A stretch of 64,000 bases of DNA from positions 144,192 to 208,191 of the forward strand of contig CAYSXR010000001.1 in NCBI GenBank assembly GCA_964435035.1. Direction: 5' to 3'. Positions within the stretch are counted from its first letter, which is position 1; each line of letters begins with the position of its first letter. The DNA is from an uncultured Gammaproteobacteria bacterium (lineage in GTDB: Bacteria; Patescibacteriota; Patescibacteriia; Magasanikbacterales; UBA922). Both the position numbers and the translations under genes were made by a program. The notes beneath the pieces are model-generated. The model saw only the letters and a list, made by a program, of their open reading frames with translations, ran no database searches and was not told the DNA's origin. This document shows, piece by piece, positions 1-64,000 of the stretch.

Positions 1-113
1 GTCGAAAGTAAAATACGCAACTGGTTGCGTCTAGTATGGTAGGTAGTATATACTAATTTCACCTCAAAATCAACCAGAATAAAGTTTAAAAGACCTAAAA
101 GGTTAAAGTAAGA

Positions 114-219
114 TTTTATCCGTTTCAATCCGTCAAATCCGTGTTATCTGTGTTCTATTGCACAACATTCGCTTAATGGAACACGGATTGAACGGATAAC
201 ACGGATATACACGGATTTT
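114..219. repeat. Inverted array of phased ATCCGT/ACGGAT words (family A, copy 1)
   Basis: Left arm has four ATCCGT/ATCTGT words spaced 9-10 bp. Right arm has four ACGGAT words in the opposite orientation. Shares the exact 14-mer acggattgaacgga with 3958-3998. Lies just upstream of the CDS at 240. Confidence 0.6.
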
Positions 220-239
220 AATCAATGTAAATCAATATT

Positions 240-1604
240 ATGGTTTATCCAAAACACATATTTAAAGCATACGACATTCGTGGGCTTGCAGAATCAGAAC
301 TTTCAGAAGAACTCGCTTGGTCAGTAGGGCACACATTTGCTCATATACTTGAAAAAAACGGAGTAGCATTGTCGGGTCGCTCCATTGTGGTTGGGTATGA
401 CATGAGACCAACAAGTATTCCCTTTGCCAAAAAAGTAATTGAAGGAATCCAGGCGCATGGAGTGTCGGTCGTGGATATTGGGCTTACCTCGACTCCGGTA
501 TTTAATTTTGCGTGTGCACATTACCCAGCTCATGCGGGGGGAATTATGGTGACTGCAAGTCATAATCCTGCAGAATACAATGGATTCAAGTTGACGTATG
601 AAAACGGATTGGCATTGGGTACCGGAAGCGGGATGGAAGAACTCCGTGATTTGATTATTTCCAATTATCGAGAAGAAAAACCAGAAAAAGGAGGGTATAC
701 AACATATGCGGTAGTGGATGAATATGTAGCATATATTTTGAGCTTAGTAGATACCTCAAAAATTAGACCCATGAAAATCGTGGTCGATGCGGGAAATGGA
801 ATGGCAAGTGTCTCAATTCCAAAATTACTCGAAAAACTTCCAGTCACTGTTGAGTATCTATTTCTCGAACCAGATGGGACATTCCCAAATCATGAAGCAA
901 ATCCACTGAAAGAGGAAACATTGAGAGATCTTCAAAAGAAAGTAATAGAAAATAACGCAGATTTTGGATTTGCACTTGATGGTGATGCTGATCGTATTGG
1001 ATTGGTAGATGAAATGGGCGAAGTGGTACCTGCATCATTTGTGGGTGGGCTGGTAGGGCTTGAAATTTTGAAATTACATCCAGGAGCACACATGTTCTAC
1101 GATCTTCGTATGAGTCGAAGTGTCAAAGAAGCATGGGAATCACATGGAGCAACTACTGAGATATGTAAGGTAGGGCATGCCAATATTAAGCGTATGATGA
1201 AAGATAAGAAAGCAATATTTGCGGCTGAGCTATCACTTCATTTGTTCTATCAAGATACGCATGATGTGGAGTCTACTGATTTTTCATTATTACTTGTCTT
1301 ATTGATGCTTTCGGGCACCGATAAAAAATTAAACGAATTGTGGAGGCCATTGCAAAAATATGCACATTCAGGAGAAATTAATTTTCATGTGGAGAATGCC
1401 GATGTGATTATTTCAGAATTAAAAGAAACGTATGCGGATGCAAAAATTAACGAACTTGACGGGGTATTATTTGAATATCCCGAATGTTGGATTAGCGTAC
1501 GCAAGAGTAATACTGAGCCGGTATTAAGGTTGATTATTGAAGCTGAAGACAAAAAGAAAATGGACCAATTGGTCAAAGAGATTTCCGCGAGTATCAGTGC
1601 ATAG
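240..1604 (+). CDS. Phosphomannomutase/phosphoglucomutase (alpha-D-phosphohexomutase family)
   Basis: 454-aa ORF with the active-site Ser loop TASHNPAEYNGFK, metal-binding loop DGDADR and N-terminal FKAYDIRG. Confidence 0.9.
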   Translation: MVYPKHIFKAYDIRGLAESELSEELAWSVGHTFAHILEKNGVALSGRSIVVGYDMRPTSIPFAKKVIEGIQAHGVSVVDIGLTSTPVFNFACAHYPAHAGGIMVTASHNPAEYNGFKLTYENGLALGTGSGMEELRDLIISNYREEKPEKGGYTTYAVVDEYVAYILSLVDTSKIRPMKIVVDAGNGMASVSIPKLLEKLPVTVEYLFLEPDGTFPNHEANPLKEETLRDLQKKVIENNADFGFALDGDADRIGLVDEMGEVVPASFVGGLVGLEILKLHPGAHMFYDLRMSRSVKEAWESHGATTEICKVGHANIKRMMKDKKAIFAAELSLHLFYQDTHDVESTDFSLLLVLLMLSGTDKKLNELWRPLQKYAHSGEINFHVENADVIISELKETYADAKINELDGVLFEYPECWISVRKSNTEPVLRLIIEAEDKKKMDQLVKEISASISA

Positions 1605-1608
1605 AATT

Positions 1609-3060
1609 TTAAGACTTTAATTCCTGCTGTAGTTCAATTAGAATAATTTTTTTGATGTCATCGACTAAACCTTCCTCATCTGTATAAGAGTCTTCAATTT
1701 CTTGCTCAAAGGAATCTTCGGAAATAGTTATGCCAGTACCGGCAAATTGTTCGTGGAAACTTCCAAATACATGAAGATCATTTTTTATCTGAAGAGTTGG
1801 AAATGTTTGGTGTAATTTATGTATGATTGTGTCAGCTAGTAAAATATCCTGCTCTCTGTTTCTTTCGGGTGAAACAAAGCTGTGGTACGTGGGAGTTTTT
1901 GCAGGTTCAACAGATGTATGGTAAACAGAATTATAGGTTTCTCCTATACCGAGATTGATTTTGACGGACTCTGTTGCGTAGGCACTTTTTTCTGGGAATA
2001 CCATTAACACGTCATTCCAAATGGTGATTGCACGTTCTTGTGCCAAAAAGCCTAACTCGAGCATAGCAGCCGTAGTCATTTTACTTTTTCCTAGGAATAT
2101 TTCATTAAATGCCTCTATTTTCCGATGCAAAGAGTAACGTTGTGCGTCTTTTTCAATAAGTTGTGCTTGTATAGTTTCCACTGCTTCTCTGCAGCTAGAG
2201 CGTTTATATGAAAATAAAATTGCCTTCATCTCTTTTTTTTTGGTGCGTCCTACGACATCGCCGACCATATCTTTATCATCGCAGGTTTTTAAAAATTCGA
2301 TAACTTCGTTATATAACAAAATTACCTCTGTTTCGGTAATATATTTATTTTGTAATTTTGTTGCGATTTCATTTTTTTTATAAATGTAATCTCGAATTTG
2401 TTGTTGGGTCCACTTGTCTAAGATCGTATCAATATCAATCATTCCTTCAGTCATCAAATTTTCAATGAGGGTGTGTGTAGGAATTTTCTCTTCGTTGTAG
2501 TGATAACGTGGTGTATATATTTTATTTTTAGGATCGGTAATATTAGTGAGTTCTCCGCGATTTCCAAAATTAGGATAATGAGGTGAAGAGCCATGTACCT
2601 CAATTTGATTGCCTTCAAATAATCCATACTGTCCGTCATATTGACAAGATAGGATAATCAGGTGGGCTGGGCGTATCGAAATAGAAAATTCATTGGGTTC
2701 TTTTTTTTGTCTATCAGACTGTGTTTGGTTGACTTGGGTTGATGGAGATTCAATAAGTCTGATTAATCTTCGTAAAAAGGAGGTAGTCAATTTTTTTTCA
2801 TGAGTAAGATCAACAGAAGTAATCTCATTCGGAGGAATTTTATTAGATAAATCTGGAATCAGTGCAGCTAGTTCTGCATCAATACAGCATGAAGATGTAT
2901 CTTTATCCCAGTCAACATCTTCTTCAAAAGAATCCAATGTTGCGTTTAACCATTGAAGCACGTGTTCACGAACTTCTCGTTTTTTTTCAGTTTCTAGATT
3001 AGGTTTTGTTTCGATTTTATTAAATTCGTCTGGTCTATGGTGAGACTCTGGGTTAGACAT
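1609..3060 (-). CDS. Hypothetical cytoplasmic protein
   Basis: 483-aa uninterrupted ORF with background AT-rich codon usage. No signal peptide, TM segment or recognisable motif. Confidence 0.6.
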   Translation of the reverse strand: MSNPESHHRPDEFNKIETKPNLETEKKREVREHVLQWLNATLDSFEEDVDWDKDTSSCCIDAELAALIPDLSNKIPPNEITSVDLTHEKKLTTSFLRRLIRLIESPSTQVNQTQSDRQKKEPNEFSISIRPAHLIILSCQYDGQYGLFEGNQIEVHGSSPHYPNFGNRGELTNITDPKNKIYTPRYHYNEEKIPTHTLIENLMTEGMIDIDTILDKWTQQQIRDYIYKKNEIATKLQNKYITETEVILLYNEVIEFLKTCDDKDMVGDVVGRTKKKEMKAILFSYKRSSCREAVETIQAQLIEKDAQRYSLHRKIEAFNEIFLGKSKMTTAAMLELGFLAQERAITIWNDVLMVFPEKSAYATESVKINLGIGETYNSVYHTSVEPAKTPTYHSFVSPERNREQDILLADTIIHKLHQTFPTLQIKNDLHVFGSFHEQFAGTGITISEDSFEQEIEDSYTDEEGLVDDIKKIILIELQQELKS

Positions 3061-3070
3061 ATGTATTATC

Positions 3071-3943
3071 TTACATTGTTCTCAGTCTCTTAACTCTTTC
3101 CTCAATCGGTGGGTGAGTAGAAAAAGCATTCGCAAACATTTTGCCTTTAAACGGATTTGAAATGAATAGATGAGCCGTTGCAGAGTTTGCAGTTTTCAAG
3201 GGTACATTTGATTGTTGAATTTTCTCGAGTGCCTTTGCTAGGCCTTCAGGGTATCGGGTCATGAGAGCCCCAGACGCATCAGCTAGATATTCACGTTTGC
3301 GTGAAACTGCAAGCTTGATAAGCTCTGCAATAATCGGGGAGAGGATGAGTAATACAATCCCAACGATTGCGAGAACTCCACCTGCTTTACTATCAGAATC
3401 ACGTTTTCCGCCAAAAAGACCAAATCGGAAAAACATATCAGCGAGAAGCGATACGGTTCCTACTAGTACAATGACAATGGTCATGACGCGAATATCAAAA
3501 TTTTTGACGTGTGATAATTCGTGTGCGAGTACCCCTTCAAGCTCTTCATTTTCAAGTGCATTGATAAGTCCGGTAGTAACGGCAATTGAAGCATGTTCAG
3601 GATCTCGTCCAGTCGCAAATGCATTTAAGGCAGGAGAATCGATAATGTGTACGCGTGGCGTAGACATGCCATTGGCAATTGCGAGGTTTTCTACCATGCG
3701 ATACACATAGGGATTATCTTCTTTTTTAATTTCCTTGGCACCGGTGGATCGGAGTGCAATTGCATCACCTTTGTAATACGAGATAAGAGTCATAACAATC
3801 GAGATGATGAATGCGAGGAAAACAGACTCGTATCCAAGACCAAGATAACTCGCGCCAAGCCAGCCAAGTCCAATGATGAATGCACAAAAAATTGCGATAA
3901 GCATTCTCGTTTTTCGTTTATTACTGTCGATTTGGCTATACAT
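3071..3943 (-). CDS. htpX: Zinc metalloprotease HtpX (peptidase M48)
   Basis: 290 aa with the HELSHV (HExxH) motif, N-terminal and central TM helices, and the typical htpX-lemA pairing. Confidence 0.9.
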   Translation of the reverse strand: MYSQIDSNKRKTRMLIAIFCAFIIGLGWLGASYLGLGYESVFLAFIISIVMTLISYYKGDAIALRSTGAKEIKKEDNPYVYRMVENLAIANGMSTPRVHIIDSPALNAFATGRDPEHASIAVTTGLINALENEELEGVLAHELSHVKNFDIRVMTIVIVLVGTVSLLADMFFRFGLFGGKRDSDSKAGGVLAIVGIVLLILSPIIAELIKLAVSRKREYLADASGALMTRYPEGLAKALEKIQQSNVPLKTANSATAHLFISNPFKGKMFANAFSTHPPIEERVKRLRTM

Positions 3944-3957
3944 ACATTAATAATAGA

Positions 3958-3998
3958 ACACAGATCTAACGGATTGAACGGAATTGAAACGGATTTAA
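3958..3998. repeat. Phased ACAGAT/ACGGAT word array (family A, copy 2)
   Basis: acagatcta-acggattga-acggaattgaa-acggattta. Shares the exact 14-mer with 181-200. Sits in the htpX upstream region. Confidence 0.55.
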
Positions 3999-4057
3999 TT
4001 TCTTAATTTCCAATTTCTCAATTTCGTATTTATTTTATCTGTGGTGAGAGGCTAATC

Positions 4058-4621
4058 CTAGAAAGTAACCTTCACATTTTCCCTCTCCTTCGCATCTTCG
4101 ATTTCGAAGTATTCAAACTTAGTGAATTTCAATTGTCCTGCAATCATGTTGTTTGGGAATGATTCAATTTTGGTATTGAAATCACGAACCATGGTGTTAT
4201 AGAAGCGACGCGATGCTTGTATTTTGTTCTCAGTATCTGATAATTCATCCATCAATTGTGCAACATTCGTATTTGCCTTGAGATCTGGATATGCTTCGAA
4301 AGCGACTTGTAATTTACCAAGACTACTTCCGAGCATGCTTTCAGCTGAGGCAAGAGCCTGAGTGTCGCCACTGCTTTGAGCAGACATTGCTGCTGTTCGG
4401 TATTTGGTTACATTTTCAAGAATTTCACGTTCATGAGTCATGAATCCTTTGACACTAGCGATTAAGTTGGGGATGAGATCATGGCGGCGTTTGAGCTGTA
4501 CATCAATATCACTCCATCCTTCTTGGGTACGGTTGCGAAGCCGGATAAGAGCGTTATAGAGAAAAATAACCCAGAGCACAATTACTCCTACTACTATTAA
4601 TACAATAACAAGTGGGGGCAT
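4058..4621 (-). CDS. lemA: LemA family membrane protein
   Basis: 187 aa with an N-terminal TM helix followed by a LemA-like helical region (YNALIRLRN...WSDIDVQLKRRHDLIPNL). Confidence 0.85.
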   Translation of the reverse strand: MPPLVIVLIVVGVIVLWVIFLYNALIRLRNRTQEGWSDIDVQLKRRHDLIPNLIASVKGFMTHEREILENVTKYRTAAMSAQSSGDTQALASAESMLGSSLGKLQVAFEAYPDLKANTNVAQLMDELSDTENKIQASRRFYNTMVRDFNTKIESFPNNMIAGQLKFTKFEYFEIEDAKERENVKVTF

Positions 4622-4812
4622 AGAGACATGATTAAGATTAACAATTTAAAATGAGTAACTAACAAGTGGTATTATGTTAGCCTTTCGCTGTTTAACGTTG
4701 CTTAAATGAAATTCATTCGGCTATTGAATAAAGGGCCTATGTGTGAAATAATTAGAACCGTACAATTTAATTGTAGAGAAAGTTTAACATTTGGTCAATA
4801 CTAAGCGAATTT

Positions 4813-5982
4813 ATGGTCACTATCCTATTGTTTATTGTTATACTTGGTGTTTTGGTAGTAGTACATGAATGGGGACATTATTACAGTGCAAAAAAATTTG
4901 GTATCAAAGTCCATGAATTTGGTTTTGGCTATCCACCGCGCGCTTTTGGGTGGTATCGTGATCCAAAGACCAAAAAGATCGTCTGGATCTGGGGAAAAGG
5001 TAAAAGTAGTCTCAAAGAGACGGTATCGGGTAATGAACAAAATTCTGAATTTCCTGGAATGCTTTGGAGTATAAATTGGCTTCCACTTGGTGGATTTGTG
5101 CGTATCAAGGGTGAGAATGGCGAACGAGCTAAGGAAGCTGATAGTTTTGGATACCATAAAGCGTGGAAACGAATTACTGTGTTAGCGGCTGGTGTCATTA
5201 TGAATTTTATTCTTGCTGCAGTGGTGCTGGGGTTTGGATTTATGATTGGACTTCCCACAGATCTGTCGGAGGGAATAGATAAACATGCACAAATCGTTGA
5301 AGCTCCAAGTGTTATCGTAGAATCAGTAGAAGAAGGATTGCCCGCTGATGTTGCAGGTATGGTATTTGGGGACAAAATTACTTCAGTCGATGGAGTTCTT
5401 GTAGCTGGGGCGAACGACTTAATTGAATATATCAAGACACATGGAGACAATGAAGTCACGGTGCGTATCATGCGTGGACAAGAAGAGCTTGATATAAAAC
5501 TTACGCCTACCGTGACAGATGGGGAGAGCGCTCCTCGACTTGGAATTTCGATTGCTGAAGCGGGAATCATTAGATACCCATGGTACATAGCAATCTATAA
5601 AGGATTTGCTGCGGCAGGAATTGGTCTTATAACGATATTTGTTTCATTTTATTATCTCATTGGAAGCCTTGTTACTGGGCAGGGTCTCATGTTTGATATC
5701 GCAGGGCCTGTGGGAATTGCGCAGATTGTAGGACAGAGCGCAAAACTTGGTTTCCATTATGTGTTAAATGTCGTCGCCATGCTCTCTCTTAGTCTTGCGG
5801 CGATTAATATTTTACCTATTCCAGCGCTAGATGGGGGACGTATCTTGTTTATCATCATTGAAAAAATTATTGGTCGACCAGTATCCATGAAATACGAGCA
5901 ACTTGCACATACGATTGGATTTCTATTATTAATGGCCCTTGTTGTAGTGGTCACCTGGAGAGATATCGCAAAACTCTTTTAA
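4813..5982 (+). CDS. rseP: RseP-like site-2 protease (peptidase M50) with PDZ domain
   Basis: HEWGHY (HExxH) in the first TM helix, NILPIPALDGG second motif, and a central PDZ-like segment (GLPADVAGMVFGDKITSVDG). Confidence 0.85.
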   Translation: MVTILLFIVILGVLVVVHEWGHYYSAKKFGIKVHEFGFGYPPRAFGWYRDPKTKKIVWIWGKGKSSLKETVSGNEQNSEFPGMLWSINWLPLGGFVRIKGENGERAKEADSFGYHKAWKRITVLAAGVIMNFILAAVVLGFGFMIGLPTDLSEGIDKHAQIVEAPSVIVESVEEGLPADVAGMVFGDKITSVDGVLVAGANDLIEYIKTHGDNEVTVRIMRGQEELDIKLTPTVTDGESAPRLGISIAEAGIIRYPWYIAIYKGFAAAGIGLITIFVSFYYLIGSLVTGQGLMFDIAGPVGIAQIVGQSAKLGFHYVLNVVAMLSLSLAAINILPIPALDGGRILFIIIEKIIGRPVSMKYEQLAHTIGFLLLMALVVVVTWRDIAKLF

Positions 5983-5985
5983 AAC

Positions 5986-6044
5986 ATTGATTTAGACAGA
6001 TTAAAACGGATTACGCAGAAAATATTTATCAGTCTAAATCAATT
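5986..6044. repeat. Inverted repeat with ACAGAT/ACGGAT words (family A-like); possible rseP terminator
   Basis: attgatttagacag ... cagtctaaatcaat are inverted arms with one mismatch. The loop carries acagatt and acggatt words. Confidence 0.45.
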
Positions 6045-6066
6045 GAATCTGTGTAATCAATGTTAT

Positions 6067-7098
6067 ATGATTGAAAAATTAGAAAGTATAAAAAAAGAAG
6101 CAATTACTGAGGTCAAAAAAGTAACGTCACTTATTGACCTTGAAGCTGTGCGTGAACGTTTTTTTTCTCGGAAAACGGGCACCTTTACAGTGCTTGTAAA
6201 AAACATGAAAGGATTGTCAGATGCTGAACGCAAAGCAGTGGGGCAAAAAATAAATGAAGTGAAAGTCGCGATTGAATCTGAATTTGAAAACAAAAAAGGA
6301 GAGTTTGAAAGCCAAGTATGGGATTCAATTGGAAAAACTGAGGTGCTTGATGTAACCCAACCAAAAGTTGAAGGAGTTAGTCGGGGCCATGTTCATCCAA
6401 TGTCTGCTGTCCACACTGAACTTGAGGATTTGTTTACCTCAATGGGATTCATTCTTCTTGATGGTCCTGAGCTTGAGAGTGAATATTATAATTTTGATGC
6501 CTTGAATATTCCAGAGAACCATCCAGCAAGAGATTCACAAGATACTTTTTTTATCAAAGATCATACTGAATGGGTGATGCGCACACACACCAGTCCGGTA
6601 CAGATCCGTGCAATGCAAAAATATGGCGCACCTTTGCGTGCAGTCGTCTCTGGTCGCTGTTTTAGAAATGAGTCAACTGATGCAAGTCACGAACATACAT
6701 TTTATCAAATGGAAGGTATTGTAATTGATAAAAATATTTCAATTGCAAACCTAATCGGGGTTATGAAAGAATTATTAAAAGGTGTACTCCGAAAAGATGT
6801 TGAAGTACGATTGCGCCCTGGATATTTTCCTTTTGTTGAACCGGGATTTGAACTTGATATGAAATGTTTGGTATGTGCGGGGGTAGGATGTGGTGCATGC
6901 AAACATAGTGGTTGGATCGAAACTTTGCCATGCGGTTTAGTTCACCCGAAAGTAATTGAAGCAGGAGGACTTGATCCGAAAGTATGGAGCGGTTTTGCAT
7001 TTGGTCTAGGATCCATGCGTCTCTGTATGCAAAAATATGGAATTGAAGATATTCGCCAATTGCATGGTGGAAATTTAAGTTTTCTTGAACAGTTTTAA
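6067..7098 (+). CDS. pheS: Phenylalanine--tRNA ligase alpha subunit
   Basis: Class II aaRS motifs (HPARDSQDTFF, FRNESTDASHEHTFYQMEG, GFAFGLGSMRL). Start set at ATG 6067, because the ORF-track start at 6043 is a TTG. Confidence 0.9.
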   Translation: MIEKLESIKKEAITEVKKVTSLIDLEAVRERFFSRKTGTFTVLVKNMKGLSDAERKAVGQKINEVKVAIESEFENKKGEFESQVWDSIGKTEVLDVTQPKVEGVSRGHVHPMSAVHTELEDLFTSMGFILLDGPELESEYYNFDALNIPENHPARDSQDTFFIKDHTEWVMRTHTSPVQIRAMQKYGAPLRAVVSGRCFRNESTDASHEHTFYQMEGIVIDKNISIANLIGVMKELLKGVLRKDVEVRLRPGYFPFVEPGFELDMKCLVCAGVGCGACKHSGWIETLPCGLVHPKVIEAGGLDPKVWSGFAFGLGSMRLCMQKYGIEDIRQLHGGNLSFLEQF

Positions 7099-7100
7099 TT

Positions 7101-9566
7101 ATGCTTATTTCATACAAGTGGCTCAAACAATACGTCGATCTTCCAGACTCTCTGTCGCCTGCAGAGCTGGGTTTGGCATTGACTATGTCGACGGTCGAAG
7201 TCGAAGGAGTGGAGTATCAGGGAAAACAATTTGAAAATTTGGTCGTTGGTATCATACAAAAAGTAAAAAAACATGAAAATGCTGACTCGCTCAAAGTGTG
7301 TGATGTAGATGCGGGGAGTGAAATAGTACAAATTGTGTGTGGTGGATCAAATGTACGTGAAGGAATGAAAGTTATTTTAGGAAAAGTTGGTGCACGGGTG
7401 AAATGGCATGGGGAAGGAGAGCTTGTGGAACTTGCTCCAACAAAAATTCGCGGAGTTGAATCATTTGGCATGATTTGCGGGTCAGATGAAGTTGGTCTCC
7501 TTGAAATGTTTCCAAAAAAAGAAGAAAAAGAAATCGCAGACTTATCAAAAGTCAAAGCAAAGGCAGGGACTCCGCTTGCAGAAGCGCTGGAGCTTAATGA
7601 TGTGGTAATTGAGGTGGATAATAAATCAATCAATCATCGTCCAGACCTGTGGGGGCACTATGGAATGGCTCGTGAAGTTGCTGCAAAATACCGAAAGAAA
7701 TGGTCAGTGTACACAGTTCCTGAGATAAAAGAAGGTGGTGAGAAAAAAATTAAAGTCACGATTGAGGATGCGGCGAATTCAATGAAATATACGGCGGTTG
7801 CACTGGATGGGATAACTATTGGTCCATCGCCCGAAAAACTGCAAGCGCGCCTCCGAGCTGTGGGAATTCGTCCGATCAATAATATTGTCGACATTACTAA
7901 CTACGTCATGTGTGATTTGGGTCAGCCAATGCATGCATTCGATAGTTCAAAACTCAAAAGTCAAAAGTCGAAACTAGAGATTTCAGTTAGAAGGGCAAAG
8001 CCTGGAGAGACACTGGTTGGAATTGATGGAAAAGAGCGAAATTTAAATGAAGAGATGCTTGTTATTGCAGATAGTGAAAAGCCAATCGCGCTTGCTGGAA
8101 TTATTGGTGGAAAAGAGACTGAAATTACTGATTCTACTACTTCAATTATTTTTGAGTCGGCTCATTTTAATGCTGCATTGATCAGAAAAACTACCACCAA
8201 ACTTGGACTCCGGACTGATTCAAGTTCTCGATTTGAAAAAAGTTTGGATCCGAATAATTGTATCTATGCACTTAAACGTGCGGTTGAACTCACACTCGAA
8301 GTCTGTTCTGGGGCACGAGTAGTGAGTAATATTGCTGAAAAGGGAAAATCAATTGTGTTCACGGGTCCAATTACTATTACCAAAAAATTTATTGATACAA
8401 AAATAGGAGCGAGTATTCCTACCAAAGAATGTGTACGAATTTTGGAAAATCTAGGATTTGGTGTTGCGGTTAGTGGTAAAAAAGAGGAAGAAACTCTGAA
8501 GATTGAGGTACCAAGCTGGAGAGGGACTAAAGATATCTCAACCCCCGAAGACATGGTTGAAGAAATCGCACGCATGTATGGATATGGAAATGTGGAAACA
8601 ACACTGCCTATGTTTACGATTACTCCACCCGAGCGAAATGAAGTGAAAATGGTGGAAAGAAAAGTTAGAAACACACTTTCGACCATGTTTGGGTTTACTG
8701 AAACTTTGAATTATTCTTTTGTTTCACCGCGATTGCTGCAGTTATTACATCTTGATGTGTCAGAACATATCGAACTTGCAAATCCAATTGCAAGTGACCG
8801 TCCATATCTTCGTCGAAGTTTATTGCCAAATATATTGGAATTAGTAGAAAGAAATTCGCATGAATATGATGAGGTGAAAGTGTATGAAATTGGAAAAACG
8901 TATCTGAGAGAAGAAGCGGGTCCACGTGTATCTGAAAGTGGTGATGATTTATTACCACGACAAGATGTGGTGTTGGGAATTGCCTGTTTGAAAAAAGGGG
9001 AAAACACTCCATTCTTTACTGTTGCAGAAGCAATTCGAGAAATTGGAAAAGTCTCTGGGGTTGAGCTCGTAATTGAACCAATGGTTGCTTCAGCTGACTA
9101 TATACACCCAGGTCGTGTTGCAAGAGTTGCAACAGCATCCGGAGACTATGTGGGTGATATGTTTGAACTTCACCCGAAGATTGCACAGGATTTTGGTTTT
9201 TCTGATCGAGTTGCATATGCAGAATTAAATCTACGTGTACTATCTGAATTCGCTCGTACTCATTCAAATTATAAGGCACTTTCATTATATCCAGTAGTTG
9301 TCCGTGATGTTGCATTTGCTGTACAGACTATGGTATTCCATCGTGATATCCACACAGCACTTGTAGAAGCTCATCCATTAATTACCTCAGTAACACTTTT
9401 TGATGTGTTTGAGGGAAAAAATGTGGGAGAGGGGAAGAAAAGTATGGCATATCGGATTACATATCAATCAAAAGAAAAAACACTGGAGACGTCTGAAATT
9501 GATGAGGCACATAAAACAGTAGAAAAAATTCTCAAAGAAAAATTCAAAGCTGAAATTCGAACCTAA
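7101..9566 (+). CDS. pheT: Phenylalanine--tRNA ligase beta subunit
   Basis: 821 aa starting MLISYKWLKQYV. Has the tRNA-binding, B3/4 and B5 layout and follows pheS after a 2-nt gap. Confidence 0.9.
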   Translation: MLISYKWLKQYVDLPDSLSPAELGLALTMSTVEVEGVEYQGKQFENLVVGIIQKVKKHENADSLKVCDVDAGSEIVQIVCGGSNVREGMKVILGKVGARVKWHGEGELVELAPTKIRGVESFGMICGSDEVGLLEMFPKKEEKEIADLSKVKAKAGTPLAEALELNDVVIEVDNKSINHRPDLWGHYGMAREVAAKYRKKWSVYTVPEIKEGGEKKIKVTIEDAANSMKYTAVALDGITIGPSPEKLQARLRAVGIRPINNIVDITNYVMCDLGQPMHAFDSSKLKSQKSKLEISVRRAKPGETLVGIDGKERNLNEEMLVIADSEKPIALAGIIGGKETEITDSTTSIIFESAHFNAALIRKTTTKLGLRTDSSSRFEKSLDPNNCIYALKRAVELTLEVCSGARVVSNIAEKGKSIVFTGPITITKKFIDTKIGASIPTKECVRILENLGFGVAVSGKKEEETLKIEVPSWRGTKDISTPEDMVEEIARMYGYGNVETTLPMFTITPPERNEVKMVERKVRNTLSTMFGFTETLNYSFVSPRLLQLLHLDVSEHIELANPIASDRPYLRRSLLPNILELVERNSHEYDEVKVYEIGKTYLREEAGPRVSESGDDLLPRQDVVLGIACLKKGENTPFFTVAEAIREIGKVSGVELVIEPMVASADYIHPGRVARVATASGDYVGDMFELHPKIAQDFGFSDRVAYAELNLRVLSEFARTHSNYKALSLYPVVVRDVAFAVQTMVFHRDIHTALVEAHPLITSVTLFDVFEGKNVGEGKKSMAYRITYQSKEKTLETSEIDEAHKTVEKILKEKFKAEIRT

Positions 9567-9580
9567 TTTAGTTAATTTAA

Positions 9581-10822
9581 ATGCCTGTTATGAAAATTAT
9601 TGAGATATTTGTGTGGTCAATTATAGTGACACTTGCTTTTGTCTACGCAGTAATTTTTCAGTGGATAATAAATCCACCCACTGTGCGAATGTCCAAGGTG
9701 GTTGCTCCAACTTCAACACCTGAAAATCAATTAGTAGAAAATGCTGAGAAAAAAGAGGGTATATGGGCTTTGCGATGGAAAGATGGTGAAGGTGAGGTAA
9801 TTCTCACAACATCAACAAATAAGAATGCGTGGTTAGGTTATTATCCAGATTCACTTGTTGTGCACTATAAGAAAGAAAACAAAGATCTTGTAGCTTTTTT
9901 CAAAGAGACCATAAGTCTTAAAGATGACACAAATATAATTTCTCATCAGCTTGTTTTGTTTGATGTGCTTACTAAAAAATCGAGTATTATTTTTGAATTA
10001 GAAAAGAAGGAGGGTGTTGTACCGCAGCAATTGGTATTAATTGGTGATACGGTGTACTTCTCTTTTACACGTGGGGAAGATGTGCTTGATAATAGTGTGA
10101 ATTATATCGATCTTTCAGAAAATAACATTTCGGTAAAAAAAATAATGGCTTCGGGTGCGAATCATTTGATTCAAAGATGGGGATATTATTGGTTAGAGGG
10201 TGGGTATGGGCATGCGGGAGCGTATGATAGTACTATGGTTTTTTTTGACACCGTTTCAAAGAAAACGGGTGAAGTCATTATTAGTGGATATGGGGGTGAG
10301 GAAGGATCGGATCTATTGGGTGTGACAAAGGATGGCATGGTTGTAATAGGATTTAAAAAGGAAGTAGGGGAAGAAGGGGGATGGGATATCACTGTTTATA
10401 ATAAGGTAACTACACATTTATTGAATAATGAAAATAAAAATACTGTAACACTCTTTGACGTAAGCGACATGCCGACGAATGTAGAAGATATTTTTTATAG
10501 AGAGGAAGAAAATGACCTATACTTAGTAGGTGATGAAGTGTGGTTATATGATTTTGATACCAAAAATACGGTAAAGATACGTCTCGATCAAAGTATGGTA
10601 GGTTTACGTATAACAAAATTTTTCGAGGGAGGTAGAAAGGTATGTTTGAGCAGTAGTCGATCCTGGAATGTAGGGGTACGCGCAATATGGAATACAGAAA
10701 ATAATTCAGTAGACTATTCTGATGTTTTATCATGCGAATCAAAAGCAGAAGATGAATCTATCAAAGCTCATTCGTTATTGCGTGAAGAGCTACCATTACA
10801 ATTGGAAGTTGTGGAAATATAG
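9581..10822 (+). CDS. Hypothetical membrane-anchored protein
   Basis: 413 aa with an N-terminal TM helix and then a beta-rich extracytoplasmic region. No recognised motif. Confidence 0.6.
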   Translation: MPVMKIIEIFVWSIIVTLAFVYAVIFQWIINPPTVRMSKVVAPTSTPENQLVENAEKKEGIWALRWKDGEGEVILTTSTNKNAWLGYYPDSLVVHYKKENKDLVAFFKETISLKDDTNIISHQLVLFDVLTKKSSIIFELEKKEGVVPQQLVLIGDTVYFSFTRGEDVLDNSVNYIDLSENNISVKKIMASGANHLIQRWGYYWLEGGYGHAGAYDSTMVFFDTVSKKTGEVIISGYGGEEGSDLLGVTKDGMVVIGFKKEVGEEGGWDITVYNKVTTHLLNNENKNTVTLFDVSDMPTNVEDIFYREEENDLYLVGDEVWLYDFDTKNTVKIRLDQSMVGLRITKFFEGGRKVCLSSSRSWNVGVRAIWNTENNSVDYSDVLSCESKAEDESIKAHSLLREELPLQLEVVEI

Positions 10823-10884
10823 TGATCATAAAAAATGAGTATCTTAGAACCGGGATGATTTGATAATGTGAAATAAGTACTTAT

Positions 10885-10915
10885 ACACACCTGAATTCAG
10901 GTGTGTTTATTTTTG
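10885..10915 (+). terminator. Rho-independent terminator
   Basis: Perfect 22-bp palindrome acacacctgaattcaggtgtgt followed by a T-run. Confidence 0.8.
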
Positions 10916-10963
10916 ATCAACAAATTATGGTATACTGTATTTATTAACTTTGTATGCCTGTCT

Positions 10964-11290
10964 ATGTTTGAAACTAGCCGCGACTTATTATATGTAGTGC
11001 TCTCACTCGCCATCATCTGGTTTACGGTATTTTTGTGCTGGCTCATGTATCAGGCAGGTAGAACACTTCGAAATGTAAATAGAATTGTAGAAACTGCGCT
11101 TGAAAAGATGGAATTGATATCTACCGCAGTAGAATTTATACGAAAAAAAGTAGATAATATGTCGAGTCACCTCGGAGCAGTGTCAGGAATTGCATCAGGG
11201 TTATTTGAAAAGTTCGTGGTAAGTAAGTTGTCTGACAAACTGGATGAAAAACTTTCAGGAAAGAAAGGAAAATCTAGAAAAGAAGATTAA
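10964..11290 (+). CDS. Small membrane protein, hypothetical
   Basis: The ORF-track start at 10901 (GTG) lies inside the upstream terminator. ATG 10964 follows an extended -10 (tggtatact). One TM helix plus an amphipathic tail. Confidence 0.55.
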   Translation: MFETSRDLLYVVLSLAIIWFTVFLCWLMYQAGRTLRNVNRIVETALEKMELISTAVEFIRKKVDNMSSHLGAVSGIASGLFEKFVVSKLSDKLDEKLSGKKGKSRKED

Positions 11291-11328
11291 TTTACCCGCC
11301 TGTTTAGGGAGGGATTAAAAAAATTTAT

Positions 11329-11895
11329 ATGAGGAGGGGAGCAGCAATCTTTATTTTAATTGGATTGTTTTTTGTGTTTGTAATTAGTGGAGTGGTGTAT
11401 TTTTTGAGTCTCGAAAATACGCGCACTTCTGAAACAACGGACGTCCCAGTTGTCTCGGGAGTTCTTCCACAAGGTGTGCGTATTATCGAAAAAGAAGGTA
11501 ATAGAATATTGAAGGACGAACGAGCGGGTTATGAGATGGAGTTACCAGAAGAAATTAGTGCCGTTGTTGGTAAAGATAATACAGTCTTATTTTATTCCGA
11601 TAGCAGTATTCCCGACTATGGGACAGTACTTGGAGGTATCGGTATTTTTGATAGGGATAATTTATCTCTCGAAGATTGGGTTGCGCGGTTGCACAAAGAA
11701 ACGTTTTTGGTCTTCTTTGAAGAAAGAGAAAGAATTGACAAGGGTGATTTAGAAATTATAAAAATTAAGATGGATGGACCAGGTGAACCTTATGACTATT
11801 TTTTTCTGCATAAGGATAAAATTATTAACGTATCGTGGGTCACAGGGGATTACCTGGATACCTATATTCAAAATATAGTTTTTATGAACTTATAA
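11329..11895 (+). CDS. Hypothetical membrane-anchored protein
   Basis: 188 aa with an N-terminal TM helix and an SD-like gaggagggg just upstream. Confidence 0.6.
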   Translation: MRRGAAIFILIGLFFVFVISGVVYFLSLENTRTSETTDVPVVSGVLPQGVRIIEKEGNRILKDERAGYEMELPEEISAVVGKDNTVLFYSDSSIPDYGTVLGGIGIFDRDNLSLEDWVARLHKETFLVFFEERERIDKGDLEIIKIKMDGPGEPYDYFFLHKDKIINVSWVTGDYLDTYIQNIVFMNL

Positions 11896-11899
11896 TTAT

Positions 11900-14800
11900 A
11901 TGAATAAAAGGAGGGGGAAGAAAACACAATTCTTAAGTTATTTTTTATTCTGCTTATTCATTTCTATTATTTTTGGAAAAAATGCGTTCGCTAGTCAGGA
12001 GATACAAAGGTTTCTTATCTTACCTTTTTCTAGTGAAATAAGGTTATTGCAGGGCTGGGAATATACTATGCTAGTTCGAGGTAATAAGATACATGGAGGG
12101 ATTGATTATGATTGTAATTTAGGAGATCCGATTTATGCATCATATGATGGTGAAGCAATGACATCGGTTCAAGTTGAAAAAAAGTCTGGAGCTGGTTATG
12201 GAAATTTTGTTTTTATAAAACACCATAATGGATATGCAACATTGTATGGACACTTAAACAAAGTTGCAGAACATATTACTTTGTATCCTTCTGGGCTACG
12301 AAGTAATACTAATTATGTTGAATGGACGTCAGTTCTGAAAGGAGATTATATTGGTGACTGCGGGACTTCTGGAACCGACAATGTGCATCTGCATTTTGAA
12401 GTGACTACGGGAAAATATTCAACAGGTAGAATAGATAGCTATGATCTATACAAGACCAAACAATTTTATCCACCGAATGCGTCATACACTACCATGGGGG
12501 AAAAACATTTGTGGATGAGCGATCCTCCCCAATATCTAGAAGCAAAACATGTCGAGAATCAAAAAGGTAGGGCAACTGAAGAAAATAAAAATATTTGGGA
12601 GACAATAAAAGATTGGTTTGCGTCAAAAGAATCTAAGTCAGTTGGTGTGGTGTTAGGTGGAGAAAAAGAGTTACCAGAGAAAAAGGAAGAATTAGGGTTA
12701 TCTTTTGTTGATAGAAAAATTTTTGTATCGTCCACCGCCACCACTGAGGATATCTCAGTGGTGGTACAAGCAAAAAATACTGGTTCAAAAATTTGGAAAA
12801 AACAGGAAATCTCGCTTAATGTAATTGGAGGACGTGAAGCAAATGCGCCATTTAGGCATGCCTCATGGATTACCGATCTGCGTCCTGCGCTTCTCGATAA
12901 TACAGATATAAAACCAGGAGAAACAGGTTCGTTTAGTTTTAGTATTAAAAGTTTGCCTGAAGGTCTACATACAATAAAATTAATGGTAGTAGAAGTGGGG
13001 ACATGGAAACAAATAGGGAGTGAATATGTTGAGATTGAAATATTGGTTGCTAAACCAGTTAAAGAGCTGACTGAAGAGAGCAGAGAAGAGGGAATAGCTG
13101 AAGGAGTTATTCATGGAATAAAAGAATTTGCTGAAACAGTGGTGGACAAGGTGGTCGATGTAATCAAATCAGTACCAAAAATTTTTAGAGGTGGAGGAGG
13201 GAGTGGTGGTTCTCGACAATCGAATGAGAGTGTTGATACTATCACCGAAAGTCCTACTGAAGAAGTGATCCTGATAGAAGAAGATAATATAGTAGATGAA
13301 GATAGTGAAATCGAAAGTGTTTCTGACATGAGTAGAGAAATCATATTCAATGAAATTGCATGGTCCGGGTCAAGTTCGGTCTGCACTGATCGAGAATGGA
13401 TTGAAATATATAATGCATCGAGTACAGTCCTCTCACTTGAAAATTGGAAATTAGATATTTCTACTGCAGAGTCTACAAGTAGTATTGCGTTAGTCGGATC
13501 AATTGAAGCATATGGATATTATCTCATCTCACACGCAAATATATTTTCTTCGTTTATTACAACAGATGCGATATTACCTCAGCAGATACAAATTCCAGAT
13601 AGTGGTGCGAGATTGGTATTAAAAAATCAAGATGGTGAAAACATTGATGAGATAGACCAAACCAATGGGTGGCTTGGTGGAGATATGGGGCAATTCCCAC
13701 ATACGCTTGAGCGTGTTGCATCAAGTACATGGGGCACTAGTAACTCAGTGCGATATGGGGCACAATCAGGCAATTGTGGACAAATCACTGGTAGTCCTCG
13801 AATGGAAAATGATGGATATGCATTTATTTCAGATGCCACGTTGGGCTTTTATTCAAGGAATGTAGAAGGAAATATAATACTTACTCAAGAGGAAAATCCG
13901 TATTTATTTTCTAGTGTTACGATACCAGAAGATGAGGTGGTCGAAATTGGTTCAGGTGTGGTTTTTGTAGGCACTAATCCAGAGTCAAGAATGGTGGTGC
14001 AAGGTGAATTGGTCTTGAAGGGGGAAGAAAATGATCCAGTTGTAGTTACTTCGAGACACGATCATGAAGTTGTGACAACAAGTGCGTTATTTTCTAGTAT
14101 CTTTACCGGAGACTTCGCACAAGCAGGAGATTGGCAAAATATTGAAGTTTTGGAAAGTGGAAAATTAAAGATTGATCACAGTGTGTTGAAATATGGGGGA
14201 AATAAATTTGGTGTGAGTGCATTCTGTCAGGGTTGTAGTCGTTCACAAGTAATTACTAATATTGGTGGTGAGGTTGTATTACAAAATGTTGAAATTGGAA
14301 ATGGATTTGAATTAGGAAGTGGCGCGGGTCCAGATGTACTAGTCTATTCAAACAATGGAACTCTTAACTTACAAAATGTACAACTCCATAATGGAAAACG
14401 GGCGCTGCATAGTGAGGGAAATACAGAAGTTTTAGCGAGGTCTGTAGATGTGCATAATTTTGATTTGTCAGATAAGGTAATATATGTTGAACAGAAAATG
14501 CCTGCTGTATGGGAAGATGTAGATTTTTTAGAAAATACACCCTCGTATGCGTATAGTCCTGCATTAGTTGTAACTAGTTCGTACACACTTTCACCTGATC
14601 ATGCGTTTGAGTTTGGTATGGTATCCATAGAATCAGGTGGAGAGCTTGTGCTCGACGGGGGAAATTTGTATGCGCGTGAAATTACCGTACAAGGAAACTT
14701 GCGTTCTGGTGAAAATGAACACATGAGTGAAATAGCAGGTGGTGTATCACCTTCATCAACATTTTCTCGAATATTATTTTCAGTTGGATCATTGGGTAAT

Positions 14801-15238
14801 CTTGAGAATATAAAAATTCGAGGCGGGGGATATTTTCAAAGTACTTCGGGTTATCCATTTTCTTCACCTCGTCCCTATATGATATGGGTTGATGGGGCGA
14901 CGGTCTCAATTTCGCATTCTCAGTTGATTGATTCAAGACGTCCTGGCGGAATAATGGTAGTTCGAAATGGAAAAGTAGATATACAGGACACGGAGATAGG
15001 ATGGAATAGTGGGTATAATAAATTAAACAGTTTCGTAGAATATGGAATGGTATTGAATACTCAATCAGTTGGTCATATTGAAAATGTAAACTTCAGAAAA
15101 ATGGATTATGTGGTCGAATTGAATCAAGGGTCAACTGTAACCTTTGATCGGATGAGTAAAGCAAATTTGATTGATTTGTATCCTGCATTTTTTCCGAGCA
15201 AAAATTGGTTCCCGACAAGTATATTTCCATTTCAATAG
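11900..15238 (+). CDS. Secreted M23 peptidase fused to a lamin-tail (LTD) domain and a beta-helix region
   Basis: Signal peptide. M23 motifs HGGIDYD (HxxxD) and HLHFEV (HxH). LTD-like segment IIFNEIAWSGSS...EWIEIYNAS...LENWKL. Long C-terminal repetitive beta-rich region. Confidence 0.8.
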   Translation: MNKRRGKKTQFLSYFLFCLFISIIFGKNAFASQEIQRFLILPFSSEIRLLQGWEYTMLVRGNKIHGGIDYDCNLGDPIYASYDGEAMTSVQVEKKSGAGYGNFVFIKHHNGYATLYGHLNKVAEHITLYPSGLRSNTNYVEWTSVLKGDYIGDCGTSGTDNVHLHFEVTTGKYSTGRIDSYDLYKTKQFYPPNASYTTMGEKHLWMSDPPQYLEAKHVENQKGRATEENKNIWETIKDWFASKESKSVGVVLGGEKELPEKKEELGLSFVDRKIFVSSTATTEDISVVVQAKNTGSKIWKKQEISLNVIGGREANAPFRHASWITDLRPALLDNTDIKPGETGSFSFSIKSLPEGLHTIKLMVVEVGTWKQIGSEYVEIEILVAKPVKELTEESREEGIAEGVIHGIKEFAETVVDKVVDVIKSVPKIFRGGGGSGGSRQSNESVDTITESPTEEVILIEEDNIVDEDSEIESVSDMSREIIFNEIAWSGSSSVCTDREWIEIYNASSTVLSLENWKLDISTAESTSSIALVGSIEAYGYYLISHANIFSSFITTDAILPQQIQIPDSGARLVLKNQDGENIDEIDQTNGWLGGDMGQFPHTLERVASSTWGTSNSVRYGAQSGNCGQITGSPRMENDGYAFISDATLGFYSRNVEGNIILTQEENPYLFSSVTIPEDEVVEIGSGVVFVGTNPESRMVVQGELVLKGEENDPVVVTSRHDHEVVTTSALFSSIFTGDFAQAGDWQNIEVLESGKLKIDHSVLKYGGNKFGVSAFCQGCSRSQVITNIGGEVVLQNVEIGNGFELGSGAGPDVLVYSNNGTLNLQNVQLHNGKRALHSEGNTEVLARSVDVHNFDLSDKVIYVEQKMPAVWEDVDFLENTPSYAYSPALVVTSSYTLSPDHAFEFGMVSIESGGELVLDGGNLYAREITVQGNLRSGENEHMSEIAGGVSPSSTFSRILFSVGSLGNLENIKIRGGGYFQSTSGYPFSSPRPYMIWVDGATVSISHSQLIDSRRPGGIMVVRNGKVDIQDTEIGWNSGYNKLNSFVEYGMVLNTQSVGHIENVNFRKMDYVVELNQGSTVTFDRMSKANLIDLYPAFFPSKNWFPTSIFPFQ

Positions 15239-15324
15239 TAGTCGTTGAGGATTTGTTAAGGGGTATTTTGTATATAGAAATGCATTTTTTTGGCTTATTT
15301 TAGGGAAATTATAGTACAAAAGTA

Positions 15325-15353
15325 TTGACAAATTGTCTCACGTGTGATACTAT
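15325..15353 (+). promoter_or_regulatory. Sigma70-type promoter (TTGACA-17-TACTAT)
   Basis: ttgaca at 15325-15330, a 17-nt spacer, then tactat at 15348-15353. Located 78 nt upstream of the GC-rich CDS at 15431. Confidence 0.6.
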
Positions 15354-15430
15354 TTTACATTCCAAGTGAAGAGGCGTCTGCCTTTTTACCTCTGGGATAT
15401 AACAAGATCCTTAGGTTATAGGTGTAACTC

Positions 15431-15772
15431 ATGGCTCGTTTGATCGACATGTACTTCACTGCCCCCGTGGTCAACCACTGGACTACCTTCTACGAGAAGG
15501 CGTTCATGGGGGAGCTGATCATGGTTTACATCCATGGGGTGGGACGTCGCTGGGTACTTCTCCAGGACTTTCGCAGTAACGAGGAGGCTAAGAAACTTGA
15601 GTTCAGGGTACAGATTGTGCCGGAGCCGGGTAAAAAAAACCGGGACTCGATACCAAACAGCTGGTTTACTGGCACCTACTCCTGGGAGACCAACGATGGT
15701 TACCTCAAACTGCCGTCGGTTATGCGGCCATTGCCGTCGGTTATCCTCTCAAGCTGGATCAACCACGCCTGA
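15431..15772 (+). CDS. Hypothetical protein, GC-rich islet gene 1
   Basis: 113-aa ORF with GC-biased codons unlike its neighbours. Own promoter and downstream terminator. No recognised motif. Confidence 0.55.
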   Translation: MARLIDMYFTAPVVNHWTTFYEKAFMGELIMVYIHGVGRRWVLLQDFRSNEEAKKLEFRVQIVPEPGKKNRDSIPNSWFTGTYSWETNDGYLKLPSVMRPLPSVILSSWINHA

Positions 15773-15784
15773 GGCAATAGCACA

Positions 15785-15841
15785 CCCGACGCGTGCACAA
15801 GATTTGTTCCCACATGGGCACAAAATCGCGCACGCGTCGGG
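15785..15841. repeat. Nested GC-rich inverted repeat (cruciform/hairpin)
   Basis: Perfect 12-bp arms cccgacgcgtgc / gcacgcgtcggg enclose an inner hairpin tttgttccca-ca-tgggcacaaa. Confidence 0.7.
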
Positions 15842-15849
15842 AACAATCT

Positions 15850-15880
15850 ACCCTATACCATGATTGGTATGGGGTTTTTG
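15850..15880 (+). terminator. Rho-independent terminator
   Basis: accctatacca-tga-ttggtatggggt hairpin followed by ttttt. Confidence 0.65.
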
Positions 15881-15975
15881 TTTACAAAAATATTTTTTAC
15901 ACGTAAAATATCTCACGTTGATTCTGCAATACATAGTGCAGAAATGGCTCCATCGAAAAAGAGGGGGTTCGCAAA

Positions 15976-16392
15976 ATGGTCTACGATAAAAAATACTCGG
16001 TCGTGCACGAATGGCTGAGACGATTCAATCTGCATGAGGTGGAAGGTCTCCTGGAGCTCTACGTTGAGAAGCCCGCTCATACCTCTATGGATATCAAAAA
16101 AGCACACCCGAAGACGTACGGCACTATCTATGGAAGGACCCCGCTGTCCCAGTGGTGGTACCGGTGCTTCGAGTGCGATCCGAATCTCAGGTACGAGATG
16201 GATCTGTACCTCTCGTCTGGAGGAGACACTGCAGTACTCGTCTACTTCGAGGGGGTCGGTGGTGGAAATCCTCCAGCACATCGGATGATCACCTTCACCT
16301 TCGAGGGTCTCCTGATCAAGAGTACGAAGACTGAAGATGTGGACGATCATAGTTCACACATTCGTGGTGCAATCAACCCACGAGCCAACTGA
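15976..16392 (+). CDS. NTF2/SnoaL-like fold protein (tentative), GC-rich islet gene 2
   Basis: 138 aa. The N-terminus EWLRRFNLHEVEGLLELYVEKP resembles the SnoaL/NTF2-like helix pattern. SD agaggggg and a tttaca-17-taaaat promoter lie upstream. Preferred over the antisense ORF 15913-16350. Confidence 0.5.
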   Translation: MVYDKKYSVVHEWLRRFNLHEVEGLLELYVEKPAHTSMDIKKAHPKTYGTIYGRTPLSQWWYRCFECDPNLRYEMDLYLSSGGDTAVLVYFEGVGGGNPPAHRMITFTFEGLLIKSTKTEDVDDHSSHIRGAINPRAN

Positions 16393-16533
16393 GTCTCACG
16401 GGGGGCACACTGACAAAAATAGCCCCCCAACCTGTACATATTGGTATATAGCAAGTATCTACAGGTTGGGAGGGAAAATGGGCTATGTTGTGATGCATGT
16501 AGTGCTACCCGATGCGTATCGTATTGATTAGAT

Positions 16534-16569
16534 ACAATAAAACTCTGAGTAATTTCAGAGTTTTATTGT
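16534..16569. terminator. Hairpin terminator between GC-rich islet and tRNA-Lys
   Basis: acaataaaactctga-gtaatt-tcagagttttattgt, with a T-run on the plus strand. Confidence 0.6.
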
Positions 16570-16574
16570 TTTTG

Positions 16575-16647
16575 TGACCCCGGTGGGGATCGAACCCACG
16601 ACCATTGGCTTAAAAGGCCACTGCTCTACCAGCTGAGCTACAGGGTC
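16575..16647 (-). tRNA. tRNA-Lys (anticodon UUU)
   Basis: The reverse complement folds as a cloverleaf: GACCCUG acceptor, GCUCAGCUGGUAGAGC D-arm, anticodon loop CUUUUAA, GGUUCGAUCC T-arm. CCA is not encoded. Confidence 0.9.
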
Positions 16648-16650
16648 TTA

Positions 16651-16736
16651 AATTAGTTCATAGCTAATAGCAAGAAAGTTCATAGGAAAATACAAATTCG
16701 TATTTCCATTGGCTATCCATCTATTGGCTATGAACT
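16651..16736. repeat. Palindromic intergenic repeat (family B, copy 1)
   Basis: agttcatagc ... gctatgaact are 10-bp arms. Shares aattagttcatag, agcaagaaag and ctattggctatga with the reverse complement of 34224-34297. Confidence 0.65.
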
Positions 16737-16794
16737 ACGAGAGACGCGAATATGATATACTAAGTAAACATAAAAGTCAAGTAAACTTTATCTC

Positions 16795-19470
16795 ATGAAA
16801 AAACAAGATTTTCATTCATTAAGTATCGCACATTCGCTCGATATTTTAAAGAGCAGTAAACAAGGCATCACTCATGAGGAGGCACGCCGACGACTGCAGG
16901 TCAACGGTAAAAATGAAATTCCCTCGGGAGATCGGGATGTTACTGGTTGGAAAATCTTTGGTGAGCAATTTGCAAGTCCACTTATTATTATTCTGATTGT
17001 TGCAACAGCAATCAGTTTTTTGCTCGGCGAATGGGTCGATGTAATGGTGATCGGTATAACTATCGGAGTAAATGTATTGGTTGGGTTTATTCAAGAATAT
17101 CAGGCAAATGCAGCACTTAAAAAACTGAAAAACATGGTGACGTATAATGCGACTGTAATTCGAAAAGGAGAATCAATGCGCATACCAAGTCGGGAAATAG
17201 TAGTAGGGGATATCATGATTATTCTTGCTGGGGACAAAATTCAAGCTGATGGTCGAGTAATTGAAGTGTCTGAATGCGAAGTAAATGAGTCTGTTCTCAC
17301 TGGTGAAGTAGAACCACAGAAAAAAATAAGCAATACGGTTCTCAAGAAACATATTCCCATAGCAGATCGAATGAATATGGTGTACCGTGGTACAGTCGTT
17401 ACTCGCGGGCGTGCACAGGTGGTAGTGACTGCAATTGGTGGGTCTACTGAAATTGGAAAAATCGCTGAGATGGTTGGAAGTATGGATGAGGAGTCTACTC
17501 CGTTGCAAAAACAAATTTCAAAATTAGGGAAAACATTAGGTGTATTGGTGGTAGTTATGTGCACAGGCATTCTCATGCTGGGATTTTTTTTACAATCTGA
17601 ACATAGTGAAAAAGGAATTGAATTATTTAAGACAGCGGTCGCAGTTGCAGTGGCTGCTATTCCTGAAGGATTGGCAATTTCAATGACTATTATTCTTGCA
17701 ATCGGAATGAAAAATATTCTCAAAAGAAAAGCGTTGGTCCGGAAATTACTTGCCGCAGAAACACTAGGTTCGGTTTCGGTGATTTGTACAGATAAAACAG
17801 GTACCTTGACTGAAGGAAATATGTCAGTCGTAAAAATAGTCACATCCCGTGCAGTATTTGGTGCATCAGATTTTATTGGTAAAGAGATAGGCGATGATTC
17901 TCTGGAACATGACGCGAGATATGCACTCAAGCTAGGAATACTCTGTAATGATGGGATGATTGAAAATTATACTAAGCCAGAAAGCGAATGGACAGTATCT
18001 GGAAATCTTACTGATTCCGCACTCATACGTTATGGTGCAAAAATAGGGTTATATAAGACTGAACTCGATCATGTATACGAACGCTTATCTGATATTCCGT
18101 TTGATAGTAAGAAGAAATACATGGGGGTATTAACTAATGAAAGCACTTCTCGGCTGGTGATTATGAAGGGTGCCCCTGAAAAAATGTATTCACGTGTGCG
18201 TTCGTATCAAGCTGAAGGAAAAGTATATGCGTGGGGTAAAAAAATTGAAGAGTATATTAAAGAAAAAGAAAGAGCACTTACAGGGGAAGGACTGCGAGTC
18301 ATCGGGGTGGCGTATAAAGAAACATATTCAGGAAAAAGAGTAGTAACTGAACATGATTTTTCTGACTTGGTATTTGTAGGATTGATTGCGTTTGCAGATC
18401 CACTACGGTCAGACGTACCGAAGACTGTTCAGGCTGCAAAGAAAGCTGGAATTCGGGTTATTATGATGACCGGAGATCATGCAGTGACTGCACATACGAT
18501 TGCGCAAAGTGCGGGAATAGGCGGACGTTTAGAGCGAGTTTGTGAGGGGGTTGAATTAGATCTATTATCTGATCGTGAATTGGAAGAAAAAATTAAAAAT
18601 ACTTCAGTATTTGCACGGGTTGAACCAAAACATAAAATGAGAGTAATCCAGACACTTCAATCAGAGGGGCATGTAGTCGCTATGACGGGGGACGGAGTAA
18701 ATGATGCTCCAGCACTTAAAGCTGCTGATATTGGGGTTGCAGTAGGGTCAGGAACTGATGTGGCAAAAGAAATTGCTGATGTAATTTTATTAGATAATTC
18801 ATTTACGACGATTGTGTCATCAGTCGAAGAAGGAAGGGGGATTTATCAGAACATTAAAAAAGTGGTGTTATATTTACTTTCCAGTAGTTTTTCCGAAGTA
18901 TTGTTGATTGCTTCAAGTATTATCGCGGGCATGCCACTACCAGTACTTCCAGTGCAGATTTTGTGGGTCAATTTGATCCAAGATACCTTTCCGGTAATTG
19001 CACTTGCCTTTGACCGTGGGAGTACACAGGTTATGGAAGAGCGTCCGCGCAAAAGAAATGCACCTATTATTGATCCTGAAATCAGGACCATTATTATTGC
19101 AAAAACAATTTTTGCGAATATTCTTTTATTTGGAATGTTTTTCTATTTTCATACCACAAGTGACGATATCGCACATACTCGCACCATCATGTTCCTCGCG
19201 TTTGCAGTGAATTCGCTGTTCTATATTTATGCAATTAGGGATTTAAGAAAACCAATGATTAAAATGCGATGGTTTGATAATCACTATCTCACGGCTGCGG
19301 TAATTTTTGGGTGGACGATGTTACTTCTTGCTACCTACGTCGCGCCATTCCAGAAAATTTTACACACGGTCCCACTGGGTGTGAATGAGTGGATCATATT
19401 GCTCGGATTCGGTGTAGCAAATTTGTTATTTATAGAAATACTCAAAGTAGTGATGAATAGAAAAAAGTAA
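16795..19470 (+). CDS. Cation-transporting P-type ATPase (P2, Ca2+/Mg2+-type)
   Basis: 891 aa with the phosphorylation motif ICTDKTGTLT, TGE loop, MTGDGVNDAPALKAADIGVAVG hinge and about 10 TM helices. Confidence 0.9.
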   Translation: MKKQDFHSLSIAHSLDILKSSKQGITHEEARRRLQVNGKNEIPSGDRDVTGWKIFGEQFASPLIIILIVATAISFLLGEWVDVMVIGITIGVNVLVGFIQEYQANAALKKLKNMVTYNATVIRKGESMRIPSREIVVGDIMIILAGDKIQADGRVIEVSECEVNESVLTGEVEPQKKISNTVLKKHIPIADRMNMVYRGTVVTRGRAQVVVTAIGGSTEIGKIAEMVGSMDEESTPLQKQISKLGKTLGVLVVVMCTGILMLGFFLQSEHSEKGIELFKTAVAVAVAAIPEGLAISMTIILAIGMKNILKRKALVRKLLAAETLGSVSVICTDKTGTLTEGNMSVVKIVTSRAVFGASDFIGKEIGDDSLEHDARYALKLGILCNDGMIENYTKPESEWTVSGNLTDSALIRYGAKIGLYKTELDHVYERLSDIPFDSKKKYMGVLTNESTSRLVIMKGAPEKMYSRVRSYQAEGKVYAWGKKIEEYIKEKERALTGEGLRVIGVAYKETYSGKRVVTEHDFSDLVFVGLIAFADPLRSDVPKTVQAAKKAGIRVIMMTGDHAVTAHTIAQSAGIGGRLERVCEGVELDLLSDRELEEKIKNTSVFARVEPKHKMRVIQTLQSEGHVVAMTGDGVNDAPALKAADIGVAVGSGTDVAKEIADVILLDNSFTTIVSSVEEGRGIYQNIKKVVLYLLSSSFSEVLLIASSIIAGMPLPVLPVQILWVNLIQDTFPVIALAFDRGSTQVMEERPRKRNAPIIDPEIRTIIIAKTIFANILLFGMFFYFHTTSDDIAHTRTIMFLAFAVNSLFYIYAIRDLRKPMIKMRWFDNHYLTAAVIFGWTMLLLATYVAPFQKILHTVPLGVNEWIILLGFGVANLLFIEILKVVMNRKK

Positions 19471-19477
19471 TAATACA

Positions 19478-19549
19478 AAACACCACCTACATCCTCCCTT
19501 TGCTGCTTCAAAATATTTTGGAGCAATAAAGGGTATGCAGGTGGTGTTT
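19478..19549. terminator. Long bidirectional hairpin between convergent genes
   Basis: aaacaccacctacat ... atgcaggtggtgttt arms (one mismatch), with inner cccttt/aaaggg pairing and the palindrome ttcaaaatattttgga. Confidence 0.6.
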
Positions 19550-19582
19550 GAAAACATCCTCCTCATACCTTGTAAAGACTAG

Positions 19583-19783
19583 TCACTCTACGGACTCTCC
19601 TTCGGTAGTGGCTTTCTCCGACTCTGAGTCGGGGTTGGTATCCTGCGGGCGCGCACGAGCGATCGTATCACTCATGGGACGCCGGATACATTTTCCATTT
19701 TTATCGTAGATCCACACTTTGCCGACGCCATTCTCGATCTCAAGGCGCATTGTCTTGCCGTCGGGTCTAGGAAAAAGTCCCAT
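19583..19783 (-). CDS. Small hypothetical protein, GC-rich islet gene 3
   Basis: 66-aa ORF that is GC-richer than its flanks. Strong SD gaggtga sits 6 nt before the ATG, with an AT-rich tttaca...tatact promoter upstream on the minus strand. Confidence 0.45.
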   Translation of the reverse strand: MGLFPRPDGKTMRLEIENGVGKVWIYDKNGKCIRRPMSDTIARARPQDTNPDSESEKATTEGESVE

Positions 19784-19914
19784 AGCTCACCTCGTTGTTG
19801 TGTCGTAGAAAGGACCTATCTCAGACAGTATACTAAAGTAAATAAACTGTAAATAGTATCGTATTGCCCCTTTTCTTCTTTCACGATACACTATGTTCAT
19901 CCTAATTTTTATAT

Positions 19915-21360
19915 ATGTCTAAAAGAATAAAACAAACAAAAATCGTTGCAACCATTGGTCCAGCATGTGAAAGTATCGAAATTCTTGAGCGCATGGTACA
20001 TGCAGGTATGAATGTTGCTCGATTGAATTTTTCCCACGGTACTCATGAAAATCATGCGATGCTTATCAAAAATATTCGTGAAGTGGAAAAGCGCACGGGA
20101 GAGCCAGTGGCAATTCTACAGGATTTGCAAGGGCCAAAATTACGACTAGGGGAATTGCCGCCTGAGGGTATTGAAATAGAAAAAGGCACAGAAATTGTGT
20201 TTGCATATAATCCCGAAACATCGGTGGAAATTCCAATTGGTTTTAAAGAATTGTGTGAATTTATGAAACCAGGAGAGCGTATTTTACTCGATGATGGGAA
20301 ATGCGAAGCACGTGTCTTCCGAATTGAAAAAGAAAAAATTATCACCACTGTAGTGGTGGGTGGAAAGCTCACGTCACACAAGGGAATCAATGTGCCTGAT
20401 ACTGATTTGAAAACACTTAAAGTGTTAACTGAAAAAGATAAAGAAGATTTGAAATTTGGTGTAGAACACGGAGTTGATTTGGTCGCATTGTCTTTTGTGA
20501 TGGACGCACAAGATATTCTTGACGTGAAGTTTTTTATTACTGAAATCGAGCAATCAACAAAAAAAGTGGGAAATAATCCAATTCGTATTATTGCAAAAAT
20601 AGAAAAACACGAAGCAGTACAGAAAATTGAAAAAATTATTGATGTTGCTGATGGAATCATGGTGGCACGTGGAGATTTGGGTATTGAAATACCTGCAGAG
20701 GAAGTGCCGCTTATTCAGAAAAGAATTATTGATTTGGCGCGTGAGGGAGCAAAGCCTGTGATTGTAGCAACTCAAATGCTTGATTCTATGCAACATAACC
20801 CTCGTCCGACGCGTGCAGAGGTGTCAGATGTGTCAAATGCGGTAATCGATCATACTGATGCAGTAATGCTTTCAAATGAGACGGCGACAGGAGAATATCC
20901 AGTTGAGACCATTGAAACTATGGCTTCAATCATCCGATCTGCAGAAGAATCAGATTATGATGATGTGAGTGTGGCTACAAGCTCTAGTTCAAAACGAAAA
21001 AATATTGATACGACGATTAGTGGATTATCAAAATTAGTTGCCGAAGAAGTGGGTGCAACATTGATTTTGGCAGCATCACTTTCCGGGGACACAGGTCGTC
21101 TGATCTCAAAATATCGTCCAGAGCTCCCCATTGCTGTTGCTGCAAGCTCGGATCGGGTACTTCGTCAGCTCAATCTTTCATGGGGCGTGAGACCATTTAT
21201 TCTCGAGGAATGCAAAACTATCGAAGAGCTGATTGAACGCTCAATTCTGATACTCAAAGATAGAAAAATGGTAGAAAAAGAAGATCGGATTATTATCGTT
21301 GCTGGGGAGCCAGTTGGGCAAGCAGGACATGTAAATTTACTGGAAGTTCGTGAGGTATAG
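19915..21360 (+). CDS. pyk: Pyruvate kinase
   Basis: 481 aa with TKIVATIGPA...GMNVARLNFSHG, MVARGDLGIEIP and the ATQMLDSM motif. Confidence 0.9.
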   Translation: MSKRIKQTKIVATIGPACESIEILERMVHAGMNVARLNFSHGTHENHAMLIKNIREVEKRTGEPVAILQDLQGPKLRLGELPPEGIEIEKGTEIVFAYNPETSVEIPIGFKELCEFMKPGERILLDDGKCEARVFRIEKEKIITTVVVGGKLTSHKGINVPDTDLKTLKVLTEKDKEDLKFGVEHGVDLVALSFVMDAQDILDVKFFITEIEQSTKKVGNNPIRIIAKIEKHEAVQKIEKIIDVADGIMVARGDLGIEIPAEEVPLIQKRIIDLAREGAKPVIVATQMLDSMQHNPRPTRAEVSDVSNAVIDHTDAVMLSNETATGEYPVETIETMASIIRSAEESDYDDVSVATSSSSKRKNIDTTISGLSKLVAEEVGATLILAASLSGDTGRLISKYRPELPIAVAASSDRVLRQLNLSWGVRPFILEECKTIEELIERSILILKDRKMVEKEDRIIIVAGEPVGQAGHVNLLEVREV

Positions 21361-21472
21361 TTTTTATAAGAATATAAAAAGACCCTGTAAAAGGGGCTTT
21401 TTTTATACACAAAATTGTTTAAAAATAACTGAAAAAGAGGTATACTATATCTGTGTTTGAAAACTATGACAC

Positions 21473-24400
21473 ATGACTAGATTAACATTTTATCGAAGAC
21501 TTTCAATTGTCTCAGGTTTAGTATTGGTATTACTAAACCATTTTGCGTTTGGTTTTTTGGGATTTTTTATTCCAGTCGCAAAGGCCGATGCGATAACATG
21601 GGTAGGTCCATCAACGGGTTATTGGGATAATCCAACAAATTGGAGTAGTGGCACTATACCAACTGCTTCAGATGAGGTGATAATCTCAGGGGACGACATG
21701 TTTATATTAGCAACATCAACTATTAATTTTGCTTCGCTTACTCTTGCGGGTCCTGATGTGCGTTTCAGTCTGTTGGGGGGTATTGGAACTGGAGGTGACC
21801 TTACGATCTCTGAGAGTTTGTTTATACAATCCACGTCAACACGTCAGACGATCAGTGGGACTTTAACAATTAATGATGGGGTGATGCAGCATCTACAAAA
21901 CACTTCAACAACGTTATATAAGCTTGATTTTGTGGCGGAAAATATTGTTATCGAGCCGGGCGGACATGTACGAGTGGATAATGAGGGTTCACCGGGAGGT
22001 GAAATAGGAGAAGACGGGTATGGAAATGGAGGGGGTGATGGAGATTCAAATATAAGTGCTGGTGCAGGTGGAAGCAATGCTGGGACCGGAGGATCGAGTA
22101 GTTCAGGAAACTATGGAGGGTTTTCAACCTGTACTTTTTCTGATGTTGGACCATCCTATGGCGGAAGTGGGGGAGGCGGAAGTGCTACCTCTACTGGAGG
22201 GGATGGGGGAGGATTTGTGCGTCTTGAAGCAAATAATACATTTACGATAAATGGACGTATTACCGCAGACGCTGATCATACTTCGGGGCAGACTGCAGGC
22301 GAAGGTGCGGGGGGTGGATCTGGAGGAACTATTTATCTAGTCGCTGATACGATTAGCGGAGTTCCAGAAGCTCCAATTTCTGCTCGTGGGGGAAATAGTT
22401 TTGATGCAAATGGAGGAGCTGGAGGTGGTGGGTGTGTCCGCTTACAATATACCACAACAAGTACCATCGATGGTGCAAATATTATTGTTGATGGTGGAGT
22501 TGGTTTTGAAAACGGTGGTGCTGGAGTTGCACTGGTAGAAAAAGAAGATCAGTCAATTCGAAAAATGTATGTAACTGCAACAACAACACTTAATTATGGA
22601 GTTGGACAGCTTTATAGCACTGCTGGTACAAATTTTATTTCCTTATCCGGCGCTGAGGAACTCACGACCTTGTCAGTCTCAACTTCTTCTGTATATATCA
22701 TTGGAGATTTTTTAGGTGCAAGTGAACTCACACTTACGGGGGCTACTCCATTTCAAGGCAGTAGTCCATCAGGTACCGTACGAATTCAGGGTGACGTAAA
22801 ATTAAAGCTGTCTTCAGGGGCAAGTATTGAGGATGTAACTCTGGAACTGTATCACGAAGATGTGTCTCGGCGTGCGCGTCTCGTAGATCGTGCTACAGAC
22901 GAATCAGCTACTCTTGATATTGTAATTGGTGACCAAGGGACGCTTCTTTTAAATAATTTCAATTCCACAACTCCCTTGATGGTTGAGACATTTACTGTTG
23001 CAGCCGGTGGAGTCGTGACTCATGAACAAAATAGTATCTCACCGGAACAAAGAGAAATGGTGAATATACAGGCTGAAAATATTACCATTGAGAGTGGTGG
23101 ATCTATTAATGTAGCTGGAAAAGGATACAGTGGGGGTAGAGGTTTAGGAGGTAGTGGCGATGGGCTTGGTGGTGGAGCCTATACGTCGAATGTAGGTGTA
23201 GGTGCGGGACATGGTGGAGATGGTACAGCAAATAATCTTGATGGCTCGTCTGCTGGAGCTGGTGGCACATCATATTGTGATGTTTCTAATCCTTCTACTA
23301 TTGGTTCAGGGGGAAGCTCAGGGTTGTTTAGTGGGAGCTTAGGGCGTAGAGGTGGAAATGGTGGGGGGATGGTATGGCTCGTAGCGACAAATACAATTAC
23401 GCTTGCAGGAGATATTTTTGCAGATGGCGAAAATGGGTCGTTTGACTCGTATGCAGGTGAAGAAACTTTTGAATCTATTTCCGGTGCAGGTTCAGGGGGG
23501 AGTGTAAAATTATTTGCTCCCACTATTGGAGGAGCAGGAGAAATTTTTGTAAGAGGTGGAAATAATGGGGTTGATCCAAGTCCGGCTCCTTCAGAATATG
23601 GCGGAGGCGGAGGCGGATGTGTATTGATAAACTATACGTATGACAATTCAGTTGTCACATCAAGTATATATATTACTGGAGGTGGACTTGATGCTGGGGT
23701 CGCAGAAGATGGACAATTGAGTATTGTGGAAGAAAATGAAGTTCCTGAGTTGTTTTTGAATTTTCATAAACCGGAATTTGTAGCTCGAGTTACAAGTACT
23801 ATTATTGATGGAGCTGGTGACCTGGCAGTTTCGGGCGATTATGCATATGTGGGAGGATTGATGGGTTCGAGTTTTGCGATTATCAATATCTCTAGTACTA
23901 CCAATCCGGCCGTAGTAGGAACCATAGAAACTACATCTGATTTGGCAGGTATATATGGAGTCGAGGTTTCGGGTAATTATGCGTATGTTGTTAATAGTTT
24001 TGACAATAGTTTTCGAGTGATCGATATTTCTAGTAGTACCAACCCGACTATTGTTGCAGGGATAGAGTTCGATACACCGATTCCAGAATTAATGAGCATT
24101 GCAGTATTAGGGAATTATGCTTATGTGATAGTAGGAGAAGATGGATACAGTTCACTCCGTGTGATAAATATTTCAAATCCGCTTTCTCCAACAGTAGTCG
24201 GGAGTATCATTAATGATTCTGACTTAGATTTTCTGAGTGATATTGTAGTTTCTGGAAGTTATGCATATGTTTCAACATTAGCAGCACAGTTTTCAATTAT
24301 TAATATCTCAAATCCAAGTTCGCCTGCCGTGGTAGGAAGTGTGCATGATACAACAATCCTTGATAATTCATTTGGTGTCGCAGTATCAGGAAATTACGCG

Positions 24401-27400
24401 TATGTAACTTCAGATGATAATAGTTCTGTTGCAGTTATTGATATTTCTGATCCAGAGAATCCGGATATAGTGAAAGTGGTGACTGGTGGTGAGTCGATAG
24501 TTGATAGTCTTCGGATGATTGTGATTGAGGGAGATTATGCGTATGTGGGAATGATTAGCCCTAATCCAGGAATTGGGATAATTGATATTACAAATCCACT
24601 CACTGCTAATTTTGTAGGGTATATTTTAGATCCAGATTTACTCACTACGCCAGCTAGAATGCAGGTAGCAGAGGGGGTGGTGTATATGACAGATTTTTCT
24701 GAGGATTCATTGAATATATTTAATGTATCACTGCCTTATTCGGTAAATCCTATTGTTCCATTTGATATTTCAGATGGTGATCGAGAAACACTCTCGGTGA
24801 AGGCAGAGTTTGTTCCTGGATCATGCGCGTACAGTGGTACGACATATGCAACGTTTGTTACCTCGACCGCAACATCAACCTATGGGGTTGCAATAGATAA
24901 TTCTGCAGTTGATAATCGAAGAATTAAAGATATTATCATTGACCCAGTTTCTGATTTTCCAATTACACAAGTAACCACCACATGGCACACCTCAGTAGAT
25001 ATTCCCGGTGATGAAGGGGAATATTGTATGTTTATGACTCCTTATGACGGTGAAGATGAAGGAATACGTGTAGCGGGTACGCTATTTGTCGATGATCCAT
25101 TACTCGCCCCAAACGCCCCTTCTCTCTCTGCCACCAAAACTCAAACCTCGATTACGCTTTCTTGGCCTGTGGCAAATGGGGCTAATCATTATGTGATTGT
25201 ATCAAGTATTTCGGGTATTCCTACAGAAACAGATGAAACTTCGGTGACTTACGCGGGTTTGGTAGCAGGGAATGAATATACTTTTCAGGTTAAATCGGTG
25301 GATAATTATGGTAATGAAAGTGCGTATTCAGAAGTATTTCCTGTTACTACTGTTGCACTAGGATCCTCTCCTCAACCCAGTGCACCCCCTCCTCCGTCAG
25401 ACACCACTCCTTCATCAACGACGACTTCAACGGTCTCGAATCCTTCTAGTCTCATTGTTATTAATAGTGGAGCATACTATACCAAATCACGAGAAGTGAA
25501 CGTGTTATTTAATACTGATTTTACGTCGGCGTATATGCTCGCAGACACTTTTGATTTTTCAGGAAAGATATACAAACCAATCGTTTCCTCAACAACCTAC
25601 ATACTCACTCCAGGAGACGGGGAAAAAAGAATTTATGCTCGTTTTAGTAATAATTATGGTATTTATGATGCGTATGATGTGATTGTGCTTGATACCGTGC
25701 CACCGAGCCAACCTACTATTAATGCAATTAGTTCTCCTGATTTTGTTCTAAAAACTGAAGGAGTGTATGGGCGAAAGAATACGAGTAGTACTGTGCGCAT
25801 CAAACCAACACTTGGAGGTACTGCTGAGCCAGGAAAACGAATTATGATCACTGTCTCCTATGGAGGAACAAATATGGTGATGATGATGTTAGCTGCAGTA
25901 GAAACATACTACACCACTGCAGACAGTAATGGAAATTGGTCGTTTACGTTTCCGAACGAACTTCAAAATACGTATTATACTATTTCGGTACAAACACAAG
26001 ATGAAGCAGAAAATAACTCAAGTGCAGTAGAAATAGAGCTTGACTTACGTAGTCTGGAGACTCTTCCTTGTACTATAAATTGTGAACCATTAGACGAACC
26101 TCCTCTAGAGGAGCCCCCTGAAGATCTGCTGCCAGTCGAAGAGCCATTAGACGAACTTCCTCCTATTGAAACAGCTGAAGAGATTCCTTCCTGTACGATT
26201 GATTGTGGGGGAGAAGAATCTTCACCTGTAGATACGGGAGGAGAGAGTTCAGGTACTGAAGAAGAAAATACAACTGATGCTACGAGTGGAGGTGATACAG
26301 AGGGTAATGTAGACAATAGTTCAAATGAACCAATAGGCGAGCAAGTTATTTCGAGTATTACTGATTCAGTGTCTATTATTTCAGATACAATTGAAACTTT
26401 TTTTACTGAAGTTGGTAACTTATTACAAGAGATACCTATGGTGCGGGGGATAGTAGAAACTGCATCAGTTGCAGTTGAAAAAACGAGAGAAGTTATTGAT
26501 AATCCAACAATTGAAAAAAGTAATGAAGTAATTGCTGCCCCTATAATCGCTGTAGCTGCAGCAGCAAACGTCGCAGTTGGCGGGGCAGGTCTTCTATCAC
26601 AAGCCATGTTGTATCTTCGTCTTATTTTCTCTCAGCCACTACTTTTACTTAAATTGAGAAAGCGTAAAAGGTGGGGTGTGGTATTCAATGCATACACCAA
26701 ATTACCACTTGATTTAGCAACGGTTCGTCTAGTAAATGGAAAAAGTGATTCAATTATAAGAACACAAGTGACTGATGCAAAAGGTAGATATTTTATGGTT
26801 GCTGAAAATGGTGTATATCGACTTGAAGCAAAAAAGGATGGGTTTGGAACTAATGTTAACGTGACTACGGAGGATTCAGCGTTTCCAAATGTGTACCATG
26901 GAGAAGAGTTGGAATTAGCAGAGGAATCGAATAATCTTAATTACAATATCCCACTCGAACCTATCGTAGAAGAAAAATCAAATACGCACGTGCTCCGAGA
27001 ATATGCGAGGAAAGCTACTCATAAAACGGTTAGTTTGATCGGAGCGGTGGCAACCATTGTTTCGCTGATTATTTCTCCGAAGCCATGGATCACTGCATTG
27101 CTTGTATTCCATATTGTCCTGTATAGCCTCATGAGGCGCCTTGCTCATAAAAAGATCAAAGGAACCTTTGGTTTAGTTACTGATAAAAAAACAGGTAAAG
27201 AGATTGGTAAAGTGGTAATCCGTGTTTTTGATGCAGCGTACAATAAGCTAGTTGAAACCGGAGTTACAGATTCAAAAGGTAGGTATGCAATTCTGGTAGG
27301 TCCAAGTATCTACTATATTACTGCAGAAAAAGAAGGTTTTATTACCTATCAATCACCAACGATAGATTTTTCAAGTGAGAAGACGGATGGTCTCGGAGGT

Positions 27401-27466
27401 GTAATTTCTGAGTCATGTAGTTTAAAACCCATTGATTTTCATGAGAAAAATGGCGACACGCTTTGA
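21473..27466 (+). CDS. Giant surface protein: Gly-rich beta-helix, LVIVD repeats, FN3, C-terminal multi-pass anchor
   Basis: 1997 aa with a signal peptide. Gly-rich repeats at about 21.96-23.7 kb. At least 7 LVIVD-type repeats (GNYAYV...IDIS.P..P) at about 23.8-24.7 kb. FN3 at about 25.1-25.35 kb. Acidic Pro-rich linker. TM helices alternate with two CarboxypepD_reg-like segments (TDAKGRY..., TDSKGRY...). Confidence 0.85.
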   Translation: MTRLTFYRRLSIVSGLVLVLLNHFAFGFLGFFIPVAKADAITWVGPSTGYWDNPTNWSSGTIPTASDEVIISGDDMFILATSTINFASLTLAGPDVRFSLLGGIGTGGDLTISESLFIQSTSTRQTISGTLTINDGVMQHLQNTSTTLYKLDFVAENIVIEPGGHVRVDNEGSPGGEIGEDGYGNGGGDGDSNISAGAGGSNAGTGGSSSSGNYGGFSTCTFSDVGPSYGGSGGGGSATSTGGDGGGFVRLEANNTFTINGRITADADHTSGQTAGEGAGGGSGGTIYLVADTISGVPEAPISARGGNSFDANGGAGGGGCVRLQYTTTSTIDGANIIVDGGVGFENGGAGVALVEKEDQSIRKMYVTATTTLNYGVGQLYSTAGTNFISLSGAEELTTLSVSTSSVYIIGDFLGASELTLTGATPFQGSSPSGTVRIQGDVKLKLSSGASIEDVTLELYHEDVSRRARLVDRATDESATLDIVIGDQGTLLLNNFNSTTPLMVETFTVAAGGVVTHEQNSISPEQREMVNIQAENITIESGGSINVAGKGYSGGRGLGGSGDGLGGGAYTSNVGVGAGHGGDGTANNLDGSSAGAGGTSYCDVSNPSTIGSGGSSGLFSGSLGRRGGNGGGMVWLVATNTITLAGDIFADGENGSFDSYAGEETFESISGAGSGGSVKLFAPTIGGAGEIFVRGGNNGVDPSPAPSEYGGGGGGCVLINYTYDNSVVTSSIYITGGGLDAGVAEDGQLSIVEENEVPELFLNFHKPEFVARVTSTIIDGAGDLAVSGDYAYVGGLMGSSFAIINISSTTNPAVVGTIETTSDLAGIYGVEVSGNYAYVVNSFDNSFRVIDISSSTNPTIVAGIEFDTPIPELMSIAVLGNYAYVIVGEDGYSSLRVINISNPLSPTVVGSIINDSDLDFLSDIVVSGSYAYVSTLAAQFSIINISNPSSPAVVGSVHDTTILDNSFGVAVSGNYAYVTSDDNSSVAVIDISDPENPDIVKVVTGGESIVDSLRMIVIEGDYAYVGMISPNPGIGIIDITNPLTANFVGYILDPDLLTTPARMQVAEGVVYMTDFSEDSLNIFNVSLPYSVNPIVPFDISDGDRETLSVKAEFVPGSCAYSGTTYATFVTSTATSTYGVAIDNSAVDNRRIKDIIIDPVSDFPITQVTTTWHTSVDIPGDEGEYCMFMTPYDGEDEGIRVAGTLFVDDPLLAPNAPSLSATKTQTSITLSWPVANGANHYVIVSSISGIPTETDETSVTYAGLVAGNEYTFQVKSVDNYGNESAYSEVFPVTTVALGSSPQPSAPPPPSDTTPSSTTTSTVSNPSSLIVINSGAYYTKSREVNVLFNTDFTSAYMLADTFDFSGKIYKPIVSSTTYILTPGDGEKRIYARFSNNYGIYDAYDVIVLDTVPPSQPTINAISSPDFVLKTEGVYGRKNTSSTVRIKPTLGGTAEPGKRIMITVSYGGTNMVMMMLAAVETYYTTADSNGNWSFTFPNELQNTYYTISVQTQDEAENNSSAVEIELDLRSLETLPCTINCEPLDEPPLEEPPEDLLPVEEPLDELPPIETAEEIPSCTIDCGGEESSPVDTGGESSGTEEENTTDATSGGDTEGNVDNSSNEPIGEQVISSITDSVSIISDTIETFFTEVGNLLQEIPMVRGIVETASVAVEKTREVIDNPTIEKSNEVIAAPIIAVAAAANVAVGGAGLLSQAMLYLRLIFSQPLLLLKLRKRKRWGVVFNAYTKLPLDLATVRLVNGKSDSIIRTQVTDAKGRYFMVAENGVYRLEAKKDGFGTNVNVTTEDSAFPNVYHGEELELAEESNNLNYNIPLEPIVEEKSNTHVLREYARKATHKTVSLIGAVATIVSLIISPKPWITALLVFHIVLYSLMRRLAHKKIKGTFGLVTDKKTGKEIGKVVIRVFDAAYNKLVETGVTDSKGRYAILVGPSIYYITAEKEGFITYQSPTIDFSSEKTDGLGGVISESCSLKPIDFHEKNGDTL

Positions 27467-27627
27467 ATATAATTACCGAAGAAGTAGAAAAGATTGTGTG
27501 ATGTAGTTAGTATGGTCTATTCACAAGAATATATGGGAAGTATTGATTAGTAGCTGGTGTGAATGTTTAAAAGTCGATTTATTAGTAGAATAAACGTATA
27601 CTTATTAGGGTAATCTATTATTACAAC

Positions 27628-29610
27628 ATGAGTAGTTTGATTAAAAAAATAATTTTCGCAGCTTTTCTTCTGTGGCTTGTGCCTTCAGTAATTTTTGCTT
27701 CAGATAGTAATGGTACAATCAATACAAGTCATAAATATGGATGGGGAGAAAACTTGGGTTGGATTAATTTTGCCCCAACTGATGGGTCGAGTAATTATCA
27801 CGGGCTTACCATTACTGATTCTGCTGTTACTGGCTATGCATGGTCAGAAGCCTATGGCTGGATTAATTTTGCTCCAAGTAATGGCGGAGTAACTAATAGC
27901 TGTACCGGACAACTTGGTGGTTGGGCATGGTCTACACAATTGGGCTGGATTTCCATGAGCGGAGTAACAATTGGATCGACCGGAGAATTTAATGGTGTAT
28001 CAGGTGGAACAACGCTTCCTTCGGGTAGAATTACCTTTGATTGTGATAATTGTGATGTGCGTACTGATTGGATTCCTTGCGCTGAGCGTGAAGAAGAAGG
28101 TGGTGGAGGCCCTCCGCCCACCTGTTCCAATGGCGCGTCAGATTATCCAACCTGTACACCACCCACTCCACCAACCTGTTCTAATGGTGCTTCGGATTAT
28201 CCTACCTGCACACCTCCTCCAGATCCCACCTGTTCCAATGGCGCATCAGATTATCCAACCTGTACACCACCCACTCCACCTCCAGATCCAGTCTGCTCTA
28301 ATGGCGCATCAGACTACCCAACTTGTACGCAGCCACCAGATCCCACCTGTTCCAATGGTGCATCAGACTACCCAGCTTGTACTGCCTCTACCGATGGGGG
28401 TGATGGAGGTACCGGAGAGGGTGATGGAGGTGCTAGTGATGGGGGAGAAAGTGAAGGGGCGGGGAGTAGTGGAGGCGGAGGTGGTGGTGTTGCCACAGAA
28501 ATAATTTCAAATATTACTGATTCAGTTGGGGTAGTGGCTGATGCAACAGTAGCTGTTTTGCAAGATGTAGCAGAAGTGCTGGTTACTATTCCCGGAGTAC
28601 AAACTGTAGTTAATGCGGCCCAAGTTGCTATAGAAAGAACAGAAAAAGTTATTAATAATCCTACGGTTGAAAAAATAGATGAAGCAGTTTCAACTCCAGT
28701 GCTCACAGCAACAGCTGTAGTAAACGTAGTAGTAGGTGGTGCAACATTATTTTCGCAGATTTTAATATTTCTCCGTTTATTGTTTTTGCAGCCCTTACTA
28801 TTATTATTCAAACGTCATAAACAAAAAACATGGGGAACGGTTTTCAATAGTCATACAAAGCAACCTCTTGATTTGGCAATGGTGCGTCTGGTGCATGGAG
28901 AAAATGACACAATTGTACGCACCCAGGTGACTGATGCCCAGGGTCGTTATTTTATGGCTGCAGGAAGTGGTACGTATATTTTGAAGACTACTAAAGAAGG
29001 TTTTGGTCCACATAGTGGAACGCAAGCTGAAGATTCGGTATATCCAAATTTGTATCGTGGAGAAAAATTGGAATTAGTGGACAGAGAAAGTGAACTTAAT
29101 TACAACATCCCGCTTGAACCAGTGTATGAGGCAAAGAGTACTGCTGATATAATCAAAGAATATTCGAGAAAAACATTCCAAAAAACGTTGAGTTTGATTG
29201 GTGCAATTGCAACGGTGGCATCACTGATTATTTCTCCAAACATTTGGATGGCTGCTCTTTTGGTAGTACATCTGCTTATCTATGTGGTCATGAAACGGTT
29301 TGCACAAAAAAAAGTAAAAGGTGATCGTGGAATAGTAGTGGATAGTAAAACTAAAAAACCAATGAAGAAGGTGGTGATCCGTGTGTTTGATAATGCATAC
29401 AATAAATTGGTGGACACTGCAATTACTGATAACAATGGGTGTTATGCGGTTCTAGTGGGTCCTAGTACTTATTATATTACTGCAGAAAAAGAAGGGTATG
29501 CTCCATATCAGTCTGATACGATTGATCTAACGAGTAAAAAGACTAATGGAATTGGAGGTGTTATTACAGAAAACTTCTCTTTGATGTCAGTTGATGAAAA
29601 GAAAAAGTAA
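27628..29610 (+). CDS. Surface protein with GW-type repeats, Cys/Pro tandem repeats and the same C-terminal anchor module
   Basis: 660 aa with a signal peptide and 3x YGWxxxLGWINFAP repeats. The tandem-repeat and anchor-module evidence is given under 28123..28383 and in the findings. Confidence 0.8.
   Translation: MSSLIKKIIFAAFLLWLVPSVIFASDSNGTINTSHKYGWGENLGWINFAPTDGSSNYHGLTITDSAVTGYAWSEAYGWINFAPSNGGVTNSCTGQLGGWAWSTQLGWISMSGVTIGSTGEFNGVSGGTTLPSGRITFDCDNCDVRTDWIPCAEREEEGGGGPPPTCSNGASDYPTCTPPTPPTCSNGASDYPTCTPPPDPTCSNGASDYPTCTPPTPPPDPVCSNGASDYPTCTQPPDPTCSNGASDYPACTASTDGGDGGTGEGDGGASDGGESEGAGSSGGGGGGVATEIISNITDSVGVVADATVAVLQDVAEVLVTIPGVQTVVNAAQVAIERTEKVINNPTVEKIDEAVSTPVLTATAVVNVVVGGATLFSQILIFLRLLFLQPLLLLFKRHKQKTWGTVFNSHTKQPLDLAMVRLVHGENDTIVRTQVTDAQGRYFMAAGSGTYILKTTKEGFGPHSGTQAEDSVYPNLYRGEKLELVDRESELNYNIPLEPVYEAKSTADIIKEYSRKTFQKTLSLIGAIATVASLIISPNIWMAALLVVHLLIYVVMKRFAQKKVKGDRGIVVDSKTKKPMKKVVIRVFDNAYNKLVDTAITDNNGCYAVLVGPSTYYITAEKEGYAPYQSDTIDLTSKKTNGIGGVITENFSLMSVDEKKK
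28123..28383 (+). repeat. Five in-frame tandem repeats encoding CSNGASDYPTCT + Pro-rich spacer
   Basis: tgttccaatggcgc(r)tcagattatccaacctgtaca recurs five times with 51-60 bp periods, mostly synonymous variation and variable PPxP spacers. Confidence 0.85.
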
Positions 29611-29664
29611 TAAACAGGTATATATTTTTGAAAAAAACTGAAATATGATATACTACTTGCATCT

Positions 29665-32600
29665 ATGAAATTGAGTATAAAAAAAGGTAAAAATAAAAAA
29701 AATAGTGCACGAGAATCCGCACATATTTTGTGGTTTGAAGAAATTGGAATTACTGATATTCCATTGGTTGGTGGAAAAAATGCGTCATTGGGGGAAATGT
29801 ATACTGGACTCAGATCAAAAAATATTGCAGTTCCGAATGGTTTTGCAATTACCGCAAAAGCGTATTGGGATTTTTTCGAAGCTCATGGATTAAATAAGAT
29901 AATCAAGAAAGAAATTAAAGGATTGAATGTACTTAAAATTAAAGATTTGAATCGAGTGGGAAAAAAGATACGATCACTCATTATTAACGCAAAATTTCCT
30001 GACGATTTACAAAAAGAAATTATTGAAGCGTACGAATCACTTAAAAAACAAGAAGGAGTAACTCATCTTTCAGTAGCGGTGCGATCGAGTGCAACTGCAG
30101 AAGATTTACCTGATGCAAGCTTTGCGGGTCAGCAAGAAACATATTTGAATATCGAAGGCCATGATGAATTATTGATTGCGGTAAAAAAATGTATTGCATC
30201 TCTATTCACTGATCGTGCGATTTCTTATCGTGAAACCAAAGGATTTGATCACATGGCAGTTGCTCTCTCGGTGACCGTGCAGACTATGGTTCGGTCAGAT
30301 GTGGGAGTCTCAGGAGTAATGTTCACGATTGATACTGAATCTGGTTTCCCTGGAGTAGTGCTTATTAATGCGTCATACGGGTTGGGTGAATATGTAGTCA
30401 AAGGTCAGGTAACTCCGGATCAGTTTTATGTGTTTAAAGAAGGTGTAAGAAAAGGGAAATCAGCAATTATCAGTAGAATCTTTGGTTCAAAAGAAGTGAA
30501 GTTGGTATATGGAAAACGCCTCACTACTCAAAATATTGTTCCGGCTGCTGATCGTCATAGATTGTGTATTTCAGATGAAGATGTGCTCACTCTTGCAAAA
30601 TGGGGGATGGAGATTGAGAAATTTTATAATAAAGCCCAAGATATTGAATGGGCAAAAGATGGTGTTACTGGGAAATTATATATCGTTCAGGCACGACCTG
30701 AAACAGTTCAGTCCCAAGCAAATCATGCGGTTATTGAGTCGTACGAGCTGAAAGAAAAAGGAAAATTAATTGCTCGCGGTATCTCAATTGGACAAAAAAT
30801 TGGGGCAGGTGTCGCGCGTATTATCAATGATCCTCGAGACATGAAGCTGTTTAAAAAAGGTGAAGTATTGGTAACCCGTATCACTGATCCTGATTGGGAG
30901 CCGATTATGCGTCTTGCGAGTGCAATTGTAACTGAACAAGGAGGAAAAACAAGTCATGCAGCAATTGTATCTCGTGAATTGGGAGTCCCTTGTGTAGTGG
31001 GTACCAAACAAGCACGTGCACTGATCAAAACAGGAGTAAAAGTAACGGTTTCGTGTGCTGAAAGCGAAGAGGGGCATGTGTATAAAGGCATGCTTCCGTT
31101 TGAAGTAAAAAAAACCACAATTACTGATATTGCAAAGACCAAGACTAAAATCATGATGAATGTGGGAGATCCGGATCATGCATTTGCATTATCATATTTA
31201 CCAAACGATGGAGTAGGACTTGCGCGCGAAGAATTTATATTTTCTAATTTTATTAGAATTCATCCACAAGCTCTCCTTAATTTTGACAAACTTAAAGATA
31301 AAAAAGCAAAAAAGAAAATTTCTGAATTAACTGTCGGGTACAAAGATAAACGCCAGTACGGAGTGGATAAACTCGCCGATGGTATTGCACGTATTGCTGC
31401 TGCATTCTACCCTCGCGATGTCATTGTACGTCTGTCTGATTTCAAAACCAATGAATACGCCACCTTGATTGGGGGGCTCGAATTTGAACCTAAAGAAGAA
31501 AATCCAATGATTGGTTGGCGTGGAGCTTCTCGGTATTATTCAGAGGAATATAAGACTGCATTTGGTATCGAGTGTGAAGCATTGAAAAAAGTTCGAAGCG
31601 ATTGGGGACTCAATAATGTAATTGTCATGGTGCCATTTTGTCGTACTCCAGAAGAAGGGAAGAATGTATTGAAAACCATGGCGGATTTTGGACTCAAACA
31701 AGGTGAAGATAAATTACAGGTCTATGTCATGTGTGAAATCCCATCAAACGTCATACTTGCAGAAGAATTCGCGAAAATTTTTGATGGATTCAGTATCGGA
31801 TCTAATGATTTAACGCAGTTGACGCTTGGGGTAGATCGTGATTCTGCATTAGTAAGCCATGTGTATGATGAGAAGAATAGTGCGGTAATGACACTGATCA
31901 AGCAGGTGATCAGAGTAGCTCATAAACATAAACGAAAAATTGGAATTTGTGGCCAAGCGCCAAGTGATTATCCAGAGTTTGCTGAATTTCTTGTGCGTGA
32001 AGGAATCGATAGCATCTCACTCAATCCAGATACGGTATTAGCAACACGCGCACGCATTGCAAAGACAGAAAAGAAAGTAGGTATGCGTGGCGGTACCACG
32101 AATCATAAATTTTTGACACTAGTATTTCTACTTGGGGTTTGCTCAGCAAGTATGATACTTCTTGGTGGTGGTTGCGGTGCAATCAAATCTGACAATTCGG
32201 TAAATACAATTACAACAGAATTAAGTCCGGCGCAAGTGAGAGCACAGTTTGAAGCGCGTGCATTGAGTGAGGCAGAAGAGCGTATTGAATCGAAACGAAG
32301 CACAATGACTATCTCCTCGCTAGGGTCATTTAAAGTTTCGTATCCACAAACGTGGGCAGTTGAAGAGCTTTCGAGTGTGCCAGGATATATGTTTTCAAAA
32401 CCTGAATCAAAAGCGCAGGTCGTAGTGGTAAAACAGAAAAAGTCTTCGACTACTGTGTCAGATGGTACTTCCTCCGTAGAGACTGCCGATACAGGTTTGT
32501 CTGCTGGAACAGTTGATAAGAATACTGCAAGCTCATACATCATAGTTGGTGAAAATACGCTAGAAGTCGAATATCGAAAAACTGAAGAGGGAACTGTTCT

Positions 32601-32802
32601 TACTGCAGTACATATTCCTCTTGATGAGGAAGAAGAATTATTTGTGTATGGGACACCAGGAAATGAATTTAATGACATTGTAGAAAGTCTTACGTTCACT
32701 GATCCTGAGGTGGCACCACCTCAAATATTACCAGATGCAGGAGAAGCTTGTATCCATGTAACACCTGATTCGGGTGGAAGTGATGCTGTTAGTTGTTACT
32801 AA
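29665..32802 (+). CDS. ppsA: Phosphoenolpyruvate synthase with in-frame C-terminal signal-peptide/lipobox extension
   Basis: VGGKNASLGEM, phospho-His TSHAAIVSRELGVPCVVG and CGQAPSDYPEF. The PpsA-like part ends near aa 806 (..SLNPDTVLATRARIAKTEKK). The frame then continues MRGGTTNHKFLTLVFLLGVCSASMILLGGGCG... for a further 239 aa. Confidence 0.85.
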   Translation: MKLSIKKGKNKKNSARESAHILWFEEIGITDIPLVGGKNASLGEMYTGLRSKNIAVPNGFAITAKAYWDFFEAHGLNKIIKKEIKGLNVLKIKDLNRVGKKIRSLIINAKFPDDLQKEIIEAYESLKKQEGVTHLSVAVRSSATAEDLPDASFAGQQETYLNIEGHDELLIAVKKCIASLFTDRAISYRETKGFDHMAVALSVTVQTMVRSDVGVSGVMFTIDTESGFPGVVLINASYGLGEYVVKGQVTPDQFYVFKEGVRKGKSAIISRIFGSKEVKLVYGKRLTTQNIVPAADRHRLCISDEDVLTLAKWGMEIEKFYNKAQDIEWAKDGVTGKLYIVQARPETVQSQANHAVIESYELKEKGKLIARGISIGQKIGAGVARIINDPRDMKLFKKGEVLVTRITDPDWEPIMRLASAIVTEQGGKTSHAAIVSRELGVPCVVGTKQARALIKTGVKVTVSCAESEEGHVYKGMLPFEVKKTTITDIAKTKTKIMMNVGDPDHAFALSYLPNDGVGLAREEFIFSNFIRIHPQALLNFDKLKDKKAKKKISELTVGYKDKRQYGVDKLADGIARIAAAFYPRDVIVRLSDFKTNEYATLIGGLEFEPKEENPMIGWRGASRYYSEEYKTAFGIECEALKKVRSDWGLNNVIVMVPFCRTPEEGKNVLKTMADFGLKQGEDKLQVYVMCEIPSNVILAEEFAKIFDGFSIGSNDLTQLTLGVDRDSALVSHVYDEKNSAVMTLIKQVIRVAHKHKRKIGICGQAPSDYPEFAEFLVREGIDSISLNPDTVLATRARIAKTEKKVGMRGGTTNHKFLTLVFLLGVCSASMILLGGGCGAIKSDNSVNTITTELSPAQVRAQFEARALSEAEERIESKRSTMTISSLGSFKVSYPQTWAVEELSSVPGYMFSKPESKAQVVVVKQKKSSTTVSDGTSSVETADTGLSAGTVDKNTASSYIIVGENTLEVEYRKTEEGTVLTAVHIPLDEEEELFVYGTPGNEFNDIVESLTFTDPEVAPPQILPDAGEACIHVTPDSGGSDAVSCY

Positions 32803-32898
32803 AAAATAAATCAAACACCTCCTTGTGGGGTGTTTTTGTAATACTTTGTTCTCATTGAATAAAACATAAAAAATTGGTATTCTAAGAATACTAATTCT

Positions 32899-34224
32899 AT
32901 GAAAAAATGGTCCCAAAAAATAACTTGCATTCTCATGCTTTTTAGCATGTCTATTGTGGTTTTTTTTGGTAGACCTGTGTATAGTTCAATCGAAGAACAG
33001 AAAGAGTTACAACAGGAGCTCAAAAATATCGAAGCAGAGATTGGGAAGCTTGAACAAGAAATTACAACTACAAAAGGCGAAAAGAAAACACTTGCAAGTA
33101 AGATTCAACAACTTAAACAAGAACAAAATAAAATTAAGCTTCAGATACAGGCAACTGCCCTGCACATTAAAGACCTGGAAAATAAAATTGATGTCACTCT
33201 TGATGAAATACAAAAGAATGAAGAAAAAAGTGAGGAGCTTAAAAATAATTTAGGCGTATTACTTCGTCTCTTGTACCAGAGAAATCAGGAAGCGCGGGCG
33301 TTTCGATTAATATTGCAGGGAAAGCTTAGTGATGCGATTGTTGAAGTAAGAAATTTGGAACGGTTGTCTGATTCAATCGGGGAGTTACTGGATGATGCAA
33401 AAAAAGTACGGAAAGATCTTGAAGTGCAGAAAGAGAAGTATGCGACTGACCAGGAAGACGCAAGTGAACTTTTGAAGCTTGTAGAAGCGGAGGGTGGTTC
33501 ACTTACGGGTAAGCTGCAGGAACAAGCAAAATTATTGAAGAGTACACAAGGCAAAGAAGAAAATTATCAGAGTCAGCTTCAGGATAATAAAAAACGCGCA
33601 GCAGAAATCAAGAGTCGAATTTATGAGCTTCTTGATGTGGGTACGCAAATTACCTTTGGTGAAGCGGTAACCATTTCTGAATGGGTGAGTGGACAGATTG
33701 GTGTGCCAGCTTCGCTTCAGCTCGCAATTCTGACCCAAGAATCAAATCTAGGTAAAAATGTAGGAACCTGTAATCGTCTGGGCGACCCCCCTGAAAAAAG
33801 CTGGAAAGTGATTATGAAGCCTGAACGGGACCAAGAGCCGTTCAAAAAAATTACCGAAGAATTGGGAAAAGATCCGGATATTACACCGGTGTCTTGTCCT
33901 ATGCGGAATAAAGATGGTAGTCAGCTCGGATGGGGAGGTGCTATGGGTCCAGCACAATTTATTCCTTCGACATGGGTGGGGTATAAGGCTAAAGTTTCAG
34001 CAATTACGGGTAAAACTCCAGCAGACCCTTGGGATATTCGAGATGCATTTCTCGCCTCTGCCTTGCTTCTCAAGGCAAATGGAGCTGATGGTACTCGTGA
34101 CGGGAATTGGAAAGCCGCAATGCGCTATTTTTCAGGTGGAATCAATCCAAAATATAGTTTTTATGGGGATAATGTGATAGCTCTTTCGGATAAGTACGAG
34201 GAAGATATTAAAGCGTTGAAATAG
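32899..34224 (+). CDS. Coiled-coil protein with C-terminal lytic transglycosylase (MltB/SLT_2-like) domain
   Basis: Signal/TM, then about 230 aa of heptad coiled coil resembling the EnvC/PcsB N-terminal region, then LAILTQESNLG...GAMGPAQFIPSTW. Confidence 0.75.
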   Translation: MKKWSQKITCILMLFSMSIVVFFGRPVYSSIEEQKELQQELKNIEAEIGKLEQEITTTKGEKKTLASKIQQLKQEQNKIKLQIQATALHIKDLENKIDVTLDEIQKNEEKSEELKNNLGVLLRLLYQRNQEARAFRLILQGKLSDAIVEVRNLERLSDSIGELLDDAKKVRKDLEVQKEKYATDQEDASELLKLVEAEGGSLTGKLQEQAKLLKSTQGKEENYQSQLQDNKKRAAEIKSRIYELLDVGTQITFGEAVTISEWVSGQIGVPASLQLAILTQESNLGKNVGTCNRLGDPPEKSWKVIMKPERDQEPFKKITEELGKDPDITPVSCPMRNKDGSQLGWGGAMGPAQFIPSTWVGYKAKVSAITGKTPADPWDIRDAFLASALLLKANGADGTRDGNWKAAMRYFSGGINPKYSFYGDNVIALSDKYEEDIKALK

Positions 34225-34297
34225 CTCATAGCCAATAGGAGGAAAATGCGAATCGGTACTCTTAATTGGCTTTCTTGCTTTCTCTCTATGAACTAAT
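34224..34297. repeat. Intergenic repeat (family B, copy 2, inverted orientation)
   Basis: Its reverse complement shares aattagttcatag, agcaagaaag and ctattggctatga with 16651-16736. It fills the gap between convergent hydrolase genes. Confidence 0.6.
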
Positions 34298-34866
34298 TAA
34301 AATTGTTTCATTATCCACATCACCTCGTCAGGGTAGGATGGGATCACGGTGCCATTGTAGTAGTATAATTTTCTTTTGACCGAAGGAGTCGAATACCATC
34401 GAGCAGTTCTCGGATTATCTCCACACAAATTTTTGCCTACTTCCTGTATTGCTTCATCAATATTTTTGAAAGGAATTTGGGCTCCTCCCCAACCAAAAGG
34501 ATTATTATACTGCATCCGCTTTCCACCAGTGGATTCGCGTACTGCAATTGCAGGAAGCAATCGCCAATCCAGTCCGCAGCTATCAGCAACTGCAATAAAA
34601 CTTTTACCATATCCAGCAAGCGGCATGTTATATTTTTCAAAATACGCATCAATCCTGTCTGCTCGCTCGTCGGCAATTGTTGGCTCTGTATATATGCGTG
34701 CAATAATATATATTGTAAGTCCTCCGAGTATACTCAAGATAAGAATTGTGCTCATGAGGTGTCTGCGATAACGAAGAAAAAGTACGGGGAATACTGGCTG
34801 TTTTTTGATGCGACGGTTTTTTTTCTGTTGAATAGAAAGAGTACTTCGTTTTTTTGTACGGGGCAT
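34297..34866 (-). CDS. Membrane-anchored lysozyme-like protein (GH73 glucosaminidase-like, tentative)
   Basis: 189 aa with a basic N-terminus plus TM helix. AIAVRESTGGK...NNPFGWG resembles the ..ES.WG...NN.FG pattern of glucosaminidase domains. Confidence 0.6.
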   Translation of the reverse strand: MPRTKKRSTLSIQQKKNRRIKKQPVFPVLFLRYRRHLMSTILILSILGGLTIYIIARIYTEPTIADERADRIDAYFEKYNMPLAGYGKSFIAVADSCGLDWRLLPAIAVRESTGGKRMQYNNPFGWGGAQIPFKNIDEAIQEVGKNLCGDNPRTARWYSTPSVKRKLYYYNGTVIPSYPDEVMWIMKQF

Positions 34867-34941
34867 ACAAATATGTTATTGCACTAGTATACCATAACAT
34901 ACCCCGTGGGTGGGGTATGTTATGGTAGGTGTAGGGTGTGA

Positions 34942-36417
34942 TTAGAGTTTTCCCAAATTTAATTCTTCAGTGATACGAATTTGTTCGACAAAATCTGGCA
35001 TATGAGATACGAGGATGATTGTTCCTTCATATTCATTGATAGCTTCTGCAATCACCGGGATGTGTCTGAAATTGATATGGTTGGTAGGCTCATCAAGAAT
35101 GAGAAGTCCAGGTTTTTGCAATACAAATCGGGCATAGCAGAGTAATCCTTTTTGTCCTTCTGAGAGTGACCCGACCGTATTTTTCATAATGTCAGAAGTC
35201 AGAAGAAATTGTGCACCTGTCGCATATATTTCCTGATTATCAGGCACGTCCATCATCTGAGCAAGAGAATCATACACCGTAGCTTCAAAATCAAGCCCAG
35301 AGAAGTCTTGTCGGTAATAACCAATCTTTATTCCCGGAGCAATAGTCGCGTGATCAGCAGGTTCAAGTGCAAGTTCTTTCAAAAGCGTGCTTTTCCCAAC
35401 GCCATTAGGTCCGACAATTTGTAGTCTGTTTCCTTTCCACAGTTTAATGTCCACTTTTTTACTGATGCGTTTATGATTAATAATAGCGCCCACATTTGAA
35501 ATAGTCACAACCACTTCAGACCATGATTGCGCAGGAATTGTAAATGGGCGGATGGTTTTGTCATCACGTTTTACCTCAACCATGTTATCTTCATCCTCTT
35601 CAACTTGGTCTTTGAGTTTGCTTGCGAGTTTTCGCATCTTACCTCCTTTGTGTGCAAAGAAGTTTACTTTATCTTTTTTGTCTTGGATATTTTTTCGGAG
35701 TTGTGCATTTTTTCGTTCTTCACGTTCAATTTGCGCTTTAATTTCCTCGATCACATCGAAATAGTTTCCCACATATTGCTCAACTTTTTTGGTATGAAAG
35801 TCTACGTTCAAAACTCCATCAGTAAATGAATTCAAAAATGCTGCATCATGGGAAATAACAATAACCGTTCCTTCATACATCACGAGGAAGGCAGTGAGAT
35901 GTGCAATACCATCAGCATCAAGATTATTGGTAGGTTCATCAAGTAGAAGAATGTCAGGTTTCTGTATGAGTGCATATGCCAAGAGCAGGCGCGCGTGTTG
36001 TCCACCTGAGAGTTCTTTTACTTTCTTTTCAAGTGGAATGCTGAGGTCAACTACTGAAAGTACATCAGTAACCAGTTTTTCAAGGTTATACAGATGTTCA
36101 GAAAATGCAGTCGCAAAATATTCAAGAATAGTTAAATCAAAAAATTCTTTGGGCATGACCTGGAGCCCGATCGCAATAGTTGCGTTGTCTGTAATATGTA
36201 TATTACCTGAATTTGGTTTGAGGATGTCAGGTTTGGTAGAGCCAGAAGCACCGAGAATAAGCTTGAATATCGTACTTTTTCCTACACCATTTTGTCCCAT
36301 GATGGTAATTTTTGCATTTTCACGAACCGAAAAAGAAGCCCCATCAAGGATTTGTTTATCATCGGTATAGGCGAATGATACGTTATCAAAACGCACAATA
36401 ACATTGCCGTGGCTCAT
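34942..36417 (-). CDS. ABC-F family ATPase (two fused ABC domains, no TM)
   Basis: Two Walker A motifs (GQNGVGKST, GPNGVGKST), two signature motifs (LSGGQ, LSEGQ), two Walker B motifs (LLLDEPTN, LILDEPTN) and a charged linker. Confidence 0.9.
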   Translation of the reverse strand: MSHGNVIVRFDNVSFAYTDDKQILDGASFSVRENAKITIMGQNGVGKSTIFKLILGASGSTKPDILKPNSGNIHITDNATIAIGLQVMPKEFFDLTILEYFATAFSEHLYNLEKLVTDVLSVVDLSIPLEKKVKELSGGQHARLLLAYALIQKPDILLLDEPTNNLDADGIAHLTAFLVMYEGTVIVISHDAAFLNSFTDGVLNVDFHTKKVEQYVGNYFDVIEEIKAQIEREERKNAQLRKNIQDKKDKVNFFAHKGGKMRKLASKLKDQVEEDEDNMVEVKRDDKTIRPFTIPAQSWSEVVVTISNVGAIINHKRISKKVDIKLWKGNRLQIVGPNGVGKSTLLKELALEPADHATIAPGIKIGYYRQDFSGLDFEATVYDSLAQMMDVPDNQEIYATGAQFLLTSDIMKNTVGSLSEGQKGLLCYARFVLQKPGLLILDEPTNHINFRHIPVIAEAINEYEGTIILVSHMPDFVEQIRITEELNLGKL

Positions 36418-36492
36418 AGTGAAATAGTTCTAAAATAAATAACTCGCACGTAGGAGTTATTCTGGTGGACAGGTTTTTAGTAAAACAATAAG

Positions 36493-36566
36493 CGGGCTGG
36501 ACGGGACTCGAACCCGCAACTTCTGCCGTGACAGGGCAGTGCTCTAACCAGTTGAACTACCAGCCC
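36493..36566 (-). tRNA. tRNA-Asp (anticodon GUC)
   Basis: The reverse complement is GGGCUGGUAGUUCAACUGGUUAGAGCACUGCCCUGUCACGGCAGAAGUUGCGGGUUCGAGUCCCGUCCAGCCCG. Loop is CUGUCAC, discriminator is G, and CCA is not encoded. Confidence 0.9.
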
Positions 36567-36607
36567 GCTTATTGTTTTACACATGTAAGGAAAAGGCCTT
36601 GGATGAC

Positions 36608-36727
36608 TTATTTCTGTGCGGTTGCAGCAGCCTTACGTACGCGCTTCAACTTTTTTTTGTCGCGTGTAACTTTGTCCACTTTCCATTGTGCCTTCATTTT
36701 ATTTCTCATTTTTTTGCGCATTCCCAT
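36608..36727 (-). CDS. 39-aa highly basic protein (possible small ribosomal-type protein; absent from ORF track)
   Basis: Manual translation gives MGMRKKMRNKMKAQWKVDKVTRDKKKLKRVRKAAATAQK*. It has its own TTGACA-17-TATTAT promoter and lies next to the infC-rpmI-rplT operon and tRNA-Asp. Confidence 0.5.
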   Translation of the reverse strand: MGMRKKMRNKMKAQWKVDKVTRDKKKLKRVRKAAATAQK

Positions 36728-36771
36728 ATGAGGTAAAGATAACCAATTAAATATCTGTGTGAATGAAATAT

Positions 36772-36800
36772 ATAATACGTTTTTTTTACACGTTTGTCAA
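36772..36800 (-). promoter_or_regulatory. Sigma70-type promoter for the 39-aa ORF
   Basis: On the minus strand: ttgaca, a 17-nt spacer (aacgtgtaaaaaaaacg), then tattat. Confidence 0.6.
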
Positions 36801-36819
36801 TATGTAGAGGGTCGTCTAC

Positions 36820-36917
36820 AAAACAAAAGACCCTTAGTGTGTCCGGCGCGGCAAGGGAGCGAAGGAGGGGGCGCTCCCGCCATCGCCAAACACACTAAGA
36901 GTCTTTAAGTGTTAGTA
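36820..36917 (-). ncRNA. Candidate small RNA: GC-rich long hairpin with C-rich apical loop
   Basis: Minus-strand TTGACA (36948-36953) with an 18-nt spacer to TACTAT (36924-36929). Then a hairpin of about 67-80 nt (10-bp cuuagugugu/acacacuaag base, gggagcg/cgcuccc top, loop CCCCCUCCUU), followed by UCUUUUGUUUU. Confidence 0.4.
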
Positions 36918-37093
36918 TACAAAATAGTACCATCCCAGAATAAGACGTGTCAAGGGTAATTAAGCGAAAAAAATTCTTATTTTTAGGGGATTGTAAACTG
37001 TATACTAATTAGATAGTAAAAAATTTTTAAGTATTAGTTTATGTAATAATTTCACCGGGAATATTACGTATGAAGTGTTGCTGTGTATAAAAT

Positions 37094-37114
37094 AATCCCC
37101 CAGAATGGGGGATT
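37094..37114 (-). terminator. Rho-independent terminator of infC-rpmI-rplT
   Basis: aatccccc-agaat-gggggatt hairpin, followed on the minus strand by auuuuau. Confidence 0.7.
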
Positions 37115-37151
37115 AGATACTGTTGAGGAATTTTGTACTGCTTGTAAGTGT

Positions 37152-37496
37152 TTAGGAAACTGATTTTACTATTGCAGCAAATACTTTTGGATGTTTTTCA
37201 GCAATCTGTGAGAGTACTTTGCGGTCAAATACCATATCATTCTTTTTCAATGCTCCCATGAATTTACTATAAGACATTCCGTGCTTGCGGATTTCAGCAT
37301 TGATCTTTACCTGCCATAGATTTCGTGTCGTACGTTTTTTTACTCGACGATCACGATATGCGTGTGCTCCAGCTTTAGTATCTGCAGTTTTTGCAAGTTT
37401 CAATAATTTTTTGCGACCACCTTCAAATCCTTTCACCCGTTTGAGAATGTTTGAACGTCTTTTGGCATGTCGCATTCCTCGTTTTACTCGTGGCAT
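37152..37496 (-). CDS. rplT: 50S ribosomal protein L20
   Basis: 114 aa beginning MPRVKRGMRHAKRRSNILKRVKGFEGGRKK, as expected for L20. Confidence 0.92.
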   Translation of the reverse strand: MPRVKRGMRHAKRRSNILKRVKGFEGGRKKLLKLAKTADTKAGAHAYRDRRVKKRTTRNLWQVKINAEIRKHGMSYSKFMGALKKNDMVFDRKVLSQIAEKHPKVFAAIVKSVS

Positions 37497-37523
37497 ACTA
37501 TCTTAAATAAGTCTTTTAATGGG

Positions 37524-37742
37524 TTAGTTTGAAGCAGCGTAGGGGAGTGCTTTCAATACGGTGCGCTGCAACGGGGTAGAAGTACTTCGATCCCGGCGTT
37601 TGTTTCTGCGTACGCTTCCTGATTCACGGGAATTAAAATGGTCCTGTCCGTCAGTGCGTTTGAGGACTTTTAATCCGTTCTTTCGTGATTTCTTTACTTG
37701 AAATCTTTTTGCGGTTGCTTTATGAGTTTTGAGTTTAGGCAT
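37524..37742 (-). CDS. rpmI: 50S ribosomal protein L35
   Basis: 72 aa starting MPKLKTHKATAKRF. Confidence 0.9.
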   Translation of the reverse strand: MPKLKTHKATAKRFQVKKSRKNGLKVLKRTDGQDHFNSRESGSVRRNKRRDRSTSTPLQRTVLKALPYAASN

Positions 37743-37797
37743 ACAAATTCATTATGTGCGGGCTAGTATATAGTATTTTGTGTCAGGAGTCAAGAGC

Positions 37798-38346
37798 TTA
37801 TTTCCGCACCACGACTGCAGTCACTTTCTTGCCCTGTCTCGTGATTTCTTGCTCAAATTTTACGGGGACCTTTGGTTCGAGCTTTTTGACCATGGTATCG
37901 ATGATTTCGTTCGCCAAATCACCTCTTGCATTCTCTCGTCCTTTGAGTACGACTTCAAGTCGTACCTTGTCCCCACGTAAGAGGAATTTCTCAGCCTGAT
38001 CAGCTTTGATCGTGAGATCATGATCGCTAATGCGGATAGAGAGACGGATTCCCTTGATTTCACTCACATGTGAATGAGCTTTTTGTTTGCGAGCTTCTTT
38101 TTCTTTTTGATACTTAAATTCAGTAAAATCAATCAGTTTTACGACGGGAGGAGTGCTTTTAGGGTTGATTTCAACTAGATCCAGTTCTTTCTCTTCTGCA
38201 AGAGCAAGTGCTTCTTTCGCAGTCATGACATTGATTCGTTTACCTTCTTCATCAAGAACCATAACTTCAGGAGAGTCAATTTCCTGATTTTTTCGATAGT
38301 GTGCAATGAGCGGCTTATCTGGTCTTTTTTTACGGGAAATTCGCAT
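37798..38346 (-). CDS. infC: Translation initiation factor IF-3
   Basis: 182 aa with NQEIDSPEVMVLDEEG.., the C-domain KGIRLSIRISDHDL, and conserved infC-rpmI-rplT order. The true start codon is uncertain. Confidence 0.88.
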   Translation of the reverse strand: MRISRKKRPDKPLIAHYRKNQEIDSPEVMVLDEEGKRINVMTAKEALALAEEKELDLVEINPKSTPPVVKLIDFTEFKYQKEKEARKQKAHSHVSEIKGIRLSIRISDHDLTIKADQAEKFLLRGDKVRLEVVLKGRENARGDLANEIIDTMVKKLEPKVPVKFEQEITRQGKKVTAVVVRK

Positions 38347-38374
38347 AGTTTAAAGTGAAAGGTAAATTTAAGTT

Positions 38375-38647
38375 CTACAAAGTTGAGTTATTTTCTAGAT
38401 AATATCTTAATTGTTTTTTTAAAAACTTCCATCCTGATCCACTTTTAAGAAATTTTTCTCTTCCGGTAGCATCTTTTTTGTTTAGATACAGTTCTGCATA
38501 AATTAATTTCCATGGCATGTGTTTTTTTGTTGATATCGTTGAACCTTGATTATGTTGAATTATTCTACGTTTAATATCCGTAGTCCAGCCGATATAATGC
38601 CGATTTGGGTCTTTAATTGATTCAATAAAATAAACTACATAATACAT
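38375..38647 (-). CDS. GIY-YIG nuclease family protein (small, stand-alone)
   Basis: 90 aa: YYVVYFIES...HYIGWTTDIKRRIIQHNQG supplies the GIY/YIG/Arg/His-Asn motif order. Confidence 0.8.
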   Translation of the reverse strand: MYYVVYFIESIKDPNRHYIGWTTDIKRRIIQHNQGSTISTKKHMPWKLIYAELYLNKKDATGREKFLKSGSGWKFLKKQLRYYLENNSTL

Positions 38648-38747
38648 ACTTCCTCCTTAAAAAAGTTGTATTGGCAGTGCCACGAGGGCGCGCTGTGCTT
38701 AGTAATGTTGCTGCCACGTAAAGTCGCTACGCTCCTACGTGGCACTC

Positions 38748-38774
38748 AAAGGCGCTCTGAGAATCGCGCCTTTT
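38748..38774. terminator. Bidirectional hairpin terminator 3' of tmRNA
   Basis: aaaggcgc-tctgagaatc-gcgcctttt. Confidence 0.65.
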
Positions 38775-38776
38775 CG

Positions 38777-39173
38777 TGGAGATGCCGGGAGTCGAACCCG
38801 GGTCTAGACGGGTTACCCCGATACTCTACATGTGTATCGATGTTTGGTGTTTCGCATACGAATATGAAACATCGAAAAATATCGCATGCTATCGCATGAA
38901 TGGTTTCAACTAACTTCCATACGAACAAAGTTAGTCTACGCTCGAACTAGGGTTGGCACCGTGGATCCACCATCGAGTATCGTGGGTACGATGGTCGTAG
39001 TGATTTAGGCTACAACAGAAGCAAAGCTAGGCATACTGAAAGCTTTCGCTACAGTGTTTTTAGCTCGCTCGAACAAGTTTGCACTTGTGGAATTGCCTAT
39101 TTGTTACAGAGACAGGCACTCTGACATGCATATACAAGATAACAGAATCCATCTATCGAAGCCTGTCATCCCC
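38777..39173 (-). ncRNA. ssrA: tmRNA (SsrA)
   Basis: 5' GGGGAUGACAGGCUUCGAUAG pairs with 3' ..GGGUUCGACUCCCGGCAUCUCCA, giving an acceptor stem with a G3:U pair and a T-arm. An internal tag frame ends ..PSFASVVA-UAA (stop at 39005-39007). It is adjacent to smpB. Confidence 0.9.
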
Positions 39174-39198
39174 GTTGGTCTTTTGTAAAGGACGCTCA

Positions 39199-39651
39199 TT
39201 AGTCGTCTCTTCCGTGCTTCAATATTCGTTGGAGCGATCGTTTGCTCTCTCGTTCTTTTATCGTACGGCGCTTGTCATGGGTTTTTTTACCTTTGGCAAT
39301 ACCGATCTCAAGTTTGATTAAAGTTCCCTTAGTATAGAGGGAAAGTGGCACGATTGTCAAGCCTTTTTCCTCGGTTTTTCCGCGTAAATAATTGATTTCT
39401 TTGGTACTCAAAAGTAATTTTCTGGTGGCATCGGGGACATAATGGGGATTGGTCGCGTACCGATAGGCTCCAATATGCATGTTTACGATTGTCGCACTTC
39501 GGCCTCTCACCATCACAAAACTCCCGTCTAATTTGGCACTGCCATTGCGGATAGATTTTACCTCGGCTCCAGTCAATACCAAACCTGCCTCGAGACTCTC
39601 AAGGATTTCATAGTCGAATCGTACTTTTTTATGAGTGGCGAGTGTAGGCAT
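39199..39651 (-). CDS. smpB: SsrA-binding protein SmpB
   Basis: ATHKKVRFDYEILESLEAGLVLTGAEVKSIRNG. Start moved to ATG 39651 because a ttgcaa-16-tatact promoter lies inside the longer ORF. Confidence 0.88.
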   Translation of the reverse strand: MPTLATHKKVRFDYEILESLEAGLVLTGAEVKSIRNGSAKLDGSFVMVRGRSATIVNMHIGAYRYATNPHYVPDATRKLLLSTKEINYLRGKTEEKGLTIVPLSLYTKGTLIKLEIGIAKGKKTHDKRRTIKERESKRSLQRILKHGRDD

Positions 39652-39746
39652 AATCAGTGCCAAGTATAGCGTATTTTTGCTATTTTGCAAGATAGAGGGG
39701 AAAAGTGTATACTTACCGTTACTTTATCGTATACCTAATCGTTTAT

Positions 39747-40187
39747 ATGGACACTGAATTCTCATCAACCAGAAAAATACCAGTCGTTATGTGGATTGTT
39801 TTAGGAGTAGTATTGGTCTCCGCCATTGCATTGGGAATATGGGCATTCCGTCATAAGGGTGAGATTTTGCCAGGTGGATTTGGTGGTACGAATGATTCAG
39901 GAAGTGCAACTACCCCTGTTCTCACGGAAAAAGAAATTAAAGATCGGTATGTGGCGTCACTTACTGCGATCGCGACCGAAGTTCAGACAATGAATGTTAC
40001 AAGTCAGGCTGAACTAGTAGAAAAAGTAGAAGAGAAACTGATGGAAGTTCGGGTACCAGGTGAGCGGAGAGATCTGTTTATACACACATTTTTAGCAATT
40101 GGAAAATTACGAGAGACAGGAGAGAATAGTGATGTGCTCAAAACAAAAATTCTGCAATTAATTAACTCATTGCGTACATCAACATAA
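39747..40187 (+). CDS. Hypothetical membrane-anchored protein
   Basis: One TM helix (VVMWIVLGVVLVSAIALGIWAF) followed by a helical domain. Start taken at the internal ATG 39747. Confidence 0.55.
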   Translation: MDTEFSSTRKIPVVMWIVLGVVLVSAIALGIWAFRHKGEILPGGFGGTNDSGSATTPVLTEKEIKDRYVASLTAIATEVQTMNVTSQAELVEKVEEKLMEVRVPGERRDLFIHTFLAIGKLRETGENSDVLKTKILQLINSLRTST

Positions 40188-40212
40188 GTTCTTGGTTGAT
40201 TGAGAAGTAGCT

Positions 40213-40968
40213 ATGAATAAAACGTTTACTATCAAAATAATTTCATGGCTTCTGCCATCGGTGGTACTTCTTGTTATTTTATTATTTCCCGATCTTTTTG
40301 TTGCACTCCTTGCGAGTGCAGTATGGTTTGGGTACATGGCGTATGTAGCAATCGTGTACCGGAGCCAGATTTATGAGCTACTTACCCAAGTCTTCACCAT
40401 GTTTTCACTGTTGTGGCTTCTGTTTCTGGTAGAGTCGTTGACCCTTCGGTGGTTTTTGGTCGGCATCTCACTTCCATTTTTCTTCTTTTTGATCTGGATG
40501 AGCTCAGAGCTTACGGGGATGCTCGTGCATATACAGGAGAAGCCGCTTCGCCGTATACGCATGATGATTCATGTGTTCAATATGTATGCAGGATGTCTTG
40601 CGTTATTTGCGGTAAATATTTTTTTTCCAGGAATTCCGTTTGTGGCTGTTGCAGTGATTGGAGGAATGTATGCGGCAATCATCTCATTACTTATTTGGAA
40701 ATTATATTTCAAAGTACCCATTCGTGAATTTGCCTTGCCTCTTCTTGCAGTATCAGTCGGTGTGACCGAACTTATGTGGGCATTGCATTTGATGCCATTT
40801 GGATATCTCGCACAAGGGCTGCTCGTGGTATGGGTATGGTATATATTACAGCTCTTAGTTCGTTTTCATCGAAGTCCTCGGGGAATTGTGTGGAAAGAAC
40901 AGGCTATTTTTTTGGGTATCAACGCTGTATTATTTATGTCAGTACTTGCATTTATTCGCTGGGTTTGA
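40213..40968 (+). CDS. Polytopic integral membrane protein, hypothetical
   Basis: 251 aa with about 7-8 hydrophobic helices and no recognised motif. Confidence 0.6.
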   Translation: MNKTFTIKIISWLLPSVVLLVILLFPDLFVALLASAVWFGYMAYVAIVYRSQIYELLTQVFTMFSLLWLLFLVESLTLRWFLVGISLPFFFFLIWMSSELTGMLVHIQEKPLRRIRMMIHVFNMYAGCLALFAVNIFFPGIPFVAVAVIGGMYAAIISLLIWKLYFKVPIREFALPLLAVSVGVTELMWALHLMPFGYLAQGLLVVWVWYILQLLVRFHRSPRGIVWKEQAIFLGINAVLFMSVLAFIRWV

Positions 40969-41016
40969 GAAGTTTAGAGTAGTTTAGGTTAATTAGAATA
41001 ATTTGTATTAATTTGT

Positions 41017-42069
41017 ATGTCCCATCCTCCACATCTACCACTTCCTGAAAAAGATTCTTCAATACAGGTGCAACAGCAGAGGATGTTTGTCATACTGGTA
41101 AATGTGGTATTATCTCTTGGTGCAGGGATAGTTGGGGCACTGAGTGTATTCGCGTGGATTATTCCTGGCGGGTATATAGATGGTGGAGTATTAGTTTCTA
41201 GAGGACAATCTGGATTCAATACTGCTGTATATAATGAGCCAGAAATTTCAGTAATACGAAAAGTGAAAAATGTTACTGCTGATGTATTTCAGAAAAGTCA
41301 GATTCTTCCGAATGGGTATTATGGAAGTGAGGCGCAAGTTGGTAGTGGTGTGATGCTTACCTCTAATGGGTGGGGGGTAGTGTATGCTCCACAATTAGTG
41401 AGTGCAGGAACAATTCCCGCACTCACCGTGCGAGATGCTCAGGGTGTGTGGTACACACCAGACATGGTAGTTGCAGATAAAGAAAATGGACTCGTGTATT
41501 TCAAACTCACGGGAAACGAATTTTATGTAACGACTTTTCCTGATTGGCGGACCCTTGCAACGGGAGGCGAAGTTTGGACTTTTACCGGACGTGAATGGAG
41601 AGGTCGAGTCTTAGGAGAAATGGAGCCTGTTTCAGATGAGATGGTGTTTGCTGCGGTAGACGAACACACTCGATTTAGGTTGTCTCCGGTGAGTACGATA
41701 AATACGGGCACCGTTATTTCAGATGCAGGAGATTTTATTGGATTTAGTGATGCAAATGGAGTATTGCATGATGCATGGATTATTGAATATTCAATTCCAA
41801 AATTACTCGAGTTGGGTGTAATCGAAAAAGCAGAGATAGAGTGGAAAGGTTCGATAGTCGAAGCAATGGAAGAGGGAAAATTAGTCAAAGGATTTTTGGT
41901 TGATCAACCAGGGAAAACAACGGTGAATGGGCTCAAGCGGGGGGATATTGTACGTGCAGTTAATGGGACTCCTGTTACTGAAATGAATCTCTATCGTCTA
42001 GTGAGGGAAACACCACTAAACGCGACGATATGGAGAGATGGGCAAGTTTTTGATATACTAGTACCGTAA
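41017..42069 (+). CDS. Membrane-anchored PDZ-domain protein with degenerate trypsin/HtrA-like region (tentative)
   Basis: TM helix, then GSGVMLTSNGWGV resembling the HtrA N-lobe. C-terminal PDZ-like LKRGDIVRAVNGTPVTEMNLYRLV. No clear GNSGGP catalytic Ser motif. Confidence 0.5.
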   Translation: MSHPPHLPLPEKDSSIQVQQQRMFVILVNVVLSLGAGIVGALSVFAWIIPGGYIDGGVLVSRGQSGFNTAVYNEPEISVIRKVKNVTADVFQKSQILPNGYYGSEAQVGSGVMLTSNGWGVVYAPQLVSAGTIPALTVRDAQGVWYTPDMVVADKENGLVYFKLTGNEFYVTTFPDWRTLATGGEVWTFTGREWRGRVLGEMEPVSDEMVFAAVDEHTRFRLSPVSTINTGTVISDAGDFIGFSDANGVLHDAWIIEYSIPKLLELGVIEKAEIEWKGSIVEAMEEGKLVKGFLVDQPGKTTVNGLKRGDIVRAVNGTPVTEMNLYRLVRETPLNATIWRDGQVFDILVP

Positions 42070-42070
42070 G

Positions 42071-42183
42071 TAAATTCAAAACTTAAATCTCAAAATTCAA
42101 AACTGGAATTCAAAATTCCGGGAGATGAAAGTTTTAAGATTTAAGTTATAGTTTTGAACTTTGAGTTTTACATTTTGAATTTA
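42071..42183. repeat. A/T-word intergenic repeat (family C, copy 1)
   Basis: Built from aaattcaaaac / cttaaa / gttttgaac words. Shares the exact 20-mer gttttgaactttgagtttta with 61816-61835 and the 16-mer aaattcaaaacttaaa with 51673-51688. Confidence 0.6.
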
Positions 42184-42220
42184 ATATATTATTTCCATCA
42201 CTATTTAAACTTAGTCTACT

Positions 42221-42832
42221 ATGGACCTCCCCATGACTCATTCACCAATGAAACGCCTCGCCAGATCAAAAAAATTGCTTATTGCGGTCGGAATACTCTG
42301 TGGATTGATTGCGGGAGGGGCAACATTAGCATTTCCACTCAAATATCGGGCAGACGCACAGGTTTATATTCTTTCTCAGGCACGTTTTGGAGTTGATCCC
42401 TATACGGTTGCAAAATCAGGAGAACGAATTGCCGAGAATTTGGCACAGATCATGAAGACCGAAGATTTTTATGAAAAAACAAAATCAGAAACCAGCTACG
42501 CAGTAGACTGGAGTTATTTTGAAAACAAGACGCTAAGAGATCGAAAAAAAATGTGGGAGAAAACAATTGATCCAGCGGTAGTGTATGGATCAAGCGTGCT
42601 CACGGTAAGCGCGTATCACGAAGAACCTGCACAGGCAATCGCAATTGCAGGTGCAGCAGCGACTGCTCTCGTCACCAAGACAAGTGAGTACGTAGGTGGT
42701 GATGTATCGATTCGATTGGTGAGTCGCCCTATCGCGACACAGTTTCCGGTAAAACCAAATCCACTCGTGAATGCATTTCTGGGAGCCGGAGTGGGAATAC
42801 TTTTTGCGGCTCTGCTATTACTTAGAAAATAG
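42221..42832 (+). CDS. Wzz-like polysaccharide chain-length determinant (PCP) protein
   Basis: 203 aa with an N-terminal TM after KRLARSKK. The C-terminal proline motif PVKPNPLVNAFLGAGVGILFAALLLL is typical of PCP TM2. Confidence 0.7.
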   Translation: MDLPMTHSPMKRLARSKKLLIAVGILCGLIAGGATLAFPLKYRADAQVYILSQARFGVDPYTVAKSGERIAENLAQIMKTEDFYEKTKSETSYAVDWSYFENKTLRDRKKMWEKTIDPAVVYGSSVLTVSAYHEEPAQAIAIAGAAATALVTKTSEYVGGDVSIRLVSRPIATQFPVKPNPLVNAFLGAGVGILFAALLLLRK

Positions 42833-42848
42833 ATATTAATTTTTTTCT

Positions 42849-43172
42849 ATGCCTGGTCCGCTTTATTTTACTGATGAATATATTCGGAAACTGTTGGTAG
42901 AAGAATCGATTACATTTTCAGAAGCTGAAAGCAGGGTGTATATCCCGCGTTTTGTTGCACTGATAGAAGAAAAACTGGGTGGCGTACTCATGGAAAAACT
43001 CACTGATGCTCAACTTACTGAATTCGAAAAGCTATTTTCAGATGCACAGACTACTGGAGAACAGTGGAAAATATTTTGGAACAAAAGTATTCCGAATTTT
43101 TCTCTGTTTGTGGAGGAATACTTGCATAGCTGCACCGGAGAACTCAAAGGGCTTTTGAAAAATAATGTATAG
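42849..43172 (+). CDS. Hypothetical protein
   Basis: 107 aa, helical, first gene of a tightly packed three-gene unit. Confidence 0.55.
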   Translation: MPGPLYFTDEYIRKLLVEESITFSEAESRVYIPRFVALIEEKLGGVLMEKLTDAQLTEFEKLFSDAQTTGEQWKIFWNKSIPNFSLFVEEYLHSCTGELKGLLKNNV

Positions 43173-43377
43173 AGGTATGTCGCAGATGAAAGATTTTGGT
43201 GTACAAAAATCAACCCTGCATGAAGCGGATGTGCTTCTTGGTGAGTACGAAGAATTAATGGTAGAAATTAGGGATTTGAAAAAGAAAGCGATGCGTCTAT
43301 ACTCGGAGGTAGAGAAAGACCAGAATAAATCAGAAGTCGTACAAGCTCTTGGAAAAATTTTAGAAATTCCTGAATAA
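43165..43377 (+). CDS. Hypothetical small coiled-coil protein
   Basis: 70 aa. Its start overlaps the upstream stop by 8 nt (ATGTATAG), suggesting translational coupling. Confidence 0.5.
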   Translation: MYRGMSQMKDFGVQKSTLHEADVLLGEYEELMVEIRDLKKKAMRLYSEVEKDQNKSEVVQALGKILEIPE

Positions 43378-43399
43378 ATTATTTTTTAAATCTGTGTGT

Positions 43400-46240
43400 A
43401 TGGTAGCGATATCCCCCGAACAATCAGTACCGCAAGAATCACGAAAGAAAAAAACACCTGATACGGTAAAAATAGAGAAATATAGTGAGGTGTGGGAGCA
43501 TGCAAAAAATCTGGAGGGTAAAATAAAAAAACTCAAAGAACATGCAATCGATGCGGATGAAATCGGAGAAATAGAAGGTATTCTCAAAGATGCAAAAGGA
43601 TATTTTTCTAGATTTGGAGAGAAAAAAGATAAAGGCAGAAGTGTTGCTCAGCTTGAAGAGAGGCGTAAGGCTGCAGTAGAAAAACTTACTGACCTTAATC
43701 GGCGCATGGTGTCGATGCTTGAAAAATTAGGACAACCAATTCCTAATACTCTTTTGTCGTACAAAGACAGTGGATTTGTTGATATTGTAAAAGAATCTAA
43801 TAAAGAAGGGTTGTCTGAAGAAAAAAAAGAAGAAGTGTCTGAAGTTGTGGGTGCTCATATAATTCAGCCCCCTGAAAATTATTCTAAAGAGTCATTGGGT
43901 GATTCAGAAATTGGTGGTGTGAATAGTATCGAGGCGCCAGAGAAGAAGGAAGAAGTGTTGGTTTCTGCCGAAGAGTCGCCTGTAAATGTACGAGAGGAAT
44001 CATCCTCACCTGAAACACCAATAGAAGATGTTATCAAGATTTCTTCAGGAGGAAAAACATATGAATTCGGCTGGCACGAACAGGTGGTTTACACTACTGC
44101 AAAGGGTAAGCAGCTTGAGTGTATTGTGCTTGGAAAATCAAATGATGAGAATAAGCCGGGGCTTATTTTGAAAGATCTTGAAAAAGGAAAAGTATTTGCT
44201 CTTGGTGCAGATGCGGTTGCAAAACGGGTACATGTTTCTGATGGTGAAATAGTTTCTCCACGTGTAGAAAATAATAAGGCCGATTCTGGTCAATCTGCTG
44301 AAGGTGAAGATATTGATAGAGAAGAAAAAGCTGCTCTTGAAAAAATGAAAAAAGACCAGAGGGAAGTAGAAGAGAAAAAAGCTCAAGAATTAAGTGAATT
44401 ATTAGCACAAGCTGGAAAGTCTGCCGAAGATGACACTTCATTTGTACACACAAGCACAGATGAGAGGGGAAGTTTCGATCAGAAGATGGTTGATAAACTT
44501 GTAGCTGATGGATCGATTGAAAAAATTAACACGTTATTGAAAAATAAATCCGAGGTGTGGGTACAGGAAGATGGTAAATGGTATCAGGGTGTAGTGCAAG
44601 ATATTACCGGAGCACAGGTGGGTGTTACTGTAGGAGAGGAGGGTCGAGAGAAAAAATATTTCTATGTGGATGCTGAAGAATTTTTGGGCATGCAGGATCG
44701 AGCGAAAAAATTGTTGAAATACAAAAAAGAATTAGAGCTTCCCTCGGTGGTGGTGGACACCGAATTCCTCGCTCGTCCAGATACGATCACCAAAGGTGAA
44801 ATTTTTACTCCTCCGACCGAGAGAAAGACCGTACCTGACGTGCCTCTAGTGAGTATTGATACTCCATTGCCGGTACGAGAACGAAAAACCTACCCAGAAG
44901 TTTCAGAAAAAAAAGCAATACAGATGATTCAATCAGTCGCTGAAGAATTTGAAAAAACATGGAAAGGAATGCGCATGATGACGACAGAAAAACAAAAGAC
45001 CGGATGGCTCCAGAGTAAGGAAGTTGAACGAGAGATGACGGTGACAGAAAAAAAGGAGCAATTAGAAGCGTGGCTTGATATGGTGGAGCAGGCATTTGAT
45101 TCACTCGACAAGCAAAAAGATGGGACACACATGGAAAAACCAGTACTCATGTGGCATCAGGCACAGGCATTAATTCGCGCATTAGAAAATGAACTTCGGT
45201 ATACAGAAGAAACGAATAAAAGTGAAGAGTGGGATCACGCACTTGAGGCTTTTAGTAGTATAATTAATGAAAGAAGCACACGTCTCAAGGAAAAAAAGAA
45301 AGGGTCATTGATTGCACCGTGGGCCATGAAAACGACACTTGCTGCCTTGGGTGCTTTTGCAATCGGAAATGCAACAAACAATCGAATAGAAGATGTGGCT
45401 GCAGTGAGTGAACGATATATGGAAGCAGGTGAAAAAAAATATGAATTACCCAGAGAAGAACATACGGGTGATGCACAGAGAAATATGCTAGATTTTGTAA
45501 TTAATATGAATCGGATGATAAACGAGCCCACACTTTCGATAACACCCGTTGCAATTGATGCTCGACTTACTCCACAGATCAAGGATAAAATATCAGGGAA
45601 AGTTCCGGGTTTGGCTGGTGCAGAAATAGCATCTGATGGAAAATCAGTTACATTGACTTTTGATAATAACCAAACAGTTGAAAGTCGTCCTGAAAAAATA
45701 CAAAAGTCGGGTCGCGATAGTTGGAAACTGAAGACAGCTGAGAAAAAGGGTCCGGAGTATGGCGAACAAATGTTGAGAGAATTAAGGAAAGTATTGGGTG
45801 AAGTAAAGCAAGAGTTTCCTGATATGTTTCGTGGACCAGAATCATCTTCCAAGCAAAAGAGAGTAGTAAGAACAGTAGTACAGGCCGAAAAGAAATTACG
45901 AGAAGCAGAGGTAGTAATACCGAGAAGTGGTGAGGCGAGAAGACAGTTGGAACAAGTAAAACAGGTGTTGGAACAAGTAAAACCAGGACTCGAATCTATT
46001 TCAAAAGAGATTGTAGATGAGATTAAGGCAGAGGATCTCGAATTGCCACAGGATGTATTTGTGCGTTTTAGTCGAGAGGTTACGTTTGATCCAAAGGCAG
46101 ATGCTCTATTTGAGGAATGGGGAAATGCACGAAATTCTCTCAAAGCAGCACAGGAAGCAGGAGATCAAGAGGGGGTAAAGAAAAGTAACGAGGAGTTGCG
46201 TAAGGTTATTGAAAAAATAACGAAAGAGTATAGTAAATAA
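43400..46240 (+). CDS. Large charged hypothetical protein with two SH3/Tudor-like beta segments
   Basis: About 946 aa, rich in Lys/Glu coiled-coil-like stretches, with one central hydrophobic segment (TTLAALGAFAIGNA). ATG 43400 preferred over GTG 43394. Confidence 0.6.
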   Translation: MVAISPEQSVPQESRKKKTPDTVKIEKYSEVWEHAKNLEGKIKKLKEHAIDADEIGEIEGILKDAKGYFSRFGEKKDKGRSVAQLEERRKAAVEKLTDLNRRMVSMLEKLGQPIPNTLLSYKDSGFVDIVKESNKEGLSEEKKEEVSEVVGAHIIQPPENYSKESLGDSEIGGVNSIEAPEKKEEVLVSAEESPVNVREESSSPETPIEDVIKISSGGKTYEFGWHEQVVYTTAKGKQLECIVLGKSNDENKPGLILKDLEKGKVFALGADAVAKRVHVSDGEIVSPRVENNKADSGQSAEGEDIDREEKAALEKMKKDQREVEEKKAQELSELLAQAGKSAEDDTSFVHTSTDERGSFDQKMVDKLVADGSIEKINTLLKNKSEVWVQEDGKWYQGVVQDITGAQVGVTVGEEGREKKYFYVDAEEFLGMQDRAKKLLKYKKELELPSVVVDTEFLARPDTITKGEIFTPPTERKTVPDVPLVSIDTPLPVRERKTYPEVSEKKAIQMIQSVAEEFEKTWKGMRMMTTEKQKTGWLQSKEVEREMTVTEKKEQLEAWLDMVEQAFDSLDKQKDGTHMEKPVLMWHQAQALIRALENELRYTEETNKSEEWDHALEAFSSIINERSTRLKEKKKGSLIAPWAMKTTLAALGAFAIGNATNNRIEDVAAVSERYMEAGEKKYELPREEHTGDAQRNMLDFVINMNRMINEPTLSITPVAIDARLTPQIKDKISGKVPGLAGAEIASDGKSVTLTFDNNQTVESRPEKIQKSGRDSWKLKTAEKKGPEYGEQMLRELRKVLGEVKQEFPDMFRGPESSSKQKRVVRTVVQAEKKLREAEVVIPRSGEARRQLEQVKQVLEQVKPGLESISKEIVDEIKAEDLELPQDVFVRFSREVTFDPKADALFEEWGNARNSLKAAQEAGDQEGVKKSNEELRKVIEKITKEYSK

Positions 46241-46261
46241 CATTTTGATATAGAGAAGAAA

Positions 46262-46297
46262 AATCACTGATAGCAGTCGGTGATTTTTTGTTTTTTT
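46262..46297 (+). terminator. Rho-independent terminator
   Basis: aatcactga-tagcag-tcggtgatt hairpin, then ttttttgttttttt. Confidence 0.75.
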
Positions 46298-46416
46298 AAG
46301 GTGTTTGGGCTAGAAATGTGCTAAAAAGTATGAGAGTAGTCAAAAGGGGCTACACCCTTTACTTTTTGTCAAAATTTGCATAAAGTACGTTAATGCTTAT
46401 TGTGGCAGGGGTATAC

Positions 46417-46445
46417 TTGACAAAAAGGTATAAATATGCTATAGT
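46417..46445 (+). promoter_or_regulatory. Consensus sigma70-type promoter (TTGACA-17-TATAGT) driving the GC-rich island
   Basis: acTTGACAaaaaggtataaatatgcTATAGTac is near-identical in layout to the promoter at 63780-63808. Confidence 0.7.
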
Positions 46446-46655
46446 ACTGCGTTATTTCAAAAGCCCTACATAGGTCTTCGAAATAGCAATCCAGGGGCCC
46501 CATCAGAGAGGATATGTGTCCCTTCTGATGGAGTCCCTGGTCTAGGAGCTCCCACTGTGGCCCGTTCGGGCAATAGTGAGAGCCTTAGGCTCATTACAAT
46601 CGAAGAAGCTAGAACACGTGCCCCTATGAAAGGGGTGTAAACGAGGAGATCAGAA
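46446..46655 (+). promoter_or_regulatory. Structured 5' leader of about 200 nt
   Basis: Nested helices ccaggg[ccatcaga...tctgatgg]ccctgg, gcccg-tt-cgggc, gagcc-tta-ggctc, and cccct-atgaa-agggg just before SD gaggag. No known riboswitch recognised. Confidence 0.45.
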
Positions 46656-48104
46656 ATGATTGACCGCAACAAGAAGAGCAACAAGAAGAGCACGCCCGTG
46701 AAGGGCGGCGCTGCGGCGAACCCGCAGGCGATGGCAACCGTGGCGTCTCACAAGGACGACACGGCTCAGATCGATGTGGTGGTCGAGACCAATCCCGAGG
46801 CCGACAAGGTCGAGGGTGAGGTCAAGGCCGATGAAGAGGCGAAGGTCGAAGAGACCGTCGCCACCGCCCCGACCGAGAACGTCGAGAAGAGCGAGGAGCC
46901 GGCCGTTGTGGTCGACCCCGAGCCCGAGCTCGAGCAGAAGCGGAACTTCCGTAAGGAAGACCTCCGCCTCCGGTACAACGACAACCCGCAGGTGCTGCTC
47001 ACCTCCGCGGATCTCAGCGAAGAGGACAAGGTCCTCATCGGCGAGATCGCGAGCGAGCAGAACCAGGTCGTCCGCGACTATGCCGCGCTGGCACAGGAGC
47101 TGACCGACGAGAAGGACCAGCTCGAGCAGAAGCTCGACGCGACCAACTCCAAGCTGGGGAACGTCACCAACCTCATCGCGACCACGGTCAAGGAGACCGT
47201 GGGACAGGTGGACAAGGAGACGTCGGCCTTGATCGAAGGTCTGAAGATCGAGATCGAGGGCGTCATCGGCAAGGGTAACGGCGTGAAGAACGCCGTCACG
47301 AAGATCGGGGACGATGTCAACAAGGACATCGGCTCGCTCAAGGGTCAGGTCAACGCCAACGCCAAGTCGGTCAACGACAAGGTCGATGGGATGGCCGCGA
47401 TGCTCGGGAAGATCGACGAGAAGATCTCCGAGATCAAGTCCCCGCCGCCCCCGCAGCAGCCGCCGGCTCAGTCCAGCACCACCCCGTCCTCCGGATCCTC
47501 CGGGTGGCCGTGGGTCGTGGCCGTGGGCATCTTGCTCGCGGCCGTGATCGCGGTCTTCCTCCTGAACAAGGATGTGAAGATCGAGGTCCAGGTGCAGCAG
47601 CCGGCGGTGAACACCGTGAAGGGTGTGGTGCCGCCGGTGGTGGACAACGCTCTCGGGGTGACCTCGCAGCAGGTGACCCCGGGTGGACCGGGGAATCCGA
47701 TCGTGCCCACGGTGGTCGGTGCCACGTCCGAGGATCCCTGCAAGGGGAAGGTCGGTGGGGAGCTCGGGTCGTGTGTCCTTCAGCTGGAGAAGTTCCGGCC
47801 GAAGGGGTTCACTGATGCGCACTGGAACACGGTCGTCGAGACCTTCCAGAACGTCATCATGGTCCCCTTGAGCGTTCCGTTCAAGGACATCAAGCACCAC
47901 GACAAGGCCATCGAGCACAACATGAGGAAAGACGCGGCACTGCAGGCGTGCGTCGACGCATACGTCTTGAAGACGGATGATGTCGAGTCGAACGTCCGGT
48001 GTCAGCGGGCGGTCGATTGTCTGTTCACTTCGGTGGACGAGGCAGCACAGTGCTACATGACGCATACGCGCTCGATCACGGGCGTTTTGGTCACTGTCAA
48101 CTGA
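46656..48104 (+). CDS. Bitopic membrane protein: acidic coiled-coil N-domain, Pro-rich linker, TM, Cys-containing C-domain (island gene a)
   Basis: 482 aa with an SD upstream. TM helix WPWVVAVGILLAAVIAVFLL. Seven Cys residues, all C-terminal to the TM. Extreme GC3 codon usage (AAG/GAG/GAC/AAC/ATC). Confidence 0.75.
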   Translation: MIDRNKKSNKKSTPVKGGAAANPQAMATVASHKDDTAQIDVVVETNPEADKVEGEVKADEEAKVEETVATAPTENVEKSEEPAVVVDPEPELEQKRNFRKEDLRLRYNDNPQVLLTSADLSEEDKVLIGEIASEQNQVVRDYAALAQELTDEKDQLEQKLDATNSKLGNVTNLIATTVKETVGQVDKETSALIEGLKIEIEGVIGKGNGVKNAVTKIGDDVNKDIGSLKGQVNANAKSVNDKVDGMAAMLGKIDEKISEIKSPPPPQQPPAQSSTTPSSGSSGWPWVVAVGILLAAVIAVFLLNKDVKIEVQVQQPAVNTVKGVVPPVVDNALGVTSQQVTPGGPGNPIVPTVVGATSEDPCKGKVGGELGSCVLQLEKFRPKGFTDAHWNTVVETFQNVIMVPLSVPFKDIKHHDKAIEHNMRKDAALQACVDAYVLKTDDVESNVRCQRAVDCLFTSVDEAAQCYMTHTRSITGVLVTVN

Positions 48105-48119
48105 ACCTCAACCCAACTA

Positions 48120-48145
48120 GTCCGACCTCCCTCGGGAGGTCGGAC
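48120..48145 (+). other. Intercistronic GC hairpin
   Basis: gtccgacctcc-ctcg-ggaggtcggac forms a perfect 11-bp stem between island genes a and b. No T-run, so probably not a full terminator. Confidence 0.5.
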
Positions 48146-48159
48146 ACAGGAGAACAGAC

Positions 48160-49095
48160 ATGAAGCAGCTCGTCGCGAAGATCGTGGTTTATTACATCGT
48201 ACTTCTCTCGGCGTCGGCCTTCGGCTCGACGCCGAACCCCGGTGACCAGTTCGACCTGATCCAGGGAGGGATCCCGGCGAAGGTCGAGGTCACGCAGCAG
48301 GAGATCAAGGCGATGGACACGTCCATCGACCAGCTCCTGAAGCGCACCGGCGGTCTCCTCAAGAAGGACGCCGAGCTCAAGAAGGAGCTCGAGGACCTCA
48401 AGAAGGAGCTCGAGGACCTCAAGAGCAAGCTCGACAAGGTGGTGAAGCCGGGTGATCTCACGGTCATCCGAGTGGATCTGGGAAGGTTGTGGACGCAAGT
48501 CAACAACCATGGACAGCGCCTCACCGAGCTCGAGCAGGACGTCGAAGATCTGAAGAGGAGCGACAAGGCTCAGGACGATCGACTCGGTGATCACGACCAG
48601 AAAATCGAGGACATCAACAAGCGCCTCGATCGAGGTCTCGGAGTGAAGTTCGGCATCGGAGCCTATGGCGTCTACGGGACGCAAGGCTCGATCAACGGTG
48701 GAGCTTCGGCTCGGCTGAGGATCCCGCTGTCCGGTGGATGGCAAGCGATCGTCAATGGCGGAGTCGGCGGCAACCATCAGGGAGCTTCAGGATTCGCCGA
48801 TCTGTCGGTCGGCTACCAGTTCGCGAGCGGCATCTACCTGGGGGCAACCCTCGGTATCGACGCCAACTGCGACGGTATGTGCACCAGGCTCCTCACGGAG
48901 ATCTGGGGCGCAGGTCCCGACATCGGCTACCTGTCCGACGATGGACTCTTCATCCGGGCTCGTGTGCTCTTCGGGAGCGAGTGGATCAAGGGTCCGACGA
49001 TGCAGATCGAGTACCCGGATCGTACGGTCTTCAAGACCGACGAGTCCCGGGAGTTCGGCATCTCGGCTTTGATCCAGCTCGGTCACGAGTTCTAG
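48160..49095 (+). CDS. Signal-peptide protein with coiled coil and C-terminal OMP-like beta-barrel ending in Phe (island gene b)
   Basis: 311 aa with signal peptide ..LLSASAFG and heptads ELKKELEDLKKELEDLKSKLD. The last 150 aa or so have alternating Gly/aromatic beta-strand patterns and end ..ALIQLGHEF. Confidence 0.7.
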   Translation: MKQLVAKIVVYYIVLLSASAFGSTPNPGDQFDLIQGGIPAKVEVTQQEIKAMDTSIDQLLKRTGGLLKKDAELKKELEDLKKELEDLKSKLDKVVKPGDLTVIRVDLGRLWTQVNNHGQRLTELEQDVEDLKRSDKAQDDRLGDHDQKIEDINKRLDRGLGVKFGIGAYGVYGTQGSINGGASARLRIPLSGGWQAIVNGGVGGNHQGASGFADLSVGYQFASGIYLGATLGIDANCDGMCTRLLTEIWGAGPDIGYLSDDGLFIRARVLFGSEWIKGPTMQIEYPDRTVFKTDESREFGISALIQLGHEF

Positions 49096-49346
49096 ACTTC
49101 AAGATTCGGGGAGTGTCTCTACTCCCCGGACCCCTCACCTCGCCGACTTCAAGGCAGAAGGGATAAGACAATGAGACAAACACTCGAGTAAACGGCGTGG
49201 TCGCACAACGCGGCCCCCAATACTGGAGCATGGGCGATATTTCGAAAGAAATGTCGCCCCTCGCACAGCGTATATCAGTCTCTGGTATGCGATGACGAGA
49301 AAAGCATCTCACGTAAATCCCGACTAAATCGGGACACGTGACAAGC

Positions 49347-49375
49347 TTGACAAACGAGAGTATTTATGCTATACT
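49347..49375 (+). promoter_or_regulatory. Consensus sigma70-type promoter (TTGACA-17-TATACT)
   Basis: gcTTGACAaacgagagtatttatgcTATACTaag, located inside an AT-rich spacer of the GC-rich island. Confidence 0.7.
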
Positions 49376-49498
49376 AAGCTGTTACAAAATAAAGAAGTGC
49401 CATGGGAAATCTCGATGTAGTCGGGGTATCTATGGTAGATCGTCATGCACTGCATGGTGGTCCATTGAACCTTACAATATATGCGAAATGTATAAAAA

Positions 49499-49543
49499 GC
49501 TTGAAAGGCTAGAAAGGCCGGAAAGGCTTGAAATGCTAGAGAA
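49499..49543 (+). repeat. Five tandem 9-nt repeats (GCYNGAAAG) in a 5' leader
   Basis: gcttgaaag gctagaaag gccggaaag gcttgaaat gctagagaa. Confidence 0.75.
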
Positions 49544-49551
49544 CGTATCTT

Positions 49552-49677
49552 GTGACGTGAAGAAAGAAATTTTCAATAAGAATTTTTTCTTAGCGTCACG
49601 AGGAGTTCTCAGGCGTGAAAACTTCTCGTGTGGTACACGAGGAAGCAACAACAAAACCCCGATTGAATCGGGGAGGA
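49552..49677 (+). promoter_or_regulatory. Leader with mutually exclusive hairpins and a hairpin abutting the SD
   Basis: gtgacg...cgtcac hairpin. cttctcgtg (49622-30) can pair with cacgaggag (49597-605) or with cacgaggaag (49636-45). ccccga-ttgaa-tcgggg overlaps the 5' edge of SD ggaggag. Confidence 0.45.
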
Positions 49678-49685
49678 GAAGAGTC

Positions 49686-51452
49686 ATGAAGAAGTTCAAC
49701 AAGTTCCTGTTCGTCGTCATGTTCATCTCGTTCGTCGCGGCCATCACGGGCTGCGCCGATCACGGTGGCGAGACGGTCGTCGTCAAGGGTGACGATGGGG
49801 AGAGCGTCAAGCTCTGCCCCGAGGAGCATCAGTGCTCCTCGGCCGAGTTCTGCAACTCGCAGGGTCTCTGCGTCATCCCCGGTGCCAACGGCACCAACGG
49901 CGAGGACTTCGAGCGATGCTCGAATAGTCGTGGTGACTGTGTCGGTAACGAGCTCTGCAACTCGCAGGGCGTGTGTGTGCTCGAAGGTCCGCAAGGGCCG
50001 GCGGGGGAGTCCTGTACCGTGTCGACGAAGGTCGACGGGTGCTTCTTCCTCTACTGTGGCGCAAGCGTCACGGAGATCTGCGACGGCGAGGACGGTGTGT
50101 CCTGCACGGTCGCAGGGCAGCCGGACGGCAGCGCTCAGGTCGAGTGCTCGGACGGTTCGTTCGCGACCATCCTCCCCGGACAAGACGGCGAGGACGGTCT
50201 CAACGGCACGAGCTGCACGGCCTCGACGGTCAAAGGTTGCCTCGTGGTGACCTGCGGAACGCAGTCGACGGAGATCTGCCCGGAGGATCTTCCGGATCCC
50301 GAGCCGGTCGACGGCTGCCAGAAGGACTCGGACTGCACGGACGGCAGCGAGTGCACCAACGACATCTGCGATCTCAACACCGGCACCTGCCGGTACGTGT
50401 CGCAGGTGTGTGATGACGGCGTCGCCTGCACCAACGACTGGTGTGACACGAACGGCTACTGCCGTTCGACCGCGGACAATGATCAGTGCAGCGGCGGCGA
50501 CTTCTGCTTGCCGACCGGTTACTGGTTTTGGTCCTCGGCGGTGGGTTCTGAGGAACTCGCTGACGGAGGCTGTTACGAGTGCCGCTGGGACTCTGATTGT
50601 GCCGACGGCGACGCGTGTACGGTCGACACCTGCGACGCGGGTGTTTGCAAGAAGGAAACGCGCGAGTGCCCCACGGGTGCGACGTGCGTCGAGTACTCGA
50701 GCAACTACTACGACGACTCGGAGTGGAACTACGTGTGCCAGGACAATCCGTCGTGCAGCAACAACAGCCAGTGCGACGACGGCAAGTACTGGACGACGGA
50801 TGCGTGCGTGGCCGGGGAGTGTGTCTACACCCAGGTGTCGTGCAACGACAACAACGCATGCACCGTGGACACGGTGAACTCGAGTGGGCAGTGCACCTAC
50901 GCCCAGATCTCGTGCGACGATGGCAAATCCGCCACGGTCGACACGTGCTCTGCGAATACGGGGTGCGTACACACGCCGGTGAACACCGGCTGCGAGCACG
51001 ATCTCGATTGCGATGACGTCGACGGTACGACCACGGACCTGTGCGAGGACAACGGGAGCTGTACACATACTCCCAATGCCCAGTGCAAGTCCCTGACGGT
51101 CAAGGTCGGCTGGGCCATCCTGTGGTCGCGCGGTCCCGAGATCGGAACCACCAATGTCCCGATGGGCAACTGGCGTAGCTGCGAGGAAGACGAGGCGGAG
51201 AACTGCCGTACCATGTCGTGGTGCGGTGACGACATCGTGGAGTTCAATGTTCAGCAGATGCCGAACGTGGCAGGTGCCGACTGGCTCGTGAAGAACGAGA
51301 AAGGCGACAGCCCTTGCACGTCGAACGCAGATGCGACCTTGAACTACACGCCCGCTGATCTCTTCGTCGGGGCGACGCCGGTGCAGAAGGGCTGTTCGCT
51401 CTTCTGCGACCCGAACGGGTACACCAACTACACCTGCGATTCCGCGGAGTAG
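49686..51452 (+). CDS. Cys-rich repeat lipoprotein (island gene c)
   Basis: Start MKKFNKFLFVVMFISFVAAITGC (lipobox) follows SD ggggaggag. Repeats of the form C.(D/N)D.C....G.C, resembling Dictyostelium-CTDC-type units. The ORF-track start at 49338 was rejected. Confidence 0.75.
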   Translation: MKKFNKFLFVVMFISFVAAITGCADHGGETVVVKGDDGESVKLCPEEHQCSSAEFCNSQGLCVIPGANGTNGEDFERCSNSRGDCVGNELCNSQGVCVLEGPQGPAGESCTVSTKVDGCFFLYCGASVTEICDGEDGVSCTVAGQPDGSAQVECSDGSFATILPGQDGEDGLNGTSCTASTVKGCLVVTCGTQSTEICPEDLPDPEPVDGCQKDSDCTDGSECTNDICDLNTGTCRYVSQVCDDGVACTNDWCDTNGYCRSTADNDQCSGGDFCLPTGYWFWSSAVGSEELADGGCYECRWDSDCADGDACTVDTCDAGVCKKETRECPTGATCVEYSSNYYDDSEWNYVCQDNPSCSNNSQCDDGKYWTTDACVAGECVYTQVSCNDNNACTVDTVNSSGQCTYAQISCDDGKSATVDTCSANTGCVHTPVNTGCEHDLDCDDVDGTTTDLCEDNGSCTHTPNAQCKSLTVKVGWAILWSRGPEIGTTNVPMGNWRSCEEDEAENCRTMSWCGDDIVEFNVQQMPNVAGADWLVKNEKGDSPCTSNADATLNYTPADLFVGATPVQKGCSLFCDPNGYTNYTCDSAE

Positions 51453-51669
51453 TCGTACCCACAAACATTTCGTGTAAAAGCTTTGAGTAGCCTAGCTACC
51501 AGACTCAAAGTTCAATCAACGTAGCGGGAGGGGGCACAAGCGTTCATCTGAATTGCGCAAGCGATTCAGTGACGAGTGCCTCCCTCCCATTCCAACATAT
51601 CTTTATCAAAATTCAGAACTCAGATTACAGTGAGAGACTAGTGAGTATTGGTAGAGAGATGTGGGGATG

Positions 51670-51727
51670 GAAAATTCAAAACTTAAAACTTAAAACTCAA
51701 AATTTAGATTTAAGTTGTGAGTTATTA
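51670..51727. repeat. A/T-word intergenic repeat (family C, copy 2) inside the GC-rich island
   Basis: gaaaattcaaaacttaaaacttaaaactcaaaatttagatttaagttgtgag. Confidence 0.55.
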
Positions 51728-51795
51728 CAAACCCTTTCCATCATTATGATGGTTTCAATTCCCCTCAACCGCGACGACAGAAATGTCACGCGCGG

Positions 51796-51821
51796 AAAAA
51801 ACCCGCGCATGCGGGTTTTTT
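51796..51821. terminator. Strong bidirectional terminator
   Basis: aaaaaacccgc-gcat-gcgggtttttt. Confidence 0.85.
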
Positions 51822-51913
51822 AAATTCCATTACCTCGGGTATATCGTATAATGATGGTATATCTATGGTAGAGGAATTCTACACGCCAGTTCACAAAAAC
51901 CAGGAGGGGACAC

Positions 51914-52651
51914 ATGTTGGGTATGACGTTTCGTTTGTTTGTTTTCTGTCTCACCGTGTTCACCGCCGCATGCATCGAGGATATGCGGCGGGAGGAAGCG
52001 TCCATGGTCCAGGTCGATACGTCGACTGGCATCATGGATATGGTGGAGGAAGTCAAAGACGTACCAGATTCACGGGTCCGTGATCGGTATGATATCGAAT
52101 TTCCTCCTACAGCCGACGAGTGTGTCGTCGATGAATTCATCGCAGAGGGAAGCCCTTGCGATGATGGCGATGCATGCACGATCGATGTCTGTATCCAGGG
52201 CATGTGTCGTAATCGAGCTATCGACTGCGACGACGGAAATCCCTGGACGGATGACGAGTGCATCGTCGACACTGGGGCGTGCTCCAGTGTACATCGGGTG
52301 ACTCATTTCACCGTTCGCGCGGAGCGTCCGGGAAAGGTGAAGCTTTGGTATGGGAATCACACCGAGCCAGAGACCTATCCCATGAACTCGAGCTTCGAGA
52401 TCCAGAAGATGGATCTCTGCGTCGAGAACCGTGTGCTCACGCTCGCGGTAGAGGACGAAGAGTTCCCGGGAACCTACTGGGGTTGTAACCCTGGCCTTCC
52501 TTCGAAGAGGGAACTCGCAGTCGAGATCGACGGGGTGGACACGCCCGGTTATTTCGCTGCGGATCTCGGATGGGAGGTGCCCAACTCTGCGTGTGGTGGG
52601 AAGGGAGAGGGTGACCTCTACTTCTTGCGGGCGCAACTCGCATGTGACTGA
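51914..52651 (+). CDS. Small Cys-rich lipoprotein sharing the C-terminal domain of gene e (island gene d)
   Basis: SD aggagggg upstream. Signal peptide ..LTVFTAAC. Two Cys-rich units (CDDGDACTIDVC, CDDGNPWTDDEC). The C-domain motif CNPGLPSKRELAVEIDGV matches CNPGFPSKSTLTVMVNGV in gene e. Confidence 0.7.
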   Translation: MLGMTFRLFVFCLTVFTAACIEDMRREEASMVQVDTSTGIMDMVEEVKDVPDSRVRDRYDIEFPPTADECVVDEFIAEGSPCDDGDACTIDVCIQGMCRNRAIDCDDGNPWTDDECIVDTGACSSVHRVTHFTVRAERPGKVKLWYGNHTEPETYPMNSSFEIQKMDLCVENRVLTLAVEDEEFPGTYWGCNPGLPSKRELAVEIDGVDTPGYFAADLGWEVPNSACGGKGEGDLYFLRAQLACD

Positions 52652-52739
52652 TGACCGGGTGTCTCGCGAAGGATAGGATGGCGTATACGCTATGCTGTCC
52701 ACCTTCGCGAGCACCACTAATTCAACAAATAGAATTATA

Positions 52740-52768
52740 TTGACAAAATACTCTTTTCCTGATATGTT
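52740..52768 (+). promoter_or_regulatory. Putative promoter (TTGACA-17-TATGTT)
   Basis: The -35 is consensus and the -10 is weak. A leader of about 220 nt follows, with the long hairpin ctagagg..ccctctag (52881-52946). Confidence 0.45.
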
Positions 52769-52998
52769 GATACGATTGTATCTACGCATATCGGATATCT
52801 AGAGAGGTATCTGGTATGCGCCACTGGAGAATCATTCTCAAGTGTGTATGTTCATTATAATCACATAAGTTTTTTGTTCAGCTAGAGGATGGGTGCAGAT
52901 AGAGGTATATGTAACATATCTTGTATCGATAGCCACCCTCTAGCTGAGACACAGTGTCACTGCTGGAGTTCAACGGCCTCACAACGGAGGAAGGCCAA

Positions 52999-55041
52999 AT
53001 GCGTCTGAAGAACAACAACAACCGGATGTTCATCATCACGGTTGCCCTCGCCATGGGGTTCATGGCGGCGTGCACGGAACACGGCGGCGACGAGCCGATC
53101 GTGGTCGTGATGAAGGCGGACCTCGACCTCGACGAGGTCCCCAACAACGTCGACAACTGCCCGGGGGACAACAACCCCGATCAGTTGGACACCGACGGCG
53201 ACGGCATGGGCGATGCGTGCGACAACGACGTCGACGGCGACGGGGTCTTGAACCCCGCCGACAACTGCCCCGACAACTTCAACCCCGACCAGGCGAACCT
53301 CGACAAGGTCCTGGCCGACAGCGGCAACGTCACCGTGGTCGCGGATCTCTTCGGAGACGTCTGCGACAACGACGACGACGGCGACGTGGTCTGCGACCCC
53401 TGGCTCGGCGTGGACGGGTGGGAAGAATTCCATCCCGGTCAGGGCGAGACGTGTCAGGGCGAGGACAACTGTCCCGACGTCGCCAACGCCGACCAGGCGA
53501 ACCTCGACAAGGACTTCGAGGGCGACGTCTGCGACAACGACGTCGACGGCGACGGCGACCTCAACGGCGCAGACAACTGCCCGCTCGTGACCAACGCCGA
53601 CCAGGCAAACCTGGATCGGGACGACTGGGGCGACGCCTGCGACACCGACGACGACAACGACAGCTTCTGCGACGAAGCTGCCCCCGTCTCGATGCCGCGA
53701 AATGCGCCCGCGATGCCCCTCTGCGAGGGCGAGGACAACTGCCCCCGCTTCAAGAACGCGGGACAGGAAGACATGGACGAGGACGGCATGGGCGACGTCT
53801 GCGACGACGACTGCGACGGGGACCTCTACCCCGAAGCGTCGCCCTGGGATTTCCCCAACCTGTCGTGCTTCGTGTATTGCAATCCGGAAGGTCCGGGAAC
53901 CGAGTGCGACGACGCGAACACGTGCACCACGGACACCTGCAACGGGCAGGGCGTTTGCGAGTACGTGTTCACGCAGTCCGAGACGTGCGAATGCGTCTTG
54001 GACTCCGACTGCGAGCCGACCGACGCCTGCGTCACCGAGATGGCGTGCGTGGAAAACACGTGCGTCGAGACCGGATGGAAGGTCCTGACCGACGGGGACA
54101 ACTGCACCATCGACACCTGTGATCCCTCGACCGGCGTGGTCACCCACGTCGAGAAGGACTGTGGTGGGGACCTCTGCGGAGGAGGCCTCTCGTGTAACCG
54201 CATGACCGGAGAGTGCAGCACACCCGTGCCGCAAATTCCGATCAACGACAGCAACGCCTGCACCACCGACGCGTGCGATCCCGAGACCGGCGTGGTCACC
54301 CACGTCGCGATCGTCTGCGACGATGGGAACGCATGCAACGGCACCGAGACGTGCAACCCGGCTTCCGGGTGCGTCGCGGGTACGCCGCTCACGTGCGATG
54401 ACGGAAGCGTCTGCACGATCGACAGTTGTTCGGCAAACACCTGCCAACACGTGGCGGTGACGACGAACGACAACAACATGTGCACCACCGACACCTGCGA
54501 TCCCGAGATGGGGGTGCAGCACACGGCGGTGGTGTGCAACGACGTGAACTCCAACACCACCGACACCTGCGATCCGGCGACGGGTTGCGTGCACACGCCG
54601 ACGGGGAACTGCACGGTCAACGCGGATTGCAACGACAGCAATCCCCTGACCTACGACACCTGCGTCGCGCTCGTCTGCCAACATGTGGAAGGTGTCCGCG
54701 TGCAGGTCTCGTCGACCGACACGTCGGAGACCTGGCAGGTCAATTTCTACTACAACGGTACGACGATCTCCGGCAACCTGCCCTTCGACGGGACCTTGCC
54801 GAAGACGCTCGCATGCAGCTGGGGCGCCGACATCGCCGTCAACCGTCCGAGCACGAACTTGTTCTTGGACTGCAACCCGGGGTTCCCCTCGAAGTCCACC
54901 CTGACCGTCATGGTCAATGGTGTCACGAAGGCGAACGACTTCCAGGTTCGTTCGCAGGCATGCGACGGCGCTCCGCCGGGCAACCTGTGGCTCTCCGACG
55001 AGAGCGGTGACAACGACCTGGGATGCCCCGCGGCACCCTAG
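52999..55041 (+). CDS. Lipoprotein with thrombospondin-type-3-like Ca-binding repeats and Cys-rich repeats (island gene e)
   Basis: SD ggaggaagg, then MRLKNNNNRMFIITVALAMGFMAAC. Repeated DNCPxxxNxDQxDxDxDGxGDxCDxDxDGD units, then repeated CxxDxCDPxTGxxH units. The mature N-terminus CTEHGGDE resembles CADHGGE of gene c. Confidence 0.75.
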   Translation: MRLKNNNNRMFIITVALAMGFMAACTEHGGDEPIVVVMKADLDLDEVPNNVDNCPGDNNPDQLDTDGDGMGDACDNDVDGDGVLNPADNCPDNFNPDQANLDKVLADSGNVTVVADLFGDVCDNDDDGDVVCDPWLGVDGWEEFHPGQGETCQGEDNCPDVANADQANLDKDFEGDVCDNDVDGDGDLNGADNCPLVTNADQANLDRDDWGDACDTDDDNDSFCDEAAPVSMPRNAPAMPLCEGEDNCPRFKNAGQEDMDEDGMGDVCDDDCDGDLYPEASPWDFPNLSCFVYCNPEGPGTECDDANTCTTDTCNGQGVCEYVFTQSETCECVLDSDCEPTDACVTEMACVENTCVETGWKVLTDGDNCTIDTCDPSTGVVTHVEKDCGGDLCGGGLSCNRMTGECSTPVPQIPINDSNACTTDACDPETGVVTHVAIVCDDGNACNGTETCNPASGCVAGTPLTCDDGSVCTIDSCSANTCQHVAVTTNDNNMCTTDTCDPEMGVQHTAVVCNDVNSNTTDTCDPATGCVHTPTGNCTVNADCNDSNPLTYDTCVALVCQHVEGVRVQVSSTDTSETWQVNFYYNGTTISGNLPFDGTLPKTLACSWGADIAVNRPSTNLFLDCNPGFPSKSTLTVMVNGVTKANDFQVRSQACDGAPPGNLWLSDESGDNDLGCPAAP

Positions 55042-55226
55042 AACTTCTCCTGCGACGACTGCAGGAGCATCTCGAAGTGAACGTGTGATTCGCTTCTGTA
55101 GGTGAATGTTCGAAGACAATCACACAAACCGGGGGAAGTGCGCTCGCTACTACAGCGACCGCTTCCTCCCCTCTACTCTGAATTCAAGTACGATCTTGAG
55201 AATAGAGTAGAAGGGCACGCTAGAAT

Positions 55227-55248
55227 AACCGCACTATGCGGTTTTTTT
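55227..55248 (+). terminator. Rho-independent terminator at right edge of island
   Basis: aaccgca-cta-tgcggtt followed by ttttt. Confidence 0.8.
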
Positions 55249-55253
55249 GTTAT

Positions 55254-55355
55254 GTCATTCCGAGCGAGTGCACCCGAGCCGAGGAATCTTTCCTGTATAA
55301 GACCATGTAAGAAAGATTCCTCGACTCCCTCGGAGACTCGGTCGCTCGGAATGAC
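55254..55355. repeat. Palindromic MITE-like element (family D, solo copy)
   Basis: Perfect 14-bp termini gtcattccgagcga / tcgctcggaatgac and inner 13-bp inverted repeat cgaggaatctttc / gaaagattcctcg. Its arms match the arms of the copies at 61107 and 61583. Confidence 0.75.
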
Positions 55356-55416
55356 TATCGTCACTTTTTCTTTTTTTAATTTCCCCCTTGCTTGTGATAT
55401 ACTTATCTAGAATTTT

Positions 55417-56493
55417 ATGAAACAAATCCATGTCGTGCATATCATTCCCAAGCTTGGTTTCGGTGGAGCCGAGCGTTTTGTGGTTGAACTTGCCAAGCAT
55501 ATGCCATCCAAGAATATCCGCCAGTCAATTATTACCCTGTGGGATGATCGTCCGCTGATGAAGGAATTACCTGATTCAGTTTCGTGCACCGTGTTTCCTT
55601 TTGATCGTATCGGATATATACATCGGATTCCAAAGCTTACAAAAATGCTTCGAGAAATGCAGGCTGATATAGTGCATACACATCTTTTTAGTGCAGATCT
55701 ATGGGGGAGGCTTGCAGCAAAGTCACTGGGGATTCCGGTAGTTACGACTGAACATAATATCAATGTAGGAGAATCGTGGCTCTGGGGAAGAATCAAACGT
55801 GCAATGAAAAAATATTCTCGCGTGTACACCGCACCATCAAGTGCTGTTCGAGAGTATATGAAAACGGCGTATGGGATTGCAGTTGAAAATACTCGAGTGA
55901 TTATGCATGGTATCGAATTAGAACATTTTATCAAAATAAAACCTGCAGCTTTTGCCCCACCATACAAGCTACTCATGATGGGAAGAATGGTAGAACAAAA
56001 AGGGCATTCAATTGCGCTTGATGCATTACAAAAAATTAGAGATATTTCGTGTACGCTTACGATGGTGGGTGATGGAGAAAAAAAAGAATCGCTCATGCAC
56101 TATGCAAAAGAATTAGGAGTAAGTGATCGAGTGATATGGAAATCAGCCACCGAGAATGTGTCGAGAGAATATGCAACAGCAGACATCGTACTCGTTCCAT
56201 CACGATGGGAAGGATTGGGAATTGTGGTATTTGAAGCGCTCGCAAGTGAGAGATTGGTAATCGGATCTCGGGTCGGAGGAATTCCTGAAATTATTATTGA
56301 TGGAGAAAATGGTCGATTGATTCCCGTAGAAAATAGCGACGCACTTGCAGATGCAATTCGGGCAAGTGTGAAAAATCAATTAGCTTCAAAAAAAATTGCA
56401 AAGCAGGGTCGTGTCTGGGTAAAAGAACAAGGAAGTGTTGCACGTATGACTGAAGCATATGAGGCACTGTATCAGGAAGTAGTAAAAAAATAA
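55417..56493 (+). CDS. Glycosyltransferase family 4 (GT-B)
   Basis: 358 aa with N-terminal GGAERFV and a C-terminal EGLGIVVFEALASERLVIGSRVGGIPEII (E-x7-E region). Confidence 0.85.
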   Translation: MKQIHVVHIIPKLGFGGAERFVVELAKHMPSKNIRQSIITLWDDRPLMKELPDSVSCTVFPFDRIGYIHRIPKLTKMLREMQADIVHTHLFSADLWGRLAAKSLGIPVVTTEHNINVGESWLWGRIKRAMKKYSRVYTAPSSAVREYMKTAYGIAVENTRVIMHGIELEHFIKIKPAAFAPPYKLLMMGRMVEQKGHSIALDALQKIRDISCTLTMVGDGEKKESLMHYAKELGVSDRVIWKSATENVSREYATADIVLVPSRWEGLGIVVFEALASERLVIGSRVGGIPEIIIDGENGRLIPVENSDALADAIRASVKNQLASKKIAKQGRVWVKEQGSVARMTEAYEALYQEVVKK

Positions 56494-56500
56494 TCTACGT

Positions 56501-57976
56501 ATGGCTGAAGCGACGACTTCAAAATTTACCTGGTTTCTCGGTGTTTCCACACTTATGGTGGCACTTATTTTTGCTATCATGTTGAAGGGGAATATAGTGG
56601 TTGCAGCCATCCTTGGGTTTTTGATAATTTTATTTTTTTCCTATCATTTGGAAATTGGTCTGTATGTATTACTCATTCTCTATCCACTCATCGGATGGGA
56701 ATTCCATGCAAATATGTTTCGGGGACTACTCGGTTCGAGTTCTACGGTGCTTGAATTCTATGCGCCGATGGTCGATGTGTGGGCACTTCTTATGGTTGGT
56801 GCATATGTCTTTTATCTAATTCGCAAGTGGCTGTATGGCGAGAAGCATCGGATTTACCTGCCCGAATTTGGATGGTATTCATTATTTATTATCTCAGCAG
56901 TACTGTCTCTGATAAATGTTGCAGGGTGGGAATTACAGACAAGTGTTTCGTATATTGTCCGTTTCCTCTTGTTTGTGTATCTAGCATATGTAGTACTTGG
57001 TACAAATATTATGCGTACCAAAAAAATATTACATCGTGCACTTGAAGTCGTCGTATGGATTAGTGTGCTTGGTGCACTATTAGGACTTCTCTCGTTTGCG
57101 ATTGGTCCGGGGCGTGGAGTGATGCGTGCAGTTCCTATTCCTGTATTTGGATGGCAACCATTCAATTATGATATGGTGAGTGGACATATCCTTCTAGCAG
57201 AAGTGCTTGTAGTGGCATTCCCAATCGCCATATATCTCGCATTGAGGGCGAAAACTGATGCACAAAAAATTGCATATACCATTGCGAGTGCGATATGTGG
57301 AATAACTGCATTTCTTACCTTTTCTCGCGCGAGCTGGCTCACACTTATGGTGCAGGGAATGTTGGCACTCTATATATTTCGTTCGCAGATCAAATGGACA
57401 AAAATCAGAGGATATTTTTTTACCTCACTCCTATTCTTGATTCCGGCAGGAGCGTATATGGCACTGCTTCTACAGAGTGCAGTGGTATCGTCATCCAATA
57501 GTACGCGTATTACTCTAACTGAAGTTGCATGGAGTTTTTTTCTCGAACATCCTCTCGTAGGACAGGGTGCAGGAACATTTGTAGAGAGATTGCGTGATAT
57601 ACATTATTTTACGTATGAATTTGGCGCTCCGATTGATGCGCATAGTATTCTTATGAAAATTCTTGCTGAGCAGGGAATACTCGGGATCGTCACCTTTGGG
57701 TTGTTTATCGGATTATTATTATTTTCAATATATAAGCGAACAATTGCCAAAGAATATAGCGCTGAAGCTCGTGGAGTGGCACAGCTGTGTTTGTTTTTAA
57801 TCATTGTGCCCTTATTTTTTCAGATGTTTAATACACAATATTATTCGGCGCGTATGTGGGTACCATTCATGCTCGCGATTGCGGCACATCTCCTGTATCG
57901 CCACGAGCATGAAGGGGACGCATTCTATACGCACTTCCGTCCGAATAAATACAAGATTGATACTGACGTTACCTAA
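56501..57976 (+). CDS. O-antigen ligase/polymerase-like (Wzy_C) membrane protein
   Basis: 491 aa with more than 10 TM helices and a central FSRASWLTLMV-type loop. Confidence 0.75.
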   Translation: MAEATTSKFTWFLGVSTLMVALIFAIMLKGNIVVAAILGFLIILFFSYHLEIGLYVLLILYPLIGWEFHANMFRGLLGSSSTVLEFYAPMVDVWALLMVGAYVFYLIRKWLYGEKHRIYLPEFGWYSLFIISAVLSLINVAGWELQTSVSYIVRFLLFVYLAYVVLGTNIMRTKKILHRALEVVVWISVLGALLGLLSFAIGPGRGVMRAVPIPVFGWQPFNYDMVSGHILLAEVLVVAFPIAIYLALRAKTDAQKIAYTIASAICGITAFLTFSRASWLTLMVQGMLALYIFRSQIKWTKIRGYFFTSLLFLIPAGAYMALLLQSAVVSSSNSTRITLTEVAWSFFLEHPLVGQGAGTFVERLRDIHYFTYEFGAPIDAHSILMKILAEQGILGIVTFGLFIGLLLFSIYKRTIAKEYSAEARGVAQLCLFLIIVPLFFQMFNTQYYSARMWVPFMLAIAAHLLYRHEHEGDAFYTHFRPNKYKIDTDVT

Positions 57977-57981
57977 ACTTT

Positions 57982-59061
57982 ATGATGACTATTGTGCAGA
58001 TTATTCCCCGATTGTATCCTGGTGGTGCTGAGCGCCTGGTCTTGCAATATGCAGAAGAATTCAGCTCTCGCGATTGTTCGGTCCATGTGATGAGTAGTGT
58101 GGGTGATGGCGCACTTCGTCCGTTGTTTGAGAGTACAAACGCAGAACTTATTGTAGGTAGTCGTGAAAAACACGGGGGACGATGGGGTGTATGGAAATTT
58201 TTAAAAAAAGAATTGCAGCGGATTCAGCCAGATATTGTGCATACGCATTTGATGGGCGGAGACATGATTGGATATCTCTGGAAACGTATATCACCTCAAA
58301 CGATCTGGATTTCGACTGCGCATAATGTGGAATTTCATACACTTTGGATCAAACGATTTGCATGGAAAATATTTTTGAAAAAAGTTGATGTAGTAATTGC
58401 CGTGTCTGACGCGGTAGCATCGTACTCCCATGAAGAGTTTGGTGTTCCAAAAGAAAAAATTCAGACGATTTATAATGGCGTAGAAATAGGGAAGTGGAAA
58501 AAAATTCCAACAAAAAAAATTGACCCGCGTACACCGGTGTTTGCAACTATTGGACGATTGGAAGAGCAAAAAGGACATATATTCGCGCTTCGAGCGCTTG
58601 CAGAATTGCAATCGCTGCCATGGATCTATCATGTGTATGGAGATGGAAGTTTGCTTAGCATGTTACAATATACTGCTCAGGCATTGGGGATTGCCAATCG
58701 TATTGTTTGGCATGGGAATCAGAGTGATATGGCGAGTGCTTTGAAAGAGATTGATGTAGTGGTACAGCCGTCGCTGTGGGAAGGGATGAGTCTGGTGGTG
58801 CTTGAATCAATGGCAGCAGGACGCACGGTGATTGCAAGTACTGCAGCAGGCGCAGGAATTATTGAACATGGGCGTACGGGATTTTTATTTGAAACAGGTA
58901 ATACGAAAGAATTAGTACGCACATTCAAAGATGTGTTGGAAAATCCAACAGATGTTACACGTATTGCAAAACAAGCGCGCACTTATGCAGAAAAAAATTT
59001 TGATATGAAACATCATTATCGTGCAGTGAAAAATCTTTATTCATCTCTTGTGTCATCATAA
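57982..59061 (+). CDS. Glycosyltransferase family 4 (GT-B)
   Basis: 359 aa with GGAERLV and EGMSLVVLESMAAGRTVIASTAAGAGIIE. Confidence 0.85.
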   Translation: MMTIVQIIPRLYPGGAERLVLQYAEEFSSRDCSVHVMSSVGDGALRPLFESTNAELIVGSREKHGGRWGVWKFLKKELQRIQPDIVHTHLMGGDMIGYLWKRISPQTIWISTAHNVEFHTLWIKRFAWKIFLKKVDVVIAVSDAVASYSHEEFGVPKEKIQTIYNGVEIGKWKKIPTKKIDPRTPVFATIGRLEEQKGHIFALRALAELQSLPWIYHVYGDGSLLSMLQYTAQALGIANRIVWHGNQSDMASALKEIDVVVQPSLWEGMSLVVLESMAAGRTVIASTAAGAGIIEHGRTGFLFETGNTKELVRTFKDVLENPTDVTRIAKQARTYAEKNFDMKHHYRAVKNLYSSLVSS

Positions 59062-59064
59062 GGT

Positions 59065-61074
59065 ATGGTGCCTGTCCGTCGGCTACAATACATGGTGTAT
59101 ACGCTGCTCGTGGTTTTTTGTAGCACCTTTTTTCAGATACCGGTACACGCGAATACTGCTCCAAAAAAAGCAAATTATTTTTTGAAATGGAGTATTACTG
59201 ATTTTGAAATGCAAGAATTAGCAAAATGGGATTTGCTTATTCTTGATATGGAAAATCAAATAACTAATCCATCAAAATTAAAAAAAATCAGAGAATTAAA
59301 TCCGGATATTATGATACTTGCCTATATTACATCGCAAGAAATTCGTGTGGATGCACGCGGGGGTCCGGGTGTAATGCGAGACCGTCTAGCGCGGGGAATT
59401 CCTGATGCGTGGTATCTCACCAATAGTAAAAATGTACCGTTCAGTTTTTGGCCAGGTACACACATGCTCAATGTTACTAATTATGCACCAGTCGTTGAAG
59501 GAAGAAGATTCAATGAATATTTAGCTGATTTTGTGGCTTCAGAAGTAATTTCAAGTGGTCTGTGGGACGGAGTTTTTTATGATAATGCGTGGAAAGATGT
59601 ATCATGGTTCACCGGCACCGATGTGGATTATGATCGAAGTAATTCTCCTGATGGAAGTGTGGATGCAAAATGGTATGAGGGGATGGTTGCGTTATATGGG
59701 CACACTAGAGCAAAGGTGGCGAGTAATATTATTATTGTAGGAAATGGACACACTGAAGGGTATGTCGAAGCACTCAACGGGAAGATGATAGAAAATTTTG
59801 AAAAACATCGGTGGAAGGATATTATGCAGACGTACGCCTTGAATCAAAGCGCAAAACATCAGCCCAACGTAAATATTATCAATTCAAATACGGGAAATGT
59901 GGAGAATTCTTACAATTATCGAGCAATGCGTTTTGGACTCACGAGCGCTTTATTAGAAGATGGATATTATTCATTTGATTATGGTGACGAGGATCATGCA
60001 CGTACCTGGTATTATGATGAATACGATGTCTCTTTGGGTAATGCACTAGGTAAATCAAGTTCACGAAGTGGTGCTGCTGACTATACTGAAGATATATGGT
60101 CACGAAATTTTGAAAATGGGATTGCGGTCGTCAATAGTACTAATGAAGTAAGGACCGTTTCATTGAATGGTGAATATGAAAAAATTCATGGTGTACAAGA
60201 TTCGGCGGTGAATGATGGATCGATTGTATCAGAAGTCACACTTGCACCAAAAGATGGTCTCATACTTCTGAAAACGTTTGAAACATTGAAGAAAGTAGTA
60301 TTTACCAATGGTTTTTTTGCTCGCTTTTTCAAGCCTACGGGAGAGCGTGCACGAAATGGTATGTTTGTATTCGAAGAAGGTCAGGAAGGTGGCGCGCAAA
60401 TTGCACATCTTGATCTTGATTTTAATAATAAAGAAGAATTGATTATCGTAGATAATAACAAAATTTTGGCCTGGAGAGATGATGAGCAGCCATTATTCAA
60501 AATATATCCGTATGGAGCGAATTACACAGGCTCACTGCAGGTTGCAGTAGGCGACTTGAATAACGATGGTTTTTATGAGATCTATGTGGCGCCGAGTGCG
60601 GGATTCAAAGAACCAATTCGTGCGTACAATCGTCATGGAGATGTGGTGGTATCTGATTTTTTTCCGTTTGGAAAAAACTACAAGGGTGGATATCATATAG
60701 CTCTCACCAAAGCAGTCGAAAAAGTTCCTTCACGTCTGATTATTGGATCAGGGACAGGAGTCGCCCCAACGATTACGTTATTTGAATACAGATTCAAAAA
60801 ATTAAAAAGTTTTACTGCGTTTGAATCAGGATTCCGTGGTGGTGTGAGTGTGGCTGCAGGAGACCTCGATGGAGATGGAGTCCAAGAAATCATTGCTGGA
60901 AAAGGGCAGGGAGGTAGTCCGACTGTGCGAGTGTTCTCCTTAGATGGAAAAGAAAAGTATAAATCATTCAATGCGTACACTACACTGTTCAAACCAGGAA
61001 TAGATGTCCGAGCACTTGATATTGATTTTGATGGGGTAGATGAGATTATGACATTGAGTGAAAGTGCGCTATAA
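59065..61074 (+). CDS. Secreted putative glycoside-hydrolase-like TIM-barrel protein with C-terminal FG-GAP/VCBS repeats
   Basis: Signal peptide. The N-terminal region (WDLLILDMENQ...PDIMILAYITSQE) resembles the GH114/GHL type. The C-terminus has VGDLNNDGFYEIYV, AGDLDGDGVQEIIAG and LDIDFDGVDEI. Confidence 0.6.
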   Translation: MVPVRRLQYMVYTLLVVFCSTFFQIPVHANTAPKKANYFLKWSITDFEMQELAKWDLLILDMENQITNPSKLKKIRELNPDIMILAYITSQEIRVDARGGPGVMRDRLARGIPDAWYLTNSKNVPFSFWPGTHMLNVTNYAPVVEGRRFNEYLADFVASEVISSGLWDGVFYDNAWKDVSWFTGTDVDYDRSNSPDGSVDAKWYEGMVALYGHTRAKVASNIIIVGNGHTEGYVEALNGKMIENFEKHRWKDIMQTYALNQSAKHQPNVNIINSNTGNVENSYNYRAMRFGLTSALLEDGYYSFDYGDEDHARTWYYDEYDVSLGNALGKSSSRSGAADYTEDIWSRNFENGIAVVNSTNEVRTVSLNGEYEKIHGVQDSAVNDGSIVSEVTLAPKDGLILLKTFETLKKVVFTNGFFARFFKPTGERARNGMFVFEEGQEGGAQIAHLDLDFNNKEELIIVDNNKILAWRDDEQPLFKIYPYGANYTGSLQVAVGDLNNDGFYEIYVAPSAGFKEPIRAYNRHGDVVVSDFFPFGKNYKGGYHIALTKAVEKVPSRLIIGSGTGVAPTITLFEYRFKKLKSFTAFESGFRGGVSVAAGDLDGDGVQEIIAGKGQGGSPTVRVFSLDGKEKYKSFNAYTTLFKPGIDVRALDIDFDGVDEIMTLSESAL

Positions 61075-61106
61075 AGTAAAAGCTTAAAACGCAAAAGTAT
61101 TAATGT

Positions 61107-61244
61107 GTCATCCCGAGGGAGGAGTGCATCCGACGATTCGAGGGATCTTTCCTGCATAAGGCTGATTAGGAAAAATGTATTTAAAGCTTAGTAAGGACTT
61201 GGTAGGAAAGATTCCTCGACTCGGGTGCACTCGCTCGGAATGAC
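61107..61244. repeat. Palindromic MITE-like element (family D, copy 2)
   Basis: gtcatcccgaggga...tcgctcggaatgac. The right arm matches the reverse complement of the left arm of 55254-55355 with one mismatch. Flanks extend the inverted repeat (taatgt/acatta). Confidence 0.75.
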
Positions 61245-61287
61245 ACATTAAGTAATTGTATTGGGTGGTAAAAAGTAAGGGGGTAGT

Positions 61288-61566
61288 ATGAAAACATACT
61301 ATGTGTATATTATGTCGAGCATTAATCAAACACTCTATGTCGGTATAACCAATAATTTATTCCGTAGAGTTTTTGAACATAGGATGAAACTCAATGAAGG
61401 TTTTACAGAAAAATATCAGATATATAAATTAGTATATGCTGAATACTATACAAATGTGCAGGAGGCAATACGTCGTGAAAAACAAATCAAAAAGTGGCGT
61501 CGAGAGAAGAAAATCAAATTGATTGAAAAAGATAATCCCGATTGGGTGGATCTCGCAAGGAATTAA
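61288..61566 (+). CDS. GIY-YIG nuclease family protein (small, stand-alone)
   Basis: 92 aa: YYVYIMSS..QTLYVGITNNLFRRVFEHRMK...E...REKQIKKW. Confidence 0.8.
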   Translation: MKTYYVYIMSSINQTLYVGITNNLFRRVFEHRMKLNEGFTEKYQIYKLVYAEYYTNVQEAIRREKQIKKWRREKKIKLIEKDNPDWVDLARN

Positions 61567-61582
61567 TGGTGTGATTGGTATT

Positions 61583-61719
61583 GTCATTCCGAGCGACCGA
61601 GTCTTCGAGGGAGTCGAGGAATCTTTCCTGTATAGTATTCTGTAAAAAAATGTAACTATAGTTTGGTAAATACTTTGCAGGAAAGATTTCTCGACTCGGG
61701 TGCACTCACTCGAAATGAC
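61583..61719. repeat. Palindromic MITE-like element (family D, copy 3)
   Basis: gtcattccgagcgaccgagtcttcgagggagtcgaggaatctttcctg ... caggaaagatttctcgactcgggtgcactcactcgaaatgac. It has the same two arm types as the 55254 copy, in inverted order. Confidence 0.75.
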
Positions 61720-61794
61720 AGTGAATAGCTCGGAATCAGGTCACAGAAGTTGCAAATATGCTTGGATCAAGTATCATTACCTTGAAGAATAAGA

Positions 61795-61843
61795 AGTTTT
61801 AAATTTTTAGTTTCAGTTTTGAACTTTGAGTTTTAAGTTTTGA
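61795..61843. repeat. A/T-word intergenic repeat (family C, copy 3)
   Basis: Contains the exact 20-mer gttttgaactttgagtttta (61816-61835) also found at 42151-42170. Confidence 0.55.
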
Positions 61844-61854
61844 GATAGATATCT

Positions 61855-63705
61855 ATGAAATACGTTGAGAATCATCTAACCAAACATCACCTCCTCCACG
61901 CTCCTCATCGATGGTTCTTCGCATTTCTCGCATCCCCAATTCATTTTGCTGAGATGCACTATAAAAATCGATATCATCTACAGTTTTCTCACGCTCGGAA
62001 ACTGTTCTTATTCGACATTTCTTTAGTTGCAACACTCCTCGTCATTCTCGGAGCATTTCTCGGATGGAGTGTGTATAATCCTACCGTAACTGATCTGGTG
62101 TATGTATCAGTCACTCCGTCAAAAGATCGAATATTGAGTGGTGAATATGTAGGCTATACGATTGGGTATATCAACGAAAGTACAGTTCGACTCACTGATG
62201 CAGTGCTCTCACTTGAATTACCCGAGGGTTATATTGTAGATGCGACGACACCCAAAGACACGTATAATTCTGAATCAAACGAGTTTGTGCTTGAGAATAT
62301 TTCTCCAGGTGATGAGGGTAAAGTATCAGTCTCAGGCTGGTTTTATGGTACACCAAATATTGAAGATAGTATTCATGCAAGCATTACGTATCGCCAAGAT
62401 GGAAAAACACGTATCGAAGAAAAGACTAGTCCGCATATTATCTTTTTGCGCGGATCACTCCTTACTTCATCGGTTGAACTCCGGGAACAGGTGGTCGAGG
62501 GTTCGCGAGTACCTATAAAAATCAAGCTTACTAATGAGGGTGATGAACCACTGCAAAATATTTCATTTTCTTTTGATCCACTGATGGTAATTGGTGTGGT
62601 AGAAGATATGTCTGCAACTATCGGATCAGCAACCGAACACACATGGTCTGTTCCTGAGCTTACCCCTGGCCAGTCAGGAGAATTTACGGGAATCGTACAT
62701 GTTTTAGATACTCTTGGGCAATCAGAATATCTGCTCGAACTTGCTCCAGCATTGATAGTACGCGGTAAAGCTATTCCACAATCAATTATAAAAAAGAACA
62801 TACGTATAGCACAACCAAAAGTGCAAGTTGGTGCGGAGTGGGATGGGGGAGTTGCGGCTTTTAAACCTGGAGAAACAGGTAGGCTTATAGTTTCTATTAG
62901 AAATACTGGAAATGTTGAAATAGTTGATGGAATCGTAGAAGTTCCATTGCCAAGAGGTGTAGTAAATATGTCAGAGGCTGCACGAGCAAATACAGGATCG
63001 ATTAGTCAGAGTACGCTTGTATTGAATGCTGGAAAGCATAGTGGTTTACGTTCAATACAACCAGGAGAATCTCGTGTGATTGCAGTATTACTTCCTGTTA
63101 TTTCTACTTCAGATGCTGGAACAAATGTGGTATTACAACCAACGGTTCGATTCAAAGGTGTGGTCGAGGTTGCAAAAGAGGTGATGGTTGAAGATGTATC
63201 TACTGCGGGGTCTGTAAAAATAGGGACTGATCTTCAGCTAGAGGGTGAGGTGAGATATTATACCGCAGAAGGTGATCAACTCGGACGAGGACCATTACCT
63301 CCTGAGGTTGGAAAAGAGACCAAATATGCAGCATTATTCACCATTAGAAATACAACAAGTAATGTAGTTGGAGGGGTCTTTACCGCACGTCTTGCTCCGG
63401 GTGCGGTATGGACGGGGAAAACGAGTGTTACTCAAGGTTCGGCTCCTGTATATAGTCCTTCTACACGAACGGTTCGTTGGAGTTTGGGGACTATTCCCGC
63501 ACATGCTAATGCAGGGCTATTTTTTGAACTTAGCTTGACTCCGACAGAGGTAGATAGAGGTACTACACCAGCCATGATTATGGGTGCAGAAATCACTGGA
63601 TCTGACTCATATGTAGGGTATTCAATGGTTAAAACGAGTGGTTTTTTGGATAGTTCGTTGAGAACTGATGCTAAAGGTAGTCAAAAGGGTAGTATTGTTC
63701 AGTAG
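61855..63705 (+). CDS. Membrane-anchored surface protein with repeated Ig-like (CARDB/DUF11-like) segments (tentative)
   Basis: 616 aa with a TM helix near aa 60. Repeated motifs of the type ..(L/I)(T/R)N(E/T)G(D/N).. (LTNEGDEPLQNISF, IRNTGNVEIVDG, IRNTTSNVVGG). Confidence 0.6.
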   Translation: MKYVENHLTKHHLLHAPHRWFFAFLASPIHFAEMHYKNRYHLQFSHARKLFLFDISLVATLLVILGAFLGWSVYNPTVTDLVYVSVTPSKDRILSGEYVGYTIGYINESTVRLTDAVLSLELPEGYIVDATTPKDTYNSESNEFVLENISPGDEGKVSVSGWFYGTPNIEDSIHASITYRQDGKTRIEEKTSPHIIFLRGSLLTSSVELREQVVEGSRVPIKIKLTNEGDEPLQNISFSFDPLMVIGVVEDMSATIGSATEHTWSVPELTPGQSGEFTGIVHVLDTLGQSEYLLELAPALIVRGKAIPQSIIKKNIRIAQPKVQVGAEWDGGVAAFKPGETGRLIVSIRNTGNVEIVDGIVEVPLPRGVVNMSEAARANTGSISQSTLVLNAGKHSGLRSIQPGESRVIAVLLPVISTSDAGTNVVLQPTVRFKGVVEVAKEVMVEDVSTAGSVKIGTDLQLEGEVRYYTAEGDQLGRGPLPPEVGKETKYAALFTIRNTTSNVVGGVFTARLAPGAVWTGKTSVTQGSAPVYSPSTRTVRWSLGTIPAHANAGLFFELSLTPTEVDRGTTPAMIMGAEITGSDSYVGYSMVKTSGFLDSSLRTDAKGSQKGSIVQ

Positions 63706-63726
63706 ATATAACATGCTTGAAAGTGC

Positions 63727-63754
63727 AAAAAAACGCTTATTTTAGCGTTTTTTT
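63727..63754 (+). terminator. Rho-independent terminator
   Basis: aaaaaaacgct-tatttt-agcgttttttt. Confidence 0.75.
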
Positions 63755-63779
63755 GTTTTAAGTTACATGGATTGAACAC

Positions 63780-63808
63780 TTGACAAAAGTATATAGATGT
63801 GGTATAGT
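63780..63808 (+). promoter_or_regulatory. Consensus sigma70-type promoter (TTGACA-17-TATAGT, TGn-extended)
   Basis: acTTGACAaaagtatatagatgtggTATAGTac, 43 nt upstream of ATG 63851. Confidence 0.7.
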
Positions 63809-63850
63809 ACGTTGTTCGTAATAATAATTTTACACACCCTAACCAATAGT

Positions 63851-64000
63851 ATGCGTATAGCCATGATTGGACAAAAAGGTATCCCTGCAATCTATGGTGG
63901 CGTCGAAAGACACGTTCATGATCTTTCGGTACGCCTGGTTCAGCGTGGACATAATGTAGTGGTATATTCCCGAAAATGGTATACCACTGAGAATGGAATG
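63851..64000 (+). CDS. Glycosyltransferase (GT4/DUF1972-type N-terminus), truncated by window end
   Basis: Manual translation gives MRIAMIGQKGIPAIYGGVERHVHDLSVRLVQRGHNVVVYSRKWYTTENGM. Only 50 codons are present. Confidence 0.7.
   Translation, partial: MRIAMIGQKGIPAIYGGVERHVHDLSVRLVQRGHNVVVYSRKWYTTENGM

What the first reader, a model, noticed from the sequence alone, without database searches (positions are those of the whole stretch)
46417..55253. Mosaic GC3-rich five-gene island whose CDS blocks sit behind resident-type AT-rich promoters
Between about 46.47 and 55.1 kb the sequence flips from the AT-rich background to strongly GC-rich coding blocks (46656-48104, 48160-49095, 49686-51452, 51914-52651, 52999-55041). 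Reading codons directly, the excess sits at third positions. In 46656-48104, Lys is almost always AAG, Glu GAG, Asp GAC, Asn AAC and Ile ATC, yet the protein stays Lys/Glu/Asp/Asn-rich; flanking genes use AAA/GAA/GAT/AAT. The blocks are separated by AT-rich spacers (49.1-49.7, 51.45-51.9, 52.65-53.0 kb). These spacers carry TTGACA-N17-TATAnT promoters that closely resemble the promoter of an ordinary AT-rich gene at 63780. One spacer also holds a copy of a background intergenic repeat (51670-51727). I saw no integrase, transposase, tRNA att site or bounding direct repeats. This does not look like a classical prophage, ICE or transposon insertion. It looks like foreign-type CDSs placed behind resident regulatory DNA.
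Basis: partly seen in the sequence, partly recalled or inferred. Interest (0 to 1): 0.85.

Follow-up and report, generated by a model that had tools for sequence, protein, structure and literature searches.

The report
Conserved GC-rich, RNA-structured surface-gene island
Five envelope-protein genes in an AT-rich, ultra-small (CPR) bacterium use "foreign" GC-ending codons, yet several related species carry the same island at the same site, and the codons appear to be actively maintained, probably because the messenger RNAs must be unusually tightly folded.

Summary
Five + strand genes (46656-55041) have GC3 of 0.65-0.89, against about 0.3 in the rest of the window. Consensus TTGACA-N17-TATAnT promoters sit in three of the four promoter-bearing spacers.

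The "recent foreign insert or chimera" reading fails. Independent assemblies reproduce the junctions. At least five related Candidatus Magasanikbacteria lineages carry the same island at the same locus (IF3-SmpB-Wzz-DUF5663-big protein | island | GT cluster), with the same GC3 and the same promoters. This holds even where synonymous sites in the flanks are saturated. About 20% of 4-fold sites in gene 1 alleles differ G<->C, so GC3 is at equilibrium.

The proteins evolve fast (38-61% identity, dN/dS 0.4-0.7) while flanks are 92-100% identical, and there is mosaic recombination. The spacers are conserved structured UTRs, better conserved than the genes.

Two new features emerged:
- All island genes have strong Shine-Dalgarno sites, while 32 of 33 resident genes have none.
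- Island coding regions fold 8-18% more stably than synonymous-codon shuffles (z -4 to -7). This is conserved in orthologues and absent from AT-rich neighbours and from a truly GC-rich genome.

Best reading: a long-resident, possibly anciently acquired, hypervariable envelope-gene module whose GC-ending codons are kept by selection on transcript structure. The reason for that selection is unknown.

The parts
44314..55395 (+). Hypervariable replacement region between conserved flanks. It includes the AT-rich C-terminal two thirds of the 948-aa cytoplasmic coiled-coil protein (43394-46240).
   Evidence: Against L010, DNA identity is 88-94% up to 44314 and 90% from 55395 onward. In between it is 66-80% or unalignable. 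Flank proteins are 92-100% identical, the 948-aa protein 57% and island proteins 38-46%.
46417..46445 (+). Promoter of the P1-P2 operon (TTGACA-N17-TGcTATAGT)
   Evidence: 11 of 12 consensus positions with an extended -10. The same site is present in L005, L006, L008, L010 and L013.
46446..46655 (+). Conserved structured 5' leader of P1: three hairpin domains, the first starting within a few nt of the inferred transcription start, and an open SD (AGGAG) before the ATG
   Evidence: 87% mean column identity over 5 lineages, with long invariant blocks. RNAalifold predicts 56 pairs, mostly invariant. No Rfam match. SD duplex energy -7.2 kcal/mol.
46656..48104 (+). P1, 482 aa: disordered Lys/Glu-rich N-terminus, coiled coil, Pro-rich linker, one TM helix (about 286-303), Cys-containing helical C-terminal domain. 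GC3 .88.
   Evidence: Only 4 homologues among 5.8e9 proteins, all next to AT-rich Magasanikbacteria-type genes. Synonymous-shuffle z -4.4. dN/dS 0.72.
48105..48159 (+). Intercistronic GC-rich hairpin (GTCCGACCTCCC..GGGAGGTCGGAC) plus the SD of P2. No T-run, so P1 and P2 are probably co-transcribed.
   Evidence: Read from the sequence. The 120-nt window at 48121 has z -9.2. SD energy -7.1.
48160..49095 (+). P2, 311 aa: signal peptide, coiled coil, C-terminal 8-stranded beta-barrel ending in Phe. GC3 .81.
   Evidence: AF2 pLDDT is 80-92 over residues 163-310, with 8 long strands. Foldseek probability is 1.0 to OpcA, NspA, Ail, OmpW, OmpA, OmpX and OprF barrels. Only 2 full-length relatives among 1.84e9 representatives. 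Shuffle z -6.5.
49096..49312 (+). Conserved structured 3' UTR element after P2
   Evidence: Six lineages align. 64 predicted pairs, 12 of them with compensatory double changes.
49347..49375 (+). Promoter of P3 (TTGACA-N17-TGcTATACT)
   Evidence: Conserved in L006, L008, L010, L011, L012 and L007.
49376..49685 (+). Structured 5' leader of P3, with hairpins replaced by compensating hairpins between lineages, and an SD (GGAGGAG)
   Evidence: alignment. SD energy -10.1.
49686..51452 (+). P3, 588 aa lipoprotein (lipobox ITGC) with Cys-rich Dicty_CTDC-type repeats. GC3 .84.
   Evidence: Shuffle z -5.4.
51453..51913 (+). P3-P4 spacer. It holds 3' hairpins, a conserved block, a W-specific insertion of the resident repeat (51672-51740), a terminator-like hairpin with T-run (51787-51822), a -10-like TATAAT (51847-51852) and the SD of P4.
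51914..52651 (+). P4, 245 aa lipoprotein (lipobox TAAC). It has one Cys-rich repeat region and a C-terminal domain shared with P5. GC3 .65. Its orthologues also have intermediate GC3 (.59 and .62).
   Evidence: Shuffle z -5.5.
52740..52768 (+). Promoter of P5 (TTGACA-N17-TGaTATGTT)
   Evidence: Positional equivalents lie at 15655 in L010 and 15825 in L008.
52769..52998 (+). 5' leader of P5, with a hairpin GATACGATTGTATC at its very start and an SD (GGAGGA)
   Evidence: Sequence, and SD energy -9.5.
52999..55041 (+). P5, 680 aa lipoprotein (lipobox MAAC): thrombospondin type 3 repeats, Dicty_CTDC repeats, and a C-terminal domain shared with P4. GC3 .89.
   Evidence: Pfam TSP_3 3.6e-22 and Dicty_CTDC 7.6e-28. 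Shuffle z -4.7.
55042..55252 (+). 3' UTR of P5, with an intrinsic terminator at 55227-55250
   Evidence: 77-80% identical to two copies in L010, one after each P5-like gene.
55253..55358 (.). Dispersed palindromic repeat (TGTCATTCCGAGCGAG...CTCGCTCGGAATGACA) at the right border. Other copies lie at 61135-61245 and 61580-61720.
   Evidence: The Logan contigs break inside this repeat.

Best explanation
What it is (shown): an ancestral, syntenic, hypervariable cluster of envelope-protein genes in a clade of Candidatus Magasanikbacteria (CPR/Patescibacteria). It is organised as four transcription units: P1-P2, P3, P4 and P5. P1 is a membrane-anchored coiled-coil protein. P2 is a secreted coiled-coil protein with an OMP-like 8-stranded beta-barrel. 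P3-P5 are Cys-rich lipoproteins.

Each unit combines features found together nowhere else in the window:
- a conserved consensus sigma-70-type promoter (three of the four units);
- a long, conserved, structured leader;
- a strong Shine-Dalgarno site;
- a coding region built of G/C-ending codons;
- a structured 3' end.

How it works (inferred): the G/C-ending codons are not an un-ameliorated relic. They are at compositional equilibrium and are held there by selection acting on the transcript. The coding RNA is more base-paired than its amino-acid sequence and codon usage predict. The whole mRNA (5' hairpins, ORF, 3' element) therefore looks built to be compact.

The most likely purposes are long mRNA life, slowed decoding of secreted disulfide-rich proteins, or both. 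The SD sites would then be needed because such structured, GC-rich mRNAs cannot use the SD-independent initiation on AU-rich leaders that resident genes use.

The proteins diversify rapidly, and alleles are exchanged between lineages by recombination, as in replacement-type surface-antigen islands. The cluster may have entered the lineage once, long ago, from a GC-rich, SD-using diderm. No donor is detectable.
For: Conserved locus and architecture:
- The same gene order, promoters and GC3 (.74-.90; the fourth gene .59-.65) occur in L005, L006, L008, L010, L013, L012 and the window.

Age and maintenance:
- W-L008 flank 4-fold sites are 29-40% identical against 28% expected at saturation, and flank dS is at least 1.4. 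Yet P1 GC4 is .86-.89 in every lineage.
- About 20% of P1 4-fold sites differ G<->C against 9-19% S<->W. In the flanks the figures are 2-9% S<->S against 22-50% S<->W.
- Each gene keeps its own GC3 level across lineages.

The GC force is CDS-specific:
- Variable UTR columns have GC .45-.47.
- The adjacent, equally hypervariable 948-aa gene has GC3 .31.

The codons are not translationally optimal:
- L20, L35 and IF3 have GC3 .26-.37.

Excess RNA structure:
- Synonymous-shuffle z is -4.4 to -6.5 for all five genes, but about 0 for four of five AT-rich control genes.
- The signal is reproduced in L010 and L008 orthologues, and is slightly stronger on the sense strand.
- It survives local-block shuffles, and is absent from 8 genes of a GC-rich Polyangiaceae contig.
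- Dinucleotide-shuffle scans give mean z -2.07 for the island, -0.26 for the rest of the window and -0.06 for Polyangiaceae.
- A consensus fold inside the P1 CDS keeps 89.8% of cells paired over 5 alleles, with 10 doubly changed pairs. 0 of 500 shuffles reach that pairing level and 1 of 500 reaches the covariation score.

Other supporting features:
- UTRs are more conserved than the CDSs and show compensatory changes.
- SD contrast: island -7.1 to -10.5 kcal/mol against a background mean of -0.5, and the same contrast in relatives.
- Fast protein evolution and mosaicism: dN/dS .42-.73 against .01-.15 in the flanks. W and L006 are 100% identical up to 46500, then 22-80% within P1, then 95-100%.
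Against: - There are no expression, half-life or structure-probing data, so the purpose of the structure is pure inference.
- Evidence for specific conserved helices inside coding regions is modest. The RNAalifold covariation terms are unfavourable (+3.4), and the tested structure was derived from the same alignment.
- The antisense strand also shows excess pairing, so a DNA-level cause is not excluded.
- One AT-rich gene (Wzy, z -3.3) also deviates.
- Other secreted proteins in the window (1112, 1997 and 616 aa) are AT-rich. Secretion alone therefore cannot be the reason.
- The low dS of P1 between W and L008 (0.48) could reflect later allele exchange rather than synonymous constraint.
- Only 64 kb of the genome and six or seven lineages were available.
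- The tRNA set and the 16S 3' end are unknown.
Confidence: 0.5

Rival explanations
1. Recent horizontal acquisition: foreign CDSs recently placed behind resident promoters, not yet ameliorated.
For: - Donor-like GC-rich codon usage and SD sites that the resident genes lack.
- Domain types common in GC-rich diderms: TSP_3, Dicty_CTDC and an OMP-like barrel.
Against: - The island is present at the same locus with the same UTRs and promoters in all related lineages examined, including one whose flanks are saturated at synonymous sites.
- Abundant G<->C turnover at 4-fold sites shows compositional equilibrium.
- No donor was found. P1 and P2 have only 4 relatives each among 5.8e9 proteins, all in the same AT-rich context.
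- There are no mobility genes.
Confidence: 0.04
2. Regional GC-biased gene conversion, or a GC-biased mutational process, at a recombination hot spot raises GC. UTRs stay AT-richer only because they are constrained.
For: - The locus recombines: there is a mosaic tract in P1 between otherwise identical strains, and the P1 phylogeny is incongruent with the flanks.
- Island spacers are about 10 GC points above background intergenic DNA.
- Excess pairing is also seen on the antisense strand.
Against: - Variable and gapped UTR columns have GC of only .44-.55, not .85.
- The adjacent, equally hypervariable 948-aa gene has GC3 .31.
- GC3 starts at the first codons and stops at the stop codons.
- Gene-specific GC3 levels are conserved across lineages.
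- gBGC does not predict more folding than synonymous shuffles give.
Confidence: 0.13
3. Selection for slow, non-optimal decoding alone. G/C-ending codons are rare in this genome and would slow ribosomes for co-translational export and oxidative folding. The RNA structure would then be a by-product.
For: - All five products are exported or membrane proteins with extracytoplasmic Cys. The island has 6.1% Cys against 0.6% in the background.
- The codons are the inverse of those used by ribosomal-protein genes.
Against: - It does not explain why native sequences fold better than shuffles with the same codon usage.
- It does not explain the conserved structured UTRs.
- Other large secreted proteins in the window use ordinary codons.
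- P1 and P2 have few Cys.
Confidence: 0.15
4. Repeated re-import of alleles from an unsampled GC-rich reservoir (a GC-rich sister lineage, phage or plasmid), using the conserved UTRs as homology arms.
For: - UTRs are the best conserved parts.
- Allele divergence is star-like: 4-fold identity is about .64 in most P1 pairs of distinct lineages (range .62-.75).
- P1 divergence is decoupled from flank divergence.
Against: - Every one of the about 8 contigs carrying P1 or P2 relatives has AT-rich Magasanikbacteria flanks.
- There are no matches in phage records, and none for the P1 leader pattern in the metagenome contig collection.
- Resident repeats are inserted in the spacers.
Confidence: 0.07
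5. Assembly or binning chimera joining GC-rich and AT-rich DNA.
For: - Contigs often end in or near the island.
- Two related MAGs are labelled Gammaproteobacteria.
Against: - L003, L004 and L001 from separate runs are exact substrings spanning 49097-55355 and 55326-61235.
- L006 is identical across 45601-46500 and runs on into GC-rich P1.
- L010 spans both borders on a 224-kb contig.
- The contig breaks coincide with a dispersed palindromic repeat.
Confidence: 0.01

Closest known systems
Horizontally acquired genomic islands recognised by atypical GC or codon usage
   Same: There is a sharp compositional contrast with the host genome. Codon usage and ribosome-binding sites are foreign in style. 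The cluster encodes surface proteins.
   Different: There is no integrase, tRNA site or direct repeats. The island is fixed at one locus in all related lineages examined. It shows no amelioration despite saturated flanks. The contrast is confined to coding regions, while promoters and dispersed repeats are resident in type.
Replacement flexible genomic islands and hypervariable surface-antigen loci (for example O-antigen or S-layer loci with divergent alleles between conserved flanks)
   Same: Flanks are conserved (88-93% DNA identity) around highly divergent alleles at the same site. The island lies next to a Wzz/Wzy/glycosyltransferase cluster. There is mosaic recombination and high dN/dS.
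   Different: Such islands are not known for a stable inversion of codon usage. They are also not known for a separate translation-initiation signal, or for UTRs far more conserved than the genes.
GC-biased gene conversion in recombining bacterial genes (established from comparative genomics; cited from my own knowledge)
   Same: GC3 is elevated in a recombining locus.
   Different: The magnitude is far larger (GC3 .3 to .88). The effect has CDS-exact boundaries. A hypervariable neighbour is unaffected. Folding exceeds what the composition alone would give.
mRNAs stabilised by 5' stem-loops and structured ends (E. coli ompA leader, B. subtilis aprE leader, S-layer gene leaders, hok mRNA; from my own knowledge)
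   Same: The leaders are long and have a hairpin at or near the 5' end. The ribosome-binding site is open. Promoters are strong and the products are abundant envelope proteins.
   Different: Here the whole coding region also carries excess structure and a recoded codon usage. No stability measurement exists.
GC-rich structural RNA genes (rRNA, tRNA) standing out in AT-rich genomes
   Same: Local GC enrichment is tied to the need for RNA base pairing. The promoter class matches the one upstream of the tRNA-Asp and tmRNA genes in this window.
   Different: These are protein-coding genes with clear codon periodicity and recognisable protein domains.
Small outer-membrane beta-barrels (OmpA, OmpX, OmpW, Ail, NspA, OpcA), compared with P2 only
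   Same: The predicted 8-stranded antiparallel barrel ends in a C-terminal Phe. Foldseek probability is 1.0.
   Different: No Pfam or NCBIfam membership was found. There is an N-terminal coiled coil. The host phylum is generally regarded as lacking an outer membrane (my own knowledge).

Membership tests
Classical mobile island (prophage, ICE, transposon, integron) | Integrase, transposase or recombinase gene in or next to the island | tested here: not met
   Pfam and NCBIfam scans of the island and flank ORFs gave no such hit.
Classical mobile island (prophage, ICE, transposon, integron) | Insertion at a tRNA or tmRNA gene, or bounding direct repeats | tested here: not met
   The nearest RNA genes are the tmRNA at 38776-39173 and tRNA-Asp at 36492-36566. 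They are about 7 kb away, with conserved genes in between. No direct repeat brackets 46.4/55.2 kb.
Classical mobile island (prophage, ICE, transposon, integron) | Patchy presence among close relatives (empty sites exist) | tested here: not met
   All related contigs that reach the site carry the island. Only six or seven lineages were available.
Replacement-type hypervariable surface locus | Conserved flanks with strongly divergent alleles at the same position | tested here: met
Replacement-type hypervariable surface locus | Recombination mosaics between alleles | tested here: met
   The W versus L006 identity profile, and the P1 distance order, which is incongruent with the flanks.
Replacement-type hypervariable surface locus | Products exposed on the cell envelope | tested here: inconclusive
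   Signal peptides, lipoboxes, a TM helix and a beta-barrel are predicted. No localisation data exist.
GC-biased gene conversion tract | GC enrichment at all weakly constrained sites of the tract, coding or not | tested here: not met
   Variable UTR columns have GC .45-.47 against 4-fold sites at .86-.89. The AT-rich hypervariable neighbour also argues against it.
Translationally optimal codon usage of highly expressed genes | The same codon preferences in ribosomal-protein and translation-factor genes | tested here: not met
   rplT, rpmI and infC have GC3 .26-.37. The codon table is inverted.
Diversity-generating retroelement target | Reverse transcriptase and a template/variable repeat pair | tested here: not met
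   No RT domain was found among the window ORFs that were scanned, and no TR/VR-like repeat. The rest of the genome was not seen.
Known RNA families (Rfam 15) for the conserved UTR elements | Match at or near the gathering score | tested here: not met
   Only tmRNA and two tRNAs reach the gathering score in the window. Nothing credible appears in 46200-55500 at E<=1.
Small OMP beta-barrel (P2) | 8-stranded antiparallel barrel fold with a C-terminal aromatic residue | tested here: met
   The alignment behind the AF2 model has only 5 sequences.
Small OMP beta-barrel (P2) | Sequence membership in an OMP family, and presence of an outer membrane and BAM machinery in the organism | tested here: not met
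   No Pfam or NCBIfam OMP hit. The envelope type and BAM cannot be tested from this window.

The most novel reading that the evidence does not exclude
The island may be a host-directed expression module. Its features are ones that would work in a GC-rich Gram-negative host but are atypical for the symbiont itself:
- consensus sigma-70 promoters;
- strong SD sites;
- GC-ending codons;
- RNase-resistant, heavily folded transcripts;
- products that need diderm machinery (a beta-barrel with a C-terminal Phe, lipoproteins, disulfide-rich domains).

This would fit mRNAs, or DNA, that are delivered to the host cell and translated there. That would be a bacterial analogue of T-DNA or of effector delivery at the nucleic-acid level.

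A milder version is that CPR bacteria possess a distinct class of 'structured-coding' genes, in which codon choice is subordinated to RNA folding. I hold that version at about 0.4 probability, with interest of about 0.75.
Probability: 0.03. Interest if true: 0.97.

Novelty: new variant of a known kind. Interest (0 to 1): 0.72.

Why it matters
- It is a clean counter-example to the rule that atypical GC or codon usage marks recent horizontal transfer. Here a GC3 inversion of about 0.55 units is stable across species whose neutral sites are saturated.
- It points to strong gene-specific selection on synonymous sites and mRNA folding. That is unexpected in ultra-small, slow-growing symbionts, where codon selection is expected to be negligible.
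- It reveals two translation-initiation regimes (SD-led and SD-less) within one genome.
- It identifies a candidate host-interaction apparatus, including an OMP-like barrel in a phylum thought to lack outer membranes.
- It has practical consequences for metagenomics. Gene callers pick the antisense ORF. Contigs break at the island. Composition-based binning or taxonomic labelling may fail; two carriers are labelled Gammaproteobacteria.

Tried and rejected
- **Donor search.** The search for homologous proteins with P1, P2 and P5 and a profile search of 1.84e9 representatives with the P2 family. P1 and P2 have only same-context relatives. P5 hits are repeat-only (coverage at most 53%). No donor was identified.
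- **Collection scans.** The metagenome contig scans with the P1 alignment and with the invariant leader pattern found nothing. Phage tblastn searches with P1 and P2 found nothing.
- **Literature.** Searches on Magasanikbacteria or Patescibacteria with GC3, codon usage or Shine-Dalgarno, and on the SRA run ids, gave nothing relevant.
- **Motifs.** No enriched 7- or 8-mer was found, so there is no sign of an uptake-signal or Chi-like motif.
- **Perfect stems.** Long perfect palindromes or template-switch hairpins were rejected. Perfect stems are only about 2-fold enriched, so the extra structure is diffuse.
- **P1 structure.** The prediction was too poor (pLDDT 44) for a fold search.
- **Helices in the P2 C-terminal coding region.** Inconclusive.
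- **Mini-island at 15.4-16.4 kb.** It shares the promoter class, SD and raised GC3, but its CDSs show no excess folding (z -0.1 and -0.9). I treat it as separate.
- **Weak P2-like proteins.** Proteins with the same architecture (signal peptide, CKNGKC motif, coiled coil and a barrel ending in F) include one on a phage-like contig. The match (E about 1e-4) is too weak to build on.

Full report
**1. Observation**

The window is a chromosomal segment with 42.7% GC overall and about 40% outside the island. It carries housekeeping genes (pheS, pheT, pyk, ppdK, infC-rpmI-rplT, smpB, tmRNA).

Between 46.5 and 55.1 kb GC rises to 0.56-0.67. Five + strand CDSs at the stated coordinates have GC3 of .88.81.84.65 and .89. 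All other sizeable ORFs have GC3 of .21-.45, except two small ORFs at 15.4-16.4 kb.

Codon usage is almost completely inverted, island versus background: ATC .97 vs .21, AAG .94 vs .20, TTC .93 vs .20, AAC .87 vs .16.

The spacers have GC of .42-.47. They are AT-rich relative to the genes, but about 10 points richer than background intergenic DNA (.445 vs .342).

Three spacers carry TTGACA-N17-(TGn)TATAnT promoters at 46417, 49347 and 52740. The same class occurs at 63780, at 15325 and upstream of tRNA-Asp and tmRNA. That makes 8 matches against 2.65 expected.

The repeat at 51672-51713 is a copy of a dispersed element also found at 42.1, 61.8 and 7.9 kb. No mobility gene, adjacent tRNA or bounding direct repeat was found.

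**2. Not a chimera**

Logan per-run contigs L003, L004 and L001 are exact substrings of the window (49097-55344, 51625-55355 and 55326-61235). Their break lies inside a dispersed palindromic repeat (55253-55358, with copies at 61.1-61.7 kb).

L006, from another run, is 100% identical over 45601-46500 and runs on into the GC-rich gene. L010 spans both borders on a 224-kb contig.

**3. Not recent**

Gene 1 (P1) and gene 2 (P2) each have only four relatives among 5.8 billion proteins. Every contig that carries them has AT-rich Magasanikbacteria-type neighbours.

Where the contig is long enough, the gene order is the same: IF3, SmpB, three conserved ORFs, Wzz, DUF5663, a small ORF, a large coiled-coil protein, then the GC-rich genes.

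GC3 of the orthologues:

| Gene | GC3 in orthologues |
|---|---|
| P1 | .85-.90 |
| P2 | .74-.82 |
| P3 | .78-.84 |
| P4 | .59-.62 |
| P5-like | .74-.79 |

Each gene therefore keeps its own level.

The three promoters are conserved in sequence and position in all lineages. In no relative does wzz abut the GT cluster.

Flank divergence spans a wide range. L010 is 88-93% identical in DNA (flank dS .38-.51). L005 has flank dS of .7-1.3. L008 is saturated (4-fold identity .29-.40 against .28 expected; dS at least 1.4). P1 GC4 is nonetheless .86-.89 everywhere.

Among P1 alleles of distinct lineages, about 20% of 4-fold sites at conserved residues differ G<->C (range 10-27%) and 9-19% differ S<->W. 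In the flanks S<->S differences are 2-9% and S<->W differences 22-50%. That much turnover within the G/C state means GC3 is an equilibrium that is being maintained, not a decaying relic.

**4. Hypervariable and recombining**

Against L010, flank proteins are 92-100% identical, but the 948-aa upstream protein is 57% and the island proteins 38-46%. The variable tract runs from about 44314 to 55395.

dN/dS is .42-.73 in the island (P1 .72 in every pair) against .01-.15 in the flanks.

The ranking of lineages by P1 similarity (L006 > L005 > L008 > L010) contradicts the flank ranking (L006 > L010 > L005 > L008).

W and L006 are identical for 900 nt, then drop to 22-80% identity within the N-terminal half of P1, then return to 95-100%. 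L010 has an extra P5-like gene with a duplicated 3' spacer. This is the behaviour of a replacement-type surface-antigen locus. It lies next to a Wzz/Wzy/glycosyltransferase cluster.

**5. The spacers are conserved structured UTRs**

- The 210-nt P1 leader has 87% mean column identity across five lineages, far above the coding region and above the W-L008 flanks. It folds into three hairpin domains, with the ribosome-binding site left open.
- The 217 nt after P2 fold into 64 pairs, of which 12 show compensatory double changes in six lineages.
- The P3 leader shows whole hairpins replaced by different hairpins.
- The P5 leader begins with a perfect hairpin.
- Nothing matches Rfam.
- The resident repeat at 51.67 kb is absent from L010. 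It is a later insertion, which also argues for long residence.

**6. Two further distinguishing features**

(a) *Shine-Dalgarno sites.* 32 of 33 resident gene starts in the window lack any SD (mean anti-SD duplex energy -0.5 kcal/mol). This includes tightly coupled operon starts such as ...ttaattATG. All five island genes have strong SDs (-7.1 to -10.5). The contrast holds in L005, L008, L010 and L013.

(b) *RNA structure.* I shuffled synonymous codons, preserving protein sequence and codon usage, and folded 120-nt windows. Native island genes are 8-18% more stable than the shuffles.

| Sequence set | z score |
|---|---|
| P1, P2, P3, P4, P5 | -4.4, -6.5, -5.4, -5.5, -4.7 |
| 948-aa gene, GT, pyk, pheS | -0.7 to +0.2 |
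| Wzy | -3.3 |
| L010 orthologues | -2.8 to -5.7 |
| L008 orthologues | -4.5 to -6.6 |
| Island genes, 40-codon local shuffles | -2.6 to -7.2 |
| Eight genes of a GC-rich Polyangiaceae contig, including a TSP3 homologue | -1.8 to +1.9 |

The signal is slightly stronger on the sense strand than on the antisense strand.

A dinucleotide-shuffle scan gives these mean z values:
- W island: -2.07, with 44% of windows below -2
- Rest of the window: -0.26
- L010 island: -1.52, against -0.59 for its flanks
- Polyangiaceae control: -0.06

The extra pairing is diffuse, not a few long palindromes.

A consensus fold of P1 codons 275-392 keeps 89.8% of cells paired over five alleles that are 64-80% identical. 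Ten pairs changed on both sides. 0 of 500 shuffles reach that pairing level and 1 of 500 reaches the covariation score. Controls with the partner slid by 1-3 columns pair 33-55% of cells. This is suggestive only, because the structure was derived from the same alignment and the RNAalifold covariation terms are unfavourable.

**7. Products**

- P1: a disordered Lys/Glu-rich N-terminus, a coiled coil, a Pro-rich linker, one TM helix and a Cys-containing helical domain. The model is of low confidence.
- P2: a signal peptide, a coiled coil and an 8-stranded beta-barrel ending in Phe (pLDDT 80-92). Foldseek probability is 1.0 to OpcA, NspA, Ail, OmpW and OmpA. It has no Pfam or NCBIfam membership.
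- P3-P5: lipoproteins with Dicty_CTDC-type Cys-rich repeats. P5 also has thrombospondin type 3 repeats. P4 and P5 share a C-terminal domain.

Together these look like an envelope or host-contact module. That reading is inference.

**8. Mechanism**

Translational optimisation is excluded, because ribosomal-protein and IF3 genes have GC3 of .26-.37.

A regional process (gBGC or mutation bias) fits poorly, for four reasons:
- Variable and gapped UTR columns have GC of .44-.55.
- The adjacent, equally hypervariable 948-aa gene is AT-rich.
- GC3 begins at the first codons of each gene.
- Gene-specific GC3 levels are conserved across lineages.

Neither gBGC nor simple rare-codon selection predicts folding beyond that of codon-preserving shuffles.

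I therefore favour selection on the transcript. G/C-ending codons supply base-pairing capacity for compact mRNAs that also carry protective 5' and 3' structures. SD sites compensate for the loss of the AU-rich, SD-independent initiation that resident genes use.

Whether the benefit is mRNA longevity, slowed decoding for export and disulfide formation, or something else is not shown.

An ancient foreign origin from a GC-rich, SD-using diderm is plausible, given the domain types and the SD sites. It cannot be demonstrated, and it does not by itself explain the persistence.

**9. Verdict**

The compositional island is real and natural. It is long-resident and actively maintained, it is a hypervariable surface-gene locus, and its expression architecture is unusual.

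It is not a classical mobile element, a recent insert or an artefact. Its closest known kinds are replacement flexible islands and stabilised envelope-protein mRNAs. I did not find the following combination described in the literature searched:
- a stable codon inversion;
- an SD-only gene subset;
- structured coding regions;
- UTRs more conserved than the genes.

I rate it a new variant of a known kind, with interest 0.72. The mechanism is held at 0.5 confidence.

Noticed in passing
window 15325-16392: A second, smaller GC-enriched patch lies next to tRNA-Lys (16574-16647). It holds two small ORFs: 15431-15772 (113 aa, GC3 .72) and 15976-16392 (138 aa, weakly SnoaL-like, GC3 .61). The first is preceded by a TTGACA-N17 consensus promoter (15325). 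Both have strong SD sites, and strong hairpins lie between them. Unlike the main island, their coding regions show no excess folding (z -0.1 and -0.9).
   Followed up: partly
whole window; starts of 33 resident CDSs: The resident genes essentially lack Shine-Dalgarno sequences. 32 of 33 have an anti-SD duplex energy above -6 kcal/mol, and the upstream regions are simply A/T-rich. The same holds for the flanking genes of L005, L008 and L010.
   Followed up: partly
window 55253-55358, 61135-61245, 61580-61720: A dispersed, roughly 100-nt imperfect palindromic element (TGTCATTCCGAGCGAG...CTCGCTCGGAATGACA) brackets the glycosyltransferase/Wzy cluster. It coincides with the ends of the Logan contigs.
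   Followed up: partly
window 42072-42201, 51672-51740, 61794-61852, 7943-7984: There is a family of AT-rich TCAAAACTTAAAAC-type tandem-like intergenic repeats. The copy inside the island spacer is missing from the orthologous spacer of L010.
   Followed up: partly
L011 8467-9987 (- strand call); window antisense ORFs 46650-48065, 49596-51464, 52957-55119: Because GC3 is so high, long antisense ORFs are open across the island genes. On one public contig the gene caller chose the antisense ORF (506 aa) instead of P1.
   Followed up: partly
L008 (CAZMEW010000013.1) and L010 (CAYUTO010000002.1): Two MAGs that carry this Magasanikbacteria-type locus are titled 'uncultured Gammaproteobacteria'. This is probably a taxonomic mislabel.
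   Followed up: no
L015 10001-10960 (Logan ERR7850096 contig, about 101 kb): A weakly similar protein (E 1.4e-4) has the same architecture as P2: signal peptide, CKNGKC motif, coiled coil and a barrel ending in F. It is encoded in a phage-like contig with an intein-containing ribonucleotide reductase, RecA, a GIY-YIG endonuclease and PolIII alpha.
   Followed up: partly
window 19471-19914: A 444-nt intergenic region between the P-type ATPase and pyruvate kinase has GC .44, well above the background intergenic level of .34. The 1.2-kb bin 19201-20400 that holds most of it has a mean folding z of about -1. It was not examined.
   Followed up: no
window 56501-57976: The AT-rich Wzy-like gene is the only background gene tested that shows significant excess folding over synonymous shuffles (z -3.3).
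   Followed up: no
window 43394-46240: The 948-aa Lys/Glu-rich protein upstream of the island has no TM helix and no signal peptide. It is itself hypervariable from about 44314 onward (57% identity to L010, dN/dS .31), yet it keeps ordinary AT-rich codons.
   Followed up: partly

What the first reader, a model, noticed from the sequence alone, without database searches (positions are those of the whole stretch)
46656..49095. Two-gene operon pairing a bitopic coiled-coil protein with the OMP-like barrel
Gene a has no signal peptide. It has an acidic, coiled-coil N-terminal half of about 270 aa, a Pro-rich linker (SPPPPQQPPAQSSTTPSSGSSG), one TM helix, and a C-terminal domain of about 170 aa that contains all seven Cys residues of the protein, which suggests an extracytoplasmic, disulfide-bonded domain. 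Gene b follows 55 nt later. A perfect 11-bp GC hairpin (48120-48145) with no U-run lies between them, which suggests co-transcription with a processing or stability element. An inner-membrane-spanning protein plus an outer-barrel partner is the layout of trans-envelope complexes. I do not recognise either protein.
Basis: inference. Interest (0 to 1): 0.5.

Follow-up and report, generated by a model that had tools for sequence, protein, structure and literature searches.

The report
CPR surface operon with OMP-like barrel
A tiny, probably parasitic bacterium thought to have no outer membrane carries a conserved two-gene unit for a membrane anchor and an outer-membrane-type barrel on a helical stalk. 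The unit lies in a five-gene surface-protein island whose codon usage is the reverse of the rest of the genome.

Summary
Gene a (46656-48104) and gene b (48160-49095) are real, 55 nt apart, with no promoter or terminator between them. They are adjacent in all eight related loci. Gene a has six Cys, not seven. The 11-bp hairpin is real but occurs only in the window and its closest relative, so it is not a conserved processing element.

Gene b has a Sec signal, a helical domain and a confidently predicted 8-stranded barrel. Its best structural matches are OmpW, NspA and OmpA. Both proteins are orphans confined to one clade of Candidatus Magasanikbacteria (CPR/Patescibacteria), a group regarded as lacking an outer membrane.

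Alleles are recombinant mosaics. Gene a's outer domain and gene b's stalk are exchanged as one block, while the barrel assorts independently. This fits an a-b contact, but the two segments are also adjacent on the DNA.

The pair opens a five-gene surface-protein island with GC3 of 0.65-0.89, against 0.26-0.42 elsewhere in the window. The island has native-type amino-acid composition, AT-rich spacers, consensus promoters and long, nearly invariant leaders. This state is conserved in seven lineages and appears to be maintained.

Best reading (confidence about 0.4): a two-part envelope tether that works like OmpM or Thermotoga Ompα/Ompβ. Which membrane holds the barrel is unknown.

The parts
46417..46445 (+). 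Promoter of the a-b operon: TTGACA, 17 nt, TGcTATAGT (extended -10)
   Evidence: It matches 11 of 12 consensus positions and has the TG motif. The window holds four such sites, three of them in the island, against 0.14 expected by chance. The site is invariant in five lineages.
46449..46655 (+). 5' leader of gene a, about 205 nt, nearly invariant and predicted to be strongly folded
   Evidence: The leader is 82-95% identical across lineages whose a proteins are only 45-78% identical. The MFE is -88.9 kcal/mol, z = -7.1. The consensus fold is -70 kcal/mol but has only one compensatory pair. No Rfam family matches, and there is no conserved uORF.
46656..47504 (+). Gene a, cytoplasmic N-domain (aa 1-283): basic N-tip, acidic tract, long helices, variable Pro-rich linker
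   Evidence: There is no signal peptide and the net charge is -17. Helices span residues 89-260 in a low-confidence model. Pfam gives only coiled-coil noise.
47505..47564 (+). Gene a, single transmembrane helix (aa 284-303)
   Evidence: The highest Kyte-Doolittle 19-residue window scores 2.75 at residue 285. W284, W286 and G291 are invariant.
47565..47834 (+). Gene a, conserved extracytoplasmic juxtamembrane stretch with the first Cys pair (aa 304-393)
   Evidence: Invariant motifs are TSQQ, GGP, DPC..G..G..C, RP and WNTV. Mean pairwise identity is 0.59-0.65.
47835..48104 (+). Gene a, variable helical ectodomain with four Cys (aa 394-482); left half of the exchanged cassette
   Evidence: There are three types that are 26-48% identical to one another. 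L045 and L002 are 96-99% identical at the DNA level here. pLDDT is 62-79 and the domain is helical.
48120..48145 (+). Lineage-specific GC hairpin in the a-b spacer
   Evidence: Free energy is -25 kcal/mol, z = -4.2. It occurs once in the window. It is present only in the window and L003.
48148..48152 (+). Shine-Dalgarno sequence (AGGAG) of gene b
   Evidence: Read from the sequence. The ACACAGGAG context is conserved in all loci.
48160..48219 (+). Gene b, Sec signal peptide (aa 1-20, ASA|F)
   Evidence: It shows the pattern of a basic start, a hydrophobic core and an AxA site. The pattern is conserved in all lineages (AQA|K, VQA|A). No signal-peptide predictor was run.
48220..48639 (+). Gene b, helical stalk domain (aa 21-160); right half of the exchanged cassette
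   Evidence: Helices span residues 37-63, 69-92 and 97-137. There are three types that are 25-41% identical, and they match the a-ectodomain types. A breakpoint lies at about 48,575-48,650.
48640..49095 (+). Gene b, 8-stranded OMP-type beta-barrel (aa 161-311), ending ...LGHEF
49096..49685 (+). Conserved spacer: b 3' region, gene-3 promoter (49347-49375) and gene-3 leader
   Evidence: The spacer is 72-96% identical at the DNA level across lineages. The promoter matches 11 of 12 positions and has TG.
49686..55041 (+). Rest of the codon-inverted island: three Cys-rich lipoproteins (49686-51452, 51914-52651, 52999-55041), each with its own AT-rich spacer
   Evidence: They carry Dicty_CTDC and TSP3 repeats and lipoboxes. 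GC3 is 0.65-0.89. The layout is conserved in L013, L010 and L045. Terminator-like sites lie at 51796-51821 and 55227-55243.

Best explanation
Genes a and b form one operon. It is transcribed from a near-consensus promoter through a long, conserved leader, and it encodes two subunits of a cell-surface complex in a narrow clade of Candidatus Magasanikbacteria.

Protein a is a type II bitopic anchor in the cytoplasmic membrane. Its acidic helical N-half lies in the cytoplasm. Outside the membrane it has a conserved extended stretch and then a small helical ectodomain with conserved Cys that probably form disulfides.

Protein b is exported by Sec. Its helical N-domain docks on a's ectodomain. Its C-terminal 8-stranded barrel, of the OmpW/OmpA/OmpX type, inserts into a lipid layer beyond the cytoplasmic membrane. 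That layer would be either an unrecognised outer layer of this bacterium or the envelope of the cell it attaches to.

Functionally this is a two-part tether, comparable to OmpM/SlpA or Thermotoga Ompα/Ompβ, with protein a taking the place of the SLH-peptidoglycan anchor.

Shown: the operon layout, the co-occurrence, the barrel fold, the orphan status, the mosaic exchange of the a-ectodomain/b-stalk block, and the fast protein evolution.

Inferred: the topology of a, the a-b contact, membrane insertion of the barrel, and which membrane it enters.
For: - There is one promoter, no terminator between the genes, and a Shine-Dalgarno site before b.
- Gene a directly precedes gene b in 8 of 8 related loci.
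- Gene b's barrel is predicted with pLDDT 80-92. Its best matches by two methods are exclusively outer-membrane-type barrels.
- Seven of eight strands alternate a hydrophobic face with a polar, Gly-rich face, and every strand is at least 11 residues long.
- Five of seven lineages end in an aromatic residue (GHEF, GYWF), and family member P0009 ends GRWF.
- Gene a's six Cys are conserved and lie only in the C-domain, and a has a single TM helix.
- The a-ectodomain type matches the b-stalk type in 7 of 7 lineages, while the barrel type assorts independently.
- L045 and L002 are 96-99% identical at the DNA level over exactly the a-ectodomain, spacer and b-stalk, and about 62% identical in the barrel. 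The breakpoints fall at domain boundaries.
- The barrel has many invariant columns, so it is under purifying selection and is not a decaying relic.
- Precedents exist for a stalk-plus-barrel tether and for a two-part operon version (PMC10628300, PMC10160955).
Against: - No co-folding or experimental evidence shows an a-b contact. The co-varying segments are contiguous on the DNA, so linkage alone could explain the match.
- Patescibacteria are proposed to lack an outer membrane (PMC12102498). The few imaged members are monoderm (PMC8871954). The window shows no BamA or other outer-membrane biogenesis gene, so the barrel has no obvious membrane to enter and no obvious way to be inserted.
- The model of protein a is poor (mean pLDDT 44) and has no structural match.
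- The barrel rests on a five-sequence alignment, and I could not inspect coordinates to confirm which face points outward.
- One lineage (L045) has an in-frame TAG in gene a.
Confidence: 0.4

Rival explanations
1. Proteins a and b are co-expressed but functionally independent surface proteins. Protein b acts alone as a secreted barrel that inserts itself into the partner cell's membrane, serving as an adhesin, a pore or a channel for scavenging hydrophobic molecules (OmpW/AlkL-like). Protein a does something unrelated, such as linking to the cytoskeleton or to cell division. The matching a-ectodomain and b-stalk types reflect only their adjacency on the DNA.
For: - The co-varying segments are contiguous, separated by only 28-55 nt of spacer.
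- The best fold match is OmpW, and AlkL and FadL also appear. These are channels for hydrophobic molecules.
- Patescibacteria depend on their hosts for fatty acids and attach to both monoderm and diderm hosts (bioRxiv 10.1101/2024.03.08.584096).
- There is no direct evidence for an a-b interface.
Against: - The a-b order and adjacency are strictly kept in 8 of 8 loci, even though recombination in the region is rampant.
- Both recombination breakpoints fall at domain boundaries.
- Gene b has no promoter of its own, whereas genes 3 and 5 have a consensus promoter and gene 4 follows a terminator.
Confidence: 0.3
2. This Magasanikbacteria clade is in fact diderm, or keeps an outer lipid-protein layer. 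Protein b is then a conventional outer-membrane protein assembled by a BAM-like machine through its C-terminal aromatic signal, and a-b is its tether to the inner membrane.
For: - The barrel is of the OMP type, and its ends (...LGYWF...LGHEF...LGRWF) resemble the OMP beta-signal.
- The envelope architecture of most CPR lineages has never been examined (PMC8871954).
- CPR belong to the Terrabacteria, where OmpM-type tethers are ancestral (PMC10160955).
Against: - Patescibacteria are proposed to lack an outer membrane, and their T4SS is of the monoderm type (PMC12102498).
- No outer-membrane biogenesis gene lies in the 64-kb window.
- The b family is confined to one small clade, which is not what an ancestral outer-membrane component would show.
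- The C-terminal aromatic residue is not universal. L002 ends in L, and L007 has an acidic tail after the last strand.
Confidence: 0.12
3. The GC-rich island, including a and b, is a horizontally acquired relic from a high-GC diderm donor such as a myxobacterium. Gene b is a stranded outer-membrane-protein gene with no real role in a monoderm.
For: - GC3 is 0.81-0.89 against about 0.31 in the flanks.
- The neighbouring genes carry TSP3 and Cys-rich repeats, with a sub-threshold match to Myxococcus MtsC.
Against: - Neither a nor b has a relative outside this clade among 5.8 billion clusters or 1.84 billion representatives.
- The amino-acid composition is native. K/(K+R) is 0.79 and 0.59, and the GARP fraction equals that of the flanks.
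- The GC enrichment starts at the ATG and stops at the stop codon. The spacers are AT-rich and carry host-type promoters.
- The island lies at the same chromosomal site in seven lineages, with GC3 still 0.74-0.90.
- Synonymous substitution patterns imply an equilibrium GC3 of about 0.8 for gene a, not decay.
- The barrel is under purifying selection.
- There is no integrase and no att-like flanking repeat, and b has no match in the phage collection or to any PHROG family beyond coiled-coil noise.
Confidence: 0.06
4. The feature is an assembly or binning artefact: a chimera of high-GC and low-GC organisms.
For: - The GC content switches abruptly.
- Two of the MAGs carrying the locus are labelled Gammaproteobacteria.
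Against: - The same junctions, flanks and alternation of AT-rich spacers with GC-rich ORFs recur in independent assemblies from NCBI, Logan and JGI samples.
- The GC switches coincide with start and stop codons.
- Flanking housekeeping genes are 92-99.5% identical between assemblies.
Confidence: 0.01

Closest known systems
SlpA/OmpM superfamily (outer-membrane tether and porin of diderm Terrabacteria)
   Same: Both have a Sec signal, then an alpha-helical or coiled-coil stalk, then a C-terminal transmembrane-type beta-barrel in one polypeptide. In OmpM the stalk points inward from the barrel's termini. CPR belong to the Terrabacteria (PMC10628300, PMC10160955).
   Different: Gene b has no SLH domain. 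Its barrel has 8 strands rather than 16 or more. There is no sequence homology. I propose that the inner anchor is a separate bitopic membrane protein (a) rather than peptidoglycan. The host is thought to have no outer membrane.
Thermotoga Ompα/Ompβ two-part toga tether (operon)
   Same: Both are two adjacent, co-transcribed genes that split the job between a coiled-coil anchor protein and a beta-barrel protein. In both, the barrel partner is poorly conserved and evolves fast (PMC10160955).
   Different: Ompα anchors through SLH to peptidoglycan and has a stalk of about 45-50 nm. Here the helical stalk is on the barrel protein, and the anchor is an integral cytoplasmic-membrane protein with a Cys-rich ectodomain. 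There is no homology.
Small 8-stranded outer-membrane barrels (OmpW, NspA, OmpA N-domain, OmpX/Ail, OprF-N, PagL, Thermus TtoA)
   Different: Sequence identity is 7-18%. No Pfam or NCBIfam OMP model matches. Gene b has an added N-terminal helical domain. Its distal loop 3 and hairpin 7-8 are the most conserved parts, whereas the external loops of classical OMPs are the most variable. The organism is a CPR bacterium.
Long stabilising 5' UTRs of abundant envelope-protein mRNAs (E. coli ompA leader, S-layer gene leaders; from my own knowledge, not tested here)
   Same: Both have a strong promoter and a long, highly structured leader ahead of an envelope-protein gene.
   Different: There is no sequence or Rfam relationship. 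The function of this leader is untested. Its near-invariance extends to stretches predicted to be unpaired.

Membership tests
8-stranded OMP beta-barrel fold class (OmpA/OmpX/OmpW-like) | Eight long antiparallel strands forming a closed meander barrel | tested here: met
8-stranded OMP beta-barrel fold class (OmpA/OmpX/OmpW-like) | Lipid-facing hydrophobic exterior and polar, Gly-rich interior | tested here: inconclusive
   Seven of eight strands alternate a hydrophobic face (KD +1.3 to +3.3) with a polar, Gly-rich face.
8-stranded OMP beta-barrel fold class (OmpA/OmpX/OmpW-like) | Sequence membership in a curated OMP family (Pfam or NCBIfam) | tested here: not met
   No OMP model matches in Pfam or NCBIfam. 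An HMM search against PDB sequences found nothing relevant.
8-stranded OMP beta-barrel fold class (OmpA/OmpX/OmpW-like) | C-terminal beta-signal ending in an aromatic residue | tested here: inconclusive
   Five of seven lineages end in GHEF or GYWF, and family member P0009 ends GRWF. L002 ends in RSL, and L007 has a 30-aa acidic tail after the last strand.
8-stranded OMP beta-barrel fold class (OmpA/OmpX/OmpW-like) | Resides in an outer membrane and is assembled by BAM | not testable with these tools
   I could see only 64 kb of the genome, and it holds no BamA. The literature regards Patescibacteria as lacking an outer membrane (PMC12102498).
SlpA/OmpM superfamily | N-terminal SLH domain that binds peptidoglycan-linked polymers | tested here: not met
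   Pfam finds no SLH match in a or b.
SlpA/OmpM superfamily | Coiled-coil stalk between the anchor and the barrel | tested here: inconclusive
   Gene b has helices at 37-63, 69-92 and 97-137 with pLDDT 61-81. Pfam and NCBIfam give coiled-coil-type noise hits. The model folds the helices back into a bundle.
SlpA/OmpM superfamily | Large porin-type barrel (16 or more strands; the porin is trimeric in OmpM) | tested here: not met
   Only eight strands are predicted.
Trimeric autotransporter adhesins | C-terminal anchor of four strands per chain and an N-terminal passenger exported through it | tested here: not met
   Each chain has eight strands, and no YadA-type anchor model matches.
Phage spanins (Rz/Rz1) or another mobile-element module | Phage or mobile-element context; i-spanin plus an outer-membrane lipoprotein | tested here: not met
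   PHROGs gives only coiled-coil noise. tblastn of b against the phage collection finds nothing. Gene b has no lipobox. The chromosomal synteny is conserved.

The most novel reading that the evidence does not exclude
Protein b is a self-inserting outer-membrane-type barrel. A monoderm CPR epibiont exports it and plants it in the outer membrane of its diderm host. Through b's stalk and a's ectodomain, the barrel stays tied to the epibiont's own membrane and cytoplasm, forming a tether or conduit between the two cells. The exchangeable a-ectodomain/b-stalk cassette and the separate barrel types would be modules that diversify.

In addition, the five genes of this surface island are kept at inverted codon usage (GC3 about 0.9 in a genome with GC3 about 0.3) by selection on the mRNA or on its translation. 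That would make it a previously undescribed expression programme specific to one gene class.
Probability: 0.12. Interest if true: 0.9.

Novelty: new variant of a known kind. Interest (0 to 1): 0.7.

Why it matters
How CPR/Patescibacteria build their envelope and hold on to host cells is largely unknown, and almost none can be cultured. This locus offers a concrete candidate to test: a conserved pair, probably highly expressed, with a membrane anchor and an outer-membrane-type barrel in a lineage assumed to have one membrane.

Either outcome would be informative. Some CPR may keep or have reinvented an outer layer with an OmpM-like tether, which bears on the transition from two membranes to one in the Terrabacteria. 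Alternatively, an epibiont may export a barrel into another cell's membrane.

The island is also an unusually clean natural case of codon usage that differs by gene and is maintained over time. Five adjacent surface-protein genes have GC3 up to 0.89, against 0.26-0.42 in all 29 other ORFs of the window. Amino-acid composition is native, spacers are AT-rich, and the state is the same in seven lineages. This could help separate selection on synonymous sites from GC-biased gene conversion in bacteria.

There is a practical point too. Public gene callers often annotate the antisense strand of these genes, so the family is under-represented in protein databases.

Tried and rejected
- **Family searches for a and b.** Pfam, NCBIfam and PHROGs gave only coiled-coil noise. 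Profiles against PDB sequences gave nothing.
- **Fold search for a.** Foldseek with the a model gave nothing, and the model is too poor to rely on.
- **AFDB fold search.** The library was not available.
- **Rfam for the leader.** There was no match at the gathering threshold or at E<=10.
- **Covariation in the leader.** The sequences are too similar. Only one compensatory pair was found, so the structure remains unproven.
- **Leader 18-mer scans.** The JGI metagenome scan returned 29 hits, all due to chance. The genome scan returned three true loci among eight hits.
- **Hairpin as a conserved processing element.** Rejected, because it is absent from four of six lineages.
- **Hairpin as a repeated REP-like element.** Rejected, because it occurs once in the window.
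- **Horizontal-transfer relic, mobile island, phage origin and chimeric assembly.** Rejected for the reasons given under the rival explanations.
- **Long antisense ORFs over every island gene.** Rejected as genes. They arise because the sense strand avoids TTA, CTA and TCA codons.
- **Conserved uORF in the leader.** Rejected. The short ATG-started frames in the window's leader are not conserved.
- **'Gammaproteobacteria' labels on two MAGs.** Rejected as mislabels. Housekeeping proteins at least 90% identical to the window's are named Candidatus Magasanikbacteria in three NCBI records.
Full report
**1. The observation**

Gene a is at 46656-48104 (482 aa) and gene b is at 48160-49095 (311 aa), with 55 nt between them.

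Gene a has no signal peptide. Residues 1-270 carry a net charge of -17. It has a Pro-rich linker and one strongly hydrophobic segment at about residues 284-303. It has six Cys, not seven, and all lie in the last 121 residues.

The spacer hairpin at 48120-48145 is real. It has an 11-bp stem, a free energy of -25 kcal/mol (z = -4.2) and occurs once in the window. An AGGAG Shine-Dalgarno site follows it.

**2. Host and setting**

The window is an ordinary bacterial chromosome. It carries a tmRNA, two tRNAs, PheST, pyruvate kinase, PPDK, peptidases and glycosyltransferases.

Housekeeping proteins at least 90% identical to the window's are named Candidatus Magasanikbacteria in three NCBI MAG records. 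The lineage is Patescibacteria group > Parcubacteria group. Two MAGs that carry the same locus are labelled Gammaproteobacteria, and I regard those labels as errors.

Patescibacteria are proposed to lack an outer membrane (PMC12102498). The few imaged members are monoderm, and most lineages have never been examined (PMC8871954).

**3. Conservation and operon structure**

Both proteins are orphans. Gene a found four relatives among 5.8 billion protein clusters, and a seven-sequence profile added only one more. Gene b also found four relatives. An exhaustive HMM search with b's barrel against 1.84 billion representatives found two true hits.

Every locus recovered has gene a directly upstream of gene b. 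These are L003, L004/L002/L013, L005, L006, L007/L010 and L045. Where the flanks are known, the chromosomal context is always the same: SmpB ... Wzz-like, DUF5663, a large Lys/Glu-rich protein, then a and b.

A near-consensus extended -10 promoter lies at 46417-45. A leader of about 205 nt follows, and it is 82-95% identical across lineages whose a proteins are only 45-78% identical. Its predicted fold is far more stable than shuffled controls (z = -7.1) and it matches no Rfam family. Because the sequences are so similar, there is almost no covariation, so the structure is unproven.

No promoter or terminator lies between a and b. The hairpin occurs only in the window and L003, so it is not a conserved element.

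**4. What the proteins look like**

Gene b has a Sec-type signal (ASA|F), helices over residues 37-137, and eight long strands over residues 163-310 with pLDDT 80-92.

- All 42 significant Foldseek hits are outer-membrane-type barrels.
- Seven of eight strands alternate a hydrophobic face with a polar, Gly-rich face.
- Most lineages end in GHEF or GYWF, and family member P0009 ends GRWF. These endings resemble the OMP beta-signal, but the feature is not universal.

No OMP sequence family matches.

The model of protein a is poor (pLDDT 44). Only the C-terminal helical domain reaches pLDDT 62-79, and no fold match was found. The most conserved parts of a are the TM helix, the stretch just outside the membrane, and the first Cys pair.

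**5. Mosaic alleles**

Between the window and L002, flanking genes are 92-99.5% identical at the protein level. Gene a is 52% identical and gene b is 41%.

Identity measured domain by domain shows three types of a-ectodomain (aa 394-482) and three types of b-stalk. The two always match: type I in the window and L003; type II in L005, L002, L045 and L006; type III in L007/L010. The barrel groups differently, because the L045 and L006 barrels are window-like.

At the DNA level, L045 and L002 are 96-99% identical from about 47,880 to about 48,540 in window coordinates. That block covers the a-ectodomain, the spacer and the b-stalk. In the barrel they are only about 62% identical, whereas L045 is 84-92% identical to the window there. 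The breakpoints fall at domain boundaries.

This is what one would expect if a's ectodomain and b's stalk are co-adapted partners. However, the two segments are also neighbours on the DNA, so linkage alone could produce the same pattern.

**6. The island and its codon usage**

Genes a and b open a block of about 8.5 kb containing five genes. The other three are Cys-rich lipoproteins with Dicty_CTDC and TSP3 repeats.

- GC3 is 0.65-0.89 in the island, against 0.26-0.42 in all 29 other ORFs of the window.
- Codon choice is inverted: AAG 97% against 20%, ATC 98% against 21%, and TTC 100% against 20%.
- Amino-acid composition is native. K/(K+R) is 0.79 in a, and the GARP fraction is the same as in the flanks.
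- G/C-ending codons begin at the ATG, even within signal peptides.
- The spacers are AT-rich. Three of the window's four consensus extended -10 promoters lie in them, against 0.14 expected by chance.
- The spacers are better conserved than the coding regions they separate.
- The layout and the GC3 values recur in seven lineages.

I polarised the synonymous changes using outgroup sequences. G-to-C and C-to-G swaps per GC-ending site are about five times more frequent in a and b (0.12) than in the flanks (0.022). The implied equilibrium GC3 is about 0.8 for a and about 0.6 for b. The counts are small and parsimony is biased, so these figures are rough.

Bacterial mutation is biased towards AT (PMC2936535, PMC2936529). 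The high GC3 therefore appears to be maintained, either by selection on the mRNA or its translation, or by GC-biased gene conversion in this recombination hot spot. The AT-rich parts of the spacers that are not conserved argue against gene conversion as the sole cause. I found no published precedent in the library.

**7. Interpretation**

My best reading (confidence about 0.4) is a two-part envelope tether. Protein a anchors in the cytoplasmic membrane. Protein b's stalk docks on a's ectodomain. Protein b's barrel sits in a lipid layer beyond the cytoplasmic membrane.

This works like OmpM/SlpA or Thermotoga Ompα/Ompβ (PMC10628300, PMC10160955). It is not a member of those families, because it has no SLH domain, only eight strands and no homology.

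Which membrane holds the barrel is open. It could be an unrecognised outer layer of this clade, or the envelope of a host cell. [quoted passage not shown]

Unlike classical OMPs, b's distal loop 3 and hairpin 7-8 are its most conserved parts. This hints that they bind a conserved partner.

The rival readings are: independent surface proteins (0.3), a truly diderm clade (0.12), a horizontal-transfer relic (0.06) and an assembly artefact (0.01).

**8. Verdict**

The hairpin idea is not supported.

- The host is a CPR bacterium, which is not expected to have an outer membrane.
- The pair belongs to a conserved, recombining island of surface-protein genes with inverted codon usage.

Noticed in passing
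window 46500-55100 (five genes: 46656-48104, 48160-49095, 49686-51452, 51914-52651, 52999-55041): This island has inverted codon usage. GC3 is 0.65-0.89, against 0.26-0.42 in all 29 other ORFs of the window. Amino-acid composition is native and the spacers are AT-rich. The state is conserved in seven lineages and appears to be maintained.
   Followed up: yes
window 46449-46655: The leader of gene a, about 205 nt long, is nearly invariant and folds strongly (z = -7.1). It matches no Rfam family and is much better conserved than the gene it precedes. Its function is unknown.
   Followed up: partly
window 49096-49685, 51453-51913 and 52652-52998: The b-gene 3 spacer is 72-96% identical in DNA across lineages, which is better than the neighbouring coding regions. 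The gene 3-gene 4 spacer is partly conserved in L045 and L013. No match was found for the gene 4-gene 5 spacer. Genes 3 and 5 have their own consensus extended -10 promoters (49347-49375 and 52740-52768) and leaders of about 230-310 nt.
   Followed up: partly
window 49686-51452, 51914-52651 and 52999-55041: These are three predicted lipoproteins with lipoboxes ITGC, TAAC and MAAC. They are rich in Cys repeats of the CxDxxxCTxDxC type (Dicty_CTDC) and in thrombospondin type 3 repeats. In other lineages, gene 3 carries collagen-like GDKGxxG repeats.
   Followed up: partly
window 46650-48065 (-), 49596-51464 (-), 52957-55119 (-); L002 8467-9987 (-); L045 11068-11685 (-) and 15277-17211 (-): A long antisense ORF covers every island gene. 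These ORFs are a by-product of the sense strand avoiding TTA, CTA and TCA codons. Public gene calls chose the antisense strand in L002 and L045, so a, b and gene 5 are missing or truncated in protein databases.
   Followed up: partly
L045 9782-9784: Gene a has a single in-frame TAG where other lineages have Tyr or Trp. The rest of the gene is intact. This is either a recent nonsense mutation or an assembly error.
   Followed up: partly
L010 (CAZMEW010000013.1) and L013 (CAYUTO010000002.1): Both MAG contigs carry this Magasanikbacteria locus but are titled 'uncultured Gammaproteobacteria bacterium'. This is probably a mislabel or a binning error.
   Followed up: partly
window 38776-39173 (-): The tmRNA has an unusual predicted tag peptide, ANLFERAKNTVAKAFSMPSFASVVA.
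   Followed up: no
window 43394-46240: A 948-aa Lys/Glu-rich protein lies just upstream of the island in every lineage. It has normal GC, no family match apart from a weak sub-threshold NCBIfam hit (XXXCH domain), and one hydrophobic segment near residue 640. Its length varies from 932 to 1214 aa, and it is only 47-62% identical between lineages.
   Followed up: no
window 48375-48414: A 21-nt tandem duplication in b's helical domain (KKELEDL twice) is seen only in the window's allele.
   Followed up: no

Follow-up and report, generated by a model that had tools for sequence, protein, structure and literature searches.

Results

The analysed window is a stretch of 64,000 nucleotides, in which a GC-rich island (46460-55100) carries five genes, a to e, with a coding GC content of 56-64%; all features described here lie on the forward (+) strand. 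A near-consensus promoter 5' of gene a (46417-46445, TTGACA-17-TATAGT, extended -10 with the TG present, 11 of 12 matches) sits in a host-like AT-rich spacer. At the left edge of the island lies the highly structured 5' leader of the a-b unit (46452-46655; fold of -87.8 kcal/mol, z = -6.46), which is ~90-100% identical across five loci where the flanking proteins are 45-60% identical. Covariation was uninformative (1 compensatory pair in 60) because the leader is too conserved; the island leaders matched no Rfam family, and the leader of a is not shared by those of c and e.

Gene a (46656-48104, 482 aa) encodes a bitopic membrane protein with a predicted cytoplasmic helical N-terminal part of ~283 aa, one transmembrane segment (~284-306) and a ~175-aa ectodomain containing six Cys. 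Only four homologues of it were found, and gene a always adjoins b on the upstream side, a conserved adjacency which suggests that the two products may interact. The 55-nt spacer between them holds a GC-rich hairpin lacking a T-run (48120-48145) and then the ribosome-binding site of gene b (AGGAG, 48148-48152, 8 nt 5' of the ATG). Gene b itself (48160-49095) encodes 311 aa, comprising a signal peptide, a helical domain and a predicted eight-stranded barrel of the outer-membrane (OM) type.

Downstream, a second, near-consensus promoter (49347-49375) and a leader of ~300 nt precede gene c (49686-51452, 588 aa), a probable lipoprotein (lipobox ITGC) with 61 Cys and Dicty_CTDC-type repeats. Gene d (51914-52651, 245 aa) encodes a further probable lipoprotein (FTAAC), Cys-rich and with a weak Dicty_CTDC match. 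Gene e (52954-55041, 695 aa, or 680 aa from the likelier start M16) also encodes a probable lipoprotein (FMAAC), with thrombospondin type-3 (TSP3) and Dicty_CTDC repeats; it is adhesin-like, with a partial match of the type of MtsC, a cell-cohesion protein. A role of the island at the cell surface or in cell contact is suggested by its content: a bitopic protein a and, from c to e, lipoproteins rich in Cys that have TSP3 and CTDC repeats and partly match MtsC.

The host was assigned to Candidatus Magasanikbacteria (CPR/Patescibacteria), since PheS is 94% and 90% identical to that of Magasanikbacteria-type MAGs and one homologue of gene a bears this name at NCBI. CPR have been placed in a monoderm clade (bioRxiv 10.1101/2021.05.31.446380; PMC8871954), in agreement with the monoderm-like genome proposed in the first-pass annotation. 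The same annotation had seen no OM machinery in the window, and a Pfam scan of gene-like ORFs of at least 120 aa in these 64 kb likewise found no BamA/Omp85, Lpt, Lol or TolC.

The family of b has seven members among ~15 billion proteins searched, and all those with visible context come from the same Magasanikbacteria locus. Samples in which this locus occurs include SRR12712864/5, SRR12762283/5 and JGI 3300014059. No relatives were found among 185,579 GTDB species representatives (by a family-specific scan on two short peptide patterns), in the JGI metagenome contig collection or in the 2.9 million viral contigs of IMG/VR, and none of the protein, genome, metagenome and viral collections searched gave a homologue of b in a diderm context. 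The GTDB result is at least partly explained by the related MAG, whose contig ends inside gene a.

GC3 is 0.65-0.88 in the island genes versus 0.26-0.43 in the measured host genes. The island spacers have 41-47% GC and carry repeat elements and promoters of host type. GC2 of genes a and b is host-like, so that the GC excess of these two genes is largely synonymous. The island locus is hypervariable within a backbone that is 87-99% identical, and the identity pattern inside it is a mosaic, as from patchwise recombination. Its left junction, with the GC jump, was seen at L001, L002, L003, L087 and L088, and the right part (c to e) matches L089 and L090 at 100% identity; an assembly chimera was ruled out because the junctions recur in independent assemblies. 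Mutagenesis of the DGR type was also rejected, the variation being patchwise and not adenine-specific with no reverse transcriptase nearby, and so was the idea that alleles had been imported time and again from a host rich in GC, given that no homologue was found in any non-CPR context. Silent donor cassettes for a or b were absent from the window, where the search met only the Cys-repeat families internal to c and e. No donor lineage can be named through gene e, because its similarity to TSP3 proteins of many phyla is repeat-level only (20-40% coverage). Gene b belongs to a lineage-specific island of five surface-protein genes that recombines rapidly and occurs in one subgroup of Candidatus Magasanikbacteria.

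Gene b, which carries a Sec export signal, was judged to be real and conserved from six homologues of the same architecture, a gene order a-b-(c) kept in six independent contigs (c lies downstream of b in L086, L085 and L004) and a dN/dS of 0.15-0.5 in the barrel half, which indicates purifying selection. The ORF is intact in 7/7 members. Both the ORF and the cleavable signal peptide named in the first-pass annotation were recovered. The signal peptide (48160-48225, residues 1 to ~22) is of the SPase-I type. Its K2 and K7 are accompanied by a hydrophobic core of 14 residues and by a site of small residues (ASA/FG), and the relatives have canonical AQA or ASA sites. Residues 3-23 hold the sole hydrophobic 19-mer of the protein, and a scan of the whole sequence gave neither a lipobox nor a further transmembrane helix.

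The helical domain (48268-48627, residues ~37-156) is the variable, recombining part of b. AlphaFold2 placed helices at 37-63, 69-92, 97-137 and 146-156, the first three modelled as an intramolecular antiparallel bundle with conserved breaks, and the linker with the last one at low confidence. Within this domain lies a 21-nt tandem repeat (48357-48434, ~3.4 copies, one heptad per unit) which encodes ELKKELEDLKKELEDLK and falls where the gene varies most, in a patch with 79% identity to the closest strain. The stretch earlier described as Lpp/coiled-coil-like is a heptad-repeat helical segment that varies between strains through a tandem repeat, and the architecture of b differs from that of Lpp. 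Matches of full-length b to coiled-coil proteins in Pfam, NCBIfam, PHROGs and PADLOC (SMC, Rad50, tape-measure, LmuB, XhlA) were set aside as compositional noise.

For the C-terminal 150 aa (barrel domain 48646-49092, residues 163-311), AlphaFold2 predicted a closed barrel of eight antiparallel strands with a pLDDT of 89.5, in line with the β-barrel first suspected from the alternating sequence pattern, for which structure prediction had been proposed as a check. Turns are of 2-6 residues, a CDGxC loop joins strands 5 and 6, and strands 7 and 8 form a long 22-residue hairpin, the other strands having 11-15 residues. The predicted model is closed, antiparallel and all-next-neighbour, with both termini on the same side, as in the eight-stranded OM fold class; its top structural matches were OmpW, NspA, TtoA, OmpA, OprF-N, Ail and OmpX. 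A dyad pattern runs through seven of the eight strands, one face being I/L/V/A/F/W and the other rich in Gly and R/D/E/N/Q/S, with ~5 hydrophobic positions per strand and aromatics at both bounds. The non-hydrophobic face has ~25% Gly, very few Lys and paired Arg and acidic residues. Which face points inwards was deduced from composition and structural neighbours; on that assignment, the invariant residues lie mostly on the Gly/polar face, and conservation within the protein is highest at the presumed interior positions. It is also highest in the loops and in the hairpin of strands 7 and 8, which is unusual for an exposed OM protein.

Sequence searches placed b in no OM family. Pfam OMP_b-brl (PF13505), OmpW, OmpA_membrane, Ail_Lom and Porin_4 gave no match above the gathering threshold, so that the HMM comparison earlier advised turned out negative; at E <= 10, the barrel domains of the seven members matched OMP_b-brl in 2/7 (best E 0.023) and Porin_4 in 1/7 (E 0.011), all sub-threshold. 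NCBIfam returned nothing relevant and no OM protein family at threshold, and single-sequence and profile searches of PDB sequences gave no meaningful match and no OM protein. The C-terminus does read ...LGHEF as first reported, yet its description as a classical BAM signature is not supported across the family: a terminal aromatic ends five of the seven members (HEF in three, YWF and RWF in one each), while one ends ...GRSL and in another an acidic tail of 29 aa follows ...FGYKW. A Gly stands at position -4, and the consensus of the BAM β-signal has Gly at -6. In structure, the C-terminal domain of b is confidently predicted to be a closed eight-stranded barrel of the OM type.

Discussion

On the predicted fold, b is a very rare exported CPR protein of the OM-barrel class, and no sequence family claims it. 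From the first interpretation, the OM-type barrel, the monoderm lineage and a window free of OM genes are retained, while the relic and the classical BAM signature find no support.

We tentatively favour, at somewhat less than an even chance, the explanation that b is an exported two-part protein serving as a pore-less, BAM-independent membrane anchor in contact with a surface or a partner cell. The Sec-exported protein would consist of an N-terminal helical domain, which varies, and a C-terminal barrel of the OmpW/OmpX/OmpA-N class, which is conserved. This barrel, if membrane-embedded, would act as a small pore-less anchor that folds into a lipid bilayer without BAM. Because the lineage is thought to have no OM, the most plausible target would be the OM of a diderm partner cell, and the barrel would be tied to the CPR cell by the helical domain, which the ectodomain of protein a may hold. 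Small eight-stranded barrels can fold into a bilayer without BAM in vitro. Against this explanation, a native membrane entered spontaneously from the outer side poses a kinetic obstacle to such barrels. Diderm hosts are known for Patescibacteria (PMC13059738). A bolder version is rather unlikely in our judgement: the CPR episymbiont would export b, which would insert in trans and without BAM into the OM of a diderm host as a 'grappling hook', with the ectodomain of a holding the strain-variable helices so that the two cells are physically tethered, and the island would be a recombination hot spot whose inverted codon usage is kept by selection or biased gene conversion.

The conserved loops and strand 7-8 hairpin would also fit a soluble binding domain. 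Alternatively, b may be a soluble or wall-associated eight-stranded 'knob' on a helical stalk, the ligand-binding tip of a fibril or adhesin. Precedents for such barrels are hemophilin and the barrel domains found in surface lipoproteins of Neisseria. We regard this as possible, though doubtful: membrane barrels are throughout the best structural neighbours of b and score clearly higher, the strands are long, the Gly-rich, Lys-poor face with its paired Arg and acidic residues resembles the interior of an OM protein and not a solvent-exposed surface, and the conserved polar residues of the hairpin sit beyond the predicted hydrophobic belt.

Another reading keeps the barrel in its usual setting and supposes that this sublineage has an outer lipid layer and a β-barrel assembly factor, b being a divergent small OM protein or tether. 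The order of signal peptide, helices and C-terminal barrel with same-side termini does mirror that of OmpM/SlpA of diderm Terrabacteria (PMC10628300), and envelope ultrastructure has been reported for very few CPR (PMC8871954). Nevertheless, we consider it unlikely, as the CPR, published as part of a monoderm clade, are reported to have lost OmpM, SLH and porins (bioRxiv 10.1101/2021.05.31.446380), the 64-kb window has no OM genes, b has no SLH or other wall-binding domain in Pfam or NCBIfam, and a seven-member family at one variable locus is unlike a core envelope component.

A role of b as an exported effector that damages membranes or forms pores in competitor or host cells appears quite improbable. 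The protein is exported, its predicted barrel is of the membrane type and its locus is hypervariable, as is often the case with conflict genes; the weak XhlA/hemolysin similarity of the helical region, on the other hand, is sub-threshold coiled-coil noise, and searches of PHROGs and PADLOC revealed neither toxin domains nor immunity genes or defence families. A monomeric barrel of eight strands with a charged interior filled by Gly, Arg and acidic residues would have no obvious lumen, which makes a pore-forming role unlikely. Hardly credible, finally, is a recently transferred, decaying diderm gene, the relic first suspected, or an island formed by chimeric assembly or binning: the GC of ~60% against a background of 40% and neighbours with repeats common in Myxococcota-type proteins would suit either, but the barrel is under purifying selection with its presumed interior-face residues the most conserved, all seven ORFs are intact, the junction recurs in at least five independent assemblies with c to e at 100% in two more, the spacers and the GC2 of a and b are host-like, and b has no homologue in any diderm context searched.

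β-Barrel membrane proteins of this kind count as a hallmark of the OM and of BAM. A conserved barrel under selection in a lineage regarded as single-membraned would point to one of three things: a BAM-independent use, for example in the membrane of another cell, which would offer a molecular handle on host attachment by CPR; an envelope layer so far overlooked in some CPR; or a soluble re-use of the OM-barrel fold. The island is also of interest for the way in which recombining surface-antigen loci keep their base composition. Its inverted codon usage (GC3 ~0.85 versus ~0.3) is kept across alleles at 30-40% protein identity between native spacers, a pattern for which simple horizontal transfer with later amelioration does not account. 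As GCA_035438805.1 illustrates, MAG assemblies break at islands of this kind, which are then missed in binning and are thereby systematically under-represented in genome catalogues.

Among known systems, Braun's lipoprotein Lpp is a trimeric coiled coil of ~56 residues with a lipobox Cys and a C-terminal Lys. Like b, it is an exported envelope protein with a short helical segment of heptad repeats, but b lacks the lipobox and the C-terminal Lys for linkage to peptidoglycan and has a helical region of ~120 residues with conserved breaks; identity with Lpp was therefore ruled out on architecture. Trimeric autotransporter adhesins resemble b in their helical segment, C-terminal barrel anchor and adhesion-related context. 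The YadA anchor, however, takes four strands from each chain to form a 12-stranded trimeric barrel with the helix through its pore, while a single chain of b is predicted to close eight strands and to leave no room for a helix. No YadA_anchor match was found, and an anchor of this kind was likewise excluded by the eight strands per chain. Small OM barrels of phages (Lom-like, OMP_b-brl of Caudovirales) matched the structure of b at probability 1.0 with TM-scores of 0.5-0.56, and they too are accessory, mobile-looking genes; unlike them, b has no PHROG match beyond coiled-coil noise, no viral relative and no phage genes in its island.

The barrel of SlpA (Deinococcus) has more than 16 strands. 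With this protein and OmpM of diderm Firmicutes, b shares the order of signal peptide, helical stalk and C-terminal barrel, with the stalk on the side of the termini, and the stalk of OmpM may be extended or compact with helical hairpins (PMC10628300). In contrast to OmpM, which has 16 strands (PMC10628300), b has eight and no SLH or other wall-binding domain, the model packs its helices into an intramolecular bundle, and its distribution is extremely narrow and not phylum-wide. The small eight-stranded OM barrels (OmpW, OmpX/Ail/Lom, NspA/Opa, OmpA/OprF-N, PagL and TtoA) differ from b in several respects, since b lacks membership by sequence (OMP_b-brl in 2/7, E = 0.023 at best), bears a helical domain of ~130 residues in front of the barrel, has short and conserved loops where theirs are long and variable, ends in an aromatic residue that is not invariant and comes from a CPR host presumed to have neither OM nor BAM. 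By predicted fold, they are the class to which b stands closest.

Gene b encodes a predicted, family-wide outer-membrane-type barrel

Gene b (48160-49095, + strand) is a real gene of 311 codons, with an AGGAG ribosome-binding site 8 nt 5' of the ATG and a GC-rich hairpin in the 55-nt spacer between genes a and b (both + strand). A sequence search of 5.8 billion proteins returned four homologues with 91-42% identity, and just two were added when 1.84 billion cluster representatives were searched exhaustively by HMMER with a profile of the barrel only; the four remaining matches to the barrel profile were dismissed as repeat or low-complexity noise. All seven proteins of the family have a common architecture, a homologue of gene a directly precedes b in each of the six contigs bearing b homologues, and a c-like gene comes next wherever such a contig extends further. 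Searches of proteins, GTDB representatives, metagenome contigs and viral contigs found no b homologue outside this CPR (Patescibacteria) context. None was found in reference genomes in a scan of GTDB species representatives, which is explained in part by the representative DAORJA01, whose contig (L087, DAORJA010000012.1 of assembly GCA_035438805.1; 10001-11169) stops within gene a. The first-pass annotation had suggested that b could be a relic, an idea rejected because the barrel half has a dN/dS of 0.15-0.5 (Nei-Gojobori).

The domain-only AlphaFold2 (AF2) model of the barrel, built with 7 sequences, reached a pLDDT of 89.5 and a pTM of 0.78. It has eight consecutive antiparallel strands (residues 163-173, 178-189, 194-205, 208-220, 225-237, 244-258, 263-284 and 289-310) with turns of 2-6 residues between them, and its Foldseek matches among PDB and viral models are nearly all outer-membrane barrels. 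The earlier observation of a barrel-type protein at this position is confirmed. Seven of the eight strands are two-faced, with an aliphatic/aromatic face opposed to one of Gly, Arg, Asp, Glu, Asn, Gln and Ser, and residues invariant in the family lie mostly on the Gly/polar face. Composition and structural neighbours suggest that the hydrophobic face points outward. Each strand carries about five hydrophobic positions flanked by Tyr, Trp or Phe, which would correspond to a predicted membrane-spanning belt. Strands 7-8 run past this belt as a conserved polar hairpin (...EWIKGPTMQIEYPDRTVFKTDESREFG...), adjoined by a CDGxC loop in 5/7 members.

Profile comparison with outer-membrane protein families yielded no match at threshold; sub-threshold signals came from OMP_b-brl (two of seven members, E 0.023) and Porin_4 (one of seven, E 0.011), and NCBIfam and PDB-sequence profile searches gave no relevant match. 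Judged by sequence, b is a member of no described family. The claimed recognition end for BAM, the machinery that assembles outer-membrane barrels, held in part: five of the seven members have an aromatic residue at the extreme C-terminus, while one ends in ...GRSL and another in a 29-residue acidic tail, and the signature is suggestive at most.

The signal peptide of b consists of two Lys, a hydrophobic core 14 residues long and a cleavage region of small residues, with canonical AQA or ASA sites in its relatives. No lipobox was found in b, and the sole hydrophobic 19-mer of the protein is the one in the signal peptide. Behind this peptide, helices were predicted at residues 37-63, 69-92, 97-137 and 146-156 (AF2, pLDDT 60-80). 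The helix breakers G64 and P97 are invariant across the family, which argues for reading this region as a helical domain that is folded and has a linker behind it, and against a single Lpp-like rod. The stretch ELKKELEDLKKELEDLK, previously taken as Lpp/coiled-coil-like, is encoded by a 21-nt tandem repeat with one heptad per unit (48357-48434), inside the sole 150-nt patch of b with just 79% identity to the closest strain.

The host is a Magasanikbacteria-type CPR bacterium

PheS from the window shares 94% and 90% identity with the PheS of two MAGs, and 60-85% with that of many more that bear the label Candidatus Magasanikbacteria or Patescibacteria. NCBI annotates a homologue of gene a as Candidatus Magasanikbacteria, and the other window genes are typical of CPR, enzymes being few and giant surface proteins many. 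Among TPA MAGs, many with the title "uncultured Gammaproteobacteria bacterium" (L005, L008, L009, L011 and others) have PheS 79-94% identical to that of this genome, and these titles appear to mislabel the taxonomy. At 38776-39173 (- strand), adjoining smpB (39199-39690, - strand), lies a tmRNA gene whose tag peptide, ANLFERAKNTVAKAFSMPSFASVVA, is long.

As the first-pass annotation had stated for BamA, Lpt, Lol and TolC, no Omp85/BamA, Lpt, Lol, TolC or OmpA-type gene was found among the genes of the 64-kb window. Its interpretation is partly supported: this point and the predicted barrel fold are borne out, the relic and a classical BAM signature are not. The few CPR bacteria with described envelopes are monoderm (PMC8871954).

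Gene b lies in an island with inverted codon usage

Gene b belongs to a sharply bordered GC-rich island (~46.46-55.1 kb) of five genes, all on the + strand, the others being a (46656-48104), c (49686-51452), d (51914-52651) and e (52954-55041). Island coding GC is 56-64%, against ~40% elsewhere in the window. Host genes have a GC3 of 0.26-0.43; the value is 0.65 in d and lies at 0.81-0.88 in the other four island genes. In a and b, GC2 (0.37-0.38) resembles that of the host. AAG makes up 94% of Lys codons and ATC 97% of Ile codons in the island, compared with 19% each in host genes; the anomaly is at the codon level, with synonymous preferences inverted. All seven b-family members have a GC3 of 0.73-0.85 and AT-rich spacers, and the inversion, noted also in L001, L002, L003, L004, L085 and L086, persists in all alleles even at 30-40% protein identity. 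Two giant surface proteins of the window, one of 1997 aa with LVIVD, fn3 and Big_13 domains (21473-27466) and one of 1112 aa with peptidase M23 and lamin-tail domains (11900-15238), have normal composition, so this codon usage is not common to all surface proteins.

The island spacers have 41-47% GC, with near-consensus promoters and the short intergenic repeat elements found elsewhere in the genome. One repeat family occurs at 55253-55358, 61135-61245 and 61580-61720, the other at 42072-42113, 51672-51713 and 61802-61843, and one copy of each lies within or bordering the island (c-d spacer and right edge), which shows that the spacers are native sequence. That GC3 persists where synonymous divergence is ~1 is not explained by a single horizontal transfer with later amelioration; continued import from a donor rich in GC is unsupported because no homologue was found beyond this CPR context. 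Candidate explanations are selection on synonymous sites and biased gene conversion tied to high recombination. Because third positions are GC-rich, long antisense ORFs arise as artefacts (46650-48065, 49596-51464 and 52957-55119; L001 8467-9987; all - strand), and the public gene call for L001 took the 506-aa antisense ORF and overlooked gene a.

Extended -10 promoters close to consensus (TTGACA-17-TATAxT, with TG) lie in the AT-rich spacers before a (46417-46445), c (49347-49375) and e (52740-52768), each with a 180-300-nt leader behind it. The leader of a (46452-46655, + strand) has a predicted fold of -87.8 kcal/mol (z = -6.5) and is near-invariant, although between loci the proteins on its two flanks share 45-60% identity. 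No Rfam family matches it, and it does not resemble the c and e leaders; its conservation, with 1 compensatory pair in 60, is too high for covariation analysis. We regard it as a candidate new cis-regulatory RNA.

Protein a, as rare as b, lacks a signal peptide; its N-terminal ~283 residues form a helical part, which a single TM helix separates from an ectodomain of 175 residues containing six Cys. Lipoprotein-type signals are present in c, d and e, which are Cys-rich (61, 14 and 57 Cys, respectively), with Dicty_CTDC and thrombospondin type-3 repeats. For protein e there is a partial match to MtsC, a cell-cohesion protein of Myxococcus, and the relatives of e, from many phyla, are alike in the repeats only. 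Given these surface-type neighbours, and since no phage or defence families were found in the island, it appears to be a cassette for cell-surface adhesion.

The island is genuine and hypervariable

The island is genuine. The junction order IF3, SmpB, 251 aa, 350 aa, Wzz-like, DUF5663, large variable protein, leader, a, b recurs in the independent assemblies L001, L087 and L088 and partly in L002 and L003; the GC profile of L001 makes the same jump (~41% to ~60%), and 49097-55344 is 100% identical in two further samples. The DAORJA01 contig stops within gene a, and short-read contigs matching the right part of the island (L089, L090) begin or end at island edges or repeats, which suggests that such islands fragment assemblies and bins; they probably escape binning, and genome catalogues would under-represent them.

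Between the window (38000-49600) and L001, identity is 87-99% for housekeeping-side neighbours, 57% for g948, 46% for a and 40% for b. The closest strain (L002, compared over 45600-49500) is 100% identical up to 46500, 68-77% over the cytoplasmic half of a, then again 98-99%, 79% in the repeat patch of b and 92-100% in the barrel. Stalk and barrel of b show discordant allele relationships. This mosaic points to patchwise recombination and repeat slippage at the locus. The 948-aa protein g948 (43394-46240), directly upstream and host-like in composition, is hypervariable too, with a counterpart of 1214 aa in L087; over its final 212 residues, identity to the closest strain is 100%. No Pfam family was found in it, and its C-terminus gave a weak, sub-threshold match to the NCBIfam XXXCH domain (E 1e-4).

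A possible membrane tether

Gene b encodes an exported, selected protein in which a variable helical domain precedes a conserved, predicted outer-membrane-type 8-stranded barrel, and it does so within a hypervariable surface-protein island of a CPR bacterium. The barrel may be a compact membrane anchor without a pore. Small 8-stranded barrels (OmpA, OmpX, PagP) fold into bilayers without BAM in vitro, so that a BAM-less producer is conceivable. Such barrels would keep both termini on the insertion side. Once b has been exported by Sec, its helical domain would remain on the side of the producer; the parts to cross the target membrane would be the conserved hairpin and the Cys loop. Insertion into the producer's own cytoplasmic membrane would put the Cys loop in the cytoplasm, an unattractive outcome; if a diderm partner's outer membrane were the target, the loop would come to lie in the partner's periplasm. 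Patescibacteria with gammaproteobacterial hosts are known (PMC13059738). Taken as a whole, we hold this tether model to be a serious possibility, somewhat short of an even chance.

A soluble barrel knob on a helical stalk, to be weighed against structural neighbours that are nearly all membrane barrels, seems rather unlikely. That the cell has an unrecognised outer layer in which b acts as an OmpM-like mini-tether would suit the order of stalk and barrel; set beside the monoderm envelopes described for CPR and the window's gene content, it is improbable. A membrane-damaging effector, which the barrel fold and export could serve, is more doubtful still. A relic or chimera, at odds with the dN/dS values and the recurrence of the junction, is hardly credible.

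Comparison with known systems

Fold and host form an unexpected combination in b, one that is open to direct tests, and the island around it presents a conserved codon-usage inversion. We place protein b in a new family, that of outer-membrane-type barrels preceded by a helical N-domain; its host is unexpected and its genomic setting unusual. By predicted fold it groups with OmpW, OmpX, NspA and OmpA-N, and it is neither a trimeric-autotransporter anchor nor Lpp-like. Like b, OmpM and SlpA place a helical stalk ahead of the barrel (PMC10628300); unlike them, b lacks the SLH domain, and its barrel has 8 strands as opposed to the 16 of OmpM.
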